Shown here: piece after piece, positions 1-64,000 of the stretch | Layout: each line of letters opens with the position of its first letter | Numbering within the stretch: position 1 is the first letter of the stretch | Source: an uncultured Acidobacteriota bacterium | GTDB lineage: Bacteria; Acidobacteriota; Vicinamibacteria; Vicinamibacterales; UBA2999 | Length of the DNA stretch: 64,000 bases | Reading direction: 5' to 3' | Assembly: GCA_963841905.1 (NCBI GenBank) | Contig: CAWJEM010000023.1 | Coordinates: forward strand, 984-64,983 | Made by a program: the position numbers and the translations under genes | The notes under the pieces: model-generated | What the model was told of the DNA's origin: nothing | The model's input: only the letters and a program-made list of their open reading frames with translations | Databases searched by the model: none

Positions 1-1
1 G

Positions 2-1063
2 GTTCGCGCACAACCCAGCGCGACCGACGGTCCGGTCGGCCCCAGTCCCTACGACATCGTGCGCGGCTGGCAGCAGCCGTTCGCCGAGCACGGGTTTGCG
101 TTCGGCGGCAACTCGGGAGTGTTTGCGGAATCGCCGGACCGTATCTTCATCGCGCAGCGCGGCGAGTTCCGTCTGCCCGATCCCATTCCTTCCGGGTTTG
201 CGGGCTTCGCAGGCTCGATCATGATGAACGTCCTGACGGCCACCGATCGACGCGTGTGGCGCAATTGCCTCTACACGCTGGATGCGAACGGGCGGGTGAA
301 GGAACGCTGGACTCAGTGGGATCGGCTATGCGAAGGCTCCGACGGTCCAGGACCACATCGACTGCGTATCAGCCCGTACGATCCCGATCGGCGGGTCTGG
401 GTCGTCAACGAGACGTTCCATCAAATCTACGTGTTCTCGAACGACGGGCGCTCGCTGCTGAAGACACTGGGCGAGAAGAACGTGCCCGGCACCGACGCAA
501 CGCACTTCGCACGTCCGCAGGACGTTGCCTTCCTGCCCGACGGCCGAATCCTCGTGGCGGATGGTCTCGACAATCATCGCGTGATGATCCTGGACCGCGA
601 TGCCAACTATCTCGCGGAGTTTGGCGGGCCCGGCAAAGATCCGGGACAGTTCAACGGCGTCCATGCCGTGGCCGTGGGACCGAACGGCCTCATCTTCGCG
701 CTCGACCGCTCGGGCGGACGCATCAACGTGTTTCGTACGACGCCCGATCCGAAGAAGGTGGAGTTCGTGGCCGCCTGGCCCGGCTTCTCGCTGCCGCTGG
801 ATCTCATCGTCAACGACGATGCCGTGTGGATGACCGACCTCAAGCCGCTGCGATTCGTGAAGCTGGACTTCGAAGGGAATCGTCTCTACACCTGGCACGT
901 GCCGAGCGACCTGCCGGACGGCTATCTCGAGGTGCACGCGTTCTCGGTGGATTCAGCGGGCAACCTCTATGGCGGTGACAACCAGTACGGGCGAACGCAG
1001 AAGTTCGTGCCGAAGCCCGGCGCCGATCCGAAGCTCCTGATTCGTCCGCCCTGGCGAGGTTAG
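2..1063 (+). CDS. NHL-repeat beta-propeller protein (peptidyl-alpha-hydroxyglycine lyase-like), 5' partial
   Basis: The frame is open from position 2 with no stop upstream of GTG 59, so the 5' end lies outside the window. NHL-type blades are present, e.g. VAFLPDGRILVADGLDNHRVMILD and AVGPNGLIFALDRSGGRINVF. Stop TAG at 1061-1063. Confidence 0.7.
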   Translation, partial: VRAQPSATDGPVGPSPYDIVRGWQQPFAEHGFAFGGNSGVFAESPDRIFIAQRGEFRLPDPIPSGFAGFAGSIMMNVLTATDRRVWRNCLYTLDANGRVKERWTQWDRLCEGSDGPGPHRLRISPYDPDRRVWVVNETFHQIYVFSNDGRSLLKTLGEKNVPGTDATHFARPQDVAFLPDGRILVADGLDNHRVMILDRDANYLAEFGGPGKDPGQFNGVHAVAVGPNGLIFALDRSGGRINVFRTTPDPKKVEFVAAWPGFSLPLDLIVNDDAVWMTDLKPLRFVKLDFEGNRLYTWHVPSDLPDGYLEVHAFSVDSAGNLYGGDNQYGRTQKFVPKPGADPKLLIRPPWRG

Positions 1064-1080
1064 ACTGTGCTTGGTGTTGA

Positions 1081-1170
1081 GTTACAAGTTGCAAGTTCCC
1101 AGTTACAAGTTCCACGTTGATGAGCACGAACCGTTTGTAACTTTGAACTTGTAACTTGTAACTTGTAACT
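1081..1170. terminator. Long imperfect hairpin between convergent genes (putative bidirectional terminator)
   Basis: Lies between the stops at 1063 (+) and 1176 (-). The left arm GTTACAAGTTGCAAGTTCCCAGTTACAAGTT pairs with a right arm made of tandem ACTTGTA heptamers (AACTTGTAACTTGTAACTTGTAAC). There is no T-tract. Confidence 0.45.
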
Positions 1171-1175
1171 ACCCG

Positions 1176-3304
1176 TCAAAAGACCTTCCGGCTCTCCAGG
1201 TTCTTTTCAATCTCCTGCCGGACCCGCATGATTGGCCGCATCTTCTTCTGCGACGCCAACGCGAGCTGGTCGTCGACGTGTTTCGACCCCACACGCGACC
1301 AGTTGCCATAGCCAAGCAGCGCCTCCCCTTTCGGCGGACCGGTCTTCGAGAATTCGATCACCGCGTAGAAGGTGTCGCCGCTCTGAATCTGCGCCTTGCC
1401 GTCGACGAACGGGCCTGTGCCGGCCGTCCTGATGCCACCCAACGAGCCTGGAATGCCGTTTCCTGGCAGATCCAGGGCGCCCCTGCGAAGGCGAATGACG
1501 TCGCCCCAGATCACGTGCATCGTGTCGTACTCGTTCTCCAACCGACGGGCCTCGTTCTCCAGCAGGGCGGCGGCTTTCGCCGGATCCGCGAATCCACGTG
1601 GAGTCGTCAATGGTTGTCTTGGATCGGCAGGAACGGCGTATCCGCCGGCGCTCTGAAAGTTGCTGCCCGCGGCCTGAACGAACCGGAAGAACAGGAACGT
1701 GCCGTCGCTGGTCGTCTCCCCTTTGCGATCCCATTTGGCCAGGATCTCGGCGGCCTCCTTGGCCTTTGCACTACCGACGTGCCGAGCCGCGGCCACGAGG
1801 TCGTCGACGAAATGATCCGCGATCTCGCTGTGCGTCGACAGCTTCATACCCTTCAAGTCATCGAGCGAGATCTTTCCCGACTCTGACAACAGCCGAATGC
1901 TGCGTTGGGCCCTCTGGGTGAGCGACGGTGGCGGTGCAATGTAAGGCAGGAAGTTCTTGGGATCGATCGCCATCGGATAGACCGATGTCCACGGCGAATC
2001 GTTGCAGTTCTGAACCCAGCCGGTCGGCGGATCGATGACCTGTGGGAGCTGGTCGAACGGCACGATTTTGTCGGTCGAGATGAGGTCGGACCGATCGCCG
2101 GGAATCACACCGTTCCAGGTACCTGATGGTCGCCATGGGCGCGGACGGGTGGGGCCGCGTTGTACACGTACATGATGTGGCCATCGCGATCTGCGTACAT
2201 CGTGTGGAAAATTGGCAGTTGCTGCATGCGCATGGCGTTGCGCCATTCGTCGACGTTTCGGGCCAGACCCATCTGCCAGAACTGCTCGAACATCCGTGGA
2301 CGATCCGCCGGCACGACTCGCAACGCCACCGTCACGCCGCGCCGATCGGCAAACACCGGTCCGTGCACGGAGCGTCGGATGGTCAGCGGCTCGTCGCGCA
2401 GCGTGCCGTCCGGCTGCTTCACCTTGATGATCTGCGGCTCGACCTCGAAGGGTTTCGTCGCTCCGTCGAGGACGTAGCCGCCTTCTCGCAAGGTGAGCCG
2501 GTACACGTCGGCGCCGGTCGGGCCGTTGGTGGTCTGTGTCCAGCCGACGTACTCCGTGAACGTCTGACGAAGGACAGGGAACCCGACCCAGACGGCACCG
2601 TATGAAGTCACGCCCGGCGCGGTCAGTTGCACTTCGAAATACGTGTCGTTGTCGCCCCACGGAAGGTGCGAGTTGCTGAGCAGCATCGCATTTCCGGAGA
2701 CGCTCTTCGAAGGCGCAATCGCCCAACCATTCGACCCGTGCGTCTCCACTTCCTCGCGCCGCATCCTGCCTCGCAAGTTGTTCTGGCTGGTGAGCCAGTC
2801 GTAGTGGATGATGCGCAAGCCGTGCGCGTACACATCCTCGGGCGTGAGCGGTAAGACCGCCTTCGCCGAAGCACTCAGCATGCTCGAGTGCTCGGTCGTC
2901 CACGCGTTCAGGCCGGCAGCAAACGCCCGGATGAGCGGACCAAACTCCTGCGTCTGCTGAGACGCCCACACCTTGGCCTTTTGCGGAATCCCCGTCGTCC
3001 TCACCCAGCGATCGCTGTCCAGATAGGCGTCGCCATAGAACTCCGCGCCGCGGCCGCGCGCCTGGGCGTAGAGCCGCACCAGCAGCTCGGAATGCCCTTC
3101 CATTTGCGCGTAGCCGTAGGCGTGGAAAAGACTCGCGTGATCGGGAGCAAAAATGTGTGGGATCCCGTAGGTGTCCCAGAGGATTTCGGTGCCTTTCGCG
3201 GGAGCCGCAGCAAGGGTTGGGCCATTGGCACAGGTGAGCAGCGTCAGCCCCAGCAGGAGGGCCAGGCGCGAGCGACGCGTGAAACGTGGCTCGAGGTGTT
3301 TCAT
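1176..3304 (-). pseudogene. Penicillin/AHL acylase family (Ntn hydrolase) gene with a frame break
   Basis: ORF 2105..3331(-) gives the signal peptide (MKHLEPRF..LLTCANG from ATG 3304) and the nucleophile motif GSNGWAI. The C-terminal third (TWNGVIPGD..WVQNCNDSPW..) is in the frame of ORF 1176..3320(-). The frames switch at about 2110-2135. Confidence 0.8.
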
Positions 3305-3331
3305 GGCGCCCACCATACACCCGTCGAACAT

Positions 3332-3362
3332 TGCATAAAAGGGGACTGTCCCCGTTTATGCA
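3332..3362. promoter_or_regulatory. 31-bp palindrome TGCATAAAAGGGGAC-T-GTCCCCGTTTATGCA in a divergent intergenic region
   Basis: 15-nt arms with one mismatch, core GGGGACTGTCCCC at 3341-3353. It lies between the divergent starts 3304(-) and 3415(+). The same core recurs at 11154, 11305, 16820 and 16971. Confidence 0.5.
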
Positions 3363-3414
3363 TTAGAATCCTCGCGCTTCCCAATTCCGCTTAACCGATC
3401 ACCAGAGGTTCGCC

Positions 3415-5889
3415 ATGTCGCGTTCCAAGTTTCTCCTCCTGGTTTTCGTCCTCCTGTTCACGCTCGGCATCGACGCGCAGCAGCCGCCGGCCGCCACGAT
3501 GGCCGAACGGACGCGCGGCCTCGAGCGGACTGACGGCTTCGTCCCGTTCTACTGGGATGCCGCGCGCGGGCGCGTCCTCTTCGAGATCCCGGTGTTCGGG
3601 CAGGACGTCCTCTATTACGTGTCGGCGGCCTCGGGGGCCGGGTCCGTCGAGATGCCCTTCGACCGCGGCATCCTGTCGAGCATCGTCATCCGATTCGAAC
3701 GGTCCGGTGCCCGCGTGCTCGTCGTCGCGCAGAACCTCGACTATCGCGCCGTCGGCGGCCAGGCTGCTCAGGTCGAGAACGTACGCGACTCGTTTGCCTC
3801 GTCTGTCCTGGCGGCGCTACCCGTTGAAGCGGACGAGGCGGGACGCGTGCTGGTCGACGCGAGCCCGCTGTTCATGCGCGATGCGGCGAACGTCGAGGGC
3901 CGCCTGCGCGCGCTCAACCAGGGCGCGTTCCGCTTCGACGCCGGGCGGAGCGGCTTCTATCCGGCGCGCATGAAGGCGTTCCCGCAGAACACGGAGATCG
4001 AGACGATCGCAACCTTTGCGGCCGACAATCCCGGGCTGCTGGTCAACAACGTGACGCCCGACGGCCGCGCCTTCACGCTCCGGATCCATCACTCGTTCCT
4101 GAAGGCGCCCGAAGGATACCGGCCGCGGCTGGCCGACCCCCGTATCGGCGTCAGCGCGCTCACGTTCCGCGATTATGCGAAGCCGTTCAACGAGGGGACC
4201 GAGGTCGGCTGGGTGACGCGGTGGCGACTCGAGAAGGTGAATCCGGGAGCGGCCATGAGCGAGCCGAAGACGCCGATCGTCTTCTACCTCGATCCTGGGA
4301 TCCCCGAGCCGGTGCGCACGGCCATGCGCGAGGGCACCCTCTGGTGGAACAAGGCGTTCGAAGCGGCCGGGTACCGAAGCGCCGTGCAGGTGAAAGATCC
4401 AACGCCAGACATGGATCCAATGGACATCCGTTATGCGTGGATCCTGTGGATCAACCGCGACGAGCGCGGCTTCTCGAGCGGCGGCACCTATCGCGATCCG
4501 CGGACCGGCGAGATCCTCGGATCCAAGACGCGAATGGACTCCCATCGAATCCGCACCATCGGCAACTACTGGGAGAGCTACACGCCCACCGATGCGGGGG
4601 CGGACTGTGCCATGTTCCTTCCGGTGCCCGACTACTTGCTGGAGATGGCGGCGCAACCGCGCGCCATGCCCGACGCGGAACGTGACATGGTGCTCTTGAG
4701 GCAGAGCCTCCTCACCGCGCACGAGCTGGGGCACGCGCTCGGCTTCGGCCACAACTGGGCCTCGAGCCTCAACAATCGCGCGTCGGTGATGGAGTATCCG
4801 ACGCCGCGGGTCAAGGTCGTCGGAAACCGGCTCGATCTGAGCGAGTCGTTTCAATCATCCATCGGCGAGTACGACGCGTTGATGGCGCGCTACGCGTACA
4901 CCGAGTTCTCGCCCGAGCGCGAAAAGGAGGGACTGGAGGCCATCGTCCGGGACATGCGCGCGAAAGGCATCCTGTACGTTCCATCGACGGATCCGCGCTG
5001 GTCGTGGTACGACGATCGCGCCACGCCCAGCGAGTACCTGCGAGAGACGATGGCGGCGCGGAAGATCATGCTCGATCGTTATGGTCCGGCCATTCTCGGA
5101 CCGGGTGAGCCCGTGGGCGCGTTGCGCGACATGCGGCTCTGGATGACCTATCTGCACCATCGCTGGGCCATCGAAGCGGGCCAGCGCTACGTCGGCGGCA
5201 TGTTCCACAACATCGTCGTCAAGGGCGAGGCGCTGGCGCCGACCGAGATCGTTCCGGCTGCCGTTCAGCGCGAGGTGCTCGGCCTGCTGATGGATGCCGT
5301 TGAGCCCTCGAATCTGGTGCTGCCCGAGCCGCTGCTTGCCCAGCTCACGCCGCATCCCGGCGGCAATCTCGAGGACCTCGCCGGCGACTACGCGTTCGAT
5401 CATCTGCGAGCGGCACGCATCTTATCGGCGCTGGTGCTGGAGCCGCTCCTCGAGCCCGAACGAGCGGCGCGGCTGGTGTCGTTCGCCGATCGGCAGTCCG
5501 GATCGCTCGGCCTGCCCGAGGTGATGCAAGCGATGCTGACTCACACGTGGAAGGCGCCCCGCGACGCCGACGCCCGACACCGTTCGCTGCGGCGCGTCAC
5601 CCAGCGAGTGGCGCTCGACTCGATGATGATCCTTGGCGCCCATGAGAACACGACGCCCGAGGCTCGCGCGTATGCCATCGAGCAGATCGCTCGCCTGGGG
5701 AGCGAGCTCGCGACACGGAAGGACGAGGACCCGCTCACCGATGCGCATTACCGCCAGGCCGAACGCGATATCGCGCGGTATCTTGACGATCCCAAGGCGA
5801 ACGTGCCGCGTTCGGCGTCTGTGGCGTGGGGCGGCCGTCCTCGGTCGCGGTATCCGCTGCATCCGGGACCGCCGCTGGGCGGACGGTAG
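3415..5889 (+). CDS. Secreted zinc-dependent metalloprotease
   Basis: 824-aa ORF with a Sec signal (MSRSKFLLLVFVLLFTLGIDAQ) and the zinc motif HELGHALGFGHNW. The architecture recalls DUF5117/DUF4953-type metalloproteases. Confidence 0.85.
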   Translation: MSRSKFLLLVFVLLFTLGIDAQQPPAATMAERTRGLERTDGFVPFYWDAARGRVLFEIPVFGQDVLYYVSAASGAGSVEMPFDRGILSSIVIRFERSGARVLVVAQNLDYRAVGGQAAQVENVRDSFASSVLAALPVEADEAGRVLVDASPLFMRDAANVEGRLRALNQGAFRFDAGRSGFYPARMKAFPQNTEIETIATFAADNPGLLVNNVTPDGRAFTLRIHHSFLKAPEGYRPRLADPRIGVSALTFRDYAKPFNEGTEVGWVTRWRLEKVNPGAAMSEPKTPIVFYLDPGIPEPVRTAMREGTLWWNKAFEAAGYRSAVQVKDPTPDMDPMDIRYAWILWINRDERGFSSGGTYRDPRTGEILGSKTRMDSHRIRTIGNYWESYTPTDAGADCAMFLPVPDYLLEMAAQPRAMPDAERDMVLLRQSLLTAHELGHALGFGHNWASSLNNRASVMEYPTPRVKVVGNRLDLSESFQSSIGEYDALMARYAYTEFSPEREKEGLEAIVRDMRAKGILYVPSTDPRWSWYDDRATPSEYLRETMAARKIMLDRYGPAILGPGEPVGALRDMRLWMTYLHHRWAIEAGQRYVGGMFHNIVVKGEALAPTEIVPAAVQREVLGLLMDAVEPSNLVLPEPLLAQLTPHPGGNLEDLAGDYAFDHLRAARILSALVLEPLLEPERAARLVSFADRQSGSLGLPEVMQAMLTHTWKAPRDADARHRSLRRVTQRVALDSMMILGAHENTTPEARAYAIEQIARLGSELATRKDEDPLTDAHYRQAERDIARYLDDPKANVPRSASVAWGGRPRSRYPLHPGPPLGGR

Positions 5890-5921
5890 CGACGAGCACG
5901 GCTCATTCACAAAGGGAGCCA

Positions 5922-6180
5922 TTGATGCAGGCTGTTTGCTACAAAACCCGGGTTCCGCATGCCGGAAAAACACGTGCTCGGCTTAACGTAGTGGAACGCC
6001 GGCGTCGGCCCAACGCTGTGTTATCTCGGATTCCTCGGACGTTGGGTCCCCGCCCGACGCCGCTCCACCCCACCACGCAGACAACGCGTGGCGGGGACCC
6101 CGTCCCAGGCCTGCACCGCGTTTTTCTGGAACTCGGACGGCATGCTCCACACGGGTTTCTCCGCAAACAGCCTGCATCAA
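5922..6180. repeat. MITE-like nested inverted-repeat element (~260 bp)
   Basis: Perfect 18-bp terminal inverted repeats TTGATGCAGGCTGTTTGC (5922-5939) and GCAAACAGCCTGCATCAA (6163-6180), extendable imperfectly to about 45 bp. An inner perfect 11-bp inverted repeat pairs GGGTCCCCGCC (6044-6054) with GGCGGGGACCC (6090-6100). The element is intergenic. Confidence 0.5.
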
Positions 6181-6341
6181 GTCTCGGAGTGTTGTGAATA
6201 ACGTGGGTTAGCGAGGTCATTCAATGCTACGCAGCATTCTCGTCGCCGTCGTTCTCGTCCACGCGTCGATCGCCGGCGCTCAGACCGCGCTATTATCCGG
6301 AGCGCTTCGACTGGCAGCGGCGCACGCCCGATCAAGCGGGC

Positions 6342-7391
6342 ATGAACCAGGCCGCGATCGACGAGGCCATCAAGTTCGCGATCGCCAACGAGAACCCGGC
6401 GCCGAAAGATCTGGCACTCGCTCACGCCACGAGCCTTGGCGCGGAGCCGTTCGATACTCCCATCGGGCCACACAAGATCCGCGCTGCTACCAACGGCGTC
6501 ATCATCCGCAGTGGCTACTTGGTTGCGGAATGGGGCGATACCAAGGCCGTCGACATGACGTTCAGCGTGACCAAGACGTTTCTGTCGACGGTTGTCGGCC
6601 TTGCCTGGCAGAAAGGCCTGATTCGCGACGTCACCGACCGGGCCCGCGACTACATGCCGCCGGGCGTCGATCTGTTCGACGATGCGCACAACCAGTCGAT
6701 CACGTGGGACCACCTCCTGCGTCAGACCAGCGACTGGAAAGGCACCTTGTGGGGCAAGCCTGATTGGGCGGACCGCCCGGAAGGAAAACCCGAGCAGTGG
6801 GCGAATCGAACGTTGCACGAACCTGGCACGCACTACAAATACAACGACGTGCGCGTCAACGTGCTCGCGCTCGCGGCGCTCCAGGTTCTTCGCCGGCCAT
6901 TACCCGACGTGCTGCGAGAAGAGGTCATGGAACCCATCGGCGCGTCGAGCACCTGGCGCTGGCACGGCTACGACAACGCCTGGATCGACCTCGATGGCCG
7001 CAAGGTCCAGTCGATGACCGGCGGCGGCCATTGGGGTGGCGGAATGTTCATCAACGCCTGGGACATGGCGCGCTTCGGCTACTTGTTCCTTCGCAACGGC
7101 AAGTGGAAGGACAGGCAGATTGTGTCCGAGAAGTGGATTGAGATGGCGAGGACACCGGGGCGCGCGAACAACGAGTACGGCTACATGAACTGGTTTCTCA
7201 ATACCGCTCGAAAGCCGTTGCCCTCAGTACCCGAGTCGAGCGTCACGTTTCGCGGCAATGGTCAGAACATCATCTACATCGACTGGCAGAACGATCTCGT
7301 CGTCGTCGTCCGCTGGATAGGTGGCGGCGGCGCGTTGAATGACTTTCTCGGCAAGGTAGTCGGCGCCATTCGTCCCGCGACGAGTCAGTAG
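6342..7391 (+). CDS. Serine hydrolase, beta-lactamase-related family
   Basis: SxxK motif in MTFSVTKTFLSTVVGLAW. The first in-frame start is 6342. A Sec signal peptide (MLRSILVAVVLVHASIAGAQ, ATG 6224) lies upstream in another frame, so the true gene may be 6224..7391 with an indel near 6285. Confidence 0.75.
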   Translation: MNQAAIDEAIKFAIANENPAPKDLALAHATSLGAEPFDTPIGPHKIRAATNGVIIRSGYLVAEWGDTKAVDMTFSVTKTFLSTVVGLAWQKGLIRDVTDRARDYMPPGVDLFDDAHNQSITWDHLLRQTSDWKGTLWGKPDWADRPEGKPEQWANRTLHEPGTHYKYNDVRVNVLALAALQVLRRPLPDVLREEVMEPIGASSTWRWHGYDNAWIDLDGRKVQSMTGGGHWGGGMFINAWDMARFGYLFLRNGKWKDRQIVSEKWIEMARTPGRANNEYGYMNWFLNTARKPLPSVPESSVTFRGNGQNIIYIDWQNDLVVVVRWIGGGGALNDFLGKVVGAIRPATSQ

Positions 7392-7769
7392 GCGGAAGAC
7401 TCGCTACAAACTACGAATCACTGCTGCGAGGGTCCATAGCCGTGCCGACGCCACCGTTCCGACTGAAACGACCCACGAGAATCGTTGTCCCCGAGCACGC
7501 GGTCGCATCAAGAATATCGACAACAGAATCGAAGCTACCCCGCCCATGGAAATGATGGTGGATAGACTCCACCGACGCGGAGGGAATACGCGTGAACGGC
7601 GACAACGTCGACTATCACGAGGGCCGCAACGGCCTTCAGCAATTGATTGCTCCAGCCGCACCTTCGGTAGGCTGGGGTAGCTGCAGCATACGAGCGCCCC
7701 ACATTCGCGTGACACGGTGACGACGGTGCCAGGACTGTCAAGTAACGTCTGATCGACTAGGATTCTCAG

Positions 7770-8477
7770 GTGCAGAGCGAGTTCTCTCTTCGGCCGGGCA
7801 CAAACGACGACGTGATCTACACGAACGTTGTCGCGCGGAACGAATATCGCGTTCCCGAGGACATGTCAGGCGCGGTCGTGATCGACGTCGGCATGCACAT
7901 CGGCGCCTTCAGCCACTTGGCGCTCACGCGGGGCGCCGCGGAGCTGCATGGCTTCGAGCCCGAGGCGTCTAACTATTTGTGCGCTGTGCAAAACCTGGCG
8001 CCGTTCGGCGCACGCGTTCATCTCCACGATCGTGCAGTCTGGCGGTCGGACATCGCCGCGCCGGCGCTGCATTTCTGGCGCTCTACAGATGACGCGAACG
8101 CGGGAGGTGGCACGCTGATCTGGGATACGGACGGACCGCTTGTCGACGTCGTGTCATTCGATGACGTGGTTGACACGATTAGCGAGAACGGCAGACGCCG
8201 CATCAGCCTGCTCAAGATCGACTGTGAAGGCGCCGAATTCCCAATCCTCCTGACGTCCAACCGTCTCGGCCGCATCGATCGGATCGTCGGCGAATACCAC
8301 GAGTTGCGCGCGGAGCTACCGCAACACGTACGGCTTCCTGGCTGCGAGCAGTTCACCGTGGAGATCCTTGCGGCGCACCTCGAAACTTTCGGCTTCGCGG
8401 TCACTCTGGAACAGCAGGCGACGGCGACATTCGGCGCGCTCGGACTGTTCTTCGCCGAGCGCAGCCCGCGACGCTGA
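7770..8477 (+). CDS. FkbM-family SAM-dependent methyltransferase
   Basis: GTG start. Glycine-rich SAM motif VVIDVGMHIGAFS and an overall FkbM-like pattern. Flanked by roughly 380 and 450 bp of non-coding DNA that looks lower in GC. Confidence 0.7.
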   Translation: MQSEFSLRPGTNDDVIYTNVVARNEYRVPEDMSGAVVIDVGMHIGAFSHLALTRGAAELHGFEPEASNYLCAVQNLAPFGARVHLHDRAVWRSDIAAPALHFWRSTDDANAGGGTLIWDTDGPLVDVVSFDDVVDTISENGRRRISLLKIDCEGAEFPILLTSNRLGRIDRIVGEYHELRAELPQHVRLPGCEQFTVEILAAHLETFGFAVTLEQQATATFGALGLFFAERSPRR

Positions 8478-8926
8478 GGAGGCCCGCTGCTGGAGTCCGC
8501 CTGCCTCGAGCTTCGGTGCCCTCGGCGAAGCCAGCCGTAGCTGACTCACGATTCAGTCGAGCGGAGGAGGCTGGCGAGCCGCACAGGAATCGAACCAATC
8601 CCGGCCGACCTTCGCCCGCCCCGAATCACTCCTGACTGGTCGCCAAAGGTTTACCTATCCGTTCGAGGTCGCGGATCGCGCCGTTCGGTCGGTGTGCCAC
8701 CAGTTCGAGAAAATCTGTCGCGTCGTGCCGACGGAGTAGCAGGGAGCTCGCCCGGTCACCAACTGTCCGGCCTGGCAGACGAGCGCTGTGAAGGGATCCA
8801 AATGTGAGCCCCGGACGGAACGTCTCTTCGCGACCACCGCGGTTTCGATACGCGACTGCGGCGCTTCGAGATGCGCACCGTGTGGGAACGCCAGTTAGTC
8901 GTGTTCGATACTTACGCTTGGCAACT

Positions 8927-9943
8927 TTATTGAGTGGTTGTCCGCGAGACCTTCGGGGCCACGAGTATGCGCTTGGGCCCTGTTCCTCGGGCGAACTGAA
9001 TGTTCGTCAGGACCTTGCGCGTGTTGATGTCGATCGCCGCCACCGCGTGCGAGTCCCAGAGGCTCACAAAGAGGACTTGACCGTCCGGTCTGACCGTGAA
9101 CCAGTGCGGAAACTTGCCGACGCGAATCTGTGCGATCTCCTTGAAATCACTAGTTCGCACGATTCGCACGAGATCGTTGACGCAATCTGTCACCCAGAGC
9201 TCGGTCTCGTTCTTCACGAGCTGAAGCGCGTGCGTATAGGTGTTGAGGTAGGGCTTCGGCACTCCGTCAGGGAGCTGTGCGAGCTCCACGCGTTTCGTCA
9301 CCGCACGCTTTTCTGGATCGACGACCACAAAGCCAATCAGGTGAGAGAGTGCGGTGTAGATGATCTTACCGTCGTGAGTGGGCTCGAGCGGGCGTACGCC
9401 ATCGCTCGTCGGGATTTGATGGAGTAGCGACTGCGTCGCTGGATCAAACACGGCGACCGCGTTGCCGTACTGTGCGCCGACATAGATGCGCGAGCCGTCT
9501 GCCGACGTGTAAGCGTCGTGCGGTCCTTCGTTCATCGGGATTTTCTTCACGAGCTTCAACGGATCGAGCTGGATGATTGCAACCGAGTTCTCTCCGCGCA
9601 TCGGCATGTAGGCGAAGCGCCCATCTTTGGTCAGCGTCATCTGGTTGGGATCTTTGCCCAATGGGATCTGGGCCTCGACCTTTCCCGAGCGGGCATCGAT
9701 CACCTGGAAGTTCCCGGTGCGGTCGCTCCCGATGTAAACCTTCGATCCATCAGAGGACGTCGCCAGGCCGTGCGGGCGCGGGTCGGTCGTGATGCGCCGG
9801 ACTTCTTTGAACGTGTAGGCGTCGACTTCGACCAGTTGATCCGAGTCGCCGAGCGTGACCCAGAGGGTGACGCCGCGCTCCTGCGCACGGATCGCCAGAC
9901 AACATGCAACAACAATCGCCGCAGCGCCGAGGCACCTTCGCAT
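8927..9943 (-). CDS. Secreted YVTN/cytochrome-D1-like beta-propeller protein
   Basis: Signal peptide MRRCLGAAAIVVACCLAIRAQ from ATG 9943. That start is conserved in copy 2, whereas GTG 9970 is not. Repeated blades: SSDGSKVYIGS, TKDGRFAYMPM, SADGSRIYVGA, THDGKIIYTAL, RPDGQVLFVSL. Confidence 0.75.
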   Translation of the reverse strand: MRRCLGAAAIVVACCLAIRAQERGVTLWVTLGDSDQLVEVDAYTFKEVRRITTDPRPHGLATSSDGSKVYIGSDRTGNFQVIDARSGKVEAQIPLGKDPNQMTLTKDGRFAYMPMRGENSVAIIQLDPLKLVKKIPMNEGPHDAYTSADGSRIYVGAQYGNAVAVFDPATQSLLHQIPTSDGVRPLEPTHDGKIIYTALSHLIGFVVVDPEKRAVTKRVELAQLPDGVPKPYLNTYTHALQLVKNETELWVTDCVNDLVRIVRTSDFKEIAQIRVGKFPHWFTVRPDGQVLFVSLWDSHAVAAIDINTRKVLTNIQFARGTGPKRILVAPKVSRTTTQ

Positions 9944-9970
9944 GGCGCTCGATCTTACGCCAGGAGCCAC

Positions 9971-11131
9971 TCACCCCTTGGGTTTGGGGTCCTTCGGCTT
10001 CAAATCGAGCTTCGGATAGTACGGCTCGTCGAGCTTCTGGAATTTCTCCAGCCATTTTGGTCCGGCTTCACCGGGCGTGAAGCTCCAGTCCTGCCGGTGA
10101 TAGTTCCAGTCGGTGGGATTCAGTTGTTGGGCACGCGCGAAGTACTTCTTCGCTCGCTCGACATCGCCTGCCTGCTGGAACCAAGCGGCCAGTGCAAAGC
10201 TCGCGTCGGCTTCCATCTCGGCCGGTGTGCGTGGCTTGACCCGTCGAGCAAACTCGTCGTCTGACAGCGCATAAATGCTTCGGTCTCCCCTGGCAATCCA
10301 GTCGCGGATGGCTGCCACGTATTCTTCACCTTCGGTCACCAACGGCTTGCCCGCGAAGGTGCTCGTTCGACTGGTCGTCCAGGCGGGCTCCCCAGGTCGT
10401 ACGACGCGTCCTCGCTCGTCGATCCAGACCCCGGTGGGGACATTCGTGAATTGAAAGGCCGAACTCACGGCGTGGTTGGCGTCGATGAGCGTCGTGAAGG
10501 TCGCTTTGGCGGCCTCGTACCATTTTCCCGCTGCCGCTTCGCCGCCCGTATCCTGCGCCGCCGCGATGATCTCGAAGTTCGCGTTCTTGAGCTCGTCGTA
10601 CAGTGTCTGCCAGCCTGGCAGATCAAGTCGGCATCCTCACCAGGAAGCCCACGTGACCAAGAGCACTTTCTTGCCGCGGAATTGCGACAGGCGAACGAGA
10701 CGGCCGGTGCGATCGGGCACCGAGACCTCGGGCGCGATGCGCGACTCGAGGAAGGAGCCACGGACGACGGGCATCTCGCCGAAGCTCCACACCCGGGCGG
10801 CGGGATCCGCAACCACGCTCTGCCCTGCTCGCCGCGCGAACGCCGTGAGGTCGAACTGGTCGCCTCGGATCATGGTCGACGGGACCGGGATGCAAACATC
10901 AGCGCGGCAGGCACCCTCCGGCTTCAGTTCGAATTCATTGATCCGGGGGAGATCAGTCTTCAGGATCCACAGCGAGTCAGGAACGCCCCCTGGGTCTGGC
11001 CTGACATCACTCAAGGTGACGGCGCGACCGTCGTACAACACGGCAGCCCCGGGCGTCGGCTGACCGTCACGTAGCGCAGATGGCACCAGCGCCGCAGCTC
11101 CAACCGCTTTCAAGAACTCTCGTCGCTCCAC
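9971..11131 (-). CDS. Tat-exported thioredoxin-fold (TlpA/ResA-like) selenoprotein, W-A-S-W-U-G-C motif; in-frame TGA at 10637-10639 read as Sec
   Basis: ORFs 10637..11218 and 9971..10468 share a frame and are separated only by the TGA. Read-through gives ..KKVLLVTWASW-U-GCRLDLPGWQTLYDELKNANFEIIAAAQD..NVPTGVWIDERGRVV. The likely GTG start is at 11131 (M-ERREFLKAVGAAAL twin-arginine signal, GAGG upstream); the maximal ORF starts at 11218. Confidence 0.8.
10607..10621 (-). promoter_or_regulatory. Candidate SECIS-like hairpin CUGCCAGGCUGGCAG
   Basis: Perfect 5-6 bp stem starting 15 nt 3' of the in-frame UGA, with a G/U-containing apical loop. It is identical in the second copy at 16273-16287. 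Confidence 0.5.
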
Positions 11132-11153
11132 AGCCGACCTCGCCTCTGTTAAA

Positions 11154-11166
11154 GGGGACTGTCCCC
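11154..11166. promoter_or_regulatory. GGGGACTGTCCCC palindrome upstream of the selenoprotein gene
   Basis: On the minus strand it reads TAAAAT-GGGGACAGTCCCC, 22 nt upstream of GTG 11131. Confidence 0.45.
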
Positions 11167-11304
11167 ATTTTATTGTTAACCAACTCGTCCCAGAAGATGA
11201 AGTCTCGACAAGCTTCACGCATTATCTGCGAGGTCTGTCGACGCCGCGAGCGCACAATCCGCCGCGAATCGGCAGATTCGTCGATAACTGGTTAACCATA
11301 TAAA

Positions 11305-11317
11305 GGGGACAGTCCCC
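11305..11317. promoter_or_regulatory. GGGGACAGTCCCC palindrome upstream of the YcaQ-like gene
   Basis: Preceded by TATAAA (11299-11304) and ends 5 nt before ATG 11323. Confidence 0.45.
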
Positions 11318-11322
11318 GGACA

Positions 11323-12444
11323 ATGACCACACTCAACGACATGCGGCGACTTGCGGTTCGTCGCAGTCTTTTCGACCCGACCACACTCGACCGCGCCCTC
11401 GATGCGCTGGGGTTCGTACAAGCCGATCCCATCCGTGCGCCAGCCCGGGCCCAGGATCTGACGCTTCGCCCACGTGTCATCGGCTATCGCGCCGGCGATC
11501 TCGAGCGGCTCTACGCGAACCTGCCAATTGAAGAGGACGTCTTCATCAACTACGGGTTCGTGACTCGAACGCTGCAGGCCCTGATGCACCCGCGAACCGG
11601 CGCGTCGCTGCTGCCAACCGCAAGAAACAAGCGCGCACAGTCAGTGCTGGCGTTTGTCCGAGAGCGCGGCGCGGTGCACCCGCGCGACGTGGACGCGCAG
11701 TTCGCCCATGGCACAGTCACGAACTATTGGGGCGGCTCCTCGAATGCGACGACGCGCTTGCTTGAGGCGATGCACTACAAGGGATTGCTCCGCGTCGTTC
11801 GTCGTGAAGGCGGTATCCGGATCTATGGCGCGCACGCGCATGCCCCCGGGCCGGTCGGCATCAACGCTCGTCGCCATCACATCGACGCCATTGTCGACAT
11901 CGTGGTTCGCAAGTACGCGCCACTACCCGCCGCGAGCCTGTCCAATGTTGTGGCACGCCTTCGCTACGCCGTCCCGCAGTGGCGGAGTGAACTGCCATCG
12001 GCGTTGCAGCGGGCGAAGCAGCGACTGTTGCACGCTCGAATCGACGGCGTGGATTGGTATTGGCCTGCCGGCGACGAACCACGACGCGACGCAGTACCTG
12101 AGGTCGTTCGCTTGCTGGCACCATTCGATCCGGTCGTGTGGGATCGGCGCCGCTTCGAGATGTTGTGGGGCTGGGCCTACCGTTTCGAAGCCTACACGCC
12201 AGTTCCAAAGCGTAAGCTTGGCTACTACGCCCTGCCGATGCTCTGGCGCGATCGGGTGGTGGGATGGGGGAATGTCGCGATGGCTGCCGACGGGCTCAAA
12301 GCGGCGTTCGGCTATGTCGCGGGACACGCCCCGCGCAGCCGCGCGTTCGCACTCCAACTGGGGGCAGAAGTGGAGCGGCTGCGAGCCTTCCTGGAGAGCG
12401 ACCCGAATCCTCCAAGCGATGGCCTAAACCCGTGGTCCAGTTGA
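11323..12444 (+). CDS. YcaQ/AlkZ-like winged-helix protein (DUF1006; putative DNA crosslink-repair glycosylase)
   Basis: 373 aa. Contains FVQADPI (a Q-x-D type motif as recalled for YcaQ) and YTPVPKRKLGYYALPMLWRDRVVG, typical of this family. Confidence 0.75.
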   Translation: MTTLNDMRRLAVRRSLFDPTTLDRALDALGFVQADPIRAPARAQDLTLRPRVIGYRAGDLERLYANLPIEEDVFINYGFVTRTLQALMHPRTGASLLPTARNKRAQSVLAFVRERGAVHPRDVDAQFAHGTVTNYWGGSSNATTRLLEAMHYKGLLRVVRREGGIRIYGAHAHAPGPVGINARRHHIDAIVDIVVRKYAPLPAASLSNVVARLRYAVPQWRSELPSALQRAKQRLLHARIDGVDWYWPAGDEPRRDAVPEVVRLLAPFDPVVWDRRRFEMLWGWAYRFEAYTPVPKRKLGYYALPMLWRDRVVGWGNVAMAADGLKAAFGYVAGHAPRSRAFALQLGAEVERLRAFLESDPNPPSDGLNPWSS

Positions 12445-12463
12445 ATTGAGACGAAACGCAACA

Positions 12464-12512
12464 CCAAGCACACGAAGGATTTCCTTGGATTTCTTCGTGG
12501 CCTTCGTGTTGG
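12464..12512. terminator. Hairpin between convergent genes built on CACGAAG / CTTCGTG units
   Basis: CCAAGCACACGAAGG (12464-12478) pairs with CCTTCGTGTTGG (12501-12512), and an additional CTTCGTG lies in the loop. It sits between the stops at 12444 (+) and 12554 (-). Confidence 0.45.
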
Positions 12513-12553
12513 ATTTTCTCGTTTCTCGAGTGAGTCTCAGGATAGGCCGCTGA

Positions 12554-14971
12554 CTACTCTGTCCGTAGCGCTTGCACCGGATCGATGCGCGCGGCACGCA
12601 GGGCCGGTACCAACGCGGCCACCGCTCCAACGCCAACGATTGCAAGGCCGCTGATAACGTAGGTCACGAGATCGAGCGACGGAACACCGAAGAGAAGACT
12701 CTGAAGCGATCGACCAGCGACCGCAGCGCCCGCTAACCCGAGAGCGACCCCCAGCAGGACGATCTTCAACGCACCACCCACCACCAACCGGAAGGTCCCC
12801 GGGGCGTCGGCGCCGAGCGCCATTCGGACTCCGATCTCAGCGGTTCGCCGAGCGACGGAGTAGGTCACAACGCCGTAGACACCAACCGCAGCCAGCAGTG
12901 CAGCGCACAAGGCAAGCGACACGAGGAGCGTCATGTTGAACCGTGGCTGGGCGATGGATCCCGACACGAGATCTTCGATCTTCGAAACCTTGACGATCGG
13001 CAGCGCCGGATCGAGCGCCGCCAGCTCGCGCTTGACACCCTGCACGATCGCATCGGCCCCTTCCGTCGAGGCGATGACAATCTGCATCTCGGTGAGCGGA
13101 AACTGAAAATACGGCACGAACACTTCGGCCTGCGCATTGCCCTGAAGCCCATCGTGCTTGATGTCAGCAACCACGCCAACGATGTGCAGATCGCCGGCCA
13201 TCGGCATCTTCACGCGCTGCCCGATGGGATCGACGGCACTGAAGTACCGCTTGACGACCGACTCATTGACGATGGCGACCTTCGGACCGTTTTCTCGTCC
13301 ATCGAACCGATCGAATGCTCGGCCTCTCGTCAGCCGGATCCCCATCGTCTGGAAGTAATCGCCAACCACCGCGCGATAGCGGGCACGGGGACGTTCGGTC
13401 GGCGATGTGGTCTCGAGCCCCTCGATCGTGAACGGCAGGTCGAACTGAACGCCGAGCGGACTCATCGGCAGAGCAGAGACCGCCGCGGCACGCCCGACAC
13501 CGTGGACGTCCTTGACTCGTTCGACGAGGGTGTCGAATAACTGGCGCTTCGAAGACGGATCGGGATAGCGGCTCGCCGGCAAGGCGATATGGGCCGCAAT
13601 CACGTTCGATGTGCGGTAGCCCGGGTCCACCGATGTCAAGTGGGCGAAACTTCGAATCAGCAGACCCGCACTGACGAGCAACATGAGCGCGAGCGCAACC
13701 TCGGCTGCGACCATCATGTTGGAAAAGCGTCGAGTGGCGCGACTGGCAGTCGCTCCACGGCTGGCGTCCTGCAGGATCTCGACGAGGTTGGGTCGCATGG
13801 CACGCCATGCCGGGACAAGACCGACGAGCAGCCCCGAAACGATGGTTGTGATGGCCGTGAACCCAAGGACCGGCAGATCGAGACCGATGCTGTAGGCGCG
13901 CGGTACGTTTGGCGGAATCAATGGACGTAACAGCACCGTCCCCCACCACGCCAGCAGCAGCCCGACAACCCCGCCAGCGAGCGTGAGGATGCTGCTCTCG
14001 ACCAGCGATCGCCGAACCAGTGCCCAACGGCTAGCGCCGAATGCGGCGCACAAGGCGAACCCCTTGGCGGCGCTCGAGGATCGCGCGAGCAAGAGGTTCG
14101 CGATGTTGGCGCAGGCGATCACGAGGACCAGCACGACCGCGCCAAACAGCACCCACAGTGTTTCGCCGATCCGGCCAACCACTTGCTCGTGCGCGGGAAC
14201 GAGCGTGACGCCCCACCCGGTGTTCGATTCAGGATTCTCGCGCGCGATCGCCGCGCTGATCGACGCCATCTCTTGTCGCGCCTGCTCGATCGTCACGCCG
14301 GGCGCCAATCGGCCCACTGCCTGATAGAGGCGATGCGGCCGTGAAGCCAGCGCGCCCAGGTTGAGCGTGAGCGGTGACCACAGCTCTACGTCGGGATCGC
14401 TCGCCGGAAATTGAAAGTCGCGAGGCATGACACCCACGATCGTGTGCGAGGCATCGTCGAGTGCCATGACTCTGCCGAGAACGTTCGGATCTCCTCCGAA
14501 GCGGCGGACCCACGCGCCGTGACTCAACACGACCTGCCGCGAGTCGGTCCCGGGATTTTCCTCGGCGTCCGTGAACGTCCGACCCAGGAGCGGGGGCACG
14601 CTCAGCGCTCGAAACAGCACGGGCGATACGTCGACGGTGATCAGTCGTTCGGCCTCGCCAGCGCCGGTCAGCGTGTAGCCGCGGTATCGAAAGATCCCAA
14701 TGCCTGTGAAGGTGCGGGTCCGTGCGCGCCAATCCAGATGGGTCGCAGCCGCAACCTGTGAACGGTCGATTCCCTGCGATGCGTTGGTTTCCCAGATGCC
14801 GACCAGCTGCTCAGGCTCGCCATAGGCCAGCGGCCGGAGCAAGACACCATTGAGGACACTGAAGATCGTGGAATTGACACCAATCGCCAGGCCCAGCGTC
14901 AACACGATGACGGCGGCAAATCCAGGATTCGTGGAGAGGAACCGCATCGCCTCGCGAATGTCGTTTTTCAC
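12554..14971 (-). CDS. ADOP-family duplicated FtsX/MacB-like ABC transporter permease (copy 1)
   Basis: 805 aa with a GTG start. The N-terminus ..FLSTNPGFAAVIVLTLGLAIGVNSTIFSVLNGVLLRPL.. and two FtsX-type modules are typical of acidobacterial duplicated orphan permeases. Confidence 0.9.
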   Translation of the reverse strand: MKNDIREAMRFLSTNPGFAAVIVLTLGLAIGVNSTIFSVLNGVLLRPLAYGEPEQLVGIWETNASQGIDRSQVAAATHLDWRARTRTFTGIGIFRYRGYTLTGAGEAERLITVDVSPVLFRALSVPPLLGRTFTDAEENPGTDSRQVVLSHGAWVRRFGGDPNVLGRVMALDDASHTIVGVMPRDFQFPASDPDVELWSPLTLNLGALASRPHRLYQAVGRLAPGVTIEQARQEMASISAAIARENPESNTGWGVTLVPAHEQVVGRIGETLWVLFGAVVLVLVIACANIANLLLARSSSAAKGFALCAAFGASRWALVRRSLVESSILTLAGGVVGLLLAWWGTVLLRPLIPPNVPRAYSIGLDLPVLGFTAITTIVSGLLVGLVPAWRAMRPNLVEILQDASRGATASRATRRFSNMMVAAEVALALMLLVSAGLLIRSFAHLTSVDPGYRTSNVIAAHIALPASRYPDPSSKRQLFDTLVERVKDVHGVGRAAAVSALPMSPLGVQFDLPFTIEGLETTSPTERPRARYRAVVGDYFQTMGIRLTRGRAFDRFDGRENGPKVAIVNESVVKRYFSAVDPIGQRVKMPMAGDLHIVGVVADIKHDGLQGNAQAEVFVPYFQFPLTEMQIVIASTEGADAIVQGVKRELAALDPALPIVKVSKIEDLVSGSIAQPRFNMTLLVSLALCAALLAAVGVYGVVTYSVARRTAEIGVRMALGADAPGTFRLVVGGALKIVLLGVALGLAGAAVAGRSLQSLLFGVPSLDLVTYVISGLAIVGVGAVAALVPALRAARIDPVQALRTE

Positions 14972-14980
14972 GGCGCTCTT

Positions 14981-15613
14981 TTATACCTCGACGACCACAA
15001 AGCCGATCAGGTGAGAGAGTGCGGTGTAGATGATCTTGCCGTCGTGAGTGGGCTCGAGCGGGCGCACGCCATCGCTCGTCGGGATTTGATGGAGTAGCGA
15101 CTGCGTCGCTGGATCAAACACGGCGACCGCATTGCTGTACTGTGCGCCGACATAGATGCGCGATCCGTCTGCCGACGTGTAAGCGTCGTGCGGTCCTTCG
15201 TTCATCGGGATTTTCTTCACGAGCTTCAACGGATCGAGCTGGATGATTGCAACCGAGTTCTCTCCGCGCATCGGCATGTACGCGAAGCGCCCATCTTTGG
15301 TCAGCGTCATCTGGTTGGGATCTTTGCCCAATGGGATCTGGGCCTCGACCTTTCCCGAGCGGGCGTCGATCACCTGGAAGTTCCCGGTGCGGTCGCTCCC
15401 GATGTAAACCTTCGATCCATCAGAGGACGCCGCCAGGCCGTGCGGGCGCGGGTCGGTCGTGATGCGCCGAACTTCTTTGAACGTGTAGGCGTCGACTTCG
15501 ACCAGTTGATCCGAGTCGCCGAGCGTGACCCAGAGGGTGACGCCGCGCTCCTGCGCACGGATCGCCAGACAACATGCAACAACAATCGCCGCAGCGCCGA
15601 GGCACCTTCGCAT
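14981..15613 (-). pseudogene. 3'-truncated copy of the beta-propeller gene (cut by the duplication junction)
   Basis: Same signal peptide and the first ~205 residues as 8927..9943, then ..SHLIGFVVV-EV-stop where the full copy continues DPEKRAVTKRV. ATG at 15613. Confidence 0.8.
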
Positions 15614-15636
15614 GGCGGTCGATCTTACGCCACCAC

Positions 15637-16797
15637 TCACCCCTTGGGTTTGGGATCCTTCGGCTTCAAATCGAGCTTCGGATAGTACGGCTCGTCGAGC
15701 TTCTGGAATTTCTCCAGCCATTTTGGTCCGGCTTCACCGGGCGTGAAGCTCCAGTCCTGCCGGTGGTAGTTCCAGTCGGTGGGATTCAGTTGTTGGGCAC
15801 GCGCGAAGTACTTCTTCGCTCGCTCGACATCGCCTGCCTGCTGGAACCAAGCGGCCAGCGCAAAGCTCGCGTCGGCTTCCATCTCGGCCGGTGTGCGCGG
15901 CTTGACCCGTCGAGCAAACTCGTCGTCTGACAGCGCATAAATGCTTTGGTCTCCCCTGGCAACCCAGTCGCGGATGGCTGCCACGTATTCTTCACCTTCA
16001 GTCACTAACGGCTTGCCCGCGAAGGTGCTCGTTCGACTGGTCGTCCATGCGGGCTCCCCGGGTCGTACGACGCGTCCTCGCTCGTCGATCCAGACGCCGG
16101 TGGGGACATTCGTGAATTGAAAGGCCGAGCTCACGGCGTGGTTGGCGTCGATGATGGTCGTGAAGGTCGCTTTGGCGGCGTCGTACCATTTTCCTGCTGC
16201 CGCTTCGCCGCCCGTATCCTGCGCCGCCGCGATGATCTCGAAGTTGGCGTTCTTGAGCTCGTCGTACAGTGTCTGCCAGCCTGGCAGATCAAGTCGGCAT
16301 CCTCACCAGGAGGCCCACGTGACTAAGAGCACTTTCTTGCCGCGGAATTGCGACAGGCGAACGAGACGGCCGGTGCGATCGGGCACCGAGACCTCGGGCG
16401 CGATGCGCGACTCGAGGAAGGAGCCACGGACGACGGGCATCTCGCCGAAGCTCCACACCCGGGCGGCGGGATCCGCAACCACGCTCTGCCCTGCTCGCTG
16501 CGCGAACGCCGTGAGGTCGAACTGGTCGCCTCGGATCATGGTCGACGGGACCGGAATGCAAACATCAGCGCGGCAGGCACCCTCGGGCTTCAGTTCGAAT
16601 TCATTGATCCGGGGGAGATCATTCTTCAGGATCCACAGCGAGTCAGGAACGCCCCCGGGGTCCGGCCGGACGTCACTCAAGGTGACGGCGCGACCGTCGT
16701 ACAACACGGTAGCCGCGGGCGTCGGCTGACCCTGACGTAGCGCAGATGGCACCAACGCCGCAGCGCCAACCGCTTTCAAGAACTCTCGTCGCTCCAC
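15637..16797 (-). CDS. Second copy of the thioredoxin-fold selenoprotein; in-frame TGA at 16303-16305
   Basis: ORFs 16303..16884 and 15637..16134 are in the same frame. The W-A-S-W-TGA-G-C context is retained with synonymous changes on the flank (TTG>TTA, GCT>GCC). GTG start at 16797. Confidence 0.8.
16273..16287 (-). promoter_or_regulatory. Candidate SECIS-like hairpin (copy 2)
   Basis: Identical CUGCCAGGCUGGCAG, 15 nt downstream of the UGA at 16303-16305. Confidence 0.5.
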
Positions 16798-16819
16798 GGC
16801 CGACCTCGCCTCTGTTAAA

Positions 16820-16832
16820 GGGGACTGTCCCC
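16820..16832. promoter_or_regulatory. GGGGACTGTCCCC palindrome (copy 2)
   Basis: Same context as 11154-11166. Confidence 0.45.
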
Positions 16833-16970
16833 ATTTTATTGTTAACCAACTCGTCCCAGAAGATGAAGTCTCGACAAGCTTCACGCATTATCTGCGAGGT
16901 CTGTCGACGCCGCGTGCGCACAATCCGCCGCGAATCTGCCGATTCCTCGACAACTGGTTAACCATATAAA

Positions 16971-16983
16971 GGGGACAGTCCCC
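16971..16983. promoter_or_regulatory. GGGGACAGTCCCC palindrome (copy 2)
   Basis: Preceded by TATAAA and ends 5 nt before ATG 16989. Confidence 0.45.
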
Positions 16984-16988
16984 GGATA

Positions 16989-18092
16989 ATGACCACCCTC
17001 AAAGACATGCGGCGACTTGCGATTCGTCGCAGTCTTTTCGACCCGACCACACTCGACCGCGCCCTCGATGCGCTGGGGTTCGTACAAGCCGATCCCATCC
17101 GTGCGCCAGCCCGGGCCCAGGATCTGACGCTTCGCCCACGTGTCACCGGCTATCGCGCCGGCGATCTCGAGCGGCTCTACGCGAACCTGCCAATTGAAGA
17201 AGACGTCTTCATCAACTACGGGTTTGTGACTCGAACGCTGCAGGCCCTGATGCACCCGCGAACCGGCGCGTCGCTGCTGCCAACCGCAAGAAACAAGCGC
17301 GCACAATCAGTGCTGGCGTTTGTCCGAGAGCGCGGCGCGGTGCACCCGCGCGAGGTGGACGCGCAGTTCGCCCATGGCACCGTCACCAACTATTGGGGCG
17401 GCTCCTCGAACGCGACGACGCACTTGCTTGATGCGATGCACTACAAGGGATTGCTCCGCGTCGTTCGTCGTGAAGGCGGTATCCGCATCTATGGCGCGCA
17501 CGAGCATGTCCCCGGGCCGGTCGGCGTCAACGCTCGACGCCATCACATCGACGCCATCGTCGACATCGTCGTTCGCAAGTACGCGCCACTACCCGCCGCG
17601 AGCCTGTCCTATGTTGTGGCACGCCTTCGCTACGCCGTCCCGCAGTGGCGGAGTGAACTGCCATCGGCGTTGCAGCGGGCGAAGCAGCGACTTTCGCACG
17701 CTCGAATCGACGGCCTGGATTGGTATTGGCCTTCCGGCGACGAACCACGACACGACTCCGTACCTGAGGTCGTTCGCTTGCTGGCACCATTCGATCCGGT
17801 CGTGTGGGATAGGCGCCGCTTCGAGATGTTGTGGGGCTGGGCCTACCGTTTCGAAGCCTACACGCCAGTTCCAAAGCGTAAGCTCGGCTACTACGCCCTG
17901 CCGATGCTCTGGCGCGATCGTGTGGTGGGATGGGGGAATGTCGCGATAACTGCTGACGGGCTCAAAGCGGCGTTCGGCTATGTCGCGGGACACGCCCCGC
18001 GCAGCCGCGCGTTCGCACTCCAACTGGAGGCGGAAGTGGAGCGGCTGCGAGCCTTCCTGGAGAGGACCCGGATCCTCCAAGCGCTGGCCTAA
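16989..18092 (+). CDS. YcaQ/AlkZ-like winged-helix protein (copy 2)
   Basis: 367 aa, about 95% identical to copy 1 by eye. A 1-nt difference near 18065 changes the last ~12 residues and the stop position. Confidence 0.75.
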   Translation: MTTLKDMRRLAIRRSLFDPTTLDRALDALGFVQADPIRAPARAQDLTLRPRVTGYRAGDLERLYANLPIEEDVFINYGFVTRTLQALMHPRTGASLLPTARNKRAQSVLAFVRERGAVHPREVDAQFAHGTVTNYWGGSSNATTHLLDAMHYKGLLRVVRREGGIRIYGAHEHVPGPVGVNARRHHIDAIVDIVVRKYAPLPAASLSYVVARLRYAVPQWRSELPSALQRAKQRLSHARIDGLDWYWPSGDEPRHDSVPEVVRLLAPFDPVVWDRRRFEMLWGWAYRFEAYTPVPKRKLGYYALPMLWRDRVVGWGNVAITADGLKAAFGYVAGHAPRSRAFALQLEAEVERLRAFLERTRILQALA

Positions 18093-18119
18093 ACCCGTGG
18101 TCCAGTTGAATTGAGACGA

Positions 18120-18205
18120 AACGCAACACGAAGCGCACGAAGCACACGAAGGATTTCCCTGGATTTCTTCGTGGCCTTCGTGGCCTTCATGGCCTTCGTG
18201 TTGGA
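18120..18205. terminator. Expanded CACGAAG / CCTTCGTG repeat hairpin between convergent genes
   Basis: Three CACGAAG units (18127-18152) face four CTTCGTG-like units (18166-18204). The copy-1 equivalent has fewer units. Confidence 0.45.
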
Positions 18206-18244
18206 TTTTCCCCTACTCCAGTAAGTCTCAGGGTAGGTCGCTGA

Positions 18245-20662
18245 CTACTCTGTCCGTAGCGCTTGCACCGGATCGATGCGCGCGGCACGCAGCGCCGGTA
18301 CCAACGCGGCCACCGCTCCAACGCCAACGATTGCAAGGCCGCTGATGACGTAGGTCACGAGATCGAGCGACGGAACACCGAAGAGAAGACTCTGAAGCGA
18401 TCGGCCAGCGACCGCAGCGCCCGCTAACCCGAGAGCGACCCCCAGCAGGACGATCTTCAACGCACCACCCACCACCAACCGGAAGGTCCCCGGGGCATCG
18501 GCACCGAGCGCCATTCGGACTCCAATTTCAGCGGTTCGCCGAGCGACAGAGTAGGTCACAACGCCGTACACACCGACCGCCGCCAGCAGTGCAGCGCACA
18601 GGGCAAGCGACACGAGGAGCGTCATGTTGAACCGTGGCTGGGCGATGGATCCCGACACGAGATCTTCGATCTTCGAAACCTTGACGATCGGCAGCGCCGG
18701 ATCGAGCGCCGCCAGCTCGCGCTTGACACCCTGCACGATCGCATCGGCCCCTTCCGTCGAGGCGATGACAATCTGCATCTCGGTGAGCGGAAACTGAAAA
18801 TACGGCACGAACACTTCGGCCTGCGCATTGCCCTGAAGCCCATCGTGCTTGATGTCAGCAACGACGCCAACGATGTGCAGATCGCCGGCCATAGGCATCT
18901 TCACGCGCTGCCCGATGGGATCGACGGCACTGAAGTACCGCTTGACGACCGACTCATTGACGATGGCGACCTTCGGACCGTTTTCTCGTCCATCGAACCG
19001 ATCGAATGCGCGGCCTCTCGTCAGCCGGATCCCCATCGTCTGGAAGTAATCGCCAACCACCGCGCGATAGCGGGCACGGGGACGTTCGGTCGGCGATGTG
19101 GTCTCGAGCCCCTCGATCGTGAACGGCAGGTCGAACTGAACGCCGAGCGGACTCATCGGCAGAGCAGAGACCGCCGCGGCGCGCCCGACACCGTGGACGT
19201 CTTTGACTCGTTCGACGAGGGTGTCGAACAACTGGCGCTTCGAAGACGGATCGGGATAGCGGCTCGCCGGCAACGCGATATGGGCCGCAATCACGTTCGA
19301 TGTGCGGTAGCCCGGGTCAACCGATGTCAAGCGTGCGAAACTTCGAATCAGCAGACCCGCACTGACGAGCAACATGAGCGCGAGCGCAACTTCGGCGGCG
19401 ACCATCATGTTGGAAAAGCGTCGAGTGGCGCGACTGGCGGTCGCTCCACGGCTGGCGTCCTGCAGGATCTCGACGAGGTTGGGTCGCATGGCACGCCATG
19501 CCGGGACAAGACCGACAAGAAGTCCCGATGCGATGGTTGTGATGGCCGTGAACCCGAGCACCGGCAGATCGAGACCGATGCTGTAGGCGCGCGGCACGTT
19601 TGGCGGAATCAATGGACGTAACAGCACCGTCCCCCACCACGCCAGCAGCAGCCCGACAACCCCGCCGGCGAGCGTGAGGATGCTGCTCTCGACCAGCGAT
19701 CGCCGAACCAGTGCCCAACGGCCAGCGCCGAATGCGGCGCACAAGGCGAACCCCTTGGCGGCGCTCGAGGATCGCGCGAGCAAAAGGTTCGCGATGTTGG
19801 CGCAGGCGATCACGAGGACCAGCACGACCGCGCCAAACAGCACCCACAGTGTTTCGCCGATCCGGCCAACCACTTGCTCGTGCGCGGGAACGAGCGTGAC
19901 GCCCCACCCGGCGTTCGATTCAGGATTCTCGCGCGCGATCGCCGCGCTGATCGACGTCATCTCTTGTCGCGCCTGCTCGATCGTCACGCCGGGCGCCAAT
20001 CGGCCCACTGCCTGATAGAGGCGATGCGGCCGTGAAGCCAGCGCCCCCAGGTTGAGTGTGAGGGGTGACCACAACTCAACGTCGGGATCGCTCGCCGGAA
20101 ACTGAAAGTCGCGAGGCATGACGCCCACGATCGTGTGCGAGGCGTCGTCGAGTGTCATGACTCTGCCGAGAACGTTCGGATCTCCTCCGAAGCGGCGGAC
20201 CCACGCGCCGTGGCTCAACACGACCTGACGCGAGTCGGTCCCGGGATTTTCCTCGGCGTCCGTGAACGTCCGGCCCAGAAGTGGGGGCACGCTCAGCGCT
20301 CGAAACAGCACGGGCGACACGTCGACGGTGATCAGTCGTTCGGCCTCGCCAGCGCCGGTCAGCGTGTAGCCGCGGTATCGAAAGATTCCAATGCTTGTGA
20401 AGGTGCGGGTCCGGACGCGCCAATCCAGATGGGTCGCAGCCGCAACCTGTGAACGGTCGATTCCCTGCGATGCGTTGGTTTCCCAGATGCCGACCAGCTG
20501 CTCAGGCTCGCCATAGGCCAGCGGCCGGAGCAGGACGCCATTCAGGACGCTGAAGATCGTGGAATTGACGCCAATCGCCAGGCCCAGCGTCAACACGATG
20601 ACGGCTGCAAATCCAGGATTCGTGGAGAGGAACCGCATCGCCTCGCGAATGTCGTTTTTCAC
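18245..20662 (-). CDS. ADOP-family duplicated FtsX/MacB-like ABC transporter permease (copy 2)
   Basis: 805 aa. It differs from copy 1 at 8 residues, counted from the provided translations. Confidence 0.9.
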   Translation of the reverse strand: MKNDIREAMRFLSTNPGFAAVIVLTLGLAIGVNSTIFSVLNGVLLRPLAYGEPEQLVGIWETNASQGIDRSQVAAATHLDWRVRTRTFTSIGIFRYRGYTLTGAGEAERLITVDVSPVLFRALSVPPLLGRTFTDAEENPGTDSRQVVLSHGAWVRRFGGDPNVLGRVMTLDDASHTIVGVMPRDFQFPASDPDVELWSPLTLNLGALASRPHRLYQAVGRLAPGVTIEQARQEMTSISAAIARENPESNAGWGVTLVPAHEQVVGRIGETLWVLFGAVVLVLVIACANIANLLLARSSSAAKGFALCAAFGAGRWALVRRSLVESSILTLAGGVVGLLLAWWGTVLLRPLIPPNVPRAYSIGLDLPVLGFTAITTIASGLLVGLVPAWRAMRPNLVEILQDASRGATASRATRRFSNMMVAAEVALALMLLVSAGLLIRSFARLTSVDPGYRTSNVIAAHIALPASRYPDPSSKRQLFDTLVERVKDVHGVGRAAAVSALPMSPLGVQFDLPFTIEGLETTSPTERPRARYRAVVGDYFQTMGIRLTRGRAFDRFDGRENGPKVAIVNESVVKRYFSAVDPIGQRVKMPMAGDLHIVGVVADIKHDGLQGNAQAEVFVPYFQFPLTEMQIVIASTEGADAIVQGVKRELAALDPALPIVKVSKIEDLVSGSIAQPRFNMTLLVSLALCAALLAAVGVYGVVTYSVARRTAEIGVRMALGADAPGTFRLVVGGALKIVLLGVALGLAGAAVAGRSLQSLLFGVPSLDLVTYVISGLAIVGVGAVAALVPALRAARIDPVQALRTE

Positions 20663-20948
20663 GGCGCTCTTTTATACCTCGACGAGGTGCATACGGGGCT
20701 GTTCGATCAATCCGATGAAAAGCGACTGGCGCTGTGGAACCACTGGAACGACAAGCTTCCACAGAACCCCTTCGTCCTCCGACAGCTTCGAGCGCAACCG
20801 GCTTCAACTCAATAGGTTACGGTCTGGGCAGTTCTACGCTTCCTACACGATCTGCACAGCGCTTGAAATTTTTTTTCGTGAAGTGTCGTAATTGGCCGTC
20901 CGAAGTCGATCTACCAGTTAGCGCCTCGATACGCACTGGAGGTTCGAC

Positions 20949-22490
20949 ATGTGGTCAACGACACGTTTGCCGTCGTCTGAATGGGCAGTCGCAGTCCGGG
21001 TTTCGGTTCTCTGCGTTGGTCTGTACGTGACGATCGGCACCGCAATCGCTTCAGGACAGCAGCCCGCCGCAGCTGCCACAACCTCGGACCACTTCGGGCG
21101 AATGTTCAACAATCTGCCACCGTTCGCGCCACAAAACCCCAGGGTCACGGAGGCGCTGATCGAGCTCGGGAGGCCCGGTGGCCTCATGGACGCCAACGAC
21201 GACCTGGACGCCGGCGCCTTCGAGCTGATCGTAAACCCGTTGCTCAACCTCCAAAATCCCAACAACGACGCTCATACGGCCGGCGTCACGTTCATGGGTC
21301 AGTTCCTCGACCACGACATGACGTTCGACACGACGTCTCGACTTGGCCAGCCCGCCAACCCGCGGACGTCGCGCAACTCGAGACGTCCGTACTTCGACCT
21401 GGACTCCGTCTACGGTGATGGTCCGGTCGGTTCGCCGCTGCTTTACGAGGCCTCGGATCGCGCGAAGCTGAAGGTTGAATCAAACGGGCCGTTCGAAGAT
21501 CTGCCGCGGGATGTCAACGGCACGGCCGTGATCGCCGATCCGAGGAACGACGAGAACCTTGTCATCAGTGGTCTTCAAGCGGCCTTTCTCCTCTTCCACA
21601 ATCGCGTCGTCGATCTCATTCGCGATGAGCATCCTGCGTGGGAAAGCGAGGACGTCTTCCGGGCGGCGCGGCGGCTTACGACCTGGCATTACCAGTGGAT
21701 GATTCTTCACGAGTTCGTGCCCGCTTTCACCGGCGCAGGAATGGTGAACGACGTGCTCGCGAACGGGTGCCGCTTCTACCAGCCGGAGAACGGCCACGCC
21801 TTCATTCCGGTCGAGTTCCAGATGGCCTACCGCTTTGGGCACAGCATGGTGAGGCCGTCCTATCGGGCGAACTTTACGGGCAGCGCCGGTGGCGCATTCT
21901 TTGCGATGCTCTTCGAAAGTCAAAATGGCACTGGTGAACCCAGCGATCTACGGGGTGGCTTCCGAAGTCCGCGGCGGTTCATCGGTTGGCAAACGTTCTT
22001 CCGATTCCCTGGCTTCGAAAGCGACGTGCGGCCCAACAAGCGTCTCGACACCAAGCTCTCGACGCCGCTTTTCGACTTACCACTCGGGGCCATCGCGTCA
22101 GGAGCACCTCCCACATCGCTGGCTGCGCGCAACCTTCTCCGCCACCTCACCTGGAAGCTGCCTTCCGGACAGATGATTGCCGAGGCCATGGGCGCTCCGG
22201 TGTTGACGGCAGCTCAACTTGCTGATCTGCAAACGATCTATCCACCGTTTGTCACTTCGACGCCGCTCTGGTTCTACGTGCTGAGAGAAGCCGACATCCT
22301 CGGTAATGGCGCTCACCTGGGACCGGTCGGCGGCCGCATCGTCGCTGAAGTCTTCATCGGATTGCTGCAGGCGGACCCGAACTCGTTCCTGAATCAGGAA
22401 CCACTGTTCACCCCCACGCTGGGTGAATCACCGGGCTCATTTGCCATGATTGATTTCCTGCGAGTTGCGGGCGTCTCGCCCAAGCGCTGA
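20949..22490 (+). CDS. Animal-type heme peroxidase family protein
   Basis: Motifs FMGQFLDHDMTF (distal His region), ADPRNDENLVISGLQAAFLLFHNRVV and FQMAYRFGHSMV (proximal His region). Confidence 0.8.
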   Translation: MWSTTRLPSSEWAVAVRVSVLCVGLYVTIGTAIASGQQPAAAATTSDHFGRMFNNLPPFAPQNPRVTEALIELGRPGGLMDANDDLDAGAFELIVNPLLNLQNPNNDAHTAGVTFMGQFLDHDMTFDTTSRLGQPANPRTSRNSRRPYFDLDSVYGDGPVGSPLLYEASDRAKLKVESNGPFEDLPRDVNGTAVIADPRNDENLVISGLQAAFLLFHNRVVDLIRDEHPAWESEDVFRAARRLTTWHYQWMILHEFVPAFTGAGMVNDVLANGCRFYQPENGHAFIPVEFQMAYRFGHSMVRPSYRANFTGSAGGAFFAMLFESQNGTGEPSDLRGGFRSPRRFIGWQTFFRFPGFESDVRPNKRLDTKLSTPLFDLPLGAIASGAPPTSLAARNLLRHLTWKLPSGQMIAEAMGAPVLTAAQLADLQTIYPPFVTSTPLWFYVLREADILGNGAHLGPVGGRIVAEVFIGLLQADPNSFLNQEPLFTPTLGESPGSFAMIDFLRVAGVSPKR

Positions 22491-22566
22491 TGAACGAATG
22501 GAGGGCCGCCGGGATCGCAAGCGGGCTTGTGTTAGCGTCTACTCGACCGAAACGTCGAGGACGCTC

Positions 22567-25500
22567 ATGAAACGAACGATGCTTGCCCTGGCGGTCGCGT
22601 GCGCCGCCTTCGCTGTCAACGCCCAGGAGCCTGCATCCACCGGAGACGCGCGGGAGCAGGATCCTTGGGCACCCGCGACCTTCGCCGATTTTCGACTGCG
22701 TGCGATTGGCCCCGCTCTGATGTCCGGCCGGATCAGCCAAATCGCCATCCATCCCGAGAGCAAGCAGACCTGGTACATCGGCGTGGCGTCCGGAGGCGTG
22801 TGGAAAACCACGAACGCCGGCATCACTTTCACGCCAGTCTTTCAGAACGAAGGCAGCTACTCCATCGGCACCGTTGTCGTCGATCAGAAGCACCCGGCCA
22901 CGATCTGGGTTGGCACCGGCGAGGCCAACAATCAGCGGAGCGTCGGCTACGGCGACGGCATCTATCGAAGCGACGATGCTGGTCGGACGTGGCGGAATCT
23001 GGGACTCAAAACGTCCGAGCACCTCGGACGCATCGTCATCGATCCACGTGATTCGAACGTGGTGTTCGCGGCCGCCTACGGTCCGTTGTGGAGGGCGGGC
23101 GGCGAACGCGGCCTGTACAAAACCACAGATGGCGGCGCCAACTGGAGCCGAAGTGCTCGAGATCAGCGAGAACACCGGCATCAGCGACGTCGCGATCGAT
23201 CCCGCGAATCCGGACGTGATGCTCGCCGTCGCGCATCAGAGACGACGGCATACCTGGACGTTGATTCACGGAGGACCCGAAAGCGGTCTGCACAAGTCGA
23301 TGGACGGCGGCAAGACCTGGCGGCGAATCCGTGCCGGCCTTCCGAGCGAGGACGTCGGCCGCATCGTGATCACGTTTTCAGCCGCCCAAAAAGGTCTCGT
23401 CTACGCGAAGGTGGAGTCCTCTGGACAGCCGGTGGCGCTCTATGCGTCGCTCGACTCCGGCGACAGCTGGGAGCGGCGCGGTAACGTGCAAGCGCAGCCG
23501 ATGTATTACAAGAACATTCACGCCGACCCGAAGGATCCCGACCGGGTGTATGTGCCGAGCGTGCAGACGCAAATCTCTGAAGATGGCGGGCGCACGTTCT
23601 CCCAACTCGGCGAGCGCAACAAGCACGTCGACAACCACTACCTCTGGATCGATCCCGACGACACGAATCATTTGCTCGAGGGGTGTGACGGAGGGCTGTA
23701 CGAAAGCTGGGATCGCGGCCGCCTCTGGCGTCACTTCACCAATCTCTCGGTGACCCAGTTCTACAATGTCGAGGTCGACAACGCGGCGCCAATCTATAAC
23801 GTCTACGGCGGGACACAGGACAACGCCACGTTGGGCGGCCCGTCGCGATCACGCACTCCGGACGGCGCGACCAACAACGACTGGTTCATCGTCACCGGCG
23901 GCGACGGCTTCGTGGCCCGGGTCGACCCGACCGATCCGAGCATCGTCTACGCCGAGTCGCAGTACGGCGGCATCGTCCGACTCGATCGACGGACGAGCGA
24001 GCGCGTGAACATCCGGCCAATCGAGGGCAAGGACGAAGCGGCGCTCCGCTTCAACTGGGAATCGCCCTTTGTGATCAGCCCGCACAGTCCCTCGCGACTG
24101 TATTTCGGCGCCAGTCGACTCTTTCGCAGCGACGATCGCGGCAACAGCTGGCGCGCCGTCAGCCCGGACCTTACTCGCCAGACCGACCGCAACCTTTTGC
24201 CGGTCATGGGTCGCGTGTGGCCGCCCGAAGCCGTCGCCCAGCATCAGTCGACGGCCACCTGGGGCAACATCTCAGCGCTCAGCGAGTCACGCAAGCGCGA
24301 AGGTGTGCTGTACACCGGAACGGACGATGGCGTGATTCAGTTTTCGCTCGATGGCGGCGCCAACTGGCGGAAGAGCGAGAACCCGCCAGGGCTACCCGAC
24401 TACGGCTCGTACGGCGTGTATGTGCAACGCTTGCAGGCGTCGAAGATCGACGAGAACGTGGTGTATGCGTTGTACGAGAACACCAAGAACGGCGACTTCA
24501 AGCCGTACATTTACAAGAGCACCAATCGAGGCGGGAGCTGGACCTCAATCGCCGGCGATCTGCCGGCCAACGGACCGGCGCTCGCCTTCGCGGAGGACCA
24601 CGTCAACCCGAACCTCCTGTTCGTCGGCACCGAGTTCGGCCTGTTCTTCACGGTGGACGGCGGGAACAAGTGGATTCGCTTGCGCACGAACCTTCCGACC
24701 ATCCCCGTGCGCGACCTTGCGATTCAAGAACGCGAGAACGATCTGGTGCTGGCGACGTTCGGCCGCGGTTTCTACGTCCTCGACGACTACTCGCCGCTGC
24801 GACAACTGACCGCGGACCTGTTTCAAAAGGACGGGCAGGTCTTTCCCGCCAAGCCGGCGGTGATTGAAGTGCCTGAGACCGGCAAGGCGCGTGGGTCCCA
24901 GGGCGAGCAACACTGGATGGCCGAGAACCCAGCGGAGGGTGCCGTGATTACTTACTGGGTTCGGGAATCGCCGCGCACCCTGCGTCAGCGCCGGCAGGAT
25001 GCCGCGCGTGGCGCGGAGCAGAAGAAGGCGACGCCGGCATATCCATCTCAAACCGACATCACGGCTGAAGAAGACGAAGAAGCGCCGCAGACGTTTCTGA
25101 CGATTAGCGACGCGTCCGGCAAGGTCGTGCGGAGACTCGTCGTCCCCGGCACCCGAGGCATTCACCGCTTTGCCTGGAATCTCCGTGGCGTGCCGGCAAC
25201 GCTCCCGGGCGCCGGTGGCGCGGTGGCCTGGCGGCGGGGGCGGCGGTCAAGGCGGGGCCGCGGGCGGCCCGTTCGTGCCGCCAGGGACCTATCGCGCATC
25301 GCTGTCGCGTCGATCCGGCGGGGTCACAACCGCACTCGGCGAAGCGCAGGCCATTACGGTCTCGGCCGATCCAGGAGTGACTTTGACACCGGCTGCGCGC
25401 ACCGCCGCGATCGAGTACCAGGACAAAGTCGCGAAGCTCCAGCGGGCCTTCACGGGTGCGCTCGAACAGGCGAACAACATGAAGACGCGCACGACTGCCA

Positions 25501-25856
25501 TCCGGCGCGCGATCGCGGACTCGACCGCCGACTTGAAGCTTCTGGACGAATCCGTGCGATTCGATCGACGGGTGACGGAAATCCAACGGGCGCTCCGCGG
25601 CGACGAGACCCTGAGAGGGCTCGAGTCAGGATCGCCTTCTTCGATTCAATCGCGCGTCAACTCCGCCGTCGCTGGGGGGCGAGGCTTGACCGGCGCACCC
25701 ACCGGCACGCAGCAGTCGAATTACACGATCGCATCTGACGAACTCGGCGCGGAGACGGCCAAGCTCAGGACACTGGAAGCAGAACTGAAGAAGTTCGAGA
25801 GCCAGCTCGAAGCGGCCGGCGTGCCTTATACGCCCGGGCGGTGGCCCGGGCAGTAG
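22567..25856 (+). pseudogene. Large secreted BNR/Asp-box (sortilin/VPS10-like) repeat protein with two frame breaks
   Basis: Signal peptide MKRTMLALAVACAAFAVNAQ (ATG 22567). At least 9 Asp-boxes, e.g. YRSDDAGRTW, YKTTDGGANW, HKSMDGGKTW, FRSDDRGNSW. The reading frame changes near 23146 and near 25215-25232, and the last segment ends at 25856. Confidence 0.8.
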
Positions 25857-26054
25857 GGTTGTCACCTCACCCTTTCTCCGACGCATCGTTGACGACCTCG
25901 CCGGCCGCAGTCTGGTTCGGGCCACACGCCAGCTCAACGACGCGACCGCATTCGCGCGGGACTGATGGTCCGAATTGCTGTGCTTCGACGTTATTCGGCG
26001 CCCCGTCGACGTCGCGTCACCGGCTGACATACAATTCTCGAGTTCCCCCGATTT

Positions 26055-26113
26055 CCGGCTAAGCCGGAAGCCACGACCGAACCATATTCGTGGCTTCCGC
26101 CTTCAGGCGGAAG
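26055..26113 (+). terminator. Three overlapping GC-rich hairpins
   Basis: CCGGC-TAA-GCCGG (26055-26067). GGAAGCCACGA..TCGTGGCTTCC (26066-26098, 11 bp). CTTCCGCC-TTCA-GGCGGAAG (26094-26113, 8 bp). Located between the BNR gene and arsC, with no T-tract. Confidence 0.35.
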
Positions 26114-26183
26114 TCCGACAGTGACGGGCCAATAGTCATTTAGCTGCCAGGTGGGCACCGTCGGATCGGTTGCGCAGGTAGCC

Positions 26184-26576
26184 ATGCGCATTCTCTTCTT
26201 GTGCGTCGCCAACTCCGCTCGTAGTCAGATGGCGGAGGGCCTCGCTCGCGCGCTGCTCGGCCAAGAAGTCGAGGTTCTGAGCGCCGGGTCGGCGCCTTCG
26301 CGGCTCAACCCGCAGGCCGTCAACGCGCTGAAAGAAATCGGCATCGACATCTCGCACCAGCGCTCGAAGGGCGTTGAGGCAATCGAGCCCGCCGGGATCG
26401 ACCTGGTGATTACGTTGTGCGCCGAGGAGGTGTGTCCCGTCTTCGTCGGACGCGCACGCAGACTCCACTGGGCGCTGCCGGATCCAGCCGCCGGAGGCGA
26501 CGTCGCGCCGCAGCGTTTTCGCGAGGTACGGGACGAGTTGAGGAGGCGAATTCTGCACCTGAAGGATAAACTGTAG
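26184..26576 (+). CDS. arsC: Arsenate reductase, LMW-PTPase type
   Basis: [19 protein letters not shown] contains the CX5R(S) P-loop. About 130 aa, with conserved downstream Cys residues (LCAEEVC). Confidence 0.8.
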
Positions 26577-26593
26577 CCTACGGTCTGAGCCGC

Positions 26594-27919
26594 GTGCCGA
26601 CTCCTCGTCTACGATTTGCCCCCTCACCCACCGGCTACCTGCATGTCGGCGGCGCTCGAACCGCACTCTTCAACTGGCTGTACGCGCGGCGTCATGGCGG
26701 CGTCTTCGTCCTGCGCATCGAGGACACCGATGTCGAACGATCGTCGGATGAAATGGTGTCGGGCATCCTCGACGGTCTGCGTTGGCTTGGCCTCGACTGG
26801 GACGAAGGGCCCGAGGTCGATGGCCCGCACGCACCGTATTTTCAGTCTCAGCGACTCGACAAGTATCGAACCGCGGCCCATCAACTTCTGACGCAGGGAC
26901 ACGCCTTCGAAGATGACGGCGCGATCCGCTACAAAGTGCCCGCGGGCAAGACGACGTTCGTCGATCAGGTCCACGGACCGATTGAGTTCGACAACGAGCA
27001 CATCGAAAACTTCGTGATCCTCCGATCCGACGGCCATCCGACCTATCACTTGTCCGTCGTGGTTGATGACATCGATATGGCGATCACGCATGTCGTCCGC
27101 GGCGACGACCACATTTCGAACACGCCCAAGCAGGTGCTGTTGTATCAGGCGTTTGGCGCGACCCTTCCCGCGTTTGCGCACGTGCCGTTGATCATGGGCC
27201 CTGACAAGAAGCGGCTGAGCAAGCGGCACGGCGCGACATCCGTGACAGAGTACGAGCGGCAGGGCTACATCCCGGAGGGAATGGTCAACTTCCTGTCGCT
27301 GCTCGGGTGGTCGCCGGGAACGGATGAAGAGTTGTTGACGATTGGTGAGCTCACCGATCGGTTCACGCTCGAGGGCATCAGCGGCGGCAACGCCGTCTTC
27401 AACACCGAAAAGCTGGACTGGTTCAACCACCAGCACCTGCTCAAGCTTTCGGACGAAGAACTGCTGACCCGACTCGTGCCCGGACTCGAAGCGGCTGGCC
27501 TATGGCGCCAGTCGCTGACCGGTGACGAATTCCCATGGATGCGCCGGGTTTTAGCGCTCTTGAAGCCGCGTGCAAAAAGGCTTCAGGACTACGTGGAGGG
27601 CGCTCGGCCCTTTTTGGCGGATCCGGAGTCTTATGATGCGGATGCGGTGGACAAACATCTCAAAGGACCAGACATGCGAAGCCATCTGGGAGCGCTTCGA
27701 GATGAGTTCAGCCGTGCGCCATTCGACGAGACGCCGCTCGAGCATCACTTGCGACACCTGGCGGAACAACGGGGTGTCAAGGCCGGGGCGATGATTCACG
27801 CAACGCGCATCGCGATGACGGGCCGGATGGTGAGCCCAGGTCTGTTCGAGATGCTGGTCGTGCTCGGGCGCGAGCGTGTTGTCGGTCGGCTCAATCGTTT
27901 GATCGAGTTTCTGGCATGA
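26594..27919 (+). CDS. gltX: Glutamate--tRNA ligase
   Basis: RFAPSPTGYLHVGGARTALFNW (HIGH-type motif) and KLSKRHG (KMSKS-type motif). GTG start. The stop overlaps the next ATG (ATGA). Confidence 0.9.
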   Translation: MPTPRLRFAPSPTGYLHVGGARTALFNWLYARRHGGVFVLRIEDTDVERSSDEMVSGILDGLRWLGLDWDEGPEVDGPHAPYFQSQRLDKYRTAAHQLLTQGHAFEDDGAIRYKVPAGKTTFVDQVHGPIEFDNEHIENFVILRSDGHPTYHLSVVVDDIDMAITHVVRGDDHISNTPKQVLLYQAFGATLPAFAHVPLIMGPDKKRLSKRHGATSVTEYERQGYIPEGMVNFLSLLGWSPGTDEELLTIGELTDRFTLEGISGGNAVFNTEKLDWFNHQHLLKLSDEELLTRLVPGLEAAGLWRQSLTGDEFPWMRRVLALLKPRAKRLQDYVEGARPFLADPESYDADAVDKHLKGPDMRSHLGALRDEFSRAPFDETPLEHHLRHLAEQRGVKAGAMIHATRIAMTGRMVSPGLFEMLVVLGRERVVGRLNRLIEFLA

Positions 27920-29530
27920 AACGTCGTGAGTTCATCAGCGGCCTCGGCGCGGCCGTCGCCGTCAGCACCACCAGGTCGAGCGCTCGCATGCGGAGGCAAA
28001 CTCCACCTGTGTACGACTTCATCGTCGTCGGCGCCGGCTCCGCCGGATGCGTCGTCGCTAATCGATTGAGCGCCGACCCGAAGACCCGCGTGTTGGTGCT
28101 CGAGGCGGGATCTGCCAACAGCTCCGACACCTCTATCATGACGCCCGGTCGGTGGCCGTCGTTGATCGGATCAGGATTCGACTGGGGCTACGCCACCGAA
28201 CCGGAGCCCGGACTTGGCAACCGCCGCCTGACGTTTCCTCGTGGCAAAGTGCTGGGCGGCTCGAGCGCCATCAACGCGATGACCTTCACTCGCGGGCACC
28301 GACTGGACTTCGACAACTGGCGTCGAGCGGGCAACGCCAGCTGGGGATACGACGATGTGCTGCCGGTGTTTCGACGGCTCGAGGACAATTCGCGCGGCGC
28401 GTCGCAGTACACAGGAGCGGGTGGCCCGCTGAGGGTCTCGGACTGTCTCGACCCGCACGCTGCGCACGAAGCGTTTTTGGCGGCAGCACGCGATCTGGGT
28501 TATCAGGCCGATCCCCACTGGGACTTCAGCCGCCCGCAGCCCGAAGGTGGTGCCGGGTACTACCAGAAAAACATCAAGGATGGCCGGCGCCACAGTGCGG
28601 CCGAAGCGTTTCTGCTCCCGATTCTGAAGCGATCCAACCTTCAAGTGATCACGCAGGCTCAGGCGACGAAGCTCGTGATCGAGAACGGGCGCGCGGTCGG
28701 CATCGAGTTCGCGCGTGATGGCAAGGTCGAGCGCGCCACCGCGACTCGCGAAGTGATCTTGTGCGGCGGTGTCATCGATTCGCCCAAGCTGCTGATGCAC
28801 TCCGGCATTGGACCGGCGGATCATCTCCGCGCACTTGGGATTCCAATCGTCAGCGACGTGTCGGGGGTTGGCTCGAATCTTCAGGACCATTTGAAGTTGT
28901 CGATCCGATGGAACGGACGAACGACGCTGCCGGCATCGACGGTCACGGCCGGCATGTTCGTCCGATCGCAACCGGGGGCGGGTGCCGAAGAGTCAACTCC
29001 GGATCTCCAGTTTTACGTCGGCCGTGGCGTCGATCAGCCGGACCGCTTCGTGACGATCACGGTTTCGCTGGTGCGCGTCGCGAGTCGCGGCCAGGTTCGC
29101 CTGCGGTCGACCGATCCGCTCGCAGCGCCGCTGATTCGCGGCAACTACCTGCAGGAGCAGGCCGACGTGAGGGCGCTGCTCGAAGGCATCCGGCTGGCGC
29201 GGGCGCTTGGCCAGTTCCGCGGCCTACGACTCGCTTCGCGCTGACGAGATCGAGCCGGGTCCATCGACAACGAGCGCGCCCGCGCTCGTCGAGTTCATGC
29301 GACGCGCCGCCGATACGATTTATCACCCCGCGGGCACCTGCCGCATGGGAACCGACACGCGATCGGTGGTCGACGCACGGCTCCGGGTACGGGGCGTGGA
29401 GGGACTGCGAATCGCAGATGCCTCGGTCATGCCGGATGTCGTGAATGCAACGACAAACGCGGCATGCGTGATGATTGGCTCCCGCGCGGCGGATTTCGTG
29501 TTGGGCGAAGGCGCGGAGCCGCCACAATAA
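27916..29530 (+). pseudogene. GMC-family oxidoreductase (choline dehydrogenase-like), Tat signal, one frame break
   Basis: MKRREFISGLGAAVA Tat signal and YDFIVVGAGSAGCVVANRL FAD motif. The C-terminal ADTIYHPAGTCRMG..RIADASVMP is in another frame (ORF 29207..29530). The break lies near 29205-29220 at a G-run. Confidence 0.8.
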
Positions 29531-29532
29531 GG

Positions 29533-29549
29533 CGGCGCCTTCGGCGCCG
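29533..29549 (+). terminator. Hairpin CGGCGCC-TTC-GGCGCCG just after the GMC stop
   Basis: 7-bp GC stem starting 3 nt after TAA 29528-29530. Confidence 0.4.
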
Positions 29550-29770
29550 AAGGCCGTCTCGCTACGCTCGACGGAATGGCGGCCTCGCTTCGCTCGGCCG
29601 AAGGCGCTCTCGCTTACGCTCGCGCGACCACGCCTCTCGCCGCGGAGCGGCGCCTTCCGAGGCGCGAAGCGCCGAGGCCGTCCGCTCCGAAGGACCGCCT
29701 TTCCGAGCGAGCGCAGCGAGCGAGGCCCCCGCTCCGAGGGCGCGGCACGCGTTATGATCAAAGGGCTGGT

Positions 29771-30169
29771 ATGCGGCCGCTTGCTTCGTTGATCTGTCTG
29801 CTTTTAGGGACGGCGTGTTCGGATTCGCCGACAGGTCCGACGGTTCCCCTGAACACTGAGTTCGTGCTCGCTCCGGGCAACTCGGCCTTTATCGAAGACG
29901 CGCCTGCGTCCGTTCGCTTCAATCGCGTGACCGGCGATTCGCGCTGCCCTGCGGATGTGGTGTGTATCCAAGGCGGGGACGCGATTGTGAGCGTGACTGT
30001 GACGTCCACGAGCGGATCTCGCGAGCACGAGTTGCATACGGGAACGATGGCACCCGTGCGACACGATGACCTCACCATCACGCTCGTGCAGCTCGCGCCG
30101 TATCCTTTCAGTTCTGGACCAATTCAGCCCAACGACTATCGCGCCACCCTGCGAGTGACGCGGGAATAG
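29771..30169 (+). CDS. Small lipoprotein of unknown function
   Basis: MRPLASLICLLLGTAC lipobox from ATG 29771. The upstream part of ORF 29576.. is a GC-rich repeat region, not protein-like. Confidence 0.6.
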   Translation: MRPLASLICLLLGTACSDSPTGPTVPLNTEFVLAPGNSAFIEDAPASVRFNRVTGDSRCPADVVCIQGGDAIVSVTVTSTSGSREHELHTGTMAPVRHDDLTITLVQLAPYPFSSGPIQPNDYRATLRVTRE

Positions 30170-30263
30170 TCGGCCGCGCTTCGCACGGAAGGCCGCTTCG
30201 CGGAAGGCCTCGGGGATCGTGACTCGGATGGCCGCCCGTCGGGCGGAGGGCCGCTTCGCGGAT

Positions 30264-30389
30264 GGCCTTCGGCCGAACGAAGTGAGGCCGCCTCCGTGCG
30301 AACGAAGTGAGCACGGCCTTCCGCACGAACGGAGTGAGTGCGGCCTTCCGCGCGAACGGAGTGAGCGCGGCCTTCCGGCCGAAGGCCGG
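30264..30389. repeat. Tandem ~27-nt repeat array (about 4.5 units)
   Basis: Units are GGCCTTCCGC(A/G)CGAACG(A/G)AGTGAG(Y)(R)C at 30315-30341 and 30342-30368, plus degenerate units on both sides. It lies between convergent genes (stops at 30169 and 30416). Confidence 0.7.
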
Positions 30390-30415
30390 CCCTCGCCGGC
30401 GCGGAGCGCCGCCGC

Positions 30416-31471
30416 CTACGGGTGCTCCACCGTCTTGTAGTGCTCGCGCAGCAGATCCCGTCCGAAATCGCCGTTGAAGTCGCGCCACACCGAGTGAATG
30501 TGGTTGGCGTCGTTCTGCGTGTTGTCGTACTCGATGAGAAACGTCGGTCCCTGCACCTTGTAGTAGTGCGGTCCGCCGACGTCCATCACGCCCGCCCAGC
30601 CGAACGTGATCTTGTCCATCCCGGCCTTCTGCACGGCATCCACTCGCGCCTTGGCCAGCTCGGGTGAGACGCGACCAAGGTAGACGTCCATCAGCTTTTC
30701 GAGCAGGCGCCGTTGTGCCGGCGACATCGCACTGTACGCGATCGGACCCGGATCGAGCGGCTTGGCTTCGCGATTTTCGCCCGTGATCATCTCGCGTGGC
30801 GCGGCGACGTCGAAGATGGCCTTCGCGCGTTCGGCCTCGCTGAAGGCCGCCATGAGTGCACGACCGGCCTCCTCTTCTTCACGCAGCGCCCGCGTGCCTT
30901 GCTTCGGTCCTTCCTTCACGACGGCGGGGTTTGATCCAAAAAACGAAGGTGAGAATACGACCGGCTTGTCGTCGACGACCGTGAAGTTGACCGAGATGTG
31001 ATGCCCTTCGAACTTCCAGCCCCAAGGCGATTTCCCCGCCGGGTCGCCGTAGATGGAAACGTAGTACAACTCCGGATCGCGCACGATGGCGTTGGCACCC
31101 GTTCGAGCCGGCTCGATCGCCCGCAGTACGGTCTCGAGCTCGATGATGGTGGTGGCCGTCGTGTAGCCACGCACGCTCAGGCCGGTCTTGAGCAGCGCGT
31201 GCGCTTTCGCCCGCTGCGCCTCGCTCATCTCCTTCAGCGGCATGCCCGTGCGCAAGCCCGTGCGCGGAGTGAAGCGGAACTCGAATCGTGTGTCGTCTTC
31301 GAACTTGAAGGTAGCCTTCGACCGCTGCTCGGCAGACAAGTCCTTGAGGAATGACGCGGCCGCGTCGCTCATCGCCCGGGCCGCGGCGGTCGGCGGCGCG
31401 CTCGACAACGTGATGGGGGCGGCGAACACAATCGCTCCGAGGACCACAGTCGCGGGGATGAAACGAGTCAT
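30416..31471 (-). CDS. DUF3500 domain-containing secreted protein
   Basis: MTRFIPATVVLGAIVFAAP signal peptide from ATG 31471, with a GGAGGA RBS. HHISVNFTVV and LIEYDNTQNDANHIHSVWRD are patterns typical of DUF3500. Confidence 0.75.
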   Translation of the reverse strand: MTRFIPATVVLGAIVFAAPITLSSAPPTAAARAMSDAAASFLKDLSAEQRSKATFKFEDDTRFEFRFTPRTGLRTGMPLKEMSEAQRAKAHALLKTGLSVRGYTTATTIIELETVLRAIEPARTGANAIVRDPELYYVSIYGDPAGKSPWGWKFEGHHISVNFTVVDDKPVVFSPSFFGSNPAVVKEGPKQGTRALREEEEAGRALMAAFSEAERAKAIFDVAAPREMITGENREAKPLDPGPIAYSAMSPAQRRLLEKLMDVYLGRVSPELAKARVDAVQKAGMDKITFGWAGVMDVGGPHYYKVQGPTFLIEYDNTQNDANHIHSVWRDFNGDFGRDLLREHYKTVEHP

Positions 31472-31543
31472 ACGCTTCCTCCAGAATCGGGCCACACGCA
31501 GGCGCGCGGGCCCTTGGATCGGCGTAGTATAGCCTCTCATCTC

Positions 31544-32479
31544 GTGAAAACTTTCGCCCTGCTCAGCCTGCTGTTCCCAGCGGTTTTCGCCATTTCGGCG
31601 GGGACAGGGTTAAACCTTGTCCCCGCACAGGTTCAGCCGGACGCGCCCAACGAGTGCGCCGACTGCGCCGAATGGAATCGTCCGCTCGCACCATTCAAGG
31701 TCTTCGGCAACACCTACTACGTCGGGACCGATGGACTGTCGGCGTTGCTCATCAGTGATGAGGCGGGGCTGATCCTCCTCGACGGTGGACTGCCACAGTC
31801 GGCGCCACTCATCGATCAGAACATTCGCGCTCTCGGATTTCGCACCGAGAACGTCCGCTTCATCGGCAACTCTCATGCGCACTACGACCACGCCGGTGGG
31901 ATCGCAGCGTTGCAGCGTGTGAGCAAGGCCATGGTGGCGGCGAGCCCGGCAGGCGCACGCGCGCTCGAACGCGGCGGGCCGACAGACGACGACCCGCAGT
32001 TTGCGTTTGGCAAGTCGCAGTTGTTCCCCGCCGTGAAGGGTGTTCGCGTCATCGCCGAGGGAGAAACGTTGCGCGTCGGCAAAGCGTCGGTGACGGCTCA
32101 TTTCACTCCCGGTCATACGCCGGGCGCCACGACCTGGAGCTGGCAGTCATGCGAGGGCACGCGCTGCCTCAACATCGTGTATGCCGACAGCATCAGCGCC
32201 GTCTCGGCGCCAAACTACCGCTTCACGGCTGGCACGCCGCCGACGGCCGCCGACCGGTTTCGGGAGAGCATCGCCAAGGTCGAGCAGCTGCCCTGCGACA
32301 TTCTCTTTTCGACGCATCCGGCAGCATCGGACATGAAAGGGAAGCTGGCACGCCGACAGACGTCGCCGTCGCCAGACCCGTTTGTCGATAGCGGAAGCTG
32401 CCGCGCGTATGCCGCTGCGGCACGGAAGCGGCTCGAGGGCCGCATCGCCGAAGAAAAGACCAGCGCGCCTAAAGGTTGA
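31544..32479 (+). CDS. Subclass B3 metallo-beta-lactamase-like hydrolase
   Basis: Signal peptide (V/M)[18 protein letters not shown]. Zinc motifs [11 protein letters not shown] (HxHxDH) and HFTPGHTPG. An alternative TTG start lies at 31514. Confidence 0.8.
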
Positions 32480-32483
32480 GTCC

Positions 32484-34007
32484 ATGTCCACGGCACCGGA
32501 TTTCACACGGGCGAGCCTGTTAGACGCACAGCGGTTCGCTCAGTTTCAGAGCTACACGCTGTCCACGTCGTACGACGAGATGTTCGACAGCGACGGTGGG
32601 TCTCGACCACAGTACGACGCGCTGTTCGACCGCCTTCAGGTCATCGACACGCAGGAGATGCGGCAGCGGCAGGCAGCGGCGGATCTGGCGTTCCTCAATC
32701 AGGGAATCACATTCACGGTCTATGGCCAGAACGAAGGTACCGAGCGTATCTTCCCGTACGACCTGATTCCGCGCATCATCACCGCCCCGGAGTGGCAGGT
32801 GCTCGAGCGCGGGCTGATGCAACGCATCACCGCCCTCAATCTGTTCCTGAAAGACATCTATTTCGACGCGCGAATCCTTGCGGATCAAGTCGTTCCTCGC
32901 TCGCTGATTTACAGCTGCAAACACTTCCGCCGCGAGATGCGCGGCGTGCGCGTGCCGAACGACGTCTACGTCTCGGTGGCGGGCACAGACCTCGTGCGAC
33001 TGCCGGATGGCACGTTTGCAGTGCTCGAGGACAACCTGCGCGTGCCGAGCGGTGTCAGCTACATGCTCACCAATCGGCAGGTCATCAAGCGCATCTTTCC
33101 GCTGCTGTTTCGAAGCTACGACGTCCGCCCGGTGGATCACTACGGCCAGATGCTGCTCGCCACGCTGCGCGCTCTCGCTCCCCCGCATCGTCCGGATCCG
33201 ACCATCGTCCTCTTGACACCGGGGATGTTCAACTCGGCGTACTTCGAACATACGTTCCTCGCGCGCCAGATGGGCATTGCGCTGGTTGAGGGCCGCGATC
33301 TTTTCGTCCACGACAACGTCGTCTATATGCGGACGACGGCCGGACCGCAGCGAGTGGACGTGATCTACCGGCGGGTGGACGATGACTTCATCGATCCGCT
33401 GGCGTTTCGCGAAGACTCGACGTTGGGCGTGCCTGGTCTGTTCAACGCGTATCGAGCCGGCACGGTTGCCTTGACCAATGCGATCGGAACCGGAGTGGCC
33501 GACGACAAGGCGGTCTATGCCTACGTCCCAGCCATCATCAAGTACTACCTGAGTGAAGAGCCGATTCTCGCGAACGTTCAGACGTGGGGACTGTCGAACG
33601 AGACCGATCGCAGCTACGTCCTCGAGCGTCTCGACCAGCTCGTGGTCAAGGCCGTCGGCGAATCGGGCGGTTACGGGATGCTGATCGGGCCGCACAGCAC
33701 CGCGGCTGAGCGGGAGGAGTTCCGCCGGCGGATCACCGACGATCCTCGCAACTACATCGCGCAGCCCACGCTGGCGCTGTCCGCGGCGCCGTGCTTCATT
33801 GATGGCGTCATCGAGCCCCGCCACGTCGATCTGCGCCCCTATATCCTTTCCGGTGACAAGGTCGTGATCGTTCCAGGCGGTTTGACCAGGGTCGCGTTGC
33901 GGAAAGGCTCGCTGGTCGTAAACTCGTCGCAGGGTGGCGGCAGCAAGGACACGTGGGTGTTGAACGAACAATTTCCATCGCGCCGATCGATCGCCGGTCG
34001 CGGCTGA
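32484..34007 (+). CDS. Circularly permuted type-2 ATP-grasp protein
   Basis: 507 aa starting [13 protein letters not shown].., 4 nt after the MBL stop. N-terminal [15 protein letters not shown] and C-terminal [10 protein letters not shown] are typical of this family. Confidence 0.8.
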
Positions 34008-34015
34008 GGTCTGAG

Positions 34016-34972
34016 ATGCTCTCGAGAGTGGCGGACAGCCTGTACTGGATGGCGCGATATCTCGAACGCGCCGAGCACATCGCGCGGGTCGTCAACGTCA
34101 ATCTCAACGTCACGCTCGATCGGGCGCCTGCCGACGCGGCGCGGCATTGGGGAAGGCTGCTGGTGAGCCTGCCCGACCCGCCAGCGTGGGCGGCACCGGC
34201 GGCGGTCGATCCGCTCGAGCCGGCAACCGTCGACCTGGCCAATCGCGAGTCGATCAGCGCGTGCGTTTCGGCAGCGCGTGAAAACGCACGGCAGGTGCGT
34301 GAAGAGATCAGCTCCGAGATGTGGGAGGAGATCAATCAGCTCTATCTGGCCGTTCAGCGGAAGCAAAACGTCGATTCAGCCTGGACGGCCGGGACGCACG
34401 AATTTCTCACGTCGACGATCGGTGCGATCCATCTCTTTCAAGGCGTCACCGACGCCACGATGACGCATAGTGAGGGCTGGCACTTCATGGAACTGGGCCG
34501 GTATCTCGAACGGGCGAGCGCGACGGCGGCGCTGCTCGACGTTCAGTTTCGCGAATGCACGTGGCAGGCCGATCAATTGGCCGGTGTCAGCGAGTACATT
34601 GAGTGGGTTGGGTTGTTGAAGTCGTGCAGTGCCTTCGAGGCTTACTGCCGGCATTACACCGCTGACGTTCGGCCTTCGAGGATCGCCGAATTCCTCGTGC
34701 TCGATCCCAACTTTCCGCGATCGATCCGATTCGCCGCCGGGCGCATTCACGCGTCCCTCCGGTGCCTCGGCCCTTCCGTGACTGGAACGCGCGCGCAAGC
34801 CGAACGCGTGGCTGGGCGCCTGCTGGCATCGCTCGACTACGCGCACATCGAGGAAGTCATTAGCGATTTGCCCACCTACCTCCAGGGCATCATTCATCAG
34901 GCGGCTGACATCAATCGCGCCGTCCATCAGCAGTACGTCGCTTATCCCATCGACAGCGGGCTGACTGTCTGA
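34016..34972 (+). CDS. Alpha-E domain-containing protein
   Basis: MLSRVADSLYWMARYLERAEHIARV is the characteristic N-terminus. It immediately follows the ATP-grasp gene. Confidence 0.8.
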   Translation: MLSRVADSLYWMARYLERAEHIARVVNVNLNVTLDRAPADAARHWGRLLVSLPDPPAWAAPAAVDPLEPATVDLANRESISACVSAARENARQVREEISSEMWEEINQLYLAVQRKQNVDSAWTAGTHEFLTSTIGAIHLFQGVTDATMTHSEGWHFMELGRYLERASATAALLDVQFRECTWQADQLAGVSEYIEWVGLLKSCSAFEAYCRHYTADVRPSRIAEFLVLDPNFPRSIRFAAGRIHASLRCLGPSVTGTRAQAERVAGRLLASLDYAHIEEVISDLPTYLQGIIHQAADINRAVHQQYVAYPIDSGLTV

Positions 34973-34985
34973 TCCGTACACACCG

Positions 34986-35948
34986 GTGTCTACCCATTAC
35001 ACGATTCGCCATCAGACCCGTTTCAGCTACGCGGCTGCGGTTTACGAAAGCGTCATCGAGTGTCGCATGCGACCAGCCGGCGAAGGACTGCAACGCTGTC
35101 TGCAGTTCGACCTGGATGTGAAACCGGCCGCGCGCGTCTTTGCGTTTCGTGATTTCGCCGGCAACTGGGTCCACCACTTCAACCTTTCGCGGGCACACAC
35201 CGAGTTGCTCGTAACGGCGAGCGCCCAAGTCGAGGTCGAGGCTCCACAATCGCCGCCCTCCCTGTCGATCGACAGCTGGCGCATGGTCGAGGAGTGGAAC
35301 GCCCGCGATCAGCATTGGGATTTCGTGCAACCCAGCCAATTTGCCGACTGGTCGCCGGCGTTGCTTGAATTCGAGCGGTCGGTGTGTTGCGGCGACCGGC
35401 AACACGATCCGCTGACAACCGCGCGTCAGACCATGGCCGCTGTTCACGACGCCTTCGAATACCTTCCCAAGAGCACGCGAGTCGATTCCACGATTGACGA
35501 CGTGCTCACATCGCGACGAGGCGTGTGCCAGGACTTTGCGCATGTGATGCTTGCGGTCCTGCGGCGTCGAGGACTTCCCTGCCGTTATGTGAGCGGCTAC
35601 ATCGCGCCGTCCAGGGAGGACGATGGGATGAGGCGCGCGAGCGCCACGCACGCGTGGGTGGAAGTGCTGCTGCCGGACATCGGGTGGCTGGGCCTGGATC
35701 CCACGCACAACATCGAAGCGGGCATCCGTCATGTTCGCGTCGCCGTCGGTCGGGATTACGCCGACGTCCCACCGACACGCGGCACCTTCAAGGGCGGCGC
35801 GGCCGGGGAGTTGTCGGTGGCGGTGACGATCGACACGACCGATCGCCCGCCATCGGATGCGGCGATGGAGTTCTGGACGGCGTGGCCGGCCTCCTCGCCC
35901 GACGCGGCAGACCGGGCTGACCATCAGGCGCAGCAACAGCAGCAGTAG
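34986..35948 (+). CDS. Transglutaminase-family protein (Cys-His-Asp core)
   Basis: RRGVCQDFAHVMLAVLR..HAWVEV..GLDPTH, with an N-terminal Bact_transglu_N-like region. GTG start. Confidence 0.8.
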   Translation: MSTHYTIRHQTRFSYAAAVYESVIECRMRPAGEGLQRCLQFDLDVKPAARVFAFRDFAGNWVHHFNLSRAHTELLVTASAQVEVEAPQSPPSLSIDSWRMVEEWNARDQHWDFVQPSQFADWSPALLEFERSVCCGDRQHDPLTTARQTMAAVHDAFEYLPKSTRVDSTIDDVLTSRRGVCQDFAHVMLAVLRRRGLPCRYVSGYIAPSREDDGMRRASATHAWVEVLLPDIGWLGLDPTHNIEAGIRHVRVAVGRDYADVPPTRGTFKGGAAGELSVAVTIDTTDRPPSDAAMEFWTAWPASSPDAADRADHQAQQQQQ

Positions 35949-35964
35949 TCCTAAGAGCGTCGCC

Positions 35965-35994
35965 TTGCTGCTCGTGGTGGGCGGCCGGTATAAT
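35965..35994 (+). promoter_or_regulatory. Sigma-70-like promoter for tRNA-Gln
   Basis: TTGCTG (35965-35970), an 18-nt spacer, and a perfect TATAAT (35989-35994), 33 nt upstream of the tRNA. Confidence 0.5.
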
Positions 35995-36026
35995 CAGAGG
36001 CTCCGCACGCCGTTTTGGTTCCTCAC

Positions 36027-36100
36027 TGGGAGGTCGTTCAACGGTAGGACACCGCGCTCTGGACGCGGTTATCGGGGTTCGAATCCCTGCCTCCCAGCCA
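36027..36100 (+). tRNA. tRNA-Gln (anticodon CUG)
   Basis: Hand-folded cloverleaf. Acceptor TGGGAGG/CCTCCCA (U1-A72), D stem GTTC/GGAC, anticodon stem CCGCG/CGCGG with loop CTCTGGA. T arm CGGGG-TTCGAAT-CCCTG, discriminator G, encoded CCA. Length 74 nt. Confidence 0.9.
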
Positions 36101-36107
36101 GACTTCG

Positions 36108-36148
36108 CTCGGCTTCGCCGAGCTTCGTCTAGGCCGGCTTCGCCGGCC
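36108..36148 (+). terminator. Two tandem hairpins downstream of tRNA-Gln
   Basis: CTCGG-CTTCG-CCGAG (36108-36122) and GGCCGG-CTTCG-CCGGCC (36132-36148). Confidence 0.45.
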
Positions 36149-36337
36149 GAGCACGCGAGTCTCCCGCATGCGAAGTCTGTCTCGCCGTAGCCGCGGAGCG
36201 GCGGAGGCGGACCTCTATTTCTGCAAATTGTTCCCGCTTCGAGTTGGCTAGGAATGCGTACGCCGCACGTTGACGGACAGAATCTCGCAGAATCCAACTC
36301 AGTACCGCTGGGATCTGTTCGTGCGTTCTCCAAGCGC

Positions 36338-36619
36338 ATGACCACAGATTCGCTGAGATTCGTGTACGTCCTGCGGAGCGAGTCGGACCCAGCTCGCCAC
36401 TATGTTGGGATCACGGCACGCATGGATGGCCGCCTTGAATGGCATAACGGTGGACCGTGCGGCTACACCAAAGCGCACCGGCCGTGGCGCCTCGTCGTTC
36501 AACTCGAGTTCGCCGACGAGCGAACGGCGCGCCGCTTCGAGCGGTATCTCAAGACCGGCTCCGGCCGCGCCTTTGCCAAACGGCACTTCGCACCAGGCAT
36601 ACAATCCGAAGACGCGTGA
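36338..36619 (+). CDS. GIY-YIG nuclease-domain protein
   Basis: FVYVLRSESDPARHYVGITARMDGRLEWHN..ERTARRFERYLKTGSGRAF matches the GIY..YVG..R..H..E pattern. ATG at 36338. Confidence 0.7.
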   Translation: MTTDSLRFVYVLRSESDPARHYVGITARMDGRLEWHNGGPCGYTKAHRPWRLVVQLEFADERTARRFERYLKTGSGRAFAKRHFAPGIQSEDA

Positions 36620-36692
36620 GGAGTCGTAAATGATGAGCCACCTTTCATTCTCGGCGTTGATCCGCGGGAACGCGCCCTGCGTACCCACCGAC

Positions 36693-36780
36693 ATGACTAC
36701 CAATCGCGGCCCCTTACGACTCGTCTAGATCCTGCGGAGCGAGTCAAACCCCGGAACGCCACTACAGCGCACGACTGACG
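36693..36780 (+). pseudogene. Decayed 5' fragment of a second GIY-YIG gene
   Basis: ATGACTACCAATCG..TAG ATCCTGCGGAGCGAGTCAAACC parallels ATGACCACAGATTC..TAC GTCCTGCGGAGCGAGTCGGACC of the intact gene, with an in-frame TAG. Confidence 0.5.
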
Positions 36781-36957
36781 CTTACACCGAATGCCCGGGC
36801 GAGGCTCGGCCGAGTTCGATGGCGTAATTCACTCTGGATCGGCGCTCCAGCAGTCGAATCGTTGCATCGACAGCAGTAGTGAGTTCGAGCTAGCTCGTCA
36901 AAAGGAAAGGCTATCGCGCGAGCCAGGACGTGCCCGCAACGCAGCTCGTGTAATGAA

Positions 36958-37368
36958 GTGCCTGGCGGGTCACTGTTGCCGACCGGTCAGCAGCGTACCG
37001 ACATTTCCACACGAGGCCCGACCGCAAAAGGTCGTCGGCCTGCGAATACCAGCAGTTTCCGACCGCAAGACCGAGAGAGCCGCGACATCATTCTCGGCGG
37101 GCCCGACGGCGGAGCACCTCCGGGTGGTCCTCCGAACAGCGACATCATGTTCGGAGGGCCCGGGAATGATGTGAATCTCTGGGCGCCAGGTGACGGGAGC
37201 GAGGCGTTCGTCGGCGGGACGGGACGCGACGCCCTCATTTTTGGCTCGACCGATCGCGAGTCCGTTCCCGATCCGACCACCGGAGTTCGATTGCCTACCC
37301 TCGTGTTCGGCGTGCCAGGGTTTCCGCAGGGCACAGCCAGGACGGCTCAATCGCATTTGCGGATCTGA
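36958..37368 (+). pseudogene. Possible fragment of a calcium-binding (RTX-type GGxGxD repeat) protein
   Basis: ..DIILGGPDGG..IMFGGPGNDVNLWAPGDGSEAFVGGTGRDALIFG.. There is no convincing N-terminus or signal peptide, and the surrounding DNA is rich in stops. Confidence 0.3.
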
Positions 37369-37824
37369 CACAAAAGCTCCCCTGCCTTTGTTGGCGTTTC
37401 ACAGCAAGAGGTCGAGAACTTGAATGCACTGGTAGGTGCGATGGTTCGATGAGCATCGTCGACTGATGCTGCGTGTCGGTTATTCAACGCCGACACGCGG
37501 CACACGATGCCAAGATCGCTCGCATCCGTAAGCCGCATTCGGCGCAGCAACCGTCACGCTGCGTATCGAGAGCTGTGCTCGGAAAGACCGCTTCATCCTT
37601 GACGTGCTCCGTCAGGCCGGCTGACGCACGATCGGCTCGCCAGAATCGAGCGCGCGAATCTGGGATAAAGCTGAGGAACCTGAAGGTGAGGGACGCAGTC
37701 GGAAGGTGAGGCCCGGAGGACCAGGATGGGATGACGGACGTCAATCCCACTATTAGTATCCCTCACACCACCGCACTCTTCAAGACTGTTTGTTGGCCTG
37801 CAGGACGGGTATCATCGCCGGCCC

Positions 37825-39615
37825 ATGTCGACAACCACGAACCGCGAAACGGCGCCCCGCGATGGGGGCTCGGTGGACCATCGGCTCGCGCGCCTCCTGG
37901 ACATGCCATTTCTCGCGCGGGTGGTCCCGCACCTCGCGCCCGAGACGCTGCATCAACTCATTCAGTACCGCGGACTCGATGCGTGCGGCGAGCTGGTCAC
38001 GTCTGCAACGCCCGCGCAGCTCAGCTCCCTGCTCGACCTCGATCTGTGGCGCCACGCGCAGCCGGGACGCGACGAACAGTTCGATGTCGATCGCTTCGGC
38101 GAATGGCTCGAAGTGCTGGTGGACACCGGAGACTCCGTGGCAGCACGCACCGTCGCCGCCCTCGACGAGCAGCTGGTGATCGTCGGCCTCTGCCGTTACC
38201 TGCGTGTATTCGACCCGGGCATTTTCGAACCGACAGCATCGAGTGACGACGAGCCGATGGATCGCAGCGCGATGATGAACAGCGAGACGAACGGTGACGT
38301 GCTCGAGTGTGAAGTGGGCGGCTATCTGGTGCGGGCGCGGAGAACCGATGCGTGGGATGCGATCGTCACGCTCCTCATCACGCTCGATATCGAGCACAAC
38401 CACTACTTTCACGCGGTGATGCAGGGATGCCGCCGCCTGTCCAACTCCCGGCCGGAGATCGACGGCCTCGACGATCTGTTGATGGCACCGGAGCAGCACC
38501 TCCAGGACGTCGCGATCGAACGAGAGCGACGGCGATCGCGGCACGGCTACACGACCCCGGCCGACGCGCGCGCCTTCCTTCAGATGGCGCGGCAGCCGCA
38601 ACACACGCCACACACGCCAAATGCATCGGCGTGGGCGTCGATCTCCGCGTCGGCGCCGACGGCCCCGATCGCGATCAACCCCATCGCCACGGCCTACTTT
38701 CGCGCGGTCGAAGAAGAAGCGGACACCACACAAGAAGGCACGTCTGCAGGTGCGCCTGAAAGCGCGCCACACCCCGACGCGACAGACGTCTCCGCGCGCG
38801 GCGACGACGACATCCCCACGACGATCGAGGCGGTCATCGAACTGCTGGCCGAGGCTGGCGTGATGCCGGAACGGCCGCGGGCGCTGCTCGAAGCCGCAGC
38901 CGAGGACCCTCGAGTCGCGAGACTCCCGCTCCTGAGGCGGCTGATGGAGTTCGTGCTGCACCACGACGAGACCGCGTACCTCACGCGCAGTCGTGAGCTT
39001 GCGTTCCTCGCGAATACGCTGCTCGCGGGATCCTCCGTTCAGTCGCGGCCGTTCACGCCCCGGGAAGCGTCCGATGCGGCTGCGTGCACCTGCAATCTGG
39101 GTCTCGAATGCTGGCCGGCGGTCTGGCCGGGCGCCACCTTGCAGCGTGGGTCGTCGCCCCGAGAACTCGACACGGCCATGCCTCCCGACGCGTTCCTCGT
39201 GGATCACGACCTCGTGACGGCGTTCGAAGTGGGCTGGTCGGTGCTGTACCGGGACGTGAGCCTGTTCGTGGCGGATCAGCTCATGTCGACGTTGGCCGAT
39301 CTTCATAGTGTCGACGCCGACACTGGCCGCGGACTCCGCGCACTGGGGCACCAGCTCGTGAAGCAGCGCGAGGCCGGCACACCGTGGCTCGCGCGCGACG
39401 CCGCCGACGTGCTCGCGATGCTCGACATGACCGCCTGGATCAGCGTGCTCGGATTGCTGGACGAATGTCCCATCCTGCCCGCGGCGCTGACTGCCGTTCT
39501 CGAGCGCCGCACGACGTCCGTCAGCCCGACCGCGTTCGAGTTCATCTCGACGACCGCCCAGATTGGCGACATTCGCCTATTCATGAGGACGCTCGCCGGC
39601 GTGTTGTCTCGCTGA
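37825..39615 (+). CDS. Large acidic hypothetical protein (possibly DUF6178-like; unverified)
   Basis: 596-aa ORF with natural amino-acid composition, whereas the antisense 523-aa ORF is Arg/His-rich shadow. The N-terminal ..ATPAQLSSLLDLDLW.. pattern recalls DUF6178 from memory only. Confidence 0.6.
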   Translation: MSTTTNRETAPRDGGSVDHRLARLLDMPFLARVVPHLAPETLHQLIQYRGLDACGELVTSATPAQLSSLLDLDLWRHAQPGRDEQFDVDRFGEWLEVLVDTGDSVAARTVAALDEQLVIVGLCRYLRVFDPGIFEPTASSDDEPMDRSAMMNSETNGDVLECEVGGYLVRARRTDAWDAIVTLLITLDIEHNHYFHAVMQGCRRLSNSRPEIDGLDDLLMAPEQHLQDVAIERERRRSRHGYTTPADARAFLQMARQPQHTPHTPNASAWASISASAPTAPIAINPIATAYFRAVEEEADTTQEGTSAGAPESAPHPDATDVSARGDDDIPTTIEAVIELLAEAGVMPERPRALLEAAAEDPRVARLPLLRRLMEFVLHHDETAYLTRSRELAFLANTLLAGSSVQSRPFTPREASDAAACTCNLGLECWPAVWPGATLQRGSSPRELDTAMPPDAFLVDHDLVTAFEVGWSVLYRDVSLFVADQLMSTLADLHSVDADTGRGLRALGHQLVKQREAGTPWLARDAADVLAMLDMTAWISVLGLLDECPILPAALTAVLERRTTSVSPTAFEFISTTAQIGDIRLFMRTLAGVLSR

Positions 39616-39806
39616 GCGCGCGCTCGGACCGCACAGTTGACGGAGATGCGTGCACGATCCGCGTGTGCACAAACCCTGTGTGCATGTCCAAAATCTGTAT
39701 GCATTTTTCGGACAGGGACGGCCGGCAAGATTAATCGTCTTGCCGTAAGTGATTGCCCTTGCGAGCGGTTCGGTACCGGGTGCCTTTACGCAGCCATCAA
39801 CAGCCA

Positions 39807-39827
39807 GTTGCGGAAATCGTCCCTAAC
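39807..39827 (+). repeat. 21-nt direct repeat GTTGCGGAAATCGTCCCTAAC (copy 1)
   Basis: Exact copy at 46250-46270. The similarity continues imperfectly for about 7 more nt (ACCCAGCC vs GCCAGCC). Confidence 0.8.
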
Positions 39828-39868
39828 ACCCAGCCAGACTCATTCGGCCTGCGGCCTCATTCGTTGGC

Positions 39869-39902
39869 TGGGAGGCCGATTCAGGCACGAATCCCTGCCT
39901 CC
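39869..39902 (+). repeat. tRNA-Gln remnant / att-like repeat
   Basis: TGGGAGG (the acceptor 5' arm) is followed by CGAATCCCTGCCTCC (39888-39902), which is identical to tRNA positions 36080-36094. Confidence 0.6.
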
Positions 39903-40084
39903 GCGGGCGTCTCGAGATTGCGCGACCATGACGGCGCAAGCACAAATGCGTAAAAACCCAGCTGGATGCCGACAGGAACGGCCAAAGTGTTCCGGATCAC
40001 TTATGGGCGCTCCTAGCCATCCGCCGCGATGTATCATCTGCGCCTCCGCTAAGGGGATCCATTACACCGGCATGGGGGTTCATC

Positions 40085-40636
40085 ATGACAACGACGGTCA
40101 ACAACGGCGTGAACGTACAGGCCCTGCTTGATGCGCGAGAGGCTCTGAAGGGCGCACCAGAGGCAGCCAAATTCACGTGGCGAGCGTCCTGCAAGTGGCA
40201 GAACGGCACCCACAGCGAGTCAAAAGTCTCGAGCTTCTTCGGACTCGGGCAGGAACAGAGCCACAAGAGGGAGACATCCCTGGGTGCGGATCATCCGGAG
40301 GTCTTCGCTTCGGAGGATCACGCCATCACCCCAGTCGAATACGTTCTCGTCGGCCTCGCGAGCTGCCTGACCGCCGGGGTGGCAGCGGTCGCGCAGAATC
40401 GCGGCATTCAGCTCCGCTCCGTGGAATCGAATCTCGAAGGCAAGATGGACATCCGCGGCATCCTCGGCGTCGACAGCGACGTGCGCAACGGCTACGACGA
40501 CATCAAAGTGACATTCAAGATTGATGCGGATGCGTCGAAAGAGGACATTGAAGCGCTCGTCGCGCAGTCGCAGAAGCGCTCGGCGGTGTACGACGTCATC
40601 ACCAATCCCGTAAACGTCACGGTTGAAGTCGTTTAG
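40085..40636 (+). CDS. OsmC-family peroxiredoxin-like protein
   Basis: 183 aa. ..ITPVEYVLVGLASCLTAGVAAVA.. and ..QKRSAVYDVITNPV.. are typical OsmC/Ohr fold patterns. Confidence 0.8.
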   Translation: MTTTVNNGVNVQALLDAREALKGAPEAAKFTWRASCKWQNGTHSESKVSSFFGLGQEQSHKRETSLGADHPEVFASEDHAITPVEYVLVGLASCLTAGVAAVAQNRGIQLRSVESNLEGKMDIRGILGVDSDVRNGYDDIKVTFKIDADASKEDIEALVAQSQKRSAVYDVITNPVNVTVEVV

Positions 40637-40692
40637 TTAGCAGGGGCGGAACCATCGAACAGGTCACCACGGTCGTCATCGGCGCCGGGCAT

Positions 40693-41901
40693 ATGGGCCT
40701 GGCAGCGAGCCGATGTCTCAACGAGCGATCCATCGAACACGTGGTGCTCGAGCGCGGCGAAATCGCCAACTCCTGGCGTCGCGAGCGCTGGGACTCACTC
40801 CGGCTGCTGACGCCCAATTGGCAGAGTCGACTGCCCGGGTATCACTACGACGGCCCGGACCCGGACGGCTACATGAAGATGTGTGAGGTGATCGACTTCA
40901 TCTCACGCTTTGCCGTGTTGTCGAGTGCGCCGGTGCGCATGCACACCACCGTCACACGTGTGCAACGAACCGACGCCGGATACGTCGTTGCCACGACCAA
41001 CGGCGATCTGCGCTGCCGCACCATCATGATCGCGAGCGGCGCGTGTAACGTTCCGAACGTACCGGCGCTCGGCAAAGCCGTGCCGCCATCGATCCAGTGC
41101 TTCACGCCATTCAGCTACCGCAACCCGAATGACTTGCCGGACGGCGGCGTGCTGGTCGTCGGCGCCTCGGCCACCGGCGTCCAACTCGGCGACGAAATCA
41201 TCCGTTCCGGTCGGCCGGTCACTCTCTCCGTCGGCGAGCACGTCAGGCTGCCAAGGACGTATCGCGGGCGCGACGTGCTGTGGTGGATGGATGCGTCGGG
41301 CGTGTGGAATCAGCGCTACACCGAAGTCGACGACCTGATGCGTGTCCGCCGCCTCCCATCGCCGCAACTCATCGGGACGCCTGAGCGAGCGACGTTGGAT
41401 CTCAACGCGCTCGGTTCCGCCGGTGTCGAGATTGTCGGCCGTCTGTCCGCAGTGCGAGACGGACAGGCATTGTTCTCCGGTGGACTGCGAAATCAGTTTG
41501 CGCTGGCAGACTTGAAGATGAACCGGTTGCTCGGCACGTTCGATGAATGGGCTCGGAGCCACGCCCGCGAGGCCGAGGTCGGTCCTCCCGAACGGTTTGA
41601 ACCGACACGCGCGCCGGAGGCGTCAACTCTGAAACTCGATCTGCGGAATGGAGAAATCCGTTCGATCGTGTGGGCGACGGGATTCCACCCGGACTACAGC
41701 TGGTTAGACCTGCCCGTGATTGATGACAAAGGACACTTGCGGCACGACGGAGGCGTCGTTGATGCGCCAGGTCTCTATGCGCTTGGGTTGCCGTTCCTTC
41801 GACGTCGGAAGTCGACGTTCATCAGTGGTGCTGAAGACGATGCGCGTGAGCTCGTCGATCACTTAGCCGATTATTTGGCTACCCCGGCATCGCGAAGCTA
41901 G
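40693..41901 (+). CDS. FAD/NAD(P)-binding oxidoreductase (flavin monooxygenase-like)
   Basis: WRRERWDSLRLLTPNW and a second dinucleotide motif VLVVGASATGVQ. The Rossmann strand TTVVIGAGH precedes the first canonical start, so the true 5' end is upstream (open from 40627). Confidence 0.7.
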   Translation: MGLAASRCLNERSIEHVVLERGEIANSWRRERWDSLRLLTPNWQSRLPGYHYDGPDPDGYMKMCEVIDFISRFAVLSSAPVRMHTTVTRVQRTDAGYVVATTNGDLRCRTIMIASGACNVPNVPALGKAVPPSIQCFTPFSYRNPNDLPDGGVLVVGASATGVQLGDEIIRSGRPVTLSVGEHVRLPRTYRGRDVLWWMDASGVWNQRYTEVDDLMRVRRLPSPQLIGTPERATLDLNALGSAGVEIVGRLSAVRDGQALFSGGLRNQFALADLKMNRLLGTFDEWARSHAREAEVGPPERFEPTRAPEASTLKLDLRNGEIRSIVWATGFHPDYSWLDLPVIDDKGHLRHDGGVVDAPGLYALGLPFLRRRKSTFISGAEDDARELVDHLADYLATPASRS

Positions 41902-43096
41902 TCACCTCGAGCGACTCTTTCTTCATTTCATCGCTCAGTGCACGATGGAGCTGCTGAACCTTTGGGAGGTCCCACTCGAAGGATGCGACGGCATCGGTCA
42001 CTTCAAAGTGTCGGACCGCCAACTTGTCGCGAGCACTCTGATAGCCGGCAAACGCCGCCTCCGTGCCGGCGACTGCCGCTTGCGCGAGCAGTTCCGCGTC
42101 GATGAACGCATCTGTGATTCCGTGGGCCGTAAGCGGATCCTTGAAGTAACCGGCATCACCCACGAGTGCCCAGCCGGGTCCGAACGATTGTCGAAAGAAT
42201 CCGGTCTCGCCCGAAAACCCGCGGTACTTTTCAGTCCTTTCCGACTGTTCCACAACCGCCGCCAGGTCGGACGCGCATTCCCTCAATACTTGTCGGTATC
42301 CCGCGTCCGTACCGTGCCTCATCCTCTCGTGGAACCGCCCCTGTGGAACCGAGGCAAATATGCAAGTCAGCCCGTCATTGGTCGGAATCACGCCGGCGCT
42401 GACACCAGGGTTGTAGTACCAGTGGTAGCCATCGAACCCCGTGCCTGACCAGTAGCTGAAGACAACGCCGGTCGCATGATGACCGGTTCGATAGCATTCA
42501 GAGCCGACGAGACGCGCGACCGTAGAACGGACACCATCGGCTCCGATCACCAGTTCAGCCGAAACCTGCCGCTCCCGATCATGACCATCTTTGAGGCGCA
42601 CACCGGAGACGCGCCCGTTGTCCCCGCGGACCAGATCGACGAGGTGCGTTTCGAACGTGATCGCGGCACCGGCTTTTTGCGCGGCATCGACAAGCAACCG
42701 GTCAATGACAGTACGCCGAGGTCCGTAGAGACCATCAATGTCGTGCTGCGGTTTGATCTGCACCGCGACGACCTCGTCGCCGTAGTGAAACGACGTCGAT
42801 CGGACCACAGGCGTACCGGCCGCTTTGATTCCCTCGAGAACGCCCCAGCGAGAGAGTTGGATGACGCCGGCGCGCATGAGGGCGTGGGTCGAGACCGTAT
42901 CGCTCCCGTAGCGACCGCGGTCGATCGCGAGCACACGAAGGCCTCGTCTCGCGAGGAGCAGTGCGGTGGCCGCGCCGGCGCAGCGGGCTCCGACAATGAC
43001 GACATCGAAATCGACGGATGGGGCAGCGACGCGGATAACATTAGCACGACGTCTGACGGTGGCAAGTCGAATCCAATGGGGAAACATGAGCGGCAA
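41879..43096 (-). CDS. FAD-dependent monooxygenase
   Basis: FDVVIVGARCAGAATALLLARRGLRVLAIDR FAD motif and a later GDAGYFKDPLTAHG motif. The start is uncertain (43096 or 43087). Confidence 0.75.
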   Translation of the reverse strand: MPLMFPHWIRLATVRRRANVIRVAAPSVDFDVVIVGARCAGAATALLLARRGLRVLAIDRGRYGSDTVSTHALMRAGVIQLSRWGVLEGIKAAGTPVVRSTSFHYGDEVVAVQIKPQHDIDGLYGPRRTVIDRLLVDAAQKAGAAITFETHLVDLVRGDNGRVSGVRLKDGHDRERQVSAELVIGADGVRSTVARLVGSECYRTGHHATGVVFSYWSGTGFDGYHWYYNPGVSAGVIPTNDGLTCIFASVPQGRFHERMRHGTDAGYRQVLRECASDLAAVVEQSERTEKYRGFSGETGFFRQSFGPGWALVGDAGYFKDPLTAHGITDAFIDAELLAQAAVAGTEAAFAGYQSARDKLAVRHFEVTDAVASFEWDLPKVQQLHRALSDEMKKESLEVTSFAMPG

Positions 43097-43538
43097 TGTT
43101 GATCAAATCTGGCCTGGTGGCATTCCACGCGTTGGCCAAGTCGCGGAGCGCTCGCGCACGGTGAACGCCAGAGATATCGAACGGTTCACCGAGATCAGCG
43201 GAGATAGGAATCCGATTCACTACGATGAGGCCGTGGCGAAGGCGAGCCGCTTCGGCGAGATCGTTGTACAGGGTGGTGTAACGAGCGCAATCCTCAACGC
43301 GCTCGTGGCTGAAGACCTCCCGGGACCTGGCACCGTATTCCTTCAGGTGAATTGGAGCTTCAAGGCACCGGTTCGGCCCGGTGACACGATTACTGGCCGC
43401 GCCGAGGTACTCGAGGTGCGAACCGATAAACCCATCACGAAGCTCAAGACCAGCGTCATCAGAGACGACGGAACGCTCGTCCTCGACGGTGACGCGGTGT
43501 GCTATACGATGCCGATCGCGAAGGGCGCGAACGCTTAA
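43086..43538 (+). CDS. MaoC-like (R)-specific enoyl-CoA hydratase/dehydratase
   Basis: FTEISGDRNPIHYDEAVAKASRFGEIVVQGG hot-dog hydratase motif. ATG at 43086. Confidence 0.8.
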   Translation: MSGNVDQIWPGGIPRVGQVAERSRTVNARDIERFTEISGDRNPIHYDEAVAKASRFGEIVVQGGVTSAILNALVAEDLPGPGTVFLQVNWSFKAPVRPGDTITGRAEVLEVRTDKPITKLKTSVIRDDGTLVLDGDAVCYTMPIAKGANA

Positions 43539-43729
43539 CGTCAAGTATCGCGACGAGCGGTCCCAGGCAGACTGAACAGAGGACCCAGCTCTCCGCTGGG
43601 ATCTGCACCTCGCCCGTGATGCCACCTCCACAACCGTCCACACGTAAGCAATCCCACGAATGCCTGCTTCCCGTAACGGCGGTTCGCCTGATCGAAGACC
43701 GCTAGAAGCGTGTGACTCTTCTTCAACTC

Positions 43730-43800
43730 GCCACTTATCGACTAGCAATACCAAACTTGACGATAATCGATAAATAAGTTATTGATATTCGATAAACAGG
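43730..43800 (+). promoter_or_regulatory. AT-rich promoter/operator region with TCGATAA repeats
   Basis: TTATCGAC, AATCGATAAA and TTCGATAAA within 60 nt. TTGACG (43757-43762) followed 17 nt later by TATTGA. Located upstream of the DUF2975-HTH pair. Confidence 0.35.
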
Positions 43801-43809
43801 TGGTGAATC

Positions 43810-44337
43810 ATGTCCAGGCCAGCCTCGTCATCCGCCGCGTTGCCAATCGCGTACGTCGTGCTGCGAATCCTCATCGTCGTGAACTGGCTGTTCGGCGCCG
43901 CGATCCTCGCTCTGCTGGTCGCCACGCCCAACCGGCAATGGATCATGAGCGCGTTCCAACTTTCTCCGTCGCCCGAGGCAGAGCGGCTGATCATGGGCCT
44001 GCAAGCGATCGCGGTGGTCGGCCTCGCCGCGATCCCGCTGAACTACGCCGTCCTCAAACGGTTGCTTGCGATCGTTGAAACGGTTCGCGCGGGCGACCCA
44101 TTCGTCGCCGCGAACGCGTCCCGTCTGCAGGCGATCGCCTGGGCGCTGCTCGCGCTGCAGCTTCTCAGCCTCGTCATCGGCGCGATCGCCAATACCGTTT
44201 CGACTCCGGCACATCCCCTCGATGTCGATGCGGGCTTTTCGATCAACGGCTGGCTCGCCGTACTCCTCACGTTCCTGCTGGCCCGCGTGTTCGCGGAGGG
44301 CACGCTCATGCGCGAAGACCTCGAAGGGACGGTGTGA
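43810..44337 (+). CDS. DUF2975-type membrane protein
   Basis: Four predicted TM segments, and the usual pairing with a downstream YozG-like HTH gene. Confidence 0.7.
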   Translation: MSRPASSSAALPIAYVVLRILIVVNWLFGAAILALLVATPNRQWIMSAFQLSPSPEAERLIMGLQAIAVVGLAAIPLNYAVLKRLLAIVETVRAGDPFVAANASRLQAIAWALLALQLLSLVIGAIANTVSTPAHPLDVDAGFSINGWLAVLLTFLLARVFAEGTLMREDLEGTV

Positions 44338-44338
44338 C

Positions 44339-44596
44339 ATGGCGATCGCCGTCAAGCTCGACGACCTGCTTCACGATCGGCGGATGACGCTGACCGAGCT
44401 CGCGGATGGGATCGGAATGACGCTGGCCAACCTCTCGATCCTCAAGACCGGCAAGGCGCGCGCGATCCGCTTCTCGACGCTCGATGCGATCTGCGAGGCG
44501 CTCGCGTGCCAGCCTGGCGACATTCTCCGGTTTGAGCTTGAGCGCGCAGAGCGCGAGCGACCGGCAGCGGCGAGCAAACGGAGCGCAGGCCGATAG
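44339..44596 (+). CDS. XRE/YozG-like helix-turn-helix transcriptional regulator
   Basis: MAIAVKLDDLLHDRRMTLTELADGIGMTLANLSILKTGKARAIRFSTLDAICEAL. The ATG lies 1 nt after the upstream TGA. Confidence 0.85.
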   Translation: MAIAVKLDDLLHDRRMTLTELADGIGMTLANLSILKTGKARAIRFSTLDAICEALACQPGDILRFELERAERERPAAASKRSAGR

Positions 44597-44784
44597 ATCG
44601 AGGGCGCACGCGCTCGTGCAGGATCTTCCAGATCAATCGACACAGCCGATGCGGGGCGACACGAGTACCGGCGGATGGGAGTCCCACGCAAACGCAGGCG
44701 ACCAGTCGTCGAAGCCTCTGTGAGCGCGGATAACTTCAATCCTTCGACTCATCGAACGAACCTCTCATCGGCGACGCTCATGCC

Positions 44785-45852
44785 TCACGCGGCAATACGC
44801 AGCAGCTTGCTCATGTTCCCGCTCAGAATCGCAATCTTGTCGGCGTCGCTGAGAAATGCGGCATCCAGGACGAGATCGACCGTCACCGGCCAGTTGAACG
44901 GGACGTCGGTGCCATAGGCGACCTGTCCGACGCCGACCTCCGCGACCAGGTGACGGAGTCCCTCGCTGGAGAACACCATCGTGTCGATGAAGATCTGAGA
45001 TTTCAGGTAATCGCTGGGCTTCCTCTTGTTGGCGCAATCGGCGTTGCTGCGAACCACGCAGGCCGCCTCGGTGCGGCCCAGGTACGAGGGAAGGTAGCCG
45101 CCAGCATGGGCCGCGCAGACTCGAAGGCCAGGAAACTTGTCCAGCGTCCCGTCGAAGATCACGCGTGAGAGGAAGTAGGTGGTCTCGAGCGGATTGCCGA
45201 TGATGTTGCCGAGATCGCCTCGCCCGTCCAGCGCGCCATTTTTGATGAGGTTGGCCGCGCCACCCGGGTGCATGACGACAGGCACGCCAAGCTCGGCGGC
45301 TTTGGCCCAGAACACGTCGTACTTCGGGAGCGACAGATCCTCGCCGTTGACATGACCGCCGATGGAAGCCCCGCGGAGTCCGAGACGCGTGACGCCATCC
45401 TGGAACTGGTCGGCCGCAAGCTCGGGATGCTGCAACGCCACCGACGCCATCGCCACGAACCGGTCGGGGTGGGTGGCCACCCACTTCGCCAATCCCTCGT
45501 TCTGCGCCCGCACGATCGCGCCGGCGAGCTCACGGTCCGCGGCGTACCACCAGAACCCATTGATGGTGAGCGCCTGCACGTCGACGCCCTGCTGATCCAT
45601 GATCCGGAGTCGTTCCGCGCCGAGAGCGTTGCCACCGCCCATTTTGGCAAGTGGTGAGCCTTTGACGACTTCCGAAACGGGGATCACACAGTGGGCGTGG
45701 ATGTCGATCACCTTGATCCGCCGGCCGCCGACGGTGACCTGCCGCCGCGACCCCGGTGTCTGTGCGAGCAGACCGCGGCTTCCGGTCAGGTGTGGCACTG
45801 ACGCACTGGCGGCGATGGCTCGAAGAAAATCTCTGCGGCTCGCTTTCTTCAC
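44785..45852 (-). CDS. Tat-exported amidohydrolase-2 family metal-dependent hydrolase
   Basis: GTG 45852 with a GGGAGGA RBS. SRRDFLRAIAASA Tat signal and VIDIHAHCV HxH motif. Confidence 0.8.
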   Translation of the reverse strand: MKKASRRDFLRAIAASASVPHLTGSRGLLAQTPGSRRQVTVGGRRIKVIDIHAHCVIPVSEVVKGSPLAKMGGGNALGAERLRIMDQQGVDVQALTINGFWWYAADRELAGAIVRAQNEGLAKWVATHPDRFVAMASVALQHPELAADQFQDGVTRLGLRGASIGGHVNGEDLSLPKYDVFWAKAAELGVPVVMHPGGAANLIKNGALDGRGDLGNIIGNPLETTYFLSRVIFDGTLDKFPGLRVCAAHAGGYLPSYLGRTEAACVVRSNADCANKRKPSDYLKSQIFIDTMVFSSEGLRHLVAEVGVGQVAYGTDVPFNWPVTVDLVLDAAFLSDADKIAILSGNMSKLLRIAA

Positions 45853-46249
45853 GGTGTCCTCCCGTTCCGATGATGGCAGAACGCCATTGCCAAGTAGCGA
45901 AAATACCGCTGCCGGAAGTGGGTACAAGTCCGGCCGCAATTGGTGGAAAACCGTGAGACACCCGTCCCCCTCACCCATTGATGGCACGTCGCGCCGCACG
46001 GCTCGATCTGGCGACGGTGCTGCGCGAAGGGTAGGTCGGCTCGCCGCGAAGCTGATGGCAGGACGCGAATTCAGTGCGCACTGGACGCAGGAAATCGGCG
46101 TGCGCACGGCCGCCGATCCACTCACCTTCGCGGTAACCGGGTTGGCAGTGGCGGGAGTGGCCAGCTGGCCCGCACACTGCCGGCCATTCGCGCGACACGG
46201 ATCGACCGGTAATAGCGTTGCCGCGCTGACTAGGTCACGGCGCACCCCG

Positions 46250-46270
46250 GTTGCGGAAATCGTCCCTAAC
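46250..46270 (+). repeat. 21-nt direct repeat GTTGCGGAAATCGTCCCTAAC (copy 2)
   Basis: Exact match to 39807-39827. Confidence 0.8.
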
Positions 46271-46289
46271 GCCAGCCGTGTTCTCGGGG

Positions 46290-46509
46290 CTTACATCAAC
46301 CTCCATGTTTATGACGGCGGGCCACCTGGTCGAGCAGATCATCGGTGGTCGTGGACGACCTGATCAGGGAACGCCTCTTCGCTCCGCTCGCGATGACACG
46401 GTCGACGACTTCTGTCCGCGACTGCCCTTACGGGCGCGCCGGTCAGCATCCGATGACCCACCAGCGTAAGTCCGCGATGTTTGACGAGCATGCGCAGGCC
46501 AGGCCGTGA
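46290..46509 (+). pseudogene. Fragment of a beta-lactamase-related serine hydrolase (C-terminal part, frameshifted)
   Basis: ..MTAGHLVEQIIGG then, one frame over, VVDDLIRERLFAPLAMTRST.. This resembles the conserved ..aGhlve.vsG....dfl.eriF.PLGM.dT pattern. There is no N-terminal half. Confidence 0.35.
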
Positions 46510-46613
46510 ATCGAACAAGACCGCGTCAATCCGCCGCCACACTCGTGTCATTGGAGGCGATCTCCCCGTCTTCCGTTTGCGGTCTTGGTCTGCACAAGAT
46601 CGACAACGACGGA

Positions 46614-48212
46614 CTACGGAGTGTACATGAGCGCCTCGACACTCTGACGAATGTTTCGCGGACGTGACTGTCGCGCCAGGCTCATCGTGTAGGCCTTCGT
46701 GGCGACGCTCACCGCGATCGCCAGCGAGATCTTGCGGATCTCCCGCAGGGGCGGGTAGAGCGCACCCTCGTTGAGACCCTTCCGCCGCACCAGGTTCGCG
46801 AGCGTGCGCGCGGCCACGAGGAACAGCTCGTCGGGCAGCGTGCGGGCGCGGCACGCCACAGCACCCAGCCCGATGCCGGGGAACACGTACGCGTTGTTGC
46901 CTTGCGCCGGCCGGAACACCGTGCCCCGGTACGTCACTGGCGCGAACGGGCTGCCGCTCGCGAAGATCGCCCGCCCGCCGGACCAGGCATACGCCTGGTC
47001 TGGCGTGCACTCGGCGCGGGATGTCGGATTCGACAGCGCGAAAATCACCGGCCGCGTGTTGATCTCGCTCAACCGCTCGATCACCGGCTGGGTGAACGTC
47101 CCCGGAGCGCCGGTGGCTCCAATCAGTACCTGCGGCCTGATCGCATCGATGGCCTCGAGGAATCCGAGAGGCCGGTGGTCGTGTGCGTATGGAAGGTTGT
47201 GCGGCATCAGATCCGGGCGCTCCTTCACCACCAGGCCGTTCACGTCCACGAACCACAGGCGGCGCCGGGCTTCGTCGAGGCCGAGGCCCGCGTCGACGAG
47301 CGCCACGGTCATCAGATCGGCGATTCCCGTGGCCGCCGATCCGGCGCCGAGGAACATGATCCGCAGATCTCGGAACCGCACGCCGGTGATGCGCGTCGAG
47401 GAGTACACGCCGGCCAGAGCCACGGCAGCCGTACCTTGGATGTCGTCGTTGAAGCAGAGCACACGCTCCCTGTACTTGTTCAGAAGGGCGTAAGCGTTCG
47501 GCGTCTGGAAATCCTCGAACTGGATCAACACATCCGGATAGCGCGACTGCACGGCCGTCACGAACTCTTCGACCAGATCGTCGTACGCCTTGCCTTCCAG
47601 CCTCCGGCGCGGGTAGCCGAGGTACAGCACGTCGCGCCGCAGTGCCTCGTTGTTCGTCCCGACGTCGAGCGTGACAGGCAGACACACGTTTGGGTCGAGA
47701 CCGGCGCAGGCGGTATAGAGCGCGAGTTTGCCAATCGGAATGCCCATGCCGTTGGCGCCGAGGTCGCCAAGACCGAGGATTCGCTGTCCGTCGGTGACGA
47801 CGACGACACGGATGTCCCGGTGCGGCCAGTTGCCCAGGATCTTCCGGATGCGTCCGCGATCCTTCGGCGTGATGTAGAAGCCCTTGGGTTCCCTCGCGAT
47901 GTGTGAGAACTCTCGGCAGGCCTCGCCAACCGTCGGCGTGTAAATCAGCGGCAGAAGCCGCTCGATGTGGGCGATCAGCGTCTGGTAGAACAGTTGCTCG
48001 TTTCTCTCCTGCAGCGACGAGAGCAGCGTGTATCGATCGATGTCGCGGGGCAGCCGCTCGAGGTTAGCGATCACCCGCTGCACCATCTGACTCGGCGTCG
48101 CCACGCGGTACGGCAACAGGCCGCTGAGACCGAGACGATCCCTTTCCTTCGGGCGGAAGGTGATGGATCGATTGAGGGTCTTGTCACGGAGAACGTCGAA
48201 CCCGCGCTTCAT
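46614..48212 (-). CDS. NAD(P)-dependent malic enzyme
   Basis: 532 aa. ..YTPTVGEAC.., ..VVTDGQRILGLGDLG.. and ..FNDDIQGTAAV..GAGSAATGIA.. are hallmark motifs. Confidence 0.9.
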   Translation of the reverse strand: MKRGFDVLRDKTLNRSITFRPKERDRLGLSGLLPYRVATPSQMVQRVIANLERLPRDIDRYTLLSSLQERNEQLFYQTLIAHIERLLPLIYTPTVGEACREFSHIAREPKGFYITPKDRGRIRKILGNWPHRDIRVVVVTDGQRILGLGDLGANGMGIPIGKLALYTACAGLDPNVCLPVTLDVGTNNEALRRDVLYLGYPRRRLEGKAYDDLVEEFVTAVQSRYPDVLIQFEDFQTPNAYALLNKYRERVLCFNDDIQGTAAVALAGVYSSTRITGVRFRDLRIMFLGAGSAATGIADLMTVALVDAGLGLDEARRRLWFVDVNGLVVKERPDLMPHNLPYAHDHRPLGFLEAIDAIRPQVLIGATGAPGTFTQPVIERLSEINTRPVIFALSNPTSRAECTPDQAYAWSGGRAIFASGSPFAPVTYRGTVFRPAQGNNAYVFPGIGLGAVACRARTLPDELFLVAARTLANLVRRKGLNEGALYPPLREIRKISLAIAVSVATKAYTMSLARQSRPRNIRQSVEALMYTP

Positions 48213-48344
48213 GGCATTGGCATATGCTGCACGATGGCCACCACGATCGGCCCCACAGAGTGAGAAGGATGTTGCCGATGGCGTACGGAACAGTGTAGGC
48301 CAGCGAGCCGACGTTGCGTGCGGACGCTCGCAGAGGTCAGGACG

Positions 48345-49383
48345 TCATTTCCTCGACGCAGGCGGAAACACGGTCTTCCAGTCGTTCTTCATGTCGGCGA
48401 GGATCCAGCCGCGCTTGGGTGCCTCATCCAGTCCCCGCGAGAGCTGACCGATGTGAGACGTGCGATCGTAGGCCCATTCGCGCTCCGCGTCGGTGTGGTG
48501 CACGATGAGGCCGAAACGCGGTCCGCTGCCGGACGTCACCCACTCGAGCATCTCGAAGTCGCCGTCTGAGTTGCCGAAGGCGGCAATGGGACGTCGTCCG
48601 ATCACCTGATGAATCCCGACCGGCTTACCCGCTTTGTCGTCGATGAGATCGATCTCCGCGAGTCGAGCCAGAACGGGCATGCCGTTGCGGACCTCGGTAC
48701 TTCACCTTGGCCCTGCTCCCGATGACCTGTTCGGGCGGAATGCCATACGCGCGTTCTACCCAGGGCCGCATGAACTCGACGCCGCCGCCGGACACGATGA
48801 ACGTTTTGAAGCCGTTCGCGCGAAGGTAGGCCAGCACCTCGAGCATCGGCTGGTACACCATGTCTGTGTACGGCCGATTGAATTTCGGATGTCGGGCGCT
48901 CGCGATCCAGTCGCTGACAATCCGCTCGAACTCCTCGCTGGTGTTGCCGGCGTGCGAGGCGGCCATCAGCTCCAGAAGGCCACGCTCACCGCTGGCCATC
49001 ACGGCTTTGGTGTCGCCTTCGAGCACGCCTTTGAAGGGCTGCTTCTGCTTCCACTCCGGATGCTGCGCGGCCAACGCCTTGACCCGATCGAGCGTGAAGG
49101 AGAGCTGCACGTACAGTGGTTGCTCCGACCAGAGCGTGCCGTCGTTGTCAAAGGTCGCAATCCGTTCCGGCGGCGGCACGAAGTCCGGTCCGCCAACTCG
49201 CGTGACGCGGGCAACGAAATCGACGATCGATTTCTTGGCGGCTCCCTCGTTCCACGACGGCAGCGGGTCAGCCAACGGCGCGGATGCCGTCGGCGGGCCG
49301 CTCGGTGTGGACTCTCTGGTGCAGCCGGACGCCAGGAACAGCCACAGGACGACTAGGCTCCAGCACCGCAGCGATCGACTCAT
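48345..49383 (-). pseudogene. HAD-superfamily phosphatase lipoprotein with one frame break
   Basis: MSRSLRCWSLVVLWLFLASGC lipobox (ATG 49383) and FDNDGTLW motif I. The C-terminal GNSDGDFEML motif is in ORF 48345..48680. The break lies near 48690-48700. Confidence 0.75.
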
Positions 49384-49632
49384 GCGAACACGGCCCATCA
49401 AGACCTTCACGTCGCTGTCATCAGCCATGGTCCACGCGGCGAGCGCAGTGTGGCAGCAGGAAGCGCTTGGCGAGCCAGTGACGGGTCCGGTGGCTTACGA
49501 TGCGAAATTGGTCGATGCTGCCCGGGCCGAAGAGATCACCATCGTCATCGGCGGGACATCTCGATCGTTGTAGTCCGGCACACGAGGCGCAGCATGGCAG
49601 ACGCCATTGCCACGCCTCGTGAACGGAGGCTA

Positions 49633-50916
49633 TCAGAAGCGAATCCTGGCGCCGAGCTGCACCGGCAATGACCAGCGCGAGCTCTCGCTGTTGATGTCGC
49701 GCAGGCCCTCCTCGACGAGCCAGTCGACATCCGACAGGCCGCCCATGAAGCGGATCTGCGTTTCAGCCATGACCTCGAAGGGGCCAAGACCGATGAGCAC
49801 GCCGCCAGTGGGGCCAAAGCTCAACGCCCAGGACTTCTCGAAAAACTTGCCGTCCTGGGCCGCGAGGCCGGGCGTGACATTGGCGGGCACATCGACGAAG
49901 GTTCCCGTGATGTCGTCGTGCCGGTTGATGCCGACCAGGTACCCCACGTAGGGCGTGAACCGGACCCGCGCAAAGAAGAAGCGCTGGCCGCCTTCGAACC
50001 CCCAGTAGTTGTAGTCGCCGAAGTCCACCAAGAGCGGCACGTTGCCCGTACCCGCGGTGCCGATGTTGACGAGCTCCGACGAACTCCGCGAGATGATGAG
50101 GTTGACCACCGCTTCACTGCGCGGGCTCGTGCGGTAGCCGACGCCAATCTTGAAGTTCGCCATGCGGCCGTACACGTCATCGAAGGTGGTCTCGTTCAGG
50201 TTGATCGGCGCGCCCGTGGTCGTCTGCCCGGTCGCATCCTGGATCATTTTGCCGCTGAACTGGTTGTCCCAGCCCCAGAGGGCCGAGATCGTGAACCGAT
50301 GCCGAAAATCCTCGGTGGCGTCCACCTGCACCGCCGTCCGCGATTCGACCGCGAGGCGAGCCGCTTCGGTCCGGGTCACGTCCACGCGATCGCCCACCTT
50401 GAGCGCCGCCAGGACGCTGGCGTCCGTCGTCTCCAGCAGCCGGCGCTGGTAACTCGCGCCGCTCGGGCCGGTGAACGTCACCACGCGCGTGGCAGGGTCC
50501 CACCCCGTGAGGGTGACCGTCGTCACGCGCTGCGTCGCGACCGTGGCGCCGGGCAGCGCGCCGGGCGTGGCCGTCGTCACCGGCGGCTCGGTCCGGTCCA
50601 CCGCGGCCTCGCCGGGCGGCTTCGGGCGGATGCTCACGCGGTCGTAGTACGACACGCTCACGACGTCACCGACCTGGACCTGGTCGAGGCGCGTGACCGA
50701 CTGCGGGACGTCGAGGGTGACGACGTTTCCCTGATCCCCGCGGATGGTGACCGTCCGGGCGGTGGTGTCGACGGCCTCCACCTTCCCGCGAAGCGTGATC
50801 TGGTTGCTGGCCGCCTGCTTCTGTGCGCTTGCAGCAACGTTCTGTGCGCTTGCAGCGGTGGCTGACACAACCATGGACAAAAGCATCAATAGTGTGGGTT
50901 TGAAAAACTTCAACAC
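49633..50916 (-). CDS. Outer-membrane beta-barrel protein with N-terminal tandem small beta-sandwich domains
   Basis: Signal peptide MLKFFKPTLLMLLSMVVSATAASAQ. Two ..VEAVD..ARTVTIRGDQGNVVTLDV..VGDVV.. modules resemble 51299..51850. The C-terminal half has alternating beta-strand patterns and a terminal ..GARIRF. Confidence 0.7.
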   Translation of the reverse strand: MLKFFKPTLLMLLSMVVSATAASAQNVAASAQKQAASNQITLRGKVEAVDTTARTVTIRGDQGNVVTLDVPQSVTRLDQVQVGDVVSVSYYDRVSIRPKPPGEAAVDRTEPPVTTATPGALPGATVATQRVTTVTLTGWDPATRVVTFTGPSGASYQRRLLETTDASVLAALKVGDRVDVTRTEAARLAVESRTAVQVDATEDFRHRFTISALWGWDNQFSGKMIQDATGQTTTGAPINLNETTFDDVYGRMANFKIGVGYRTSPRSEAVVNLIISRSSSELVNIGTAGTGNVPLLVDFGDYNYWGFEGGQRFFFARVRFTPYVGYLVGINRHDDITGTFVDVPANVTPGLAAQDGKFFEKSWALSFGPTGGVLIGLGPFEVMAETQIRFMGGLSDVDWLVEEGLRDINSESSRWSLPVQLGARIRF

Positions 50917-50999
50917 AGCAAGACCCCATGTCGGCGCCGTCGATTACCATGGCCAGCTCGTTGGCGCCAGAAAGCGAGCCGGTTGCGCACGGAGAACTG

Positions 51000-51248
51000 C
51001 TATCGCCGATGAAATCCTTTCAGGCTGAAGCCGTAATGCACCCCGATGGCGAGAACGTCGAAGCCTTCCTCACCTTGCGCGCCCACGCTGTCGTCGAAGA
51101 GGCGTGCTTCCGCATAGGCGTACATGTTGCGCATAATCCCGACGTTCACGCCGGCGATGCCATATCTCGTACGGAAGTCGGGATGGAGGAGCGGATCGCT
51201 CGAGTCGGACTCGTTACGAGAAGCTGCCATCCGCCGCTGGCTGTCCAT
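51000..51248 (-). pseudogene. Possible C-terminal fragment of an outer-membrane beta-barrel protein
   Basis: ..YAYAEARLFDDSVGAQGEEGFDVLAIGVHYGFSLKGF.. is beta-barrel-like, but there is no signal peptide and it is only 82 aa. Confidence 0.3.
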
Positions 51249-51298
51249 GGCGAGAGTCCGAGTGGCATGGATTCGCTCCGTGCGTTGTCTACGATCTC

Positions 51299-51850
51299 CT
51301 ACTTACCGGGCTCGACCGACACCAGCACCGCTTCGGTCCAGACGATGTCGAACTTGTCGCCGACCTTGACCTTGGCGAGTGCCTCCTTGTCCACCACTTT
51401 GGACGTGTACTTCAAGCCGGTCGGCCCGGTGAAGGTGACCGACGGCACCTCCATATTGATGGCCGCAATCGTGGCCGTGATGGTCATCTGCCTGGCTTTG
51501 GTGCCACCTGGCAGGACCTGCTCGCCAGGGGTCGTGGCCTTCGAGGCGCTGGCGACGTCCGGCTCGCCGGGCCGCTTCAGCCGGACGACGACGTTCTCGT
51601 AATAGCGAGCGGTGACTTTGTCGCCGACCTTGAGCTCGGCGAAGCGCTTGATGTCCGGCCCGGCGACGGTCGACACGACGGTGCCGTCCGCCTTCTTGAG
51701 CGTGACCGTGCGGGTCGCGGCATCGATCGCTTCAACGGTGCCCGTCTCCGTTCTCATCTCTGACGAGATCGTCTTGGCCTGGGCCGAGACCGTCCTGGCC
51801 GTCGACACCAGAACTGCCACTGCAATGACTCCTACGACAAACCGTTTCAT
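51299..51850 (-). CDS. Periplasmic tandem beta-sandwich protein (DUF1344-like?; paralogue A)
   Basis: AGGAGGA RBS and ATG 51850. Signal peptide MKRFVVGVIAVAVLVSTARTVSAQ. Two ..TGTVEAID..TRTVTLKKADGT..VGDKV.. modules. Confidence 0.75.
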   Translation of the reverse strand: MKRFVVGVIAVAVLVSTARTVSAQAKTISSEMRTETGTVEAIDAATRTVTLKKADGTVVSTVAGPDIKRFAELKVGDKVTARYYENVVVRLKRPGEPDVASASKATTPGEQVLPGGTKARQMTITATIAAINMEVPSVTFTGPTGLKYTSKVVDKEALAKVKVGDKFDIVWTEAVLVSVEPGK

Positions 51851-52290
51851 ACGTCCTCCTAGTCCCGCCTTGACGTCCCTTTTTCCAACTGATCCGACTG
51901 AACTGAATCCCAGTGCCACGCCAGCCCCCGTGAAGGCGAGGGCTGACCGCTCACGTCGCGGGTTTGCGAACCCTTCGCAGAGCGGCGAGGCGAGCATGGG
52001 CCCGCGTAACACCAGACCTAGCGGGCGAAGTAGCACCGAATCGTCAGAGCAGCCCACGTAGCGCGTCCATGGACTTCTGTGCGACCGAAGCGCCCTCGGC
52101 GATCAGAGGGTCGACGGCACGATGCAGCCGATCACCCCAGCGAACACATACTTTGCAGACCGCTTGCCATGGCGCGGAGAAAGTGGAAATGGCCCGATTC
52201 ATTCATGATTTCACCGCGTGCCGCCGTTTGCGCCCCAAAACCGCCGGCGCGGGCTCCCCCACCGGACGGAGGACGCCCGTAATACAGTGG
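51851..52290 (-). other. Conserved long 5' leader of paralogue A
   Basis: Alignable by eye with 61887-62215 (blocks GGCTGACCGCTCACGTCGCGGG, CCATGGACTTCTGTGCGACCGAAGCGCCCTCGGCGATCAGAGG, GATTTCACCGCGTGCC). This copy carries a ~105-nt insertion (51961-52066). No conserved ORF. Confidence 0.5.
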
Positions 52291-52930
52291 GCGATCGCTT
52301 CTCCCGTTCCTCGCGTCTGATCTCGCACGGGAATCAGAATTGCGTACCGCTCAGTCAGACGGACGTGCAGGATGCCAGCAACAGTGACCTGATGCGCTCC
52401 GACATCCTGTCTCCCGAAAGTTTGGCGTCGATGCAGGGCGACCTGCACGTGAGCGCTGCGGGAGCGGATCGCCTGGCTTCAACCGCCGAAGCATTCCCCC
52501 GCTCGCAATGAACGAGCGACGGATCGTCCTCGACGAAGTGAGTCGGCAGCGAGCCCTGAGTTGGCCGCGTCGATTGATGCCCTGCGTGGTGAGCGCGCCG
52601 TCGTCGTCGACGACTCATGTCACATCGTCGATGTGGTCTTGGTGCGCGTGGCCATATTCCTCATCGCCGCGGTGGTGCTCGCGCCGCTCGTCGCTCACGC
52701 CTACGCTCGTGTCTGGCCCCGGCGAAGGCGCGAGCCGCAGCCATGATCGATAAGCAAGCGCTCAGGTGCACTCCTGATTCGGGACCCTGTCGTTCGGAGA
52801 TCCTCCGGAATAACGGAGGCGCCGCTGGGACAAACGGAGACATGCCGCGGCCTGTCTGTTAGCAGTCAACGACTTGAGGGAAACCTCCGACGGCGCGTGG
52901 GTGGCACTCGGCGTGCTCCAAGCCTTGCGA

Positions 52931-54505
52931 ATGACGTCAATATGCAGACAAGACGCAGCAGCCCGAGAGAATACGAAACCCCTTGGCGCCCGCCTGGCGG
53001 CGGCCCTTGTGCTCGGGATGTTTTCGGTGGCTTCAATGGCCGCGCAGAGCGCCCAGCAGGCCCCGTCCTCTCCTCCAGATGCCGCACAGACTCCTGTGAC
53101 GTCGCTGACGTGCACATCCAAGCCAGGTGAACGCTCGCAGTGCGCGGCGGACACGTCGAAAGGGGTTGTGCTGTTGCGATCGATGGGCGACGCGCCGTGT
53201 CTACTCGGAAGGACCTGGGGCTACGACCAGACCAGCGTGTGGGTCTCGGACGGCTGCAGCGCCGAATTCGGCACCGCCTCTGTCGTGCAACCGCAGACGA
53301 CGAAGCCCAAGGCGCCCACTCACGTTCCGAACGTGGGCTTTCTCCTCTTCGACGGCGAGAAGGGCCAGATCTATTTCCGGCTCTTCAGCTACGGGCGATA
53401 TCTGAACCAGCGGAATCTGGACGAGTCCTACGTTGACGCTTTCGGCAACGAGAAGACCGTTCAACGGCGCCAGGACGTCCAACTGCAGAAGTTCTTCGCG
53501 CCGTTCTCGGGGTGGTTCCTCACGCCGAAGATGCGCTACTACCTTTACGTCTGGTCGTCGAACGCCTCGCAGGGCGACCCCGCCCAGGTCGTCGGGGCGG
53601 GCAACTTGACGTGGAGCTTCAACCGGTTCGTCAGCGTGGGTGTCGGCATCACGTCGCTGCCTACCGTCCGAAGCACAGAGGGTCAGTTTCCGTTCTGGCT
53701 CGGCGTGGACAACCGCCTGATTGCCGATGAGTTCTTCCGCGGGTCGTACACCTCCGGCGTCTGGCTCAAAGGCGAGTTCCATACCAAGGTCAAGTACATG
53801 GCGATGTTCGCCAACAACCTGAGCACGCTCGGCGTGAGCGCGGCGCAGATCGACAACAAATTCGACACGCAGTCCTACTCGGTCCAATGGCTCCCGACGA
53901 CCGGCGAGTTCGGACTGTGGAACACGTTCGGCGACTACGACGATCACGAGAACGTCGCGACGCGGATCGGCGTGCACTACAGCAGCAGCCGCGAGGAAAA
54001 GCAAAGCCAGCCGGGAACCGAAGGCATCGAGAACAGCCAGATCCGGCTGACGGACGGGAGCGTCATCTTCACCCCGGATCTGTTTGGACCCGGCATCACC
54101 GTCAACGAAGTCGACTATCGGATGATGAGCATCGATGCGGGCGTCAAGTACCAGGGCCTGTCTCTCGAGGGCGAGTACTACTGGCGCTGGTTGAGCAACT
54201 ACACCGGCGTCAATACGAGTGGTATTCCCGACATCAACGACGACGGCTATCAGCTGCAGGCGTCGGCGATGGTCGTTCCCAAGATTCTTCAACTGTACTT
54301 CGGCGCCTCGCAGGTGTTCGGCCGCTTCGGCGACCAGTGGGAAGTGCGAGCGGGGGAGAACTGGTACCTGATGAAGGAGCGCGGGATTCGCCTCAACGGC
54401 GAGTGGATGTACGTGAACAAATCACCCGTCGGATACACGGCATATCCCTACCCGGTCGGCGCCAAGGGCAACGTGTTCCACATCAACCTCGAGCTGAACT
54501 TCTGA
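52931..54505 (+). CDS. Outer-membrane porin (phosphate-selective porin O/P-like) with N-terminal DUF3011-like Cys-rich domain
   Basis: ..LTCTSKPGERSQCAADTSKGVVLLRSMGDAPCLLGRTWGYDQTSVWVSDGCSAEF.., then a long beta-barrel ending ..NVFHINLELNF. The start is uncertain (ATG 52931 or TTG 52874). Confidence 0.7.
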   Translation: MTSICRQDAAARENTKPLGARLAAALVLGMFSVASMAAQSAQQAPSSPPDAAQTPVTSLTCTSKPGERSQCAADTSKGVVLLRSMGDAPCLLGRTWGYDQTSVWVSDGCSAEFGTASVVQPQTTKPKAPTHVPNVGFLLFDGEKGQIYFRLFSYGRYLNQRNLDESYVDAFGNEKTVQRRQDVQLQKFFAPFSGWFLTPKMRYYLYVWSSNASQGDPAQVVGAGNLTWSFNRFVSVGVGITSLPTVRSTEGQFPFWLGVDNRLIADEFFRGSYTSGVWLKGEFHTKVKYMAMFANNLSTLGVSAAQIDNKFDTQSYSVQWLPTTGEFGLWNTFGDYDDHENVATRIGVHYSSSREEKQSQPGTEGIENSQIRLTDGSVIFTPDLFGPGITVNEVDYRMMSIDAGVKYQGLSLEGEYYWRWLSNYTGVNTSGIPDINDDGYQLQASAMVVPKILQLYFGASQVFGRFGDQWEVRAGENWYLMKERGIRLNGEWMYVNKSPVGYTAYPYPVGAKGNVFHINLELNF

Positions 54506-54519
54506 TCGACGAGGTGAAA

Positions 54520-55651
54520 ATGACGCACAGAACTTGGTCCCGTTCGGCGGCTGTTCTCGGTGCCTTCTGCGCGCTGACGCTGCTGGTGCTCGCCTTCGTC
54601 CGCGCGCGTCCGCTCGACGCACAGGGCCAGGGTGCCGGCAACGAGTTCCACGACTCACATTTCCACGTCACGAACTACATCCAGCAGGGCATCCAGACGA
54701 AGCAGTTCCTGGAGATCATGGGGAACCGGGTGGGCCGATCGACGCTGTTCGGCATCCCGCTGCAACAGCAATGGTCGCACGCGAACTCCGGCGATTTCGC
54801 GCCGACTTACTATCTGCACACCGACGCGCCGCTCTACTACTACTCGTTCACCGACGCCTACATCGCCAGCGCCTACCGCGCGCTGCCAAAGGAGGCCCAG
54901 GCGCGGTTCGACCCAATGATCACCGGCTTCAATCCCGCCGACATGTACGGCGTCGACCACATTCGGCGTGTTCTCACCACCTTCCCCGGTGTCTTCACCG
55001 GCATTGGCGAGTTCAGCATCCACAAGGAGTTCGTCTCCTCGAAGATTGCCGGCGAGACCGCCAGCCTGATCAACCCGGCGCTCGACCGGATACTCGCCTT
55101 CGCGGCGGAGACCGGCCTCGTCGTCATCCTGCACAACGACATCGACATGCCGTTCGGCAAGGTCGACACCGAGCCGGTTTACCTCACGCAGATGAAGGAT
55201 CTGCTGAAGCGGCATCCGAAGAGCACGATTATCTGGGCACACACCGGCCTCGGGCGGATTGTCCGTCCGGTGCAGGTCTCGGCGGAGGCCGCCGAGCGCA
55301 CGCCGACACACCTCGAGATCCTCGAGGGCATGCTCAAGGACCCGTCGCTGCGTCACGTCGTCTTCGACATCTCGTGGGACGAAGTGGCGAAGTACGCGGT
55401 CTCGTCGCCGGAAGTGACCGCGCGAGTGGTCACCCTCTTCAACCAGCACTCCGACCGATTCCTCTTCGGCACCGACACCGTTGCGCCGTCCGGCCCGAAG
55501 CCGGTACTACGCGGTCTTCGATCAGTGGGCTCCGGTTTGGAAGGGGCTCACGCCGGAGGCGAGCCGCAGGATTCGCACGGGCAACTACGAGCGGATGTTC
55601 GACGAAGGACGCCGAAGAGTCCGCGCCTGGGAAGCAGCAAACGTGAAATGA
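54520..55651 (+). pseudogene. Secreted amidohydrolase-family (TIM-barrel metal hydrolase) gene with one frame break
   Basis: GAGGTGA RBS and ATG 54520, with a signal peptide. FHDSHFHV motif. The C-terminus YYAVFDQWAPVWKGLTPEASRRIRTGNYERMF is in another frame from about 55500, with TGA at 55649-55651. Confidence 0.75.
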
Positions 55652-55678
55652 AGCCATCAAAAAACTTGGAGGATACCA

Positions 55679-57859
55679 ATGGGTAAACGTGTTCGGATTC
55701 TGGCTGTCCGGGCGTGCGTGCTCGGTCTGGGAGCGCTCGCGTTGGCGAAACCGTCGAGCGCACAATCGCCAGCCGAGATCCAGCAGGCGGTCGACGCGGC
55801 ATACGCAAAGTTCAGGACCCTCAAGGAGGGTAAGAACGCCGACTACATTCCTGCGCTCGCCAAGGTCGATCCGGACCTGTTCGGAATCGCCGTGGTCACA
55901 GCCGACGGCAAGGTCTACGTCGCGGGTGACGTGAAGACCGAGGTTTCGATCCAGTCGATCTCCAAGGTCTTCACGATGGCCCAGGTCATCCAGGAGCAGG
56001 GGGTGGACGCGATCGAGAAACGCATCGGGGTCGACGCCACGGGCGCACGGTTCAACTCGATTATCGCGGTTGAAGCCGTCAGGACCGTCGCCGGCTCAGG
56101 GGCGCCGGAGATGAACCCGCTGGTGAATCCGGGGGCGATATCGGCGACGAGCATGGTGACGGGAGCGACATCGGATGCGGTGTGGACGAAGATCATCGGC
56201 TTTCACAACGACGCCGCGGGACGACCGCTGACCGTGCTGCAGGACGTCTACAAGTCCGAGTCCGACACGAACCAGCGCAACCAGGCCATCGGCGCGCTCA
56301 TGCTCGCGTACGGTTACATCAAAGGCGACTGGCGGCAGGCGGTCGACCTCTACACTCGTCAGTGCTCCATTGGGGTGAACGCCAACGATCTGGCGACGAT
56401 GGCGGCAACGCTGGCAGCGGGCGGCAGGAATCCGGTCACCGGCAGACAGGTCATTGACGCCGCAAAGGTCCCCAGCGTCCTCGCCGTCATGTCCACCGCC
56501 GGACTGTACGACGACTCGGGGAAGTGGCTCTACCACACAGGTCTTCCGGCCAAGAGCGGCGTCGGCGGCGGCATCATCGCCGTGTCGCCCGGCAAGTTCG
56601 GCATCGCCGTCATCTCCCCGCCGCTCGATGACGCCGGCAACAGCGTGAGGGCGCAGCGCGCCATCGCCGATATTTCGACGGCGCTCGGTGGCAACCCATA
56701 CGGCGCGAGAACGGCGACGGCCCAGCCAGCGGAGCCGAAGCCGAGCCTCGAGATTTACGGATTTGCGATGCTCGACATCGGCCACGACTTCAAACAGATC
56801 GACCCGAACTGGTTCGACACCATGCGCCTCACCAAGCTGCCGTCCGTCGCGGATGAGTTCGGGGAGGATCACAACACGTTCGCCGGCGTGCGCCAAAGCC
56901 GCCTTGGCGTGCGCTCGTCGACGCCAACAGCGGTAGGCGAGTTGAAGACCACCTTCGAGTTCGAGCTGTTCGGCACCGGTGTGGACGAAGGCCAGACGAC
57001 CTTTCGCCTGCGGCATGCGTACGGCGAGCTGGGGGCGTTCGGCGCGGGGCAGACGTGGAGCCCGTTCATGGATCCTGACGTGTTCCCGAACTCGCTCGAA
57101 TACTGGGGGCCCACCGGGATGGTGTTCTTCCGCAACGTCCAGGTGCGCTGGATGCCGGTTCAAGGCGAGCACGCCGTGACACTGGCCCTCGAGCGTCCGG
57201 GCGCGAGCGGCGATCAAGGTGTCTACTCGGACCGCGTCGAGCTGGAGGACATCACTCCGCGCTTCCCGCTGCCTGACTTCTCCGGCTCGTACAAGTACTC
57301 GCAGGACTGGGGCTACGTGCGCGCCGCCGGCATGCTCAGCGTGATCAAGTGGGACGACAACCTCGACGACCGGTTCGACTTCTCGGGCGACGCGACCGGT
57401 TGGGGCCTGAACCTCAGCACGAACCTGAAGGCTGGCGAGAGTAACGTGTTCCGGTTCCAGTTCGTGGTCGGGGAGGGCATCCAGAACTACATGAACGACT
57501 CTCCCGTGGACATCGGCATTGTCAACAACCCGGGCGATGCGATCAGGCCTCTCCTTGGCGAGCCCATTCCCCTCGTCGGCATCGTGGCGTTCCTCGATCA
57601 CACGTGGAGCGAGAAGTTCAGCAGTGCGATCGGATATTCGTGGCAGGACAACGACAACACCGAAGCACAGGCACCTGACGCGTTCAAGACCGGTCACTAT
57701 GCGCTCGGTAACCTGCTGTATTACCCGGCGCCGAATGTGATGGTTGGCGGGGAGCTCCAGTGGGGGCGTCGAGAGAACTTCTCCGACGGTTTCCAGAGTG
57801 ACGGCCTCAAGGCGCAGTTCTCGTTCAAGTACAACTTCTCATGGAAGCTTGGAGGGTAG
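55679..57859 (+). CDS. Glutaminase A domain fused to a C-terminal porin-like (DcaP-like?) beta-barrel
   Basis: Signal peptide. Glutaminase core (SIQSISKVFT.., ..GLPAKSGVGGGIIAV..) to about residue 340, then the linker TATAQPAEPKPS. After that, ~380 aa of beta-barrel-like sequence ending ..KAQFSFKYNFSWKLGG. Confidence 0.75.
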   Translation: MGKRVRILAVRACVLGLGALALAKPSSAQSPAEIQQAVDAAYAKFRTLKEGKNADYIPALAKVDPDLFGIAVVTADGKVYVAGDVKTEVSIQSISKVFTMAQVIQEQGVDAIEKRIGVDATGARFNSIIAVEAVRTVAGSGAPEMNPLVNPGAISATSMVTGATSDAVWTKIIGFHNDAAGRPLTVLQDVYKSESDTNQRNQAIGALMLAYGYIKGDWRQAVDLYTRQCSIGVNANDLATMAATLAAGGRNPVTGRQVIDAAKVPSVLAVMSTAGLYDDSGKWLYHTGLPAKSGVGGGIIAVSPGKFGIAVISPPLDDAGNSVRAQRAIADISTALGGNPYGARTATAQPAEPKPSLEIYGFAMLDIGHDFKQIDPNWFDTMRLTKLPSVADEFGEDHNTFAGVRQSRLGVRSSTPTAVGELKTTFEFELFGTGVDEGQTTFRLRHAYGELGAFGAGQTWSPFMDPDVFPNSLEYWGPTGMVFFRNVQVRWMPVQGEHAVTLALERPGASGDQGVYSDRVELEDITPRFPLPDFSGSYKYSQDWGYVRAAGMLSVIKWDDNLDDRFDFSGDATGWGLNLSTNLKAGESNVFRFQFVVGEGIQNYMNDSPVDIGIVNNPGDAIRPLLGEPIPLVGIVAFLDHTWSEKFSSAIGYSWQDNDNTEAQAPDAFKTGHYALGNLLYYPAPNVMVGGELQWGRRENFSDGFQSDGLKAQFSFKYNFSWKLGG

Positions 57860-57861
57860 TG

Positions 57862-58908
57862 ATGACTCGACGCACTCGAATTGTCTCGGTCGGCGCGTGC
57901 GCGCTCGCTCTCGGGATGCTGGCCCTCAGGGTCACGCAACTTGACGCGCAGTCGGGCGCCGAAGTCCAGCAGGCCGTGGACAACGCCCACGCGAAGTTCA
58001 GAACGCTGCAGGAAGGCAAGAATGCCGACTACATCCCGGCCCTGGCGAAGGTCGATCCCAATCTCTTCGGCATCGCGGTGGTGACTGCCGACGGCAAGGT
58101 CTACACAGCCGGTGATGTGAAGACGGAGGTCTCGATCCAGTCGATCTCGAAAGTCTTCACGATGGCTCAGGTGATCCAGGAACAGGGGCTCGAGTCGATC
58201 GAGAAGCGTATCGGCGTTGACGCGACCGGCGCCCGCTTCAACTCGATCATCGCGGTCGAGGGTGTTCGCACGGTCGTCGGTAGCGGCGCACCGGAGATGA
58301 ATCCTCTGGTCAACCCCGGGGCCATCTCGGCGACCAGTATGGTCAGGGGAGCAACGTCCGACGAAGTCTGGAAGAAGATCATCGGATTCCACAACGACGC
58401 GGCGGGACGTCAGCTGAGCGTGTTGCAGGATGTCTACAAGTCCGAGTCCGACACCAATCAGCGCAACCAGGCGATTGGTGCCCTCATGCTCGCCTACGGC
58501 TACATCAAGGACAACTGGCAGCAGGCGGTCGATCTCTATACGCGTCAATGCTCGATTGGCGTGAATGCGAGCGACCTGGCGACCATGGCGGGGACCCTGG
58601 CGTTCGCCGGCACGAACCCGGTCACGAAGAAGCAAGTGCTGGACGCGGCTAAAGTGCCCGGCGTTCTCGCGGTGATGGCTACCGCCGGACTCTATGACGA
58701 CTCCGGCAAGTGGCTGTATCTGACGGGGCTTCCCGCAAAGAGCGGCGTTGGCGGAGGAATCATCGCGGTGGCTCCAGGGAAGTTCGGCATTGCCGTCGTG
58801 TCGCCTCCGCTGGACGATGCGGGAAACAGCGTCCGCGCGCAGCGGGCGATCGCGGCCATCTCGAACCAGCTTGGCGGCAACCCGTACTTGGCGGCCAAGG
58901 CCCGCTAG
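57862..58908 (+). CDS. glsA: Secreted glutaminase A (stand-alone paralogue)
   Basis: GGAGGG RBS inside the upstream gene's end. MTRRTRIVSVGACALALGMLAL signal peptide. About 80% identical by eye to the N-domain of 55679..57859. Confidence 0.85.
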   Translation: MTRRTRIVSVGACALALGMLALRVTQLDAQSGAEVQQAVDNAHAKFRTLQEGKNADYIPALAKVDPNLFGIAVVTADGKVYTAGDVKTEVSIQSISKVFTMAQVIQEQGLESIEKRIGVDATGARFNSIIAVEGVRTVVGSGAPEMNPLVNPGAISATSMVRGATSDEVWKKIIGFHNDAAGRQLSVLQDVYKSESDTNQRNQAIGALMLAYGYIKDNWQQAVDLYTRQCSIGVNASDLATMAGTLAFAGTNPVTKKQVLDAAKVPGVLAVMATAGLYDDSGKWLYLTGLPAKSGVGGGIIAVAPGKFGIAVVSPPLDDAGNSVRAQRAIAAISNQLGGNPYLAAKAR

Positions 58909-58925
58909 GTTCGGACCGAGCCAAC

Positions 58926-59966
58926 TTGTGCGCTCCCGATTGGCTGCCGCCGGCGATTGTGACCATCGCCTTGGCATTGTCAATGACGGCGACGACGCAT
59001 GCCCAGGGCCGAACCGACGTCGTGACCCTGGCTAACGGCGATCGGATTACGGGCGAGATCGTGCAACTCGAGCGGGGGAGACTCGAGTTCAAGACCGACG
59101 ACGCCGGCACGCTCTATCTGGAGTGGGACAAGGTCTCGAGCCTCGTGGCGACGCGTCTGGTCGAAGTGCTCACCACCGATGGCCGCCGGTTCCTGGGCAG
59201 CCTCGGACAAGCGGGCGTCAGATCGATCGCGGTCGTGACCTCTGGAGAAGAGGTACCGCTTCAGATGTCGGAGGTGACATTGATCACCCCGATCGGAGCG
59301 AGTTTCTGGCGCCAGCTCGATGGGTCGTTCGACGCGGGGTTCAGCTATACCCGGTCCAGCGGTGTTGCGCAGCTCAATCTGAATTCGGACACCGTGTACC
59401 GCCAGCTCGCGTCGCGGACACGGCTTACCGCGTCGCTCACCCAGACGAAGAAAGACGATGATTCGGGTCGCGACGATCGGGGGACCGTGGAAATGTCCTA
59501 TCTGCGATACCCCTGGTCGCGTTGGTTCATCCTGACGGCCGGCCGGTTCGAGACCAATGAGAGCCTCGGGCTGACGCTGCGGTCGCAGATCGGTGCCGCC
59601 TCCGGACCCCGTCTGATCAACAGCAATCGCGCGCAACTCGTGCTCGGCGCCGGGCTGGCATTCAACCAGGAGCAGGGGGTGGATGTCGAAACCACGCAGA
59701 ACGTCGAGGCGCTCTTCATGTTCGAGACCTCGTTCTACACCTACGATCGGCCCAAAACGAACCTCGACCTCAGCTTTCAGTACTACCCGAGCCTGAACAA
59801 CATCGGCCGTCAGCGGGTGCAGCTCGACGCCGGTGTCAAACGGGAACTCTGGAAGGATTTCTTCGCCGCGCTCAGTCTATACAACACGTACGACAACCGG
59901 CCCCCGAACCCGGCGGCCGATACCAACGATGTTGGAATCGTGCTGTCGATCGGCTGGACCTATTAA
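58926..59966 (+). CDS. DUF481 (YdiY-like) outer-membrane protein
   Basis: ..DVVTLANGDRITGEIVQLERGRLEFKTDDAGTLYLEWDKV.. N-terminal signature, and a beta-barrel ending ..VLSIGWTY. The start is uncertain (TTG 58926 or GTG 58959). Confidence 0.7.
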   Translation: MCAPDWLPPAIVTIALALSMTATTHAQGRTDVVTLANGDRITGEIVQLERGRLEFKTDDAGTLYLEWDKVSSLVATRLVEVLTTDGRRFLGSLGQAGVRSIAVVTSGEEVPLQMSEVTLITPIGASFWRQLDGSFDAGFSYTRSSGVAQLNLNSDTVYRQLASRTRLTASLTQTKKDDDSGRDDRGTVEMSYLRYPWSRWFILTAGRFETNESLGLTLRSQIGAASGPRLINSNRAQLVLGAGLAFNQEQGVDVETTQNVEALFMFETSFYTYDRPKTNLDLSFQYYPSLNNIGRQRVQLDAGVKRELWKDFFAALSLYNTYDNRPPNPAADTNDVGIVLSIGWTY

Positions 59967-60581
59967 GGAGTGCGGGGCGCAAGCGGCAGCACCGGTCGCC
60001 CTTTTTGCATCGCTGCCACGAGGTCTCTCGACCCTGAGCCCCAGCGCGAGATGGACCTGATGGCTTGGGTGAAGGGGACGTCGAGGATGTGCACCCGTTC
60101 AGGGCGGCAGAACGTATACGGCTCCAGCGAGCGGTGTAGGCACCGACGGAACGAAGACGGTCAACCGGCCGTCATCGAGCACCTCGATGATGAACGCCGG
60201 GACGAGCGCCTCCTCGATTTCGACCAGTGCCGGCGTCCACGCACTCTCGTCACTATCTCCCGCCATCCGCTGAGTCAGGCTGCGGAGCAAGCTGTACCCG
60301 GGAAGTCTCTCGAAGAACGCAATCTCCAGGCGCTCGCGAGCCGCGCGCCCCGATCGCGTGCGCATGGCGACGCCGACGAGGAAACAGATCGTCAGAATCA
60401 GCACCAGAGAGAAGAAACCCTCGGCCGGGATCCAGTCAGGGAGGAGCGCTGCGAGTGGCCGGACCAGACCCGCGACCGACGCCATGCCCTTGAGCAGCAG
60501 CAGTACCGCCAGGTAGACGGGCACTACGATGAGCAAACCCCCAACGAGTGTGCTCGTGACGAACTCGCGCACGTATCTCAT
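59963..60581 (-). pseudogene. DUF502 membrane protein with one frame break near its C-terminus
   Basis: MRYVREFVTSTLVGGLLIVVPVYLAVLLLL.. The ORF stops after ..GAVYVLPP at 60099, while the expected continuation ERVHILDVPFTQAIRSISRWG.. follows in the next frame down to TAA 59963-59965. Confidence 0.7.
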
Positions 60582-60637
60582 CGTTCGGGCTCCGTGGCCC
60601 CGGCGCCCACGGTCATCGTCGCCAGCCGCCGGTCTCG

Positions 60638-61207
60638 CTACTTTGGCGTTATCTTCGTGATCTTGTTGCCTTGGATGCCGAGGCCCGCCATCAGTCCCTT
60701 CTGGCCGAAGACGAAGGCGTAGATGTCGTCCTTCATCGTGGTGGTCGTGGCGGTCTTCGCCATACCCTCGTCTACCAGGACGACGCTTGGACCGACTCCG
60801 ACCTCGAAACCGCTCGCCTTGACGAAGTCATCGAGTGCCTTCGCGTTCATGAAGAACATCGCGTAGCCGTACTGCTGGCCCCCGGCCTGTAGCCCGATGG
60901 AAGCGCCGGTCGTCTTGTAGTAGGCAACCGCGGTCCCACCCTTCAGCAGCGAACCTTCGCCATACTGACCGCCAATCCCGAGGCCGGCTTTCGTGACTTG
61001 CGGAAAGACCAGAATGGCCTGCGCCTTTGGCCCGAGTAGTTTCGCGAGCTCCGCGCTACTGTACAGCTTCTGCAACGCGGCTTGCGACTCGCTTGCGAGC
61101 TTGGCTGCCTCTGTCTTCCCCTCGTCTTGTGTTGTTGACGGAGGCCCCGCCCAGATGAATGCGGTGGCCATCAGAACGCCTGCCATCCATGTCGTTCCCA
61201 TAGTCAT
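60638..61207 (-). CDS. SYLF (Ysc84-like) lipid-binding domain protein
   Basis: ..AILVFPQVTKAGLGIGGQYGEGSLLKGG..GASIGLQAGGQQYGYAMFFMN..GFEVGVGPSV.. is a typical SYLF/DUF500 pattern. Confidence 0.75.
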   Translation of the reverse strand: MTMGTTWMAGVLMATAFIWAGPPSTTQDEGKTEAAKLASESQAALQKLYSSAELAKLLGPKAQAILVFPQVTKAGLGIGGQYGEGSLLKGGTAVAYYKTTGASIGLQAGGQQYGYAMFFMNAKALDDFVKASGFEVGVGPSVVLVDEGMAKTATTTTMKDDIYAFVFGQKGLMAGLGIQGNKITKITPK

Positions 61208-61334
61208 TCTCCTTGTGGCTCAAGAAACCGAGCGGGCCTGTGAGCCTTTCCGCATCACGACCAAGGTCTCTCGATCTCGAGTGCCGCAGAGGCCGGGGCG
61301 ATCGCGACCGACCGCCCCGGCCGTAAATCAGGCA

Positions 61335-61886
61335 CTACTTGCCGGGCTCGACCGACACCAGCACTGCTTCGGTCCAGACGATGTCGAACTTGTCGCCGAC
61401 CTTGACCTTGGCGAGTGCCTCCTTGTCCACCACTTTGGACGTGTACTTCCAGCCGGTCGGCCCGGTGAAAGTGACCGACGGCACCTCTGGGTTGATGGCC
61501 GTAATCGTGGCCGTGATGGTCACCTGCTTGGCTTTCGTGCCACCCGGCAGGACCTGCTCGGCAGGGGTCGTCGCCTTCGAGGCGCTCGCGACGTCCGGCT
61601 CGCCGGGCCGCTTCAGCCGGACGACGACGTTCTCGTAAAAACGAGCGGTGACCTTGTCGCCGACCTTGAGCTCCGCGAAGCGCTTGATGTCTGGCCCGGC
61701 GACGGTCGTCACGAAGGTGCCGTCCGCTTTCTTGAGCGTGACCGTGCGGGTTGCGGCCTCGATCGCCTCGACGGTGCCCGTCTCCGTTCGCATCTCTGAC
61801 GAGATCGTCTTGGCCTGGGCCATGGCCGTCTGGGCCGTTGACCCCAGAAAAGCCGCTGCAATGATTCCTACGACAAACCGTTTCAT
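61335..61886 (-). CDS. Periplasmic tandem beta-sandwich protein (paralogue B)
   Basis: About 90% identical to 51299..51850 by eye. AGGAGGA RBS and ATG 61886. Confidence 0.75.
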   Translation of the reverse strand: MKRFVVGIIAAAFLGSTAQTAMAQAKTISSEMRTETGTVEAIEAATRTVTLKKADGTFVTTVAGPDIKRFAELKVGDKVTARFYENVVVRLKRPGEPDVASASKATTPAEQVLPGGTKAKQVTITATITAINPEVPSVTFTGPTGWKYTSKVVDKEALAKVKVGDKFDIVWTEAVLVSVEPGK

Positions 61887-62215
61887 GTGTGTCCTCCTAG
61901 TCCCGTCTTGACGCGCGTTTCCTTTCCAACTGACTGAATCCAGTGCCACGCCAGCCACCGTGAAGGCGGGGGCTGACCGCTCACGTCGCGGGCCCATGGA
62001 CTTCTGTGCGACCGAAGCGCCCTCGGCGATCAGAGGATCGACGGCAGGTTGCAGCCGATCACCCCAGCGAACACCCGCGCTACGCTGCAGACCACTTGCC
62101 ATTACGTGGGGAGGTCGAAATGGCCAGATTCATTGAGGATTTCACCGCGTGCCACTTGTTTGTGCGGGAACGGCCGGCGCTGCTCACCCCACCGGACGGA
62201 GGGCGTCCGAAATGA
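61887..62215 (-). other. Conserved long 5' leader of paralogue B
   Basis: See 51851-52290. It is preceded (62344-62400) by a ~55-nt relic resembling the 3' end of yet another paralogue (..GVDIVWTEALLVLFES). Confidence 0.5.
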
Positions 62216-62415
62216 CGTAGGTGATCAAGCAAGGCACTCGGTGCCGGAGGCTGAACCATCACGGGCGAATCAAGCTGGACCACAAGGTGTCCGGGGCAAT
62301 CACGGCGGATCGCCCCGGTTCCACACGAGCCACCGACAGGCCAGACTCGAAGAGCACCAGCAGCGCTTCTGTCCAAACGATGTCGACGCCGATCGCGGCT
62401 GTATCAGCAGTTCGC

Positions 62416-63243
62416 CTAGCGGACGAAGCGACGCCTGACAGTCAGGGCGAACCCCATCGACAGCAACACGACACTCGCGAGTCCGATGGCCGGCCATGAG
62501 CTGGCGGTCTTCGGCAGTGTCCTGGCGCCACCCGTCGCTGCGCCGGGGGCCGCTGATGCCGTTTTGGCGCCAGCTGCGGACGAGGCCCCAGCTGTGGACG
62601 GGGCTGCTGCTCCTCCCGCCGGACGTGCGCCGCCACCTGCGCTGGCAGCCGCGCCGCCACCTGCTTTGGCACCGCCAGCACCTGCGCCGCCGGCGGCGGC
62701 GCCGCTAGCTGCAAGGGTGGCCTGCACTTCCTTCTCCGTCAGGACCTGCGGCGGCTTCGTCGTAATGATGGTCGCGCTCAGCCGATCGCCGCGACGAAAG
62801 TCAGACACGCTCGCGGGCTTGCCGCTGCGCATGATCTTCACGCCGCGCTTGTCTACCTCACTTTGCGTGAACGATCGGATTCCCTCGTCGGTCCGTACGA
62901 TGATGGTGGAACCGGCAGTCTCCATTACGGTGCCGTTCTTGACCTCCGTCACGGTGACTGGCGTGACCGTCGTTCGCGTCGTAATGGTGGCCGTGCCTTT
63001 CATGCCCGGCTTCAGCTGTTGCACGGACAACGGCTGTCCGTTGACGGTGAAGCGAAAGTCATCGGGGACCGTCAGCTCCCTCGTGCCTTCCGGCAGCCGG
63101 ACGACCAGCAGGTTGCCCTCCACCATGAGCACTTCAAATGTCTTGGTTTCCGTCGAGCTCGTAGGCTGCTGCCCCAACGACACGACGGCCGTCGAACACA
63201 CGACCGCCGCGGCCAGGGCCATCCGAACTATTGCACGTGTCAT
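62416..63243 (-). CDS. Sortase substrate: secreted tandem beta-sandwich protein with Ala/Gly-rich stalk and C-terminal LPKTAS sorting signal
   Basis: Signal peptide MTRAIVRMALAAAVVCSTAVVSLGQ. The C-terminus is ..RTLPKTAS-SWPAIGLASVVLLSMGFALTV-RRRFVR: motif at 62500-62517, hydrophobic span, basic tail. Confidence 0.75.
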   Translation of the reverse strand: MTRAIVRMALAAAVVCSTAVVSLGQQPTSSTETKTFEVLMVEGNLLVVRLPEGTRELTVPDDFRFTVNGQPLSVQQLKPGMKGTATITTRTTVTPVTVTEVKNGTVMETAGSTIIVRTDEGIRSFTQSEVDKRGVKIMRSGKPASVSDFRRGDRLSATIITTKPPQVLTEKEVQATLAASGAAAGGAGAGGAKAGGGAAASAGGGARPAGGAAAPSTAGASSAAGAKTASAAPGAATGGARTLPKTASSWPAIGLASVVLLSMGFALTVRRRFVR

Positions 63244-64000
63244 AAGCCTCTCTCCATTCTGCTCTGCATGCTTTGCGCGAACATTTCCGAGACGTGAGAA
63301 GACCAGAAGAAAGCGACAAACCGCTCGTTTCCGCACCGGGGACAAGGAACGGGTTTAGTGGATAGCGGCGAGTACGCCGTTGTGTCGCGGATACGCACGG
63401 CACGGACGATGAACCGCTGGGGAGCGGAGCCGACGAAGTAGAAGGGATAGCAGGTGACCAGCGTCAGCGCCCGCGTCGGCGTCGGGTCCAGCACCGAGAC
63501 GTCCTCCGGTTCGACCACCCACGTTCGCTCGACGCGATAGAACTCCTTCCCCTGGAGGGTGTCGAGCTCGATCGCATCACCCGGGTTGACGTCCTTCAGT
63601 CCGCGGAAGAAGCTATCGCGGTGCCCGGCGATGCCCGAGTTACCGTCCGTACCTGGTTGTGCCGTGTCCTCGATGTGACCGACGGCTCTATCGAGCGTCC
63701 GATCGTCGGTGCCGGGCAGCACCGGCACCTCGAGTCGAATCTTCGGAATTCGCAGCACCGCGATAGGAGCGGGGGCGGGTTCGCTCAGGGCTTTACGCCA
63801 GGCGCTGACGCGATTTGGGGACCAAAGGGACTGGTCTGGCGTGCCAGCCTGCGTCGTAACAACCTGAAGTGCCGCGAAGCGCTCCAGATCGTGCCGGGTC
63901 GAGGAGGCAACCTCGATGTGGGACGCGCCCCACCACACCAGGCCAACAAGGCCGAATGCCCAGCTCGTTCTCTCCGCGAGAAGAAGAAGACGACGACGTA
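63240..64000 (-). CDS. Sortase-family transpeptidase, 5' end beyond the window
   Basis: N-terminal TM (RRRLLLL..WAFGLVGLVWWG), IAGHRDSFF (His), TLVTCYPF (TLxTC Cys) and RFIVRAVR (Arg). The stop TGA overlaps the substrate's ATG (ATGA at 63240-63243). Confidence 0.8.
   Translation of the reverse strand, partial: RRRLLLLAERTSWAFGLVGLVWWGASHIEVASSTRHDLERFAALQVVTTQAGTPDQSLWSPNRVSAWRKALSEPAPAPIAVLRIPKIRLEVPVLPGTDDRTLDRAVGHIEDTAQPGTDGNSGIAGHRDSFFRGLKDVNPGDAIELDTLQGKEFYRVERTWVVEPEDVSVLDPTPTRALTLVTCYPFYFVGSAPQRFIVRAVRIRDTTAYSPLSTKPVPCPRCGNERFVAFFWSSHVSEMFAQSMQSRMERGL

Follow-up and report, generated by a model that had tools for sequence, protein, structure and literature searches.

A 5.7-kb head-to-tail repeat in an acidobacterial sequence whose two units are very probably alleles of different strain lineages

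Background

Direct repeats of 5.7 kb are expected to collapse quickly through homologous recombination, and heteroallelic tandem repeats of 97% identity are rare in finished bacterial genomes. One of the closest described routes to a repeat of the kind reported here is microhomology-mediated (RecA-independent, illegitimate) tandem duplication, which yields a head-to-tail arrangement with a short sequence at the junction and at the edges, a gene truncated at the junction and relatives that retain a single copy. Our locus shares all these features; however, the copies made by this process are born identical and are sisters, whereas here each unit is nearer to a single-copy locus found elsewhere.

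Processes that bring together DNA of two origins provide further points of comparison. Homology-facilitated illegitimate recombination (HFIR) has been described in S. pneumoniae, A. baylyi, P. stutzeri and E. coli conjugation; typical of it are junctions with 3-10 bp of microhomology and insertions coupled to deletions (PMC3240628). In the merodiploids that arise during S. pneumoniae transformation, exogenous DNA triggers a tandem duplication in which two different alleles are possible, as may be the case in our locus, but those duplications span 100-900 kb and have IS-derived repeats at their borders that serve for alternative pairing, as against 5.7 kb, 7 bp of microhomology and no IS here (PMC3784515). 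Finally, long-read metagenome assemblies can place the versions of two subpopulations in series as imperfect long direct repeats, which again resembles what we observe; such concatenation artefacts are diagnosed from clipped reads and a lack of read support (bioRxiv 10.1101/2025.04.22.649783). No microhomology is expected at a join of that type, whereas one is present in our case.

Architecture of the repeat

Self-comparison with BLAST of the 64-kb stretch of acidobacterial DNA analysed here (henceforth the window) revealed that units 1 and 2 (Table 1) are collinear direct repeats, arranged head-to-tail with no spacer: positions 9318-14994 and 14988-20685 form an alignment of 5703 columns that is 96.63% identical, with 161 mismatches and 12 gap openings. 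A repeat search confirmed the register, with a spacing of 5665-5691. The original prediction had placed the duplication at 9317-20685 with TCGACGA at three edges; the collinear arrangement and all three sites stand, while the left start and the left site shift by one base, from 9317 to 9318. The 7-bp microhomology that it had proposed for the novel junction is likewise present, in that the short sequence found at both parental sites, one at each outer edge, is kept once where they are joined. The chance of an in-register shared 7-mer at a random pair of positions is 1.4e-4. The two parental sites further agree at 12 of the 19 bases that precede them (P for at least 11 of 19, ~0.011), and together with the seven exact bases these make up a 26-nt homeologous patch.

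Table 1. Features of the repeat, in positions counted from the first letter of the window (X and Y, strain lineages discussed in the text)
Feature	Position	Strand	Remarks
YNCE-type beta-propeller, full-length	8927..9943	-	338 aa, start MRRCLG
26-nt patch (left)	9299..9324	+	19/26 match to 20660-20685
Unit 1	9318..14987		5670 bp; lineage X allele
TCGACGA, left parental site	9318..9324	+	inside propeller gene
Selenoprotein candidate copy 1, AhpC/TSA-Redoxin + TPR	9971..11218	-	TGA 10637-10639, motif WASW-U-GC
AlkZ/YcaQ-like copy 1	11323..12444	+	373 aa
ADOP permease copy 1 (ADOP-1)	12554..14971	-	native upstream region gone; downstream of truncated propeller
Propeller, truncated copy	14981..15613	-	208 native codons, then junction-made Glu-Val-stop
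Unit 2	14988..20678		5691 bp; lineage Y allele, continuous with right flank
TCGACGA, novel junction	14988..14994	+	17 nt upstream of ADOP-1 GTG start
Selenoprotein candidate copy 2	15637..16884	-	TGA 16303-16305
AlkZ/YcaQ-like copy 2	16989..18092	+	367 aa; end altered by one lost G
ADOP permease copy 2 (ADOP-2)	18245..20662	-	native upstream region present
26-nt homeologous patch, partner (right)	20660..20685	+	pairs with 9299-9324
TCGACGA, right parental site	20679..20685	+	upstream of ADOP-2
Last 17 bp common to window and relatives	20686..20702	+	Ank / ECF-sigma / kinase cassette beyond in relatives

Each unit contains the 5' 62% of the YNCE-type beta-propeller gene, an AhpC/TSA-Redoxin gene, an AlkZ/YcaQ-like gene and an ADOP permease gene, a content predicted earlier and borne out by gene and domain annotation. 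Between the copies, 8 residues differ in ADOP and 18 in the YcaQ-like protein, which also has an altered C-terminus, in agreement with the prediction; the selenoprotein candidates differ at 10 residues rather than at about 7. Of the small indels, which had been described as intergenic (a 4-bp GGAG, 9-bp and 18-bp changes in repeat number, and two of 1 bp), all but one do lie between genes; the exception is in YcaQ copy 2, where a GGG run has lost a G and the frame of the final residues is shifted. All complete genes are intact in both units, and dN/dS is low in every gene, with values of 0.05-0.13 in ADOP, the selenoprotein candidate and the truncated propeller. The last of these shows 8 synonymous and 2 non-synonymous differences (omega 0.08) and no indels, a pattern indicative of purifying selection; neutral decay of one propeller copy predicts ~62% non-synonymous changes (binomial P ~0.009 for the observed counts).

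The comparison with related genomes proposed alongside the original prediction was run on related contigs, and all five that span the ADOP upstream flank (L081, L082, L083, L165 and L168) have the locus in single copy. Both flanks are seen in L081, L083, L165 and L168, and the native ADOP upstream flank in L082 and L167; L164 and L166 end before a unit boundary. Past 20702 an Ank / ECF-sigma / kinase cassette follows in the relatives but is missing from the window and from L166; L166 and L168 both lack the Ank cassette, yet neither shows a duplication. To the left of 9318, more than 100 bp of the window match L083 and L168 at 99% identity. Several lineages of the group do share one sample, JGI 3300086399 being the source of L082 as well as L165. 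A 25-mer across the junction, TTTATACCTCGACGACCACAAAGCC, had 0 matches in JGI metagenome contigs, and the chimeric product of the truncated propeller, looked up exactly with three possible starts, was absent from the protein collection; these searches recovered no other assembly with the junction. A scan of genome contigs for ADOP returned 590 paralogue matches, the best 68% identical, with no other gene of the window nearby and hence of no use for synteny, and a scan of JGI metagenome contigs for YcaQ returned one close relative only, on a 1.4-kb contig.

Affiliation of the two units

To place the units we used L167, an independent contig of 2.7 kb that is the sole reference for lineage X, and L166 and L082, single-copy contigs from other samples that are lineage-Y-like. 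Unit 1 is 99.2% identical to L167 (ADOP region), and unit 2 is 98.6% identical to L082 and 98.3% to L166, whereas the units are 97.2% identical to each other in this comparison with L167, L166 and L082 (the figure of 96.6% is that of the whole-unit self-BLAST). Bootstrap support for the closer outside relative of each unit was 100%, 99.7% and 99.9%. In the ADOP region 37 sites group unit 1 with L167 against unit 2 with L166 and L082, and 0 unite units 1 and 2; differences specific to the lineages extend to the intergenic indels and to the 9-bp repeat region. The copies are not, then, each other's closest relatives, as those of a microhomology-mediated tandem duplication would be. L167 carries the ADOP allele of unit 1 beside a native Ank-type flank that runs up to TCGACGA and beyond, with no junction.

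The markers are cleanly partitioned along the repeat. In unit 1 the markers between 9335 and 14915 are private or of the X type, and unit 2 resembles lineage Y in each 500-bp segment. X markers give way to Y markers between 14915 and 15005, within 90 bp of the junction. Neither unit changes haplotype across four identical runs of 147-261 bp, and the two are distinct subpopulation haplotypes of the kind that concatenation would place in series. On the right, L166 is collinear with the window from 15207 to 25726, where it ends, and no lineage switch is visible. By these comparisons the two units are very probably orthologous alleles of one locus from two natural strain lineages. As each unit is closer to an outside contig than to its partner, with no sites uniting the pair and low dN/dS even in the truncated propeller, the difference between them is inherited from these lineages; as judged from the sequences, the ~3% divergence arose in functional single-copy loci and pre-dates the junction.

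Origin of the junction

The original prediction saw here a microhomology duplication whose copies have diverged and which appears to be maintained. On this model an old in situ duplication would have been followed by ~3% divergence, with both copies kept by selection. The microhomology footprint at the junction, the intact complete genes in both copies and their low dN/dS speak for such a history, but, going by the comparison with relatives, it is largely refuted and we consider it very improbable: the units are not sister sequences and have 0 shared derived sites, L167 combines an ADOP of the unit 1 type with a native flank past TCGACGA that no descendant of copy 1 could have regained, and in L168, L083, L081 and L165 the locus occurs once, with its two flanks in place. 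Moreover, the truncated and presumably useless propeller fragment bears the mark of purifying selection and not of neutral decay, and a 5.7-kb direct repeat would be expected to collapse fast through homologous recombination. More improbable still is a Campbell-type integration, in which a fragment circularised at TCGACGA and then entered the chromosome of the other lineage by a single homologous crossover to give the tandem. Linear DNA that enters a cell is known to circularise at times and then to undergo a single crossover (PMC3240628), and the microhomology would sit at the junction; however, each copy would then be an X/Y chimera split at the crossover. Neither unit is chimeric, no reciprocal X/Y switch being seen inside either with the present X references, which are poorer for 9318-12470, and the crossover would have to be confined to the 17 bp at the start of the unit.

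A far more serious rival is that the sample contains both X and Y while no genome has both alleles, the repeat being owed to a metagenome assembler that mixed strains or duplicated the locus falsely. We rate this a substantial possibility, if somewhat below even, and the dismissal of an assembly cause in the original prediction was therefore premature. In one version a recent, identical duplication in lineage Y is real and polishing overwrote copy 1 with reads of the commoner X; in another the junction is false, the assembler having concatenated two haplotypes. Both the concatenation of subpopulation variants and the creation of false duplications have been documented with metaFlye, metaMDBG, hifiasm-meta and HiCanu (bioRxiv 10.1101/2025.04.22.649783). 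In line with such an artefact, the units are clean alleles of natural lineages, relatives of different lineages do turn up in one sample, and the junction is absent from all other sequence searched. In the same ENA series, related contigs were assembled from long reads and contain many frameshifts, and the frameshift in YcaQ-2 is a change in homopolymer length typical of long-read data. The right edge of the repeat also lies 17 bp from the presence/absence difference in the Ank cassette between lineages, where an assembly graph would branch. The notion that both unit edges lie at strain homology boundaries, which would favour an artefact, nevertheless holds for this edge only, as the left one lies inside 99%-conserved sequence that continues for more than 100 bp leftward in L083 and L168. 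A purely false join would, in addition, have no reason to hit an exact 7-mer inside the 19/26 patch. As for polishing, X reads applied to a Y-Y repeat would be expected to leave mosaics. Copy 2 is the slightly better fit for X reads anchored on the right, and yet ADOP-2 is purely Y and ADOP-1 purely X.

We therefore tentatively favour, over an assembly artefact, a genuine heteroallelic product of inter-strain recombination, to which we assign a probability just short of even. That the join exists in DNA is argued by the lineage switch within 90 bp of the junction and by the location of the junction in the 19/26 matching patch; a single molecule is expected to give clean haplotypes with a switch at the junction, and a mosaic is expected if reads of two strains polished an identical repeat. 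We infer that the junction was formed by illegitimate microhomology-mediated recombination and that both alleles lie in one chromosome, which would make it a heteroallelic merodiploid. Lineage X (unit 1, L167-like) and lineage Y (unit 2 with the right flank, L166/L082-like) would have been joined head-to-tail at the microhomology by one of two routes. In an HFIR event, a linear fragment of one lineage would be anchored by homology on one side and joined at TCGACGA on the other; if Y DNA entered an X chromosome in this way, the Ank / ECF-sigma / kinase cassette of X would have been replaced, amounting to an insertion plus a deletion. Such coupling is not required, since L166 and L168 already lack the Ank cassette with no duplication. 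Alternatively, an ordinary microhomology tandem duplication could have arisen in lineage Y, and its left copy could then have been replaced by X DNA through a homologous exchange that ended where homology ends, which is the junction.

The likeness to HFIR lies in a junction of two origins at a microhomology, with the X/Y switch located there and the 7 bp falling within the usual 3-10 bp (PMC3240628), and, possibly, in an insertion (unit 2) coupled to a cassette deletion. Unlike in HFIR, the 'foreign' DNA is 97% homologous to the resident and could have recombined legitimately, and the insert measures 5.7 kb against a cited average of ~1 kb (PMC3240628). No homologous anchor crossover was located within the reach of the references, which comprise L167 (2.7 kb) and L166 up to 25726. 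A more specific proposal, about which we are more doubtful than about a cross-strain join as such, is that in this uncultured soil acidobacterium DNA of a ~3%-divergent strain was naturally captured through microhomology beside the resident copy, giving a stable heteroallelic merodiploid in which ADOP-1 is rewired under the selenoprotein operon. To our knowledge, this would be the first environmental example of HFIR-like events building diverged tandem paralogues instantly.

The repeat itself is present in the sequence, and the tandem is either a rare product of cross-strain recombination or an assembly mix-up. Some observations run against a real tandem. Gene conversion between the units was considered and rejected: there are no sites exclusive to units 1 and 2 and no conversion tracts, and consequently no positive trace of co-residence. 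The junction is unseen elsewhere in the sequences searched, and the five spanning relatives are single-copy.

Implications and genes of the repeat

If the tandem is real, one genome would hold two alleles each of the selenoprotein candidate, the AlkZ-like glycosylase and the ADOP permease, a state of permanent heterozygosity, and the 3% mismatch should stabilise the repeat against RecA-mediated collapse in comparison with an identical duplication. Bacteria could then gain already-diverged duplicates in a single step by inter-strain recombination, and the divergence of tandem paralogues would be neither a measure of duplication age nor proof of selective maintenance. If the tandem is an artefact, it offers a clean worked example of how, in a metagenome-assembled genome, co-occurring strains may pass for a duplication that is "old, maintained"; to set the two copies one by one against single-copy relatives is enough to expose this, and no reads are needed. 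In both cases, genome scans should test copies for sisterhood before interpreting their divergence.

In a real tandem ADOP-1 would also be without its own upstream region and is predicted to be transcriptionally fused to selenoprotein-2 and the truncated propeller, whose stop codon lies 9 nt before the ADOP-1 start. A sigma-70 promoter scan upstream of ADOP-2 gave no match. The permease belongs to TIGR03434 (867 bits against an NCBIfam cut-off of 622, residues 3-805 covered), and its Pfam domains are two MacB_PCD and two FtsX.

Relaxed selection after duplication was considered and set aside, as the synonymous/non-synonymous counts on the terminal branches of unit 1 (40/15) and unit 2 (12/9) are similar to the counts for L166 (19/10) and L082 (10/5), which are single-copy relatives. 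Non-synonymous changes are somewhat raised on the YcaQ terminal branches (8S/8N and 0S/4N), but not significantly. An origin of the private G>A changes in sequencing errors at methylation motifs was likewise discarded: CG contexts are frequent among them, but they have no single motif in common.

With regard to the selenoprotein candidate, a search for Sec machinery that covered the window recovered tRNA-Gln as its sole tRNA. A 7-bp hairpin occurs ~17 nt after the UGA, with a fold z-score of only -0.17. The AhpC-TSA/Redoxin domain spans the in-frame TGA, which is kept in all 7 aligned sequences, and dN/dS is 0.13 over all 415 codons; a TGA that is conserved at a redox-motif position, with the frame kept downstream, is what would be expected of a selenoprotein.

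Repeat geometry and gene content

In a comparison of the window with itself, 9318-14994 and 14988-20685 align over 5703 columns (96.6% identity, 161 mismatches, 12 gap openings). The tandem repeat and the TCGACGA microhomology at its left edge, internal junction and right edge, as described in the original prediction, are thus real features of the sequence; only the left coordinate of that description (9317) was one base too low, since the first TCGACGA begins at 9318. The left copy (unit 1) is 5670 bp and the right copy (unit 2) 5691 bp in length. The junction reads ...CTCTTTTATACC-TCGACGA-CCACAAAGCC... and connects the 5' flank of the ADOP gene with mid-gene propeller sequence. For a random pair of positions in the window, a shared in-register 7-mer has a probability of 1.4e-4. 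The two parental sites further agree at 12 of the 19 positions immediately upstream (P(>=11/19) ~0.011), placing the join inside a 26-nt patch with 19 matches.

Unit 2 repeats the four genes (Table), its propeller copy being limited to the first 208 codons and ended by a Glu-Val-stop that the junction supplies. Nine nucleotides separate this stop from the GTG start codon of the unit 1 permease (ADOP-1). That permease has therefore lost the upstream region native to it and now follows the unit 2 selenoprotein gene and the truncated propeller. The in-frame TGA of the candidate selenoprotein (motif WASW-U-GC) is kept in 7/7 aligned related sequences with the downstream frame intact. In all related contigs, automated gene calling yields two pieces here instead of one gene. 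A 7-bp hairpin lies 3' of the UGA, with fold statistics that are not significant.

Table. Features of the tandem region and of the remainder of the window
Feature	Position	Strand	Remark
YNCE-type beta-propeller, 338 aa	8927-9943	-	full length; 5' part in unit 1
AhpC/TSA-Redoxin + TPR protein, in-frame TGA	9971-11218	-	unit 1; TGA 10637-10639
AhpC/TSA-Redoxin + TPR protein, second copy	15637-16884	-	unit 2; TGA 16303-16305
AlkZ/YcaQ-like protein	11323-12444	+	unit 1
ADOP permease	12554-14971	-	unit 1; TIGR03434 867 bits (cut-off 622 bits)
TCGACGA	9318-9324, 14988-14994, 20679-20685		left edge, junction, right edge
9-bp tandem repeat TGGCCTTC(G/A)	12462-12520, 18127-18215		YcaQ/ADOP convergent spacer
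GGG run with one G lost	18063-18065		YcaQ-2, unit 2
Cassette breakpoint	~20702		in GGGGCTGTCCCC palindrome
Animal-haem-peroxidase-like gene	20949-22490		divergent patch 21207-21807
Window-specific segment	7392-8926		FkbM-type methyltransferase, 7770-8477
Substitution cluster, propeller 3' part	9149-9197		six private substitutions
Hypervariable propeller end	8927-9100		final 170 bp
Glutaminase genes	55772-56701, 57958-58887		adjacent
252/255-aa protein pair	51299-52057, 61335-62102		10 kb apart

Between the copies, Nei-Gojobori estimates gave dN/dS values of 0.05 for ADOP (55 synonymous and 8 non-synonymous differences), 0.13 for the selenoprotein (24 and 10), 0.34 for YcaQ (18 and 18) and 0.08 for the truncated propeller segment (8 and 2), with dS at 0.05-0.09 in all four. 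The truncated propeller fragment showed no indels or stops in this comparison; were one copy neutral, we calculate an expected non-synonymous share of ~62%, under which at most 2 of 10 would have P ~0.009. Judged from these counts, neutral decay since an old duplication should not produce such a pattern. The altered C-terminus of YcaQ-2 stems from a frameshift private to unit 2: a GGG run is one G short there, perhaps through a homopolymer sequencing error and not as a true difference.

Related contigs and the lineage origin of the units

The organism is an acidobacterium, its nearest named relatives being Vicinamibacterales and uncultured Acidobacteriota. An ADOP scan of the genome collection returned only paralogues, none syntenic. 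Through members of the YcaQ and ADOP 90% protein clusters we reached eight related contigs: a 1-Mb long-read contig (L081), two from JGI sample 3300086399 (L082, L165), three from an ENA long-read series (L083, L164, L168), a 10.5-kb MEGAHIT contig (L166) and a 2.7-kb SPAdes contig (L167). Comparison with relatives bore out a single-copy locus, with one copy in all five contigs that extend across the flank upstream of ADOP (L081, L082, L083, L165 and L168); L168 displays the full order peroxidase, ADOP, YcaQ, selenoprotein and full-length propeller. The junction is absent from 8/8 contigs, of which L164, L166 and L167 stop short of a boundary. In four contigs (L081, L082, L083, L165), ADOP is separated from the peroxidase gene by a 4-7 kb Ank-repeat/ECF-sigma/Ser-Thr-kinase cassette, which is missing from the window (20686-20882), L166 and L168; its breakpoint lies 17 bp beyond the right unit edge.

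Neither unit has the other as its closest relative: the two share 97.2% identity, unit 2 being 98.6% identical to L082 and 98.3% to L166, and unit 1 99.2% identical to L167, to which unit 2 shows 96.9%. Of the 2444 ADOP columns that all nine sequences cover, 37 back the grouping of unit 1 with L167 against unit 2 with L166 and L082, and none is common to the two units to the exclusion of these three contigs. In bootstrap analysis each unit was nearer to an outside relative than to its partner (100%, 99.7% and 99.9%). L167 carries the unit 1-type ADOP allele and continues past TCGACGA into a native Ank-type flank (GGTGGATAAAGG...), not into the junction, and L166 is collinear from inside unit 2 across the right flank to 25726 with ~2% divergence, save for one hypervariable patch. 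Lineage-specific indels agree with the two-lineage split, as does the variable 9-bp repeat (one copy in unit 1 and L168, two in L167, three in unit 2, four in L166 and eight in L082). X-type markers, those of the unit 1 lineage, extend up to 14846-14915, the first non-X state being at 15005, so that the lineage switch coincides with the junction. Private synonymous/non-synonymous changes (40/15 on the unit 1 branch and 12/9 on the unit 2 branch; 19/10 and 10/5 in the single-copy L166 and L082) and shared sites gave no sign of relaxed selection or gene conversion on either unit.

On these sequence comparisons the units are alleles of two strain lineages, X and Y, from which their ~3% divergence is inherited. 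An old in-situ duplication whose copies diverged later and were maintained, as originally proposed, is thereby essentially refuted and we consider it very improbable: both units have closer outside relatives, no sites unite them, and L167 has its native flank.

Origin of the junction

We see nearly an even chance that the structure is real, with two alleles in one chromosome as a heteroallelic merodiploid. An assembler would have no cause to generate the recombination-type signature of the join; the left unit edge does not coincide with a strain homology boundary; both units remain clean haplotypes over identical runs of 147-261 bp; and the lineage switch falls exactly at the join, as expected of one molecule. 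Strain mixing or an artefact of metagenome assembly is also a serious prospect, somewhat below an even chance: long-read metagenome assemblers are documented to string subpopulation variants together and to output spurious direct repeats (bioRxiv 10.1101/2025.04.22.649783), related lineages occur together in single samples, the right unit edge is close to an X/Y structural difference, and the YcaQ-2 frameshift is a homopolymer-length change. Further in its favor, the junction was not found elsewhere, either as a 25-mer in JGI metagenome contigs or as the exact truncated-propeller product with three possible starts, and a positive trace of allele co-residence is absent. Possibly, a recent identical duplication arose in lineage Y and copy 1 was overwritten by X reads during polishing, although we would expect this to leave mosaic copies and a clean split is seen.

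If the merodiploid is real, it could have arisen by homology-facilitated illegitimate recombination (HFIR), in which homology serves to join one end and 3-10 bp of microhomology the other, insertion often being coupled to deletion (PMC3240628); Y DNA entering an X chromosome in this way would also account for the missing Ank cassette. Alternatively, lineage Y might have undergone an ordinary tandem duplication, with X DNA later replacing the left copy by homologous recombination as far as the junction, where homology runs out. Transformation-triggered merodiploids (PMC3784515) offer a looser precedent. Campbell-type integration of a circularised fragment was rejected, as no chimeric copy is present. 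Tandem duplication or HFIR on the one hand and the class of assembly error on the other are already known, so that the locus could at most add a new natural example.

Additional observations

Private substitutions show a plus-strand G>A bias (12/43 in unit 1 and 12/29 in unit 2, with only 5 and 4 C>T), many of them at CG sites (GACG>GACA and GGCGTC>GGCATC, for example). Three of the five unit 1 substitutions that differ from L167 in the 2.4-kb ADOP region (14858, 14879 and 14915; two of them G>A) lie <130 bp from the junction, a cluster that could be accidental or could stem from consensus error or from error-prone repair synthesis where the units meet. A 9-bp CACGAAGCG indel adjoins the spacer repeat. 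The patch within the peroxidase-like gene is hypervariable or recombinant: L166 differs there 79 times within 600 bp, compared with ~5 times per 300 bp in the rest of the right flank.

The window-specific segment, with its FkbM-type gene between the beta-lactamase-fold and propeller genes, is a strain-variable islet, since relatives have PAP2/histidine-kinase/PagL genes, or nothing, at this spot. In the propeller 3' part, six window-private substitutions fall within 49 bp, four of them at 3-bp steps (9149, 9152, 9155, 9158), where L083, L168 and L165 share 99-100% mutual identity; this looks like a short imported tract. The propeller end is hypervariable across all lineages. The glutaminase genes (79% DNA identity; one fused to a DcaP-like porin domain) and the 252/255-aa pair (91% identity, without a Pfam match) look like ordinary paralogues.

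Follow-up and report, generated by a model that had tools for sequence, protein, structure and literature searches.

The analysed DNA (the window, a single stretch of 64 kb) carries on its minus strand two copies of a gene whose reading frame contains an in-frame TGA. Copy 1 extends over positions 9971..11131 (386 codons, GTG start) and ends with a TGA stop at 9971-9973. The sole break in the frame running from 11131 to 9971 is the TGA at 10637..10639 on the minus strand, the putative selenocysteine (Sec) codon 165, around which the minus strand reads ACG TGG GCT TCC TGG TGA GGA TGC CGA (T-W-A-S-W-[TGA]-G-C-R). The original prediction had described two open reading frames (10637..11218 and 9971..10468, both on the minus strand) as parts of one frame split only by this TGA; we found no other stop, and the translated peptide agrees. 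The likely translation start of copy 1 is GTG 11131, giving a predicted product that begins M-E-R-R-E-F-L-K. It is preceded by a purine-rich ribosome-binding site read from the sequence (AGAGGCGAGG, 11138..11147, minus strand), with GAGG 7-10 nt 5' of the GTG, and AGAGGCGAGG is identical in both copies. A 415-aa reading from GTG 11218 is unsupported because homologues begin just before the RR motif, and the length of 390-415 aa proposed at first is to be corrected to 386 aa from GTG 11131.

Copy 2 (15637..16797, minus strand), which the original prediction did not mention, has its Sec codon at 16303-16305. It lies 5,666 bp from copy 1 and is 98% identical to it at the nucleotide level; 23 codons show synonymous differences and 9 show non-synonymous ones. 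Self-BLAST places both copies within a head-to-tail tandem duplication of 5.7 kb (9318..20685), in which unit 9318-14994 is 96.6% identical to unit 14988-20685. Besides the selenoprotein gene, each unit contains genes for a MacB-like permease and an AlkZ-like glycosylase, together with the 5' portion of a beta-propeller gene. A scan of the 64-kb window for in-frame TGAs with coding-like flanks returned the two copies and otherwise only trivial cases.

The stop codon of copy 1 is immediately followed by a gene (8927..9970, minus strand) for a YncE-like beta-propeller protein bearing a signal peptide (Pfam YNCE, 1.4e-14); this gene is probably co-transcribed with the selenoprotein gene. Apart from the window, two close relatives, L001 and L044, are the only loci with this adjacency. 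The L044 contig (CAVTGK010000057.1) matches the repeated unit only, at 97%, and its flanks differ. When the window neighbours (YncE-like propeller, AlkZ-like, MacB-like, FkbM and haem peroxidase genes) were compared by tblastn with 163 loci, they were found only in the two closest relatives. All-against-all clustering of the flanking ORFs gave nothing common to more than 11 loci except antisense artefacts, and no conserved CcdA, Sco or cytochrome maturation neighbour was found around the family loci. With no conserved partner among the 163 loci, we rejected gene neighbourhood as a functional clue. Genes for the Sec machinery were sought with ARAGORN and Rfam (tRNA) and with Pfam scans of the 31 window proteins. 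No selA, selB, selD or tRNA-Sec is located within the 64-kb window, where ARAGORN and Rfam detected tRNA-Gln only; Rfam gave no family match near the selenoprotein gene.

The in-frame UGA and its downstream hairpin

Of the 80 related genome loci, 79 carry a TGA at the same codon as the window gene; with metagenome loci included, the count is about 157 of the 162 motif-bearing sequences, which greatly exceeds chance. Its carriers belong to Acidobacteriota, Hydrogenedentota, Planctomycetota, Nitrospirales, Rhodothermaeota and Pseudomonadales. The codon is TGT or TGC in a few loci (L039, L081, L104, L106, L150 and L161-163), and in 106 full-length database homologues (WASWCxC) a Cys is aligned to the TGA. 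Among relatives in soil Acidobacteriota, Sec forms outnumber Cys forms about 10:1. The proposal that the TGA occupies the position of the first redox Cys is thus borne out by the alignment with WASWCGC homologues. Over the 100 codons 3' of the UGA, dN/dS is 0.03-0.08 (six pairwise comparisons), equal to or below that 5' of it. Of the 31 genes in the window, 15 end in TGA, which makes it the most frequent ordinary stop there, and the selenoprotein gene itself also terminates in TGA; therefore, the genetic code is not reassigned.

A SECIS-type hairpin, UCUGCCA-GGC-UGGCAGA, is found at 10606..10622 on the minus strand (16272-16288, minus strand, in copy 2). It consists of 7 bp and a 3-nt loop with G first, begins 14 nt 3' of the UGA and falls within the codons for D-L-P-G-W-Q-T. 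In 146 distinct sequences pairing is maintained in 97.2% of cells, compared with 26-59% for slid controls. Double-sided changes number 80 against 27.6 expected, and the observed score was reached in none of 500 shuffles. The compensatory pairs alternate between UA (86) and CG (53) and between CG (112) and UA (26); these changes are synonymous: the Leu codons CUG and UUG covary with the Gln codons CAG and CAA, and Asp GAU/GAC covaries with the base that opens the following codon. The loop starts with G in every one of 145 sequences. A bacterial SECIS has been defined as a stem-loop right after the UGA that has a small G-containing apical loop and a conserved structure (PMC1088965), which is what we observe at 10606-10622.

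The Cys form L039 has no hairpin, while Cys forms with an identical DLPGWQ peptide keep five of the seven pairs. These five are forced by the L-P-G-W-Q codons; therefore, part of the structure is expected anyway. DLPGWQ coding supplies five of the seven SECIS pairs ready-made, a possible reason why Cys and Sec forms interchange easily. In folding energy, the 76-nt region does not surpass shuffled sequences (z = 0.12). A second small hairpin around the UGA (GAGGC...GCCUC), present in many Bryobacterales, was rejected, as it shows 71.5% pairing and zero double-sided changes.

Based on these data, and in agreement with the original prediction, we consider it very probable that the locus is a bacterial selenoprotein gene, present as a tandem pair, in which UGA codon 165 encodes Sec and whose product is an exported thioredoxin-fold protein with a U-G-C site. 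During translation the UGA would be decoded as selenocysteine, and the 7-bp hairpin with its G-first loop, 14 nt downstream, would recruit SelB together with Sec-tRNA(Sec), SelB binding being presumed from the hairpin. It is highly improbable that the TGA stands for a TGC or TGT altered by faulty sequencing or assembly, or that UGA is read as Trp, Cys or Gly without selenium. Related long-read MAG contigs (L044 and L053) do contain probable indel errors (frameshifts), one relative has AGA at the Sec codon, and a JGI pipeline translated the TGA as W. However, the TGA occurs in both copies, which differ from each other at 3.4% of positions, and in more than 150 independent assemblies obtained by different technologies. 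As for read-through, near-cognate decoding would not need the covariation seen in the hairpin, and TGA serves as an ordinary stop elsewhere in the window. The notion of a true stop, separating either two genes placed end to end or a truncated pseudogene and its downstream remnant, is effectively refuted: mechanical ORF calling does yield two ORFs, many N- and C-terminal halves are separate in databases and Sec machinery was not seen within the 64-kb window, but the TGA splits a thioredoxin fold, the frame is kept across it in about 157 loci with the low downstream dN/dS given above, neither a ribosome-binding site nor a conserved start follows it, Cys-form homologues are single proteins of 370-400 aa, and the arrangement is kept in both diverged copies. 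Gene callers do split the gene, as had been anticipated: of the 150 top-ranking relatives of its N-terminal part in databases, 103 terminate at ...WASW.

Domain architecture and candidate functions

To describe the protein, we relied on structural models of a Cys homologue, P0002 (61-63% identical), and of the N-terminal 164 aa of the window protein. The N-terminus corresponds to a twin-arginine (Tat) signal peptide region (11057..11131, minus strand; M-E-R-R-E-F-L-K-A-V-G-A-A-A-L-V-P-S-A-L), from which export through the twin-arginine route is predicted. The Tat signal had been part of the original prediction, and the RRxFLK motif on which it rests is common to the close relatives and leads into a hydrophobic stretch in the window protein; RRxFL recurs in 69 related loci of the Sec form as well as in the nearest Cys forms. 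Distant relatives have Sec-type signal peptides in place of Tat, so that a signal peptide of one type or the other is present family-wide.

The signal is followed by an N-terminal alpha/beta domain (residues ~28-125; 10757..11050, minus strand; AlphaFold pLDDT ~95) with an invariant G-x-C-x4-C pair (C75 and C80). It has no Pfam match, and when its model (pLDDT 85) was compared with the PDB by Foldseek, the best E-value was 1.7. We considered the CxxxxC domain as an nDsbD-like (immunoglobulin-like) redox relay and rejected this assignment, since there was no PDB fold match.

The next domain (residues ~130-270; 10322..10744, minus strand) is a TlpA/ResA-like thioredoxin fold that contains the U165-G-C167 site and an N-V-P cis-proline loop. 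Its Pfam matches are AhpC-TSA (1.7e-15) and Redoxin (6.5e-13). PDB sequence matches range from 3e-13 to 1e-8, and the proteins matched by sequence and fold comprise ResA, TlpA, DsbE, Etrx and SdbA; Foldseek TM-scores, normalised by target, are 0.72-0.82, those to ResA and DsbE being about 0.75-0.8. Pfam, PDB and the model all place the fold across the TGA, and it is complete only with sequence 3' of this codon, as originally proposed. N-V-P, His220, Asp217 and Asp194 are invariant. The active site, U165-G-C167, is a CxxC minus one residue, which appears as a gap in HMMER alignments with WATWCPPC and WASWCGPC. Every member of the family has such a one-residue-short motif (CGC, CQC, CAC, CKC or UGC). 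The TlpA/ResA-like position originally proposed for the TGA is accurate, with the qualification that U-x-C is one residue shorter than CxxC.

The C-terminal domain (9974..10321, minus strand) is helical, with tail helices spanning residues 273-370 in the AlphaFold model of P0002, and includes an invariant W-N-x-x-R-Q-x-W. The helical character agrees with the TPR-like tail suggested at first, but the Pfam TPR_2 match (21.1 bits) is under the cutoff.

Judged from the fold, the protein may be an extracytoplasmic thiol-disulfide oxidoreductase, a functional assignment to which we give somewhat less than an even chance. The exposed U165 selenolate would attack a disulfide or sulfenic acid of the substrate, Cys167 would resolve the mixed selenenylsulfide to leave an intramolecular Se-S bond, and this bond would be re-reduced by a CcdA/DsbD-type electron shuttle in the membrane.

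Alternatively, the protein could be a peroxidase, in which Sec165 reduces H2O2 or organic hydroperoxides and itself becomes a selenenic acid, as happens in GPx or Prx, with Cys167 resolving it to a selenenylsulfide. Sec is typical of peroxidatic residues, and W-A-S-W-U-G is similar to the GPx active-site string, V-A-S-x-U-G. The top Pfam match is AhpC-TSA, GSHPx weakly matches residues 136-190, and there are weak PDB sequence matches to GPx6 and GPx. In addition, JGI labels the homologues 'peroxiredoxin', and UGC proteins were filed as 'Prx-like' in the GOS paper (PMC2398784). We nevertheless regard a peroxidase as rather unlikely. The Prx signature PxxxTxxC is missing, since L-V-T-W-A-S-W-U has no Pro at -7 and has Ala at -3; the GSHPx score (23.3 bits) is below the 27-bit cutoff; a thioredoxin-type N-V-P cis-proline loop replaces the GPx Trp-Asn pair; and every top match, by sequence or by fold, is a reductase of the TlpA/ResA/DsbE group.

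According to another alternative, the short U-x-C ring would be oxidising, and the protein, instead of serving as a reductant, would work outside the cytoplasm as a disulfide isomerase or oxidase, or would bind soft metals or metalloids. The loss of one residue from CxxC in every member and the invariant His220, Asp217 and Asp194 are in line with this proposal, for which engineered CGC thioredoxin and peptides and copper binding by Sco could offer parallels. The CGC thioredoxin and CGC peptides of Woycechowsky and Raines (2003) reportedly have PDI-like potentials and isomerase activity, and the thioredoxin-fold Sco proteins bind copper by CxxxC and a His. However, no conserved metal-handling or Dsb genes are found nearby, and we consider this alternative unlikely.

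A bolder idea is that the three-domain U-G-C protein is an extracytoplasmic selenoenzyme with its own chemistry, beyond a Sec version of TlpA. The one-residue-shortened site would then form a strained 11-membered selenenylsulfide ring, and the candidate activities would be those of a periplasmic peroxidase, an isomerase or a chalcogen- or metal-handling enzyme. This seems to us doubtful.

Relation to known families

The window gene is a new member of an already catalogued family. It matches the NCBIfam model NF041054 (WAxxUGC_long) with E = 3e-88, copy 1 scoring 296.3 bits and copy 2 297.4 bits when C is substituted for U. Both copies have the W-A-x-x-U-G-C motif and narrowly miss the curated equivalog cutoff of 300 bits. 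The NCBI name given in the original prediction, 'ResA-like WAxxUGC motif-containing protein', is thus exact, even if scores of 296-297 bits stay just under the cutoff. Relatives score from 244 to 318 bits; some other Acidobacterial members also fall below 300, while others, as well as Cys forms, reach up to 318. The match to NF041054.1 is near full-length (profile positions 11-323 of 354), and the length class and three-part architecture are shared; the last ~30 profile positions are unmatched by the window copies. The family is widespread, comprising 765 representative clusters at E <= 0.001. A full-text literature search found no paper describing the NF041054 'WAxxUGC' model.

"UGC-containing" TlpA/Prx-like proteins have already been listed as a predicted selenoprotein family, with MDE0950781.1 as an example accession, and are reported to be commoner in non-marine samples (PMC13188914, PMC2398784). 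This abundance agrees with the soil Acidobacteria found here. Like the window protein, the published family combines a TlpA/Prx-like thioredoxin fold with a UGC redox motif; it appears to be this family or a sister family, and is likely identical with the long three-domain form described here. Its mechanism, structure and SECIS covariation are not treated in those papers. With both the family and the UGC motif catalogued, nothing here is surprising to a selenoprotein specialist. Gene callers cut the gene at the UGA and NF041054 narrowly misses the Acidobacterial clade; therefore, the selenoproteome of these abundant soil bacteria is under-counted. If the enzyme is distinctive, it could represent a substantial role of selenium in soils that annotation systematically gets wrong. 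A natural CxC/UxC thioredoxin fold, joined to an N-terminal domain without a PDB match, makes a reasonable target for biochemistry.

Membership in two peroxidase families was considered and rejected. The Pfam domain match to peroxiredoxins (PF00578) is significant, but P-x-x-x-T/S-x-x-C is absent and K-V-L-L-V-T-W-A-S-W precedes U165. The match to glutathione peroxidases (PF00255), below the cutoff as stated above, covers profile positions 4-58 only, and by inspection the GPx Trp-Asn position is held by the N-V-P-T-G loop.

The formate dehydrogenase-N subunit FdnG of E. coli is a Tat-exported selenoprotein whose gene has a UGA in frame, followed by a SECIS. The window protein shares with it the Tat signal and the UGA/SECIS arrangement, whereas fold and cofactor are unrelated; moreover, within the window family the Tat signal is clade-specific, other members having Sec-type signals. 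The best sequence and fold matches are TlpA, ResA and CcmG (DsbE) (cd02966; PDB 1jfu, 1st9 and 3gl3). The window protein has the fold of this class, its cis-proline loop, a signal peptide for predicted export and W-A-(S/T)-W before the first redox residue, but not its C-x-x-C. Unlike these proteins, the window family is unlinked to cytochrome c or CuA maturation genes. It further differs in having U-x-C (C-x-C in Cys forms) instead of CxxC, with Sec replacing Cys, and in carrying an extra N-terminal domain of ~100 aa and a helical tail of ~110 aa.

Decoding of an in-frame UGA in a duplicated gene

The minus-strand ORFs 10637..11218(-) and 9971..10468(-) lie in the same frame, and the sole stop separating them is the TGA at 10639..10637(-), evident from direct reading of the strand (GTC ACG TGG GCT TCC TGG TGA GGA TGC CGA CTT GAT CTG CCA GGC TGG CAG). 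Translation across this codon gives GKKVLLVTWASW-[UGA]-GCRLDLPGWQTLYDELK, exactly the read-through peptide of the original prediction. Judged from the sequence, the most plausible start is the GTG at 11131 (M-E-R-R-E-F-L-K), with AGAGGCGAGG ahead of it; N-termini of the homologues lie just ahead of their RR motif. The resulting gene (copy 1) runs from 11131 to 9971 on the minus strand, comprises 386 codons and ends with an ordinary TGA. A beta-propeller ORF continues in frame past this terminal TGA (9971-9973; 9943-9970), its likely start being ATG 9943 (MRRCLGAAAIVVACCLA). Homologues of the selenoprotein also stop here, so nothing points to its fusion with the propeller by read-through.

Copy 1 is part of a 5.7-kb head-to-tail tandem duplication (9318-14994 versus 14988-20685, 96.6% identity). 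Besides the selenoprotein gene, each unit contains genes for a MacB-like permease and, on the other strand, an AlkZ-like glycosylase, as well as the 5' portion of a gene for a YncE-like beta-propeller. The second selenoprotein gene (copy 2) occupies 15637-16797(-), with its TGA at 16303-16305. Both diverged copies retain the TGA and the sequence downstream of it, so that a single-base sequencing error is very unlikely. The copies differ synonymously in 23 codons and non-synonymously in 9, and purifying selection acts on both. At the duplication junction, the propeller gene belonging to the second unit (about 14981-15721) is cut off. In a related MAG contig (L044, CAVTGK010000057.1) the unit is present in single copy with different flanks.

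Scanning a single genome for each species yielded 80 related loci, mostly from Acidobacteriota (Vicinamibacterales, Bryobacterales, Terriglobia), with a minority from Hydrogenedentota, Planctomycetota, Nitrospirales, Rhodothermaeota and Pseudomonadales. The Sec position holds TGA in 79 of the 80 and TGT in one (L039). Even when Cys forms served as seeds, a metagenome scan returned mostly TGA forms, and for genome and metagenome loci together TGA occupies the position in about 157 of 162 motif-bearing sequences. Full-length Cys forms are numerous in the protein database (WASWCGC 86, CQC 10, CAC 4, CKC 4, others). There, the Trp at the Sec position of protein P0001 (locus L164) is really a TGA translated as Trp by the pipeline. 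In protein P0003 (L165:2001-3155) AGA (Arg) replaces the Sec codon next to a perfect SECIS hairpin, which reflects a recent change from TGA to AGA or else an error. Database relatives form 765 representative clusters at E <= 0.001; among the best 150, 103 end at ...WASW and 10 are Cys forms. Among the relatives, Sec forms thus dominate, and database entries for them are systematically truncated.

For the 100 codons that follow the UGA, dN/dS lies at 0.03-0.08 (six comparisons), not exceeding that for the 100 codons before it. In two long-read MAG contigs the frame is disrupted, by a 1-nt insertion just after the hairpin (L044:6490-6540) or about 100 codons after the UGA (L053); these are probably assembly errors, not pseudogenes. 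UGA reassignment was rejected, because TGA is the commonest ordinary stop of the 31 confident window genes (TGA 15, TAG 12, TAA 4). No selA, selB, selD or tRNA-Sec gene was found within the 64-kb window.

The SECIS hairpin

A hairpin, UCUGCCA-GGC-UGGCAGA (10622..10606, minus strand), begins 14 nt after the UGA, inside the D-L-P-G-W-Q-T codons. In an alignment of 146 distinct Sec-form sequences, 97.2% of hairpin cells make standard pairs, compared with 26-59% in controls whose partner columns are shifted by 1-3. At the outermost position 86 sequences have U-A and 53 have C-G; at the adjacent one, 112 have C-G and 26 have U-A. None of 500 shuffles reached the observed covariation score. The double changes affect positions that are synonymous or free of constraint for other reasons (Asp GAU/GAC pairs with base 1 of the codon following Gln, and Leu CUG/UUG with Gln CAG/CAA), so the protein sequence does not explain the covariation. 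The L-P-G-W-Q codons themselves force five of the seven pairs. The Cys forms L161-L163, whose peptide is identical, still make 5/7 pairs, lacking the outer pair and the closing A-U; the Cys form L039 has lost the hairpin. Folding of the whole 76-nt region was no better than that of shuffles. A second mini-hairpin around the UGA was rejected, as covariation gives it no support.

Protein architecture, genomic context and possible function

The selenoprotein matches the Pfam families AhpC-TSA (1.7e-15) and Redoxin (6.5e-13), with GSHPx and TPR_2 below threshold. The family name given in the original prediction proved to be the exact title of NF041054.1 ('WAxxUGC_long, ResA-like WAxxUGC motif-containing protein', NCBIfam); copies 1 and 2 score 296.3 and 297.4 bits, just below the curated cutoff of 300 bits (relatives score 244-318). 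The closest solved structures by sequence are the thioredoxin-family proteins ResA, TlpA and DsbE. In the HMMER alignment the active site is gapped by one residue (WASWCG-C versus WATWCPPC), which makes its U-x-C layout one residue shorter than the CxxC of TlpA/ResA.

The AlphaFold model of a Cys homologue (P0002, 61-63% identical; mean pLDDT 89) has three parts. An alpha/beta domain at the N-terminus spans about residues 30-125, the thioredoxin domain, which carries an extra beta-meander, extends over about 140-272, and residues 273-370 form a helical tail. In a Foldseek search of this model against PDB the thioredoxin domain alone was matched (ResA, DsbE, TlpA, SdbA, Etrx2, StoA). The N-terminal 164 residues of the window protein, modeled separately (pLDDT 85), had no PDB match better than E = 1.7. 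Residues invariant across 52 homologues are G73, C75 and C80 in the N-domain; W-A-S-W-(U/C)-x-C, D170, W174, D194, D217, H220, N-V-P, W236, E239, G241, R245 and E248 in the thioredoxin domain; and W342-N-x-x-R-Q-x-W349 in the tail. By sequence, export signals occur throughout the family and vary in type: RRxFL (Tat) in the clade of the window protein, Sec and Cys forms alike, and Sec-type signal peptides in more distant members.

The YncE-like propeller gene begins directly after the selenoprotein stop and is probably co-transcribed. Propeller adjacency and the AlkZ and MacB neighbours recur only in the two closest relatives, and clustering of all flanking ORFs at 163 loci revealed no conserved partner. 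The selenoprotein gene is a stand-alone unit whose context offers no functional clue.

The palindrome GGGGAC(N)GTCCCC has five exact copies in the window (0.28 expected), all intergenic (3341-3353, 11154-11166, 11305-11317, 16820-16832, 16971-16983). Each is followed by a T-rich run, with a gene start 6-23 nt downstream; these genes include both selenoprotein copies and both AlkZ-like genes. Outside the window it is confined to L001 and L044, the closest relatives, and is thus lineage-specific; it may be an operator or promoter-region motif.

Elsewhere in the window, just past the second duplication unit, a 513-aa ORF (20949-22490(+)) matches the animal haem peroxidase family (PF03098, 1.5e-24), uncommon in bacteria and not linked to the selenoprotein at other loci. 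An operon-like series at 32382-35948(+) (circularly permuted ATP-grasp, Alpha-E domain and transglutaminase-like genes), a known conserved trio of unknown function, is followed by tRNA-Gln (36027-36100). Two adjacent glutaminase genes (55679-57859(+) and 57841-58908(+)) are 79% identical in DNA across about 930 bp, the first apparently fused to a DcaP-like outer-membrane porin domain. A dispersed repeat (51299-51962 / 61335-61992; about 660 bp, 91% identity) covers a pair of ORFs, each some 252-255 aa long; a Pfam scan of one of them (61335-62102) gave no match.

With recoding signals, fold, motif and signal peptide all present, SECIS-directed Sec insertion, presumably through SelB binding to the hairpin, would yield an exported TlpA-like oxidoreductase. 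U165 selenolate would attack a disulfide or sulfenate of the substrate, and C167 would resolve the intermediate to an intramolecular selenenylsulfide; export route and substrate are putative, as is the direction in which electrons flow. A peroxidase is a tentative alternative, and an isomerase, oxidase or metal binder, to which the short U-x-C ring might point, a slightly weaker one.

Relation to known UGC selenoproteins

The original prediction, a UGA read as Sec in an exported thioredoxin-fold protein, was right in both observation and interpretation. A selenoprotein of the UGC kind is clearly already known: one UXC Prx-like sequence was recorded from the Sargasso Sea (PMC1088965), the GOS study listed 'Prx-like (UGC-containing)' proteins (46 Sec and 855 Cys sequences, commoner in non-marine samples; PMC2398784), UGC-containing predicted selenoproteins have been catalogued (PMC13188914), and NCBIfam curates the long form as NF041054. 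The UGC families of the literature are likely the same as the long three-domain form; we found no biochemical work on them in the literature. To these records our analysis adds a second copy, quantitative SECIS covariation, the finding that DLPGWQ codons already supply most of the stem, a U-x-C site one residue shorter than CxxC, an N-domain whose fold has no PDB match, the absence of conserved neighbours and a census of Sec forms. The window contributes a new member, present in duplicate, to a known, biochemically uncharacterised selenoprotein family.

Follow-up and report, generated by a model that had tools for sequence, protein, structure and literature searches.

A glutaminase joined in frame to a DcaP-type outer-membrane porin in soil Acidobacteriota: a candidate porin-tethered periplasmic enzyme

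Introduction

In the genome of an uncultured Acidobacteriota bacterium, a single reading frame appears to encode both an exported glutaminase and an outer-membrane channel, raising the question of whether this join is genuine, how it arose, and what a cell would do with an enzyme attached to a pore. The gene lies at positions 55679-57859 of the 64,000-nucleotide stretch of DNA analysed here (hereafter the window). A preliminary description, made from the letters alone, had proposed that the enzyme is tethered to the periplasmic face of the porin, where it would couple uptake and deamidation, that a stand-alone secreted glutaminase follows, and that no such protein had been described. In what follows, these proposals are examined in the light of profile searches, structure models, related genomes and metagenomes, and phylogenetic tests.

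Domain organisation of the fusion protein

The fusion gene (55679-57859, plus strand) is stop-free throughout, is preceded by a GGAGG motif at 55669-55673, and encodes a protein of 726 aa in which the list of open reading frames, the profile matches and the structure model delineate a signal peptide, a glutaminase, a linker and a DcaP-type porin. Residues 1-28 (55679-55762, plus strand) constitute a predicted Sec-type signal peptide with a basic N-region, a hydrophobic core and a putative SSA/Q cleavage site. A basic and hydrophobic leader was detected by a heuristic test in all 54 full-length fusions, AxA-Q being present in 47, and a heuristic motif check of the leaders of the full-length fusions found neither a Tat motif nor a lipobox. 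The glutaminase A domain, of the YbaS type, covers residues 29-341 (55763-56701, plus strand), as delimited by Pfam, NCBIfam and an alignment with YbaS. More precisely, the Pfam Glutaminase profile (PF04960) matches residues 51-337 with an E-value of 1.7e-100 (336 bits against a cut-off of 27), and the NCBIfam glutaminase A profile PRK12356 scores 422.6 bits (cut-off 395). With both profiles over their cut-offs and a leader in place, the complete glutaminase and the signal peptide announced for this 726-aa frame are confirmed. The S93-x-x-K96 motif aligns to S66 and K69 of YbaS, and ten residues of the enzyme (Y56, Q92, S93, K96, N150, E194, N201, Y225, Y277 and V295) are invariant in 64/64 fusions; those other than the serine and the YIP tyrosine we take to have active-site roles as well.

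The two domains are separated by a linker of 16 residues rich in Ala, Pro, Ser, Thr and Gln (residues 342-357; 56702-56749, plus strand), whose letters are those first given for the Pro/Ala stretch and which is bridged by a contig from an RNA library. Across the family, the linker measures 12-25 aa (median 15) with about 46% column conservation; it looks like the N-terminal tail that mature free porins carry, contains no internal signal peptide in the fusions checked, and shows no helix in the full-length model. The remainder of the protein, residues 356-726 (56744-57856, plus strand), is a DcaP-family outer-membrane barrel according to Pfam, the structure model and the alignment with the DcaP structure 6EUS, the Pfam DcaP profile (PF19577) matching residues 406-703 with an E-value of 7.6e-20 (71.7 bits against a cut-off of 27). 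The only cysteines of the fusion protein are C13 and C229, 216 residues apart, with no heme motif, and no autotransporter Pfam matches it. Finally, the median dN/dS amounts to 0.10 for the fused enzyme, 0.07 for the free enzyme and 0.18 for the barrel (28 pairs, 8 loci); both domains of the fusion are thus under purifying selection.

Structure of the barrel and its pore

Structure prediction of the C-terminal region, one of the checks that the preliminary description had named, yields a transmembrane barrel: modelled alone from a 39-row alignment, it displays 16 long strands with a pLDDT of 87.3, a long loop coming after strand 1 and the short turns lying on the N-terminal side. The full-length model is of lower quality (pLDDT 66.9, pTM 0.51), its enzyme half being poorly resolved, and a structure search with it ranks YbaS (1U60) first and DcaP (6EUS) second. 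The barrel of this full-length model superposes on 6EUS with a Z score of 32.5 and an rmsd of 2.8 A over 330 aligned residues, the next barrel reaching a Z of 22.8, and within the PDB the barrel profile matches 6EUS only. Together with the PF19577 match, these results bear out the porin-like barrel that had been recognised from its alternating pattern.

R408, R443, R445 and R485 align to the constriction arginines R114, R148, R150 and R189 of DcaP (numbering counted from the printed alignment), and these four pore arginines, which line one wall, are invariant in 64/64 fusions. The positions of the DcaP arginines, as well as the periplasmic location of the DcaP N-terminus, come from the study of that porin (10.1101/306035). 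Since the short turns of the modelled barrel lie on its N-terminal side, as expected from the periplasmic N-terminus of DcaP, the enzyme would sit on the periplasmic side of the outer membrane. A complex prediction combining the barrel (354-726) and the enzyme (29-343) returned a score of 0.01 for a mark of 0.32, which weighs on neither side.

Reality and distribution of the join

The fusion is real and conserved. Within the best 120 of 7131 clusters of homologues, formed at 90% identity from three sources, 78 carry both domains and 66 a near-complete glutaminase; 74 of the 79 long homologue matches carry the glutaminase Pfam, nine having been inspected individually. In metagenomes searched with a degenerate pattern that spans the junction and does not enforce the frame, 17/17 junction matches present both halves in one frame, and the in-frame join was found in 12 GTDB genomes. 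The same architecture therefore recurs in databases, and the earlier statement that the frame is continuous, the fusion being no product of frame breaks, is upheld. In 5/12 of these genomes (four of the class and G056), indels break the fusion gene elsewhere, never at the join, and in indel-rich genomes the neighbour genes are broken as often as the fusion gene. Close homologues are assigned to Vicinamibacterales or Acidobacteriota, and no distant full-length fusion appeared among the best 150 representatives at 50% clustering.

Support around the junction was sought in four sequencing runs at the level of assembled contigs rather than raw reads. A contig of the RNA library, which may contain DNA, spans 56612-56791 gaplessly with five differing letters; it attests presence in that library and is no measure of transcript level. 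The runs containing the stretch derive from soil and rhizosphere.

Other joins between neighbouring genes were also encountered, all singletons with garbled or frameshifted sequence or with an internal signal peptide kept. In the 25 residues that precede the barrel, the maximum 12-residue hydropathy of 63 true fusions is at most 1.07, whereas two read-throughs, for which 60 residues were scanned, reach 2.66 and 2.08. The amidohydrolase-porin candidates P0124, P0126, P0127 and P0136 and the porin-glutaminase candidate P0133 were accordingly rejected as true fusions, being singleton read-throughs.

The free glutaminase and the host genome

The stand-alone secreted glutaminase expected downstream is indeed present, its start being corrected: it comprises 348 aa with its own signal peptide (57862-58908, plus strand; profile matches), most likely starting at the ATG at 57862 rather than at 57841, and the GGAGG of this ATG sits inside the last codons of the fusion. 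Compared with the fused domain, its identity amounts to 87.8% at the protein level and 78% at the DNA level, values that argue against a collapsed repeat. A free glutaminase follows the fusion in 13/17 metagenome loci (13/16 of those with downstream sequence visible), and directly so in 10/12 genomes; in G381 it comes after a second free porin. It is absent from L111, L114 and L120, which belong to one close lineage (L125 and L127, related to them, have retained it), and none was found in G056 (87% complete), so that an obligatory free paralogue is ruled out.

The host genome (5.58 Mb, 96.9% complete) contains no glutaminases other than these two, plus two additional DcaP-like matches and the ammonium transporter Amt. 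In the same genome, no match to glutamate decarboxylase (TIGR01788) was found, and GadC is not over its cut-off (TIGR00910, best 93 bits against 673.5). A second, free DcaP-type porin (L027; G000 C11:673893-675038) shares 59% identity with the fused barrel; neither a glutaminase nor any gene of the cassette lies within 18 kb of it.

The surrounding gene cassette

The fusion belongs to a cassette whose first gene (52874-54505, plus strand) encodes a protein with a DUF3011 profile match and a probable second outer-membrane barrel, recognised from sequence only; it has counterparts in 49/80 loci. Next comes an exported amidohydrolase-2 family protein (PF04909; 54520-55646, plus strand; 53/80 related loci), which is highly conserved. 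Its gene contains one frame break near 55495-55503; as the contigs of 3/4 runs have one base fewer at 55503 and lack the break, it is probably an assembly error. The last cassette gene (58953-59966, plus strand; profile match, 21/80 loci) encodes a DUF481 outer-membrane protein and is followed by a terminator-like hairpin at 59983-59999, the number of hairpins not being above chance. No sigma-70 site was detected on the plus strand, no sigma-54-like site exceeded chance, and this cassette contains no inner-membrane transporter.

Genomic context was assessed in the best 80 of 646 GTDB loci of the porin subfamily, a non-independent sample in which 19 loci are from Flavobacterium and two genomes occur twice. 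Among these best 80, glutaminase is found at 56, amidohydrolase at 53, a second barrel-like gene at 49, aspartase at 37, type II asparaginase at 34, and the carriers DASS and AspT at 10 and 8, respectively; 72 have at least one of glutaminase, asparaginase II and aspartase within 8 kb. The usual layout is a free porin then a free exported glutaminase, which starts less than 400 bp after the barrel in 52 of the best 80 loci. By a crude test that had no negative control, a hydrophobic leader was assigned to 58/61 glutaminases, 33/34 asparaginases II and 25/34 aspartases. These neighbour enzymes, mostly provided with such a leader, link the porin subfamily to the liberation of ammonia from Gln, Asn and Asp in the periplasm, and the products of these reactions are dicarboxylates, which are favoured by DcaP-type pores (10.1101/306035; PMC12338516). 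The cassette occurs in at least seven phyla. Of 401 genomes sampled from the class, the module is present in 58 and the in-frame fusion in 7, counting the join-spanning matches, which alone were inspected; most carriers hence do without the fusion. In Flavobacterium isolates (L065:9173-10618 and L078:10648-11712), an aspartate ammonia-lyase with an apparent signal peptide stands beside type II asparaginase and the same porin.

Several other features of the window deserve mention. The cassette is flanked by two close paralogues (51299-52057 and 61335-62102) encoding a small exported protein with weak CusF-like matches, and the ORF at 49633-50916 begins with a related domain. A pair of AlkZ-like and MacB/FtsX genes is repeated at 11323-14971 and 16989-20662, and a row of circularly permuted ATP-grasp, alpha-E and transglutaminase-like genes occupies 32382-35948. 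At 62416-63998, a sortase gene is adjacent to one for a protein ending in an LPKTA motif, a hydrophobic stretch and a basic tail, in a host that has an outer membrane. Finally, a penicillin amidase gene (1176-3331) is split across two frames, probably by another assembly indel.

Origin of the fusion

While the common gene order is amidohydrolase, porin, glutaminase, the fused loci read amidohydrolase, glutaminase::porin, glutaminase. This arrangement looks like the outcome of a tandem duplication of a porin-glutaminase pair: the first glutaminase would have been fused in frame to the second porin at its mature start, with loss of the first porin. The locus L033 (45% GC) has kept porin, fusion and glutaminase, with a 2.16-kb duplication at 90%; in its relative L103, the first porin is missing. 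At both loci, leader, enzyme and barrel all resemble the local free copies.

Phylogenetic tests were performed on 42/79 enzyme rows, drawn from a quick tree of 79, and on 36-37/98 barrel rows, near-duplicates and distant rows being omitted; the groups compared were picked after the trees had been seen. A single clade of fused enzymes is rejected (p-AU 0.004), a rejection that disappears when two low-GC free copies are left out (p 0.45). A single clade of fused barrels is rejected as well: the first value (p 0.00016) was inflated by the near-identical free barrel of L033, and the rerun that left it out gave a p-AU of 0.0003. For the high-GC fusions, one origin is not rejected for the enzymes (p 0.54) or for the barrels (p 0.38), so that a spread of the fused enzyme module onto unrelated barrels within this group finds no support. 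Judging from these sequences, the fusion seems to have arisen at least twice, in lineages of 63% and 45% GC; transfer then gene conversion could also account for the pattern.

Free and fused barrels share 98% and 96% DNA identity at L033:6129-10483 and L162:4560-10144, respectively, where the glutaminase copies share 83-84%; gene conversion, mixed trimers and assembly homogenisation are the options for these near-identical barrels. The median fourfold-site divergence is 0.335 for the fused glutaminases, 0.476 for the barrels, 0.516 for the free enzymes and 0.435 for the amidohydrolase, at similar GC, in a comparison of window 55763-56701 with L032, L043, L116, L122, L125, L165, L033 and L103.

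Proposed function and alternative explanations

The reading that we favour, with moderate confidence, is that of a porin-tethered periplasmic glutaminase, active under the pore and splitting glutamine to glutamate and ammonia. The protein would be exported by Sec and its barrel would be integrated into the outer membrane, probably in the trimeric state known from DcaP, the glutaminase replacing the periplasmic coiled coil of DcaP and hanging under the pore on a flexible tether of 12-25 residues. Glutamine reaching the periplasm would be hydrolysed there to glutamate and ammonia, and the arginine-lined pore would handle carboxylate species, with glutamine entering and/or glutamate leaving. The main gain would be ammonia, providing nitrogen through Amt and possibly a periplasmic pH buffer. 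The variable linker suggests a loose tether rather than tight channelling, with plausible benefits in local capture and in keeping the enzyme in place. Concerning the coupling of uptake and deamidation proposed in the preliminary description, the anatomy and the periplasmic position stand on the barrel topology and the DcaP N-terminus, and the coupling itself we infer as the likeliest reading. However, DcaP is strongly anion-selective and DcaP-type pores favour dicarboxylates (10.1101/306035; PMC12338516). Given that the kept arginines favour anions in DcaP, the pore may pass glutamate better than glutamine; such selectivity does not favour neutral glutamine as cargo and counts against the tethered-glutaminase reading.

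Family glutaminases, including YbaS, crystallise as D2 tetramers (PMC8130709). A tetrameric enzyme on a trimeric porin such as DcaP implies that the tethered domains need partners to complete their oligomer, probably the free paralogue or the tethered domains of neighbouring trimers. A bolder proposal, which we hold to be rather unlikely, is that this symmetry mismatch drives assembly: porin trimers and D2 enzyme would recruit the free paralogue or cross-link into a porin-enzyme array, the unfused cassette also forming a pore-side complex. If this were true, the free enzyme would tune the ratio, the nearly identical free barrels of L033 and L162 could form mixed trimers, and the fusion would mark a widespread porin/deamidase cassette as a pore-side complex that removes ammonia, within the periplasm, from glutamine, asparagine and aspartate.

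Among the other explanations of the tethered glutaminase, the one with the most to be said for it, though we still think it unlikely, is a tolerated by-product of duplication, in which the halves work as in the unfused operon and the join merely saves a signal peptide and adds an enzyme copy, with no coupling. The prevalence of the unfused pair, the rarity of the fusion among module-bearing genomes and the variability of the linker all agree with it; besides, no alignment column fully separates fused from free barrels, and selection on each domain says nothing on selection for the join. The join has nevertheless persisted over synonymous distances of about 0.3-1.1 and occurs in the two lineages of 63% and 45% GC, whereas reverse and other neighbour fusions are the noisy singletons described above. 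As for an assembly or frameshift artefact, the assembly does contain frame breaks (54520-55646) and five genomes carry indels inside the fusion gene, but these are off the join, and the recurrence of the fusion in 78 independent 90% clusters from three sources, together with the 17/17 in-frame matches to a frame-blind pattern, refutes this reading, which we regard as practically discarded.

Surface display, in which the barrel would export the glutaminase to the cell surface, draws on the order of signal peptide, enzyme and C-terminal barrel found in classical autotransporters. Yet the barrel has 16 strands and matches DcaP rather than a 12-stranded autotransporter barrel, it retains a long L3-type loop as well as the constriction arginines, the linker is helix-free and as short as 12 residues, and free barrels about 80% identical exist that carry no passenger, making this explanation very improbable. 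Product exit with acid relief appears improbable too, if less so: glutamine would enter via any pore, ammonia would buffer the periplasm and the barrel would release glutamate, as a periplasmic analogue of the YbaS/GadC cycle. It is in line with the kept arginine ladder, with the lack of an inner-membrane carrier in this cassette, and with the closest solved relative of the enzyme being the acid glutaminase YbaS, for which pH 4-6 is reported (PMC6250119). Conversely, the 96.9% complete host genome gives no match to glutamate decarboxylase and no GadC above the cut-off, and related loci often add uptake carriers (DASS and AspT, as counted above), which points to retention of the product.

Returning to the porin-tethered glutaminase, the fusion provides access, through a single gene, to an undescribed cassette by which soil bacteria may free ammonia from amide amino acids within the periplasm. 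More generally, it opens the question of whether tethering an enzyme under an outer-membrane pore raises the capture of dilute substrate, for which nature provides fused and unfused versions of about 80% identity side by side, and one genome that retains the duplication intermediate.

Comparison with known systems

The statement that no example had been described holds in part. In the open literature covered, through listings and the starts of abstracts, no description was found of a glutaminase-porin fusion or of a soluble metabolic hydrolase on a diffusion porin; in databases, on the other hand, these proteins already carry the annotation of both Pfam domains. The enzyme-porin fusion is thus apparently undescribed, each half belonging to a known family, and the present analysis adds four points: an intermediate of the duplication, support for two separate origins, the conservation of the arginine ladder, and a free paralogue that is optional.

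Type Va autotransporters possess a 12-stranded barrel with a helical linker running through the pore; the fusion, with its 16 strands, its helix-free linker and no autotransporter Pfam match, is not one of them. Periplasmic deamidation before uptake is exemplified by AnsB, the periplasmic glutaminase-asparaginase of Pseudomonas, associated with amino-acid uptake. Unlike the fused enzyme, AnsB has the asparaginase fold, is soluble and is unattached to a pore.

With E. coli YbaS/GlsA (1U60), its best solved match (E 3.7e-84), the enzyme half has the SxxK and YIP motifs in common. In the glutamine-dependent acid-resistance system AR2_Q, which includes the antiporter GadC and usually GadB, YbaS is reported to be intracellular (PMC6250119), while the fused enzyme is predicted to be exported and is joined to a pore; its signal peptide, the lack of a GadB match and the absence of a GadC over the cut-off led us to reject it as an AR2_Q component. 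The nearest design encountered is that of the redox protein Cyc2, a cytochrome-porin which, according to its description (PMC13741234), likewise combines in a single chain a porin barrel and, N-terminal to it, a catalytic domain in the periplasm. Its N-terminal part is a small heme domain devoted to electron transfer (PMC13741234), whereas the fusion carries a full oligomeric hydrolase, and membership in Cyc2 was discarded for want of a heme motif and with two cysteines only.

ScrY and FapF are trimeric barrels with a periplasmic N-terminal domain, that of ScrY having been proposed as a substrate sink; as described in the DcaP study (10.1101/306035), their coiled coils are non-catalytic, while in the fusion the sink would be an enzyme. 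DcaP of Acinetobacter baumannii (6EUS) remains the closest parallel for the barrel half, sharing the 16-stranded barrel, the periplasmic N-terminus and the four constriction arginines (10.1101/306035). The identity between the two is about 20%, and in place of the N-terminal coiled coil of DcaP, which is absent from the fusion and from the closest free barrels, where only a short tail is found, stands an enzyme of 313 aa. Besides, the fusion has a tyrosine at the position of Phe179 and six residues beyond the phenylalanine that ends DcaP, and, whereas the setting of DcaP consists of dicarboxylate catabolism genes, the neighbours of the fusion are deamidases.
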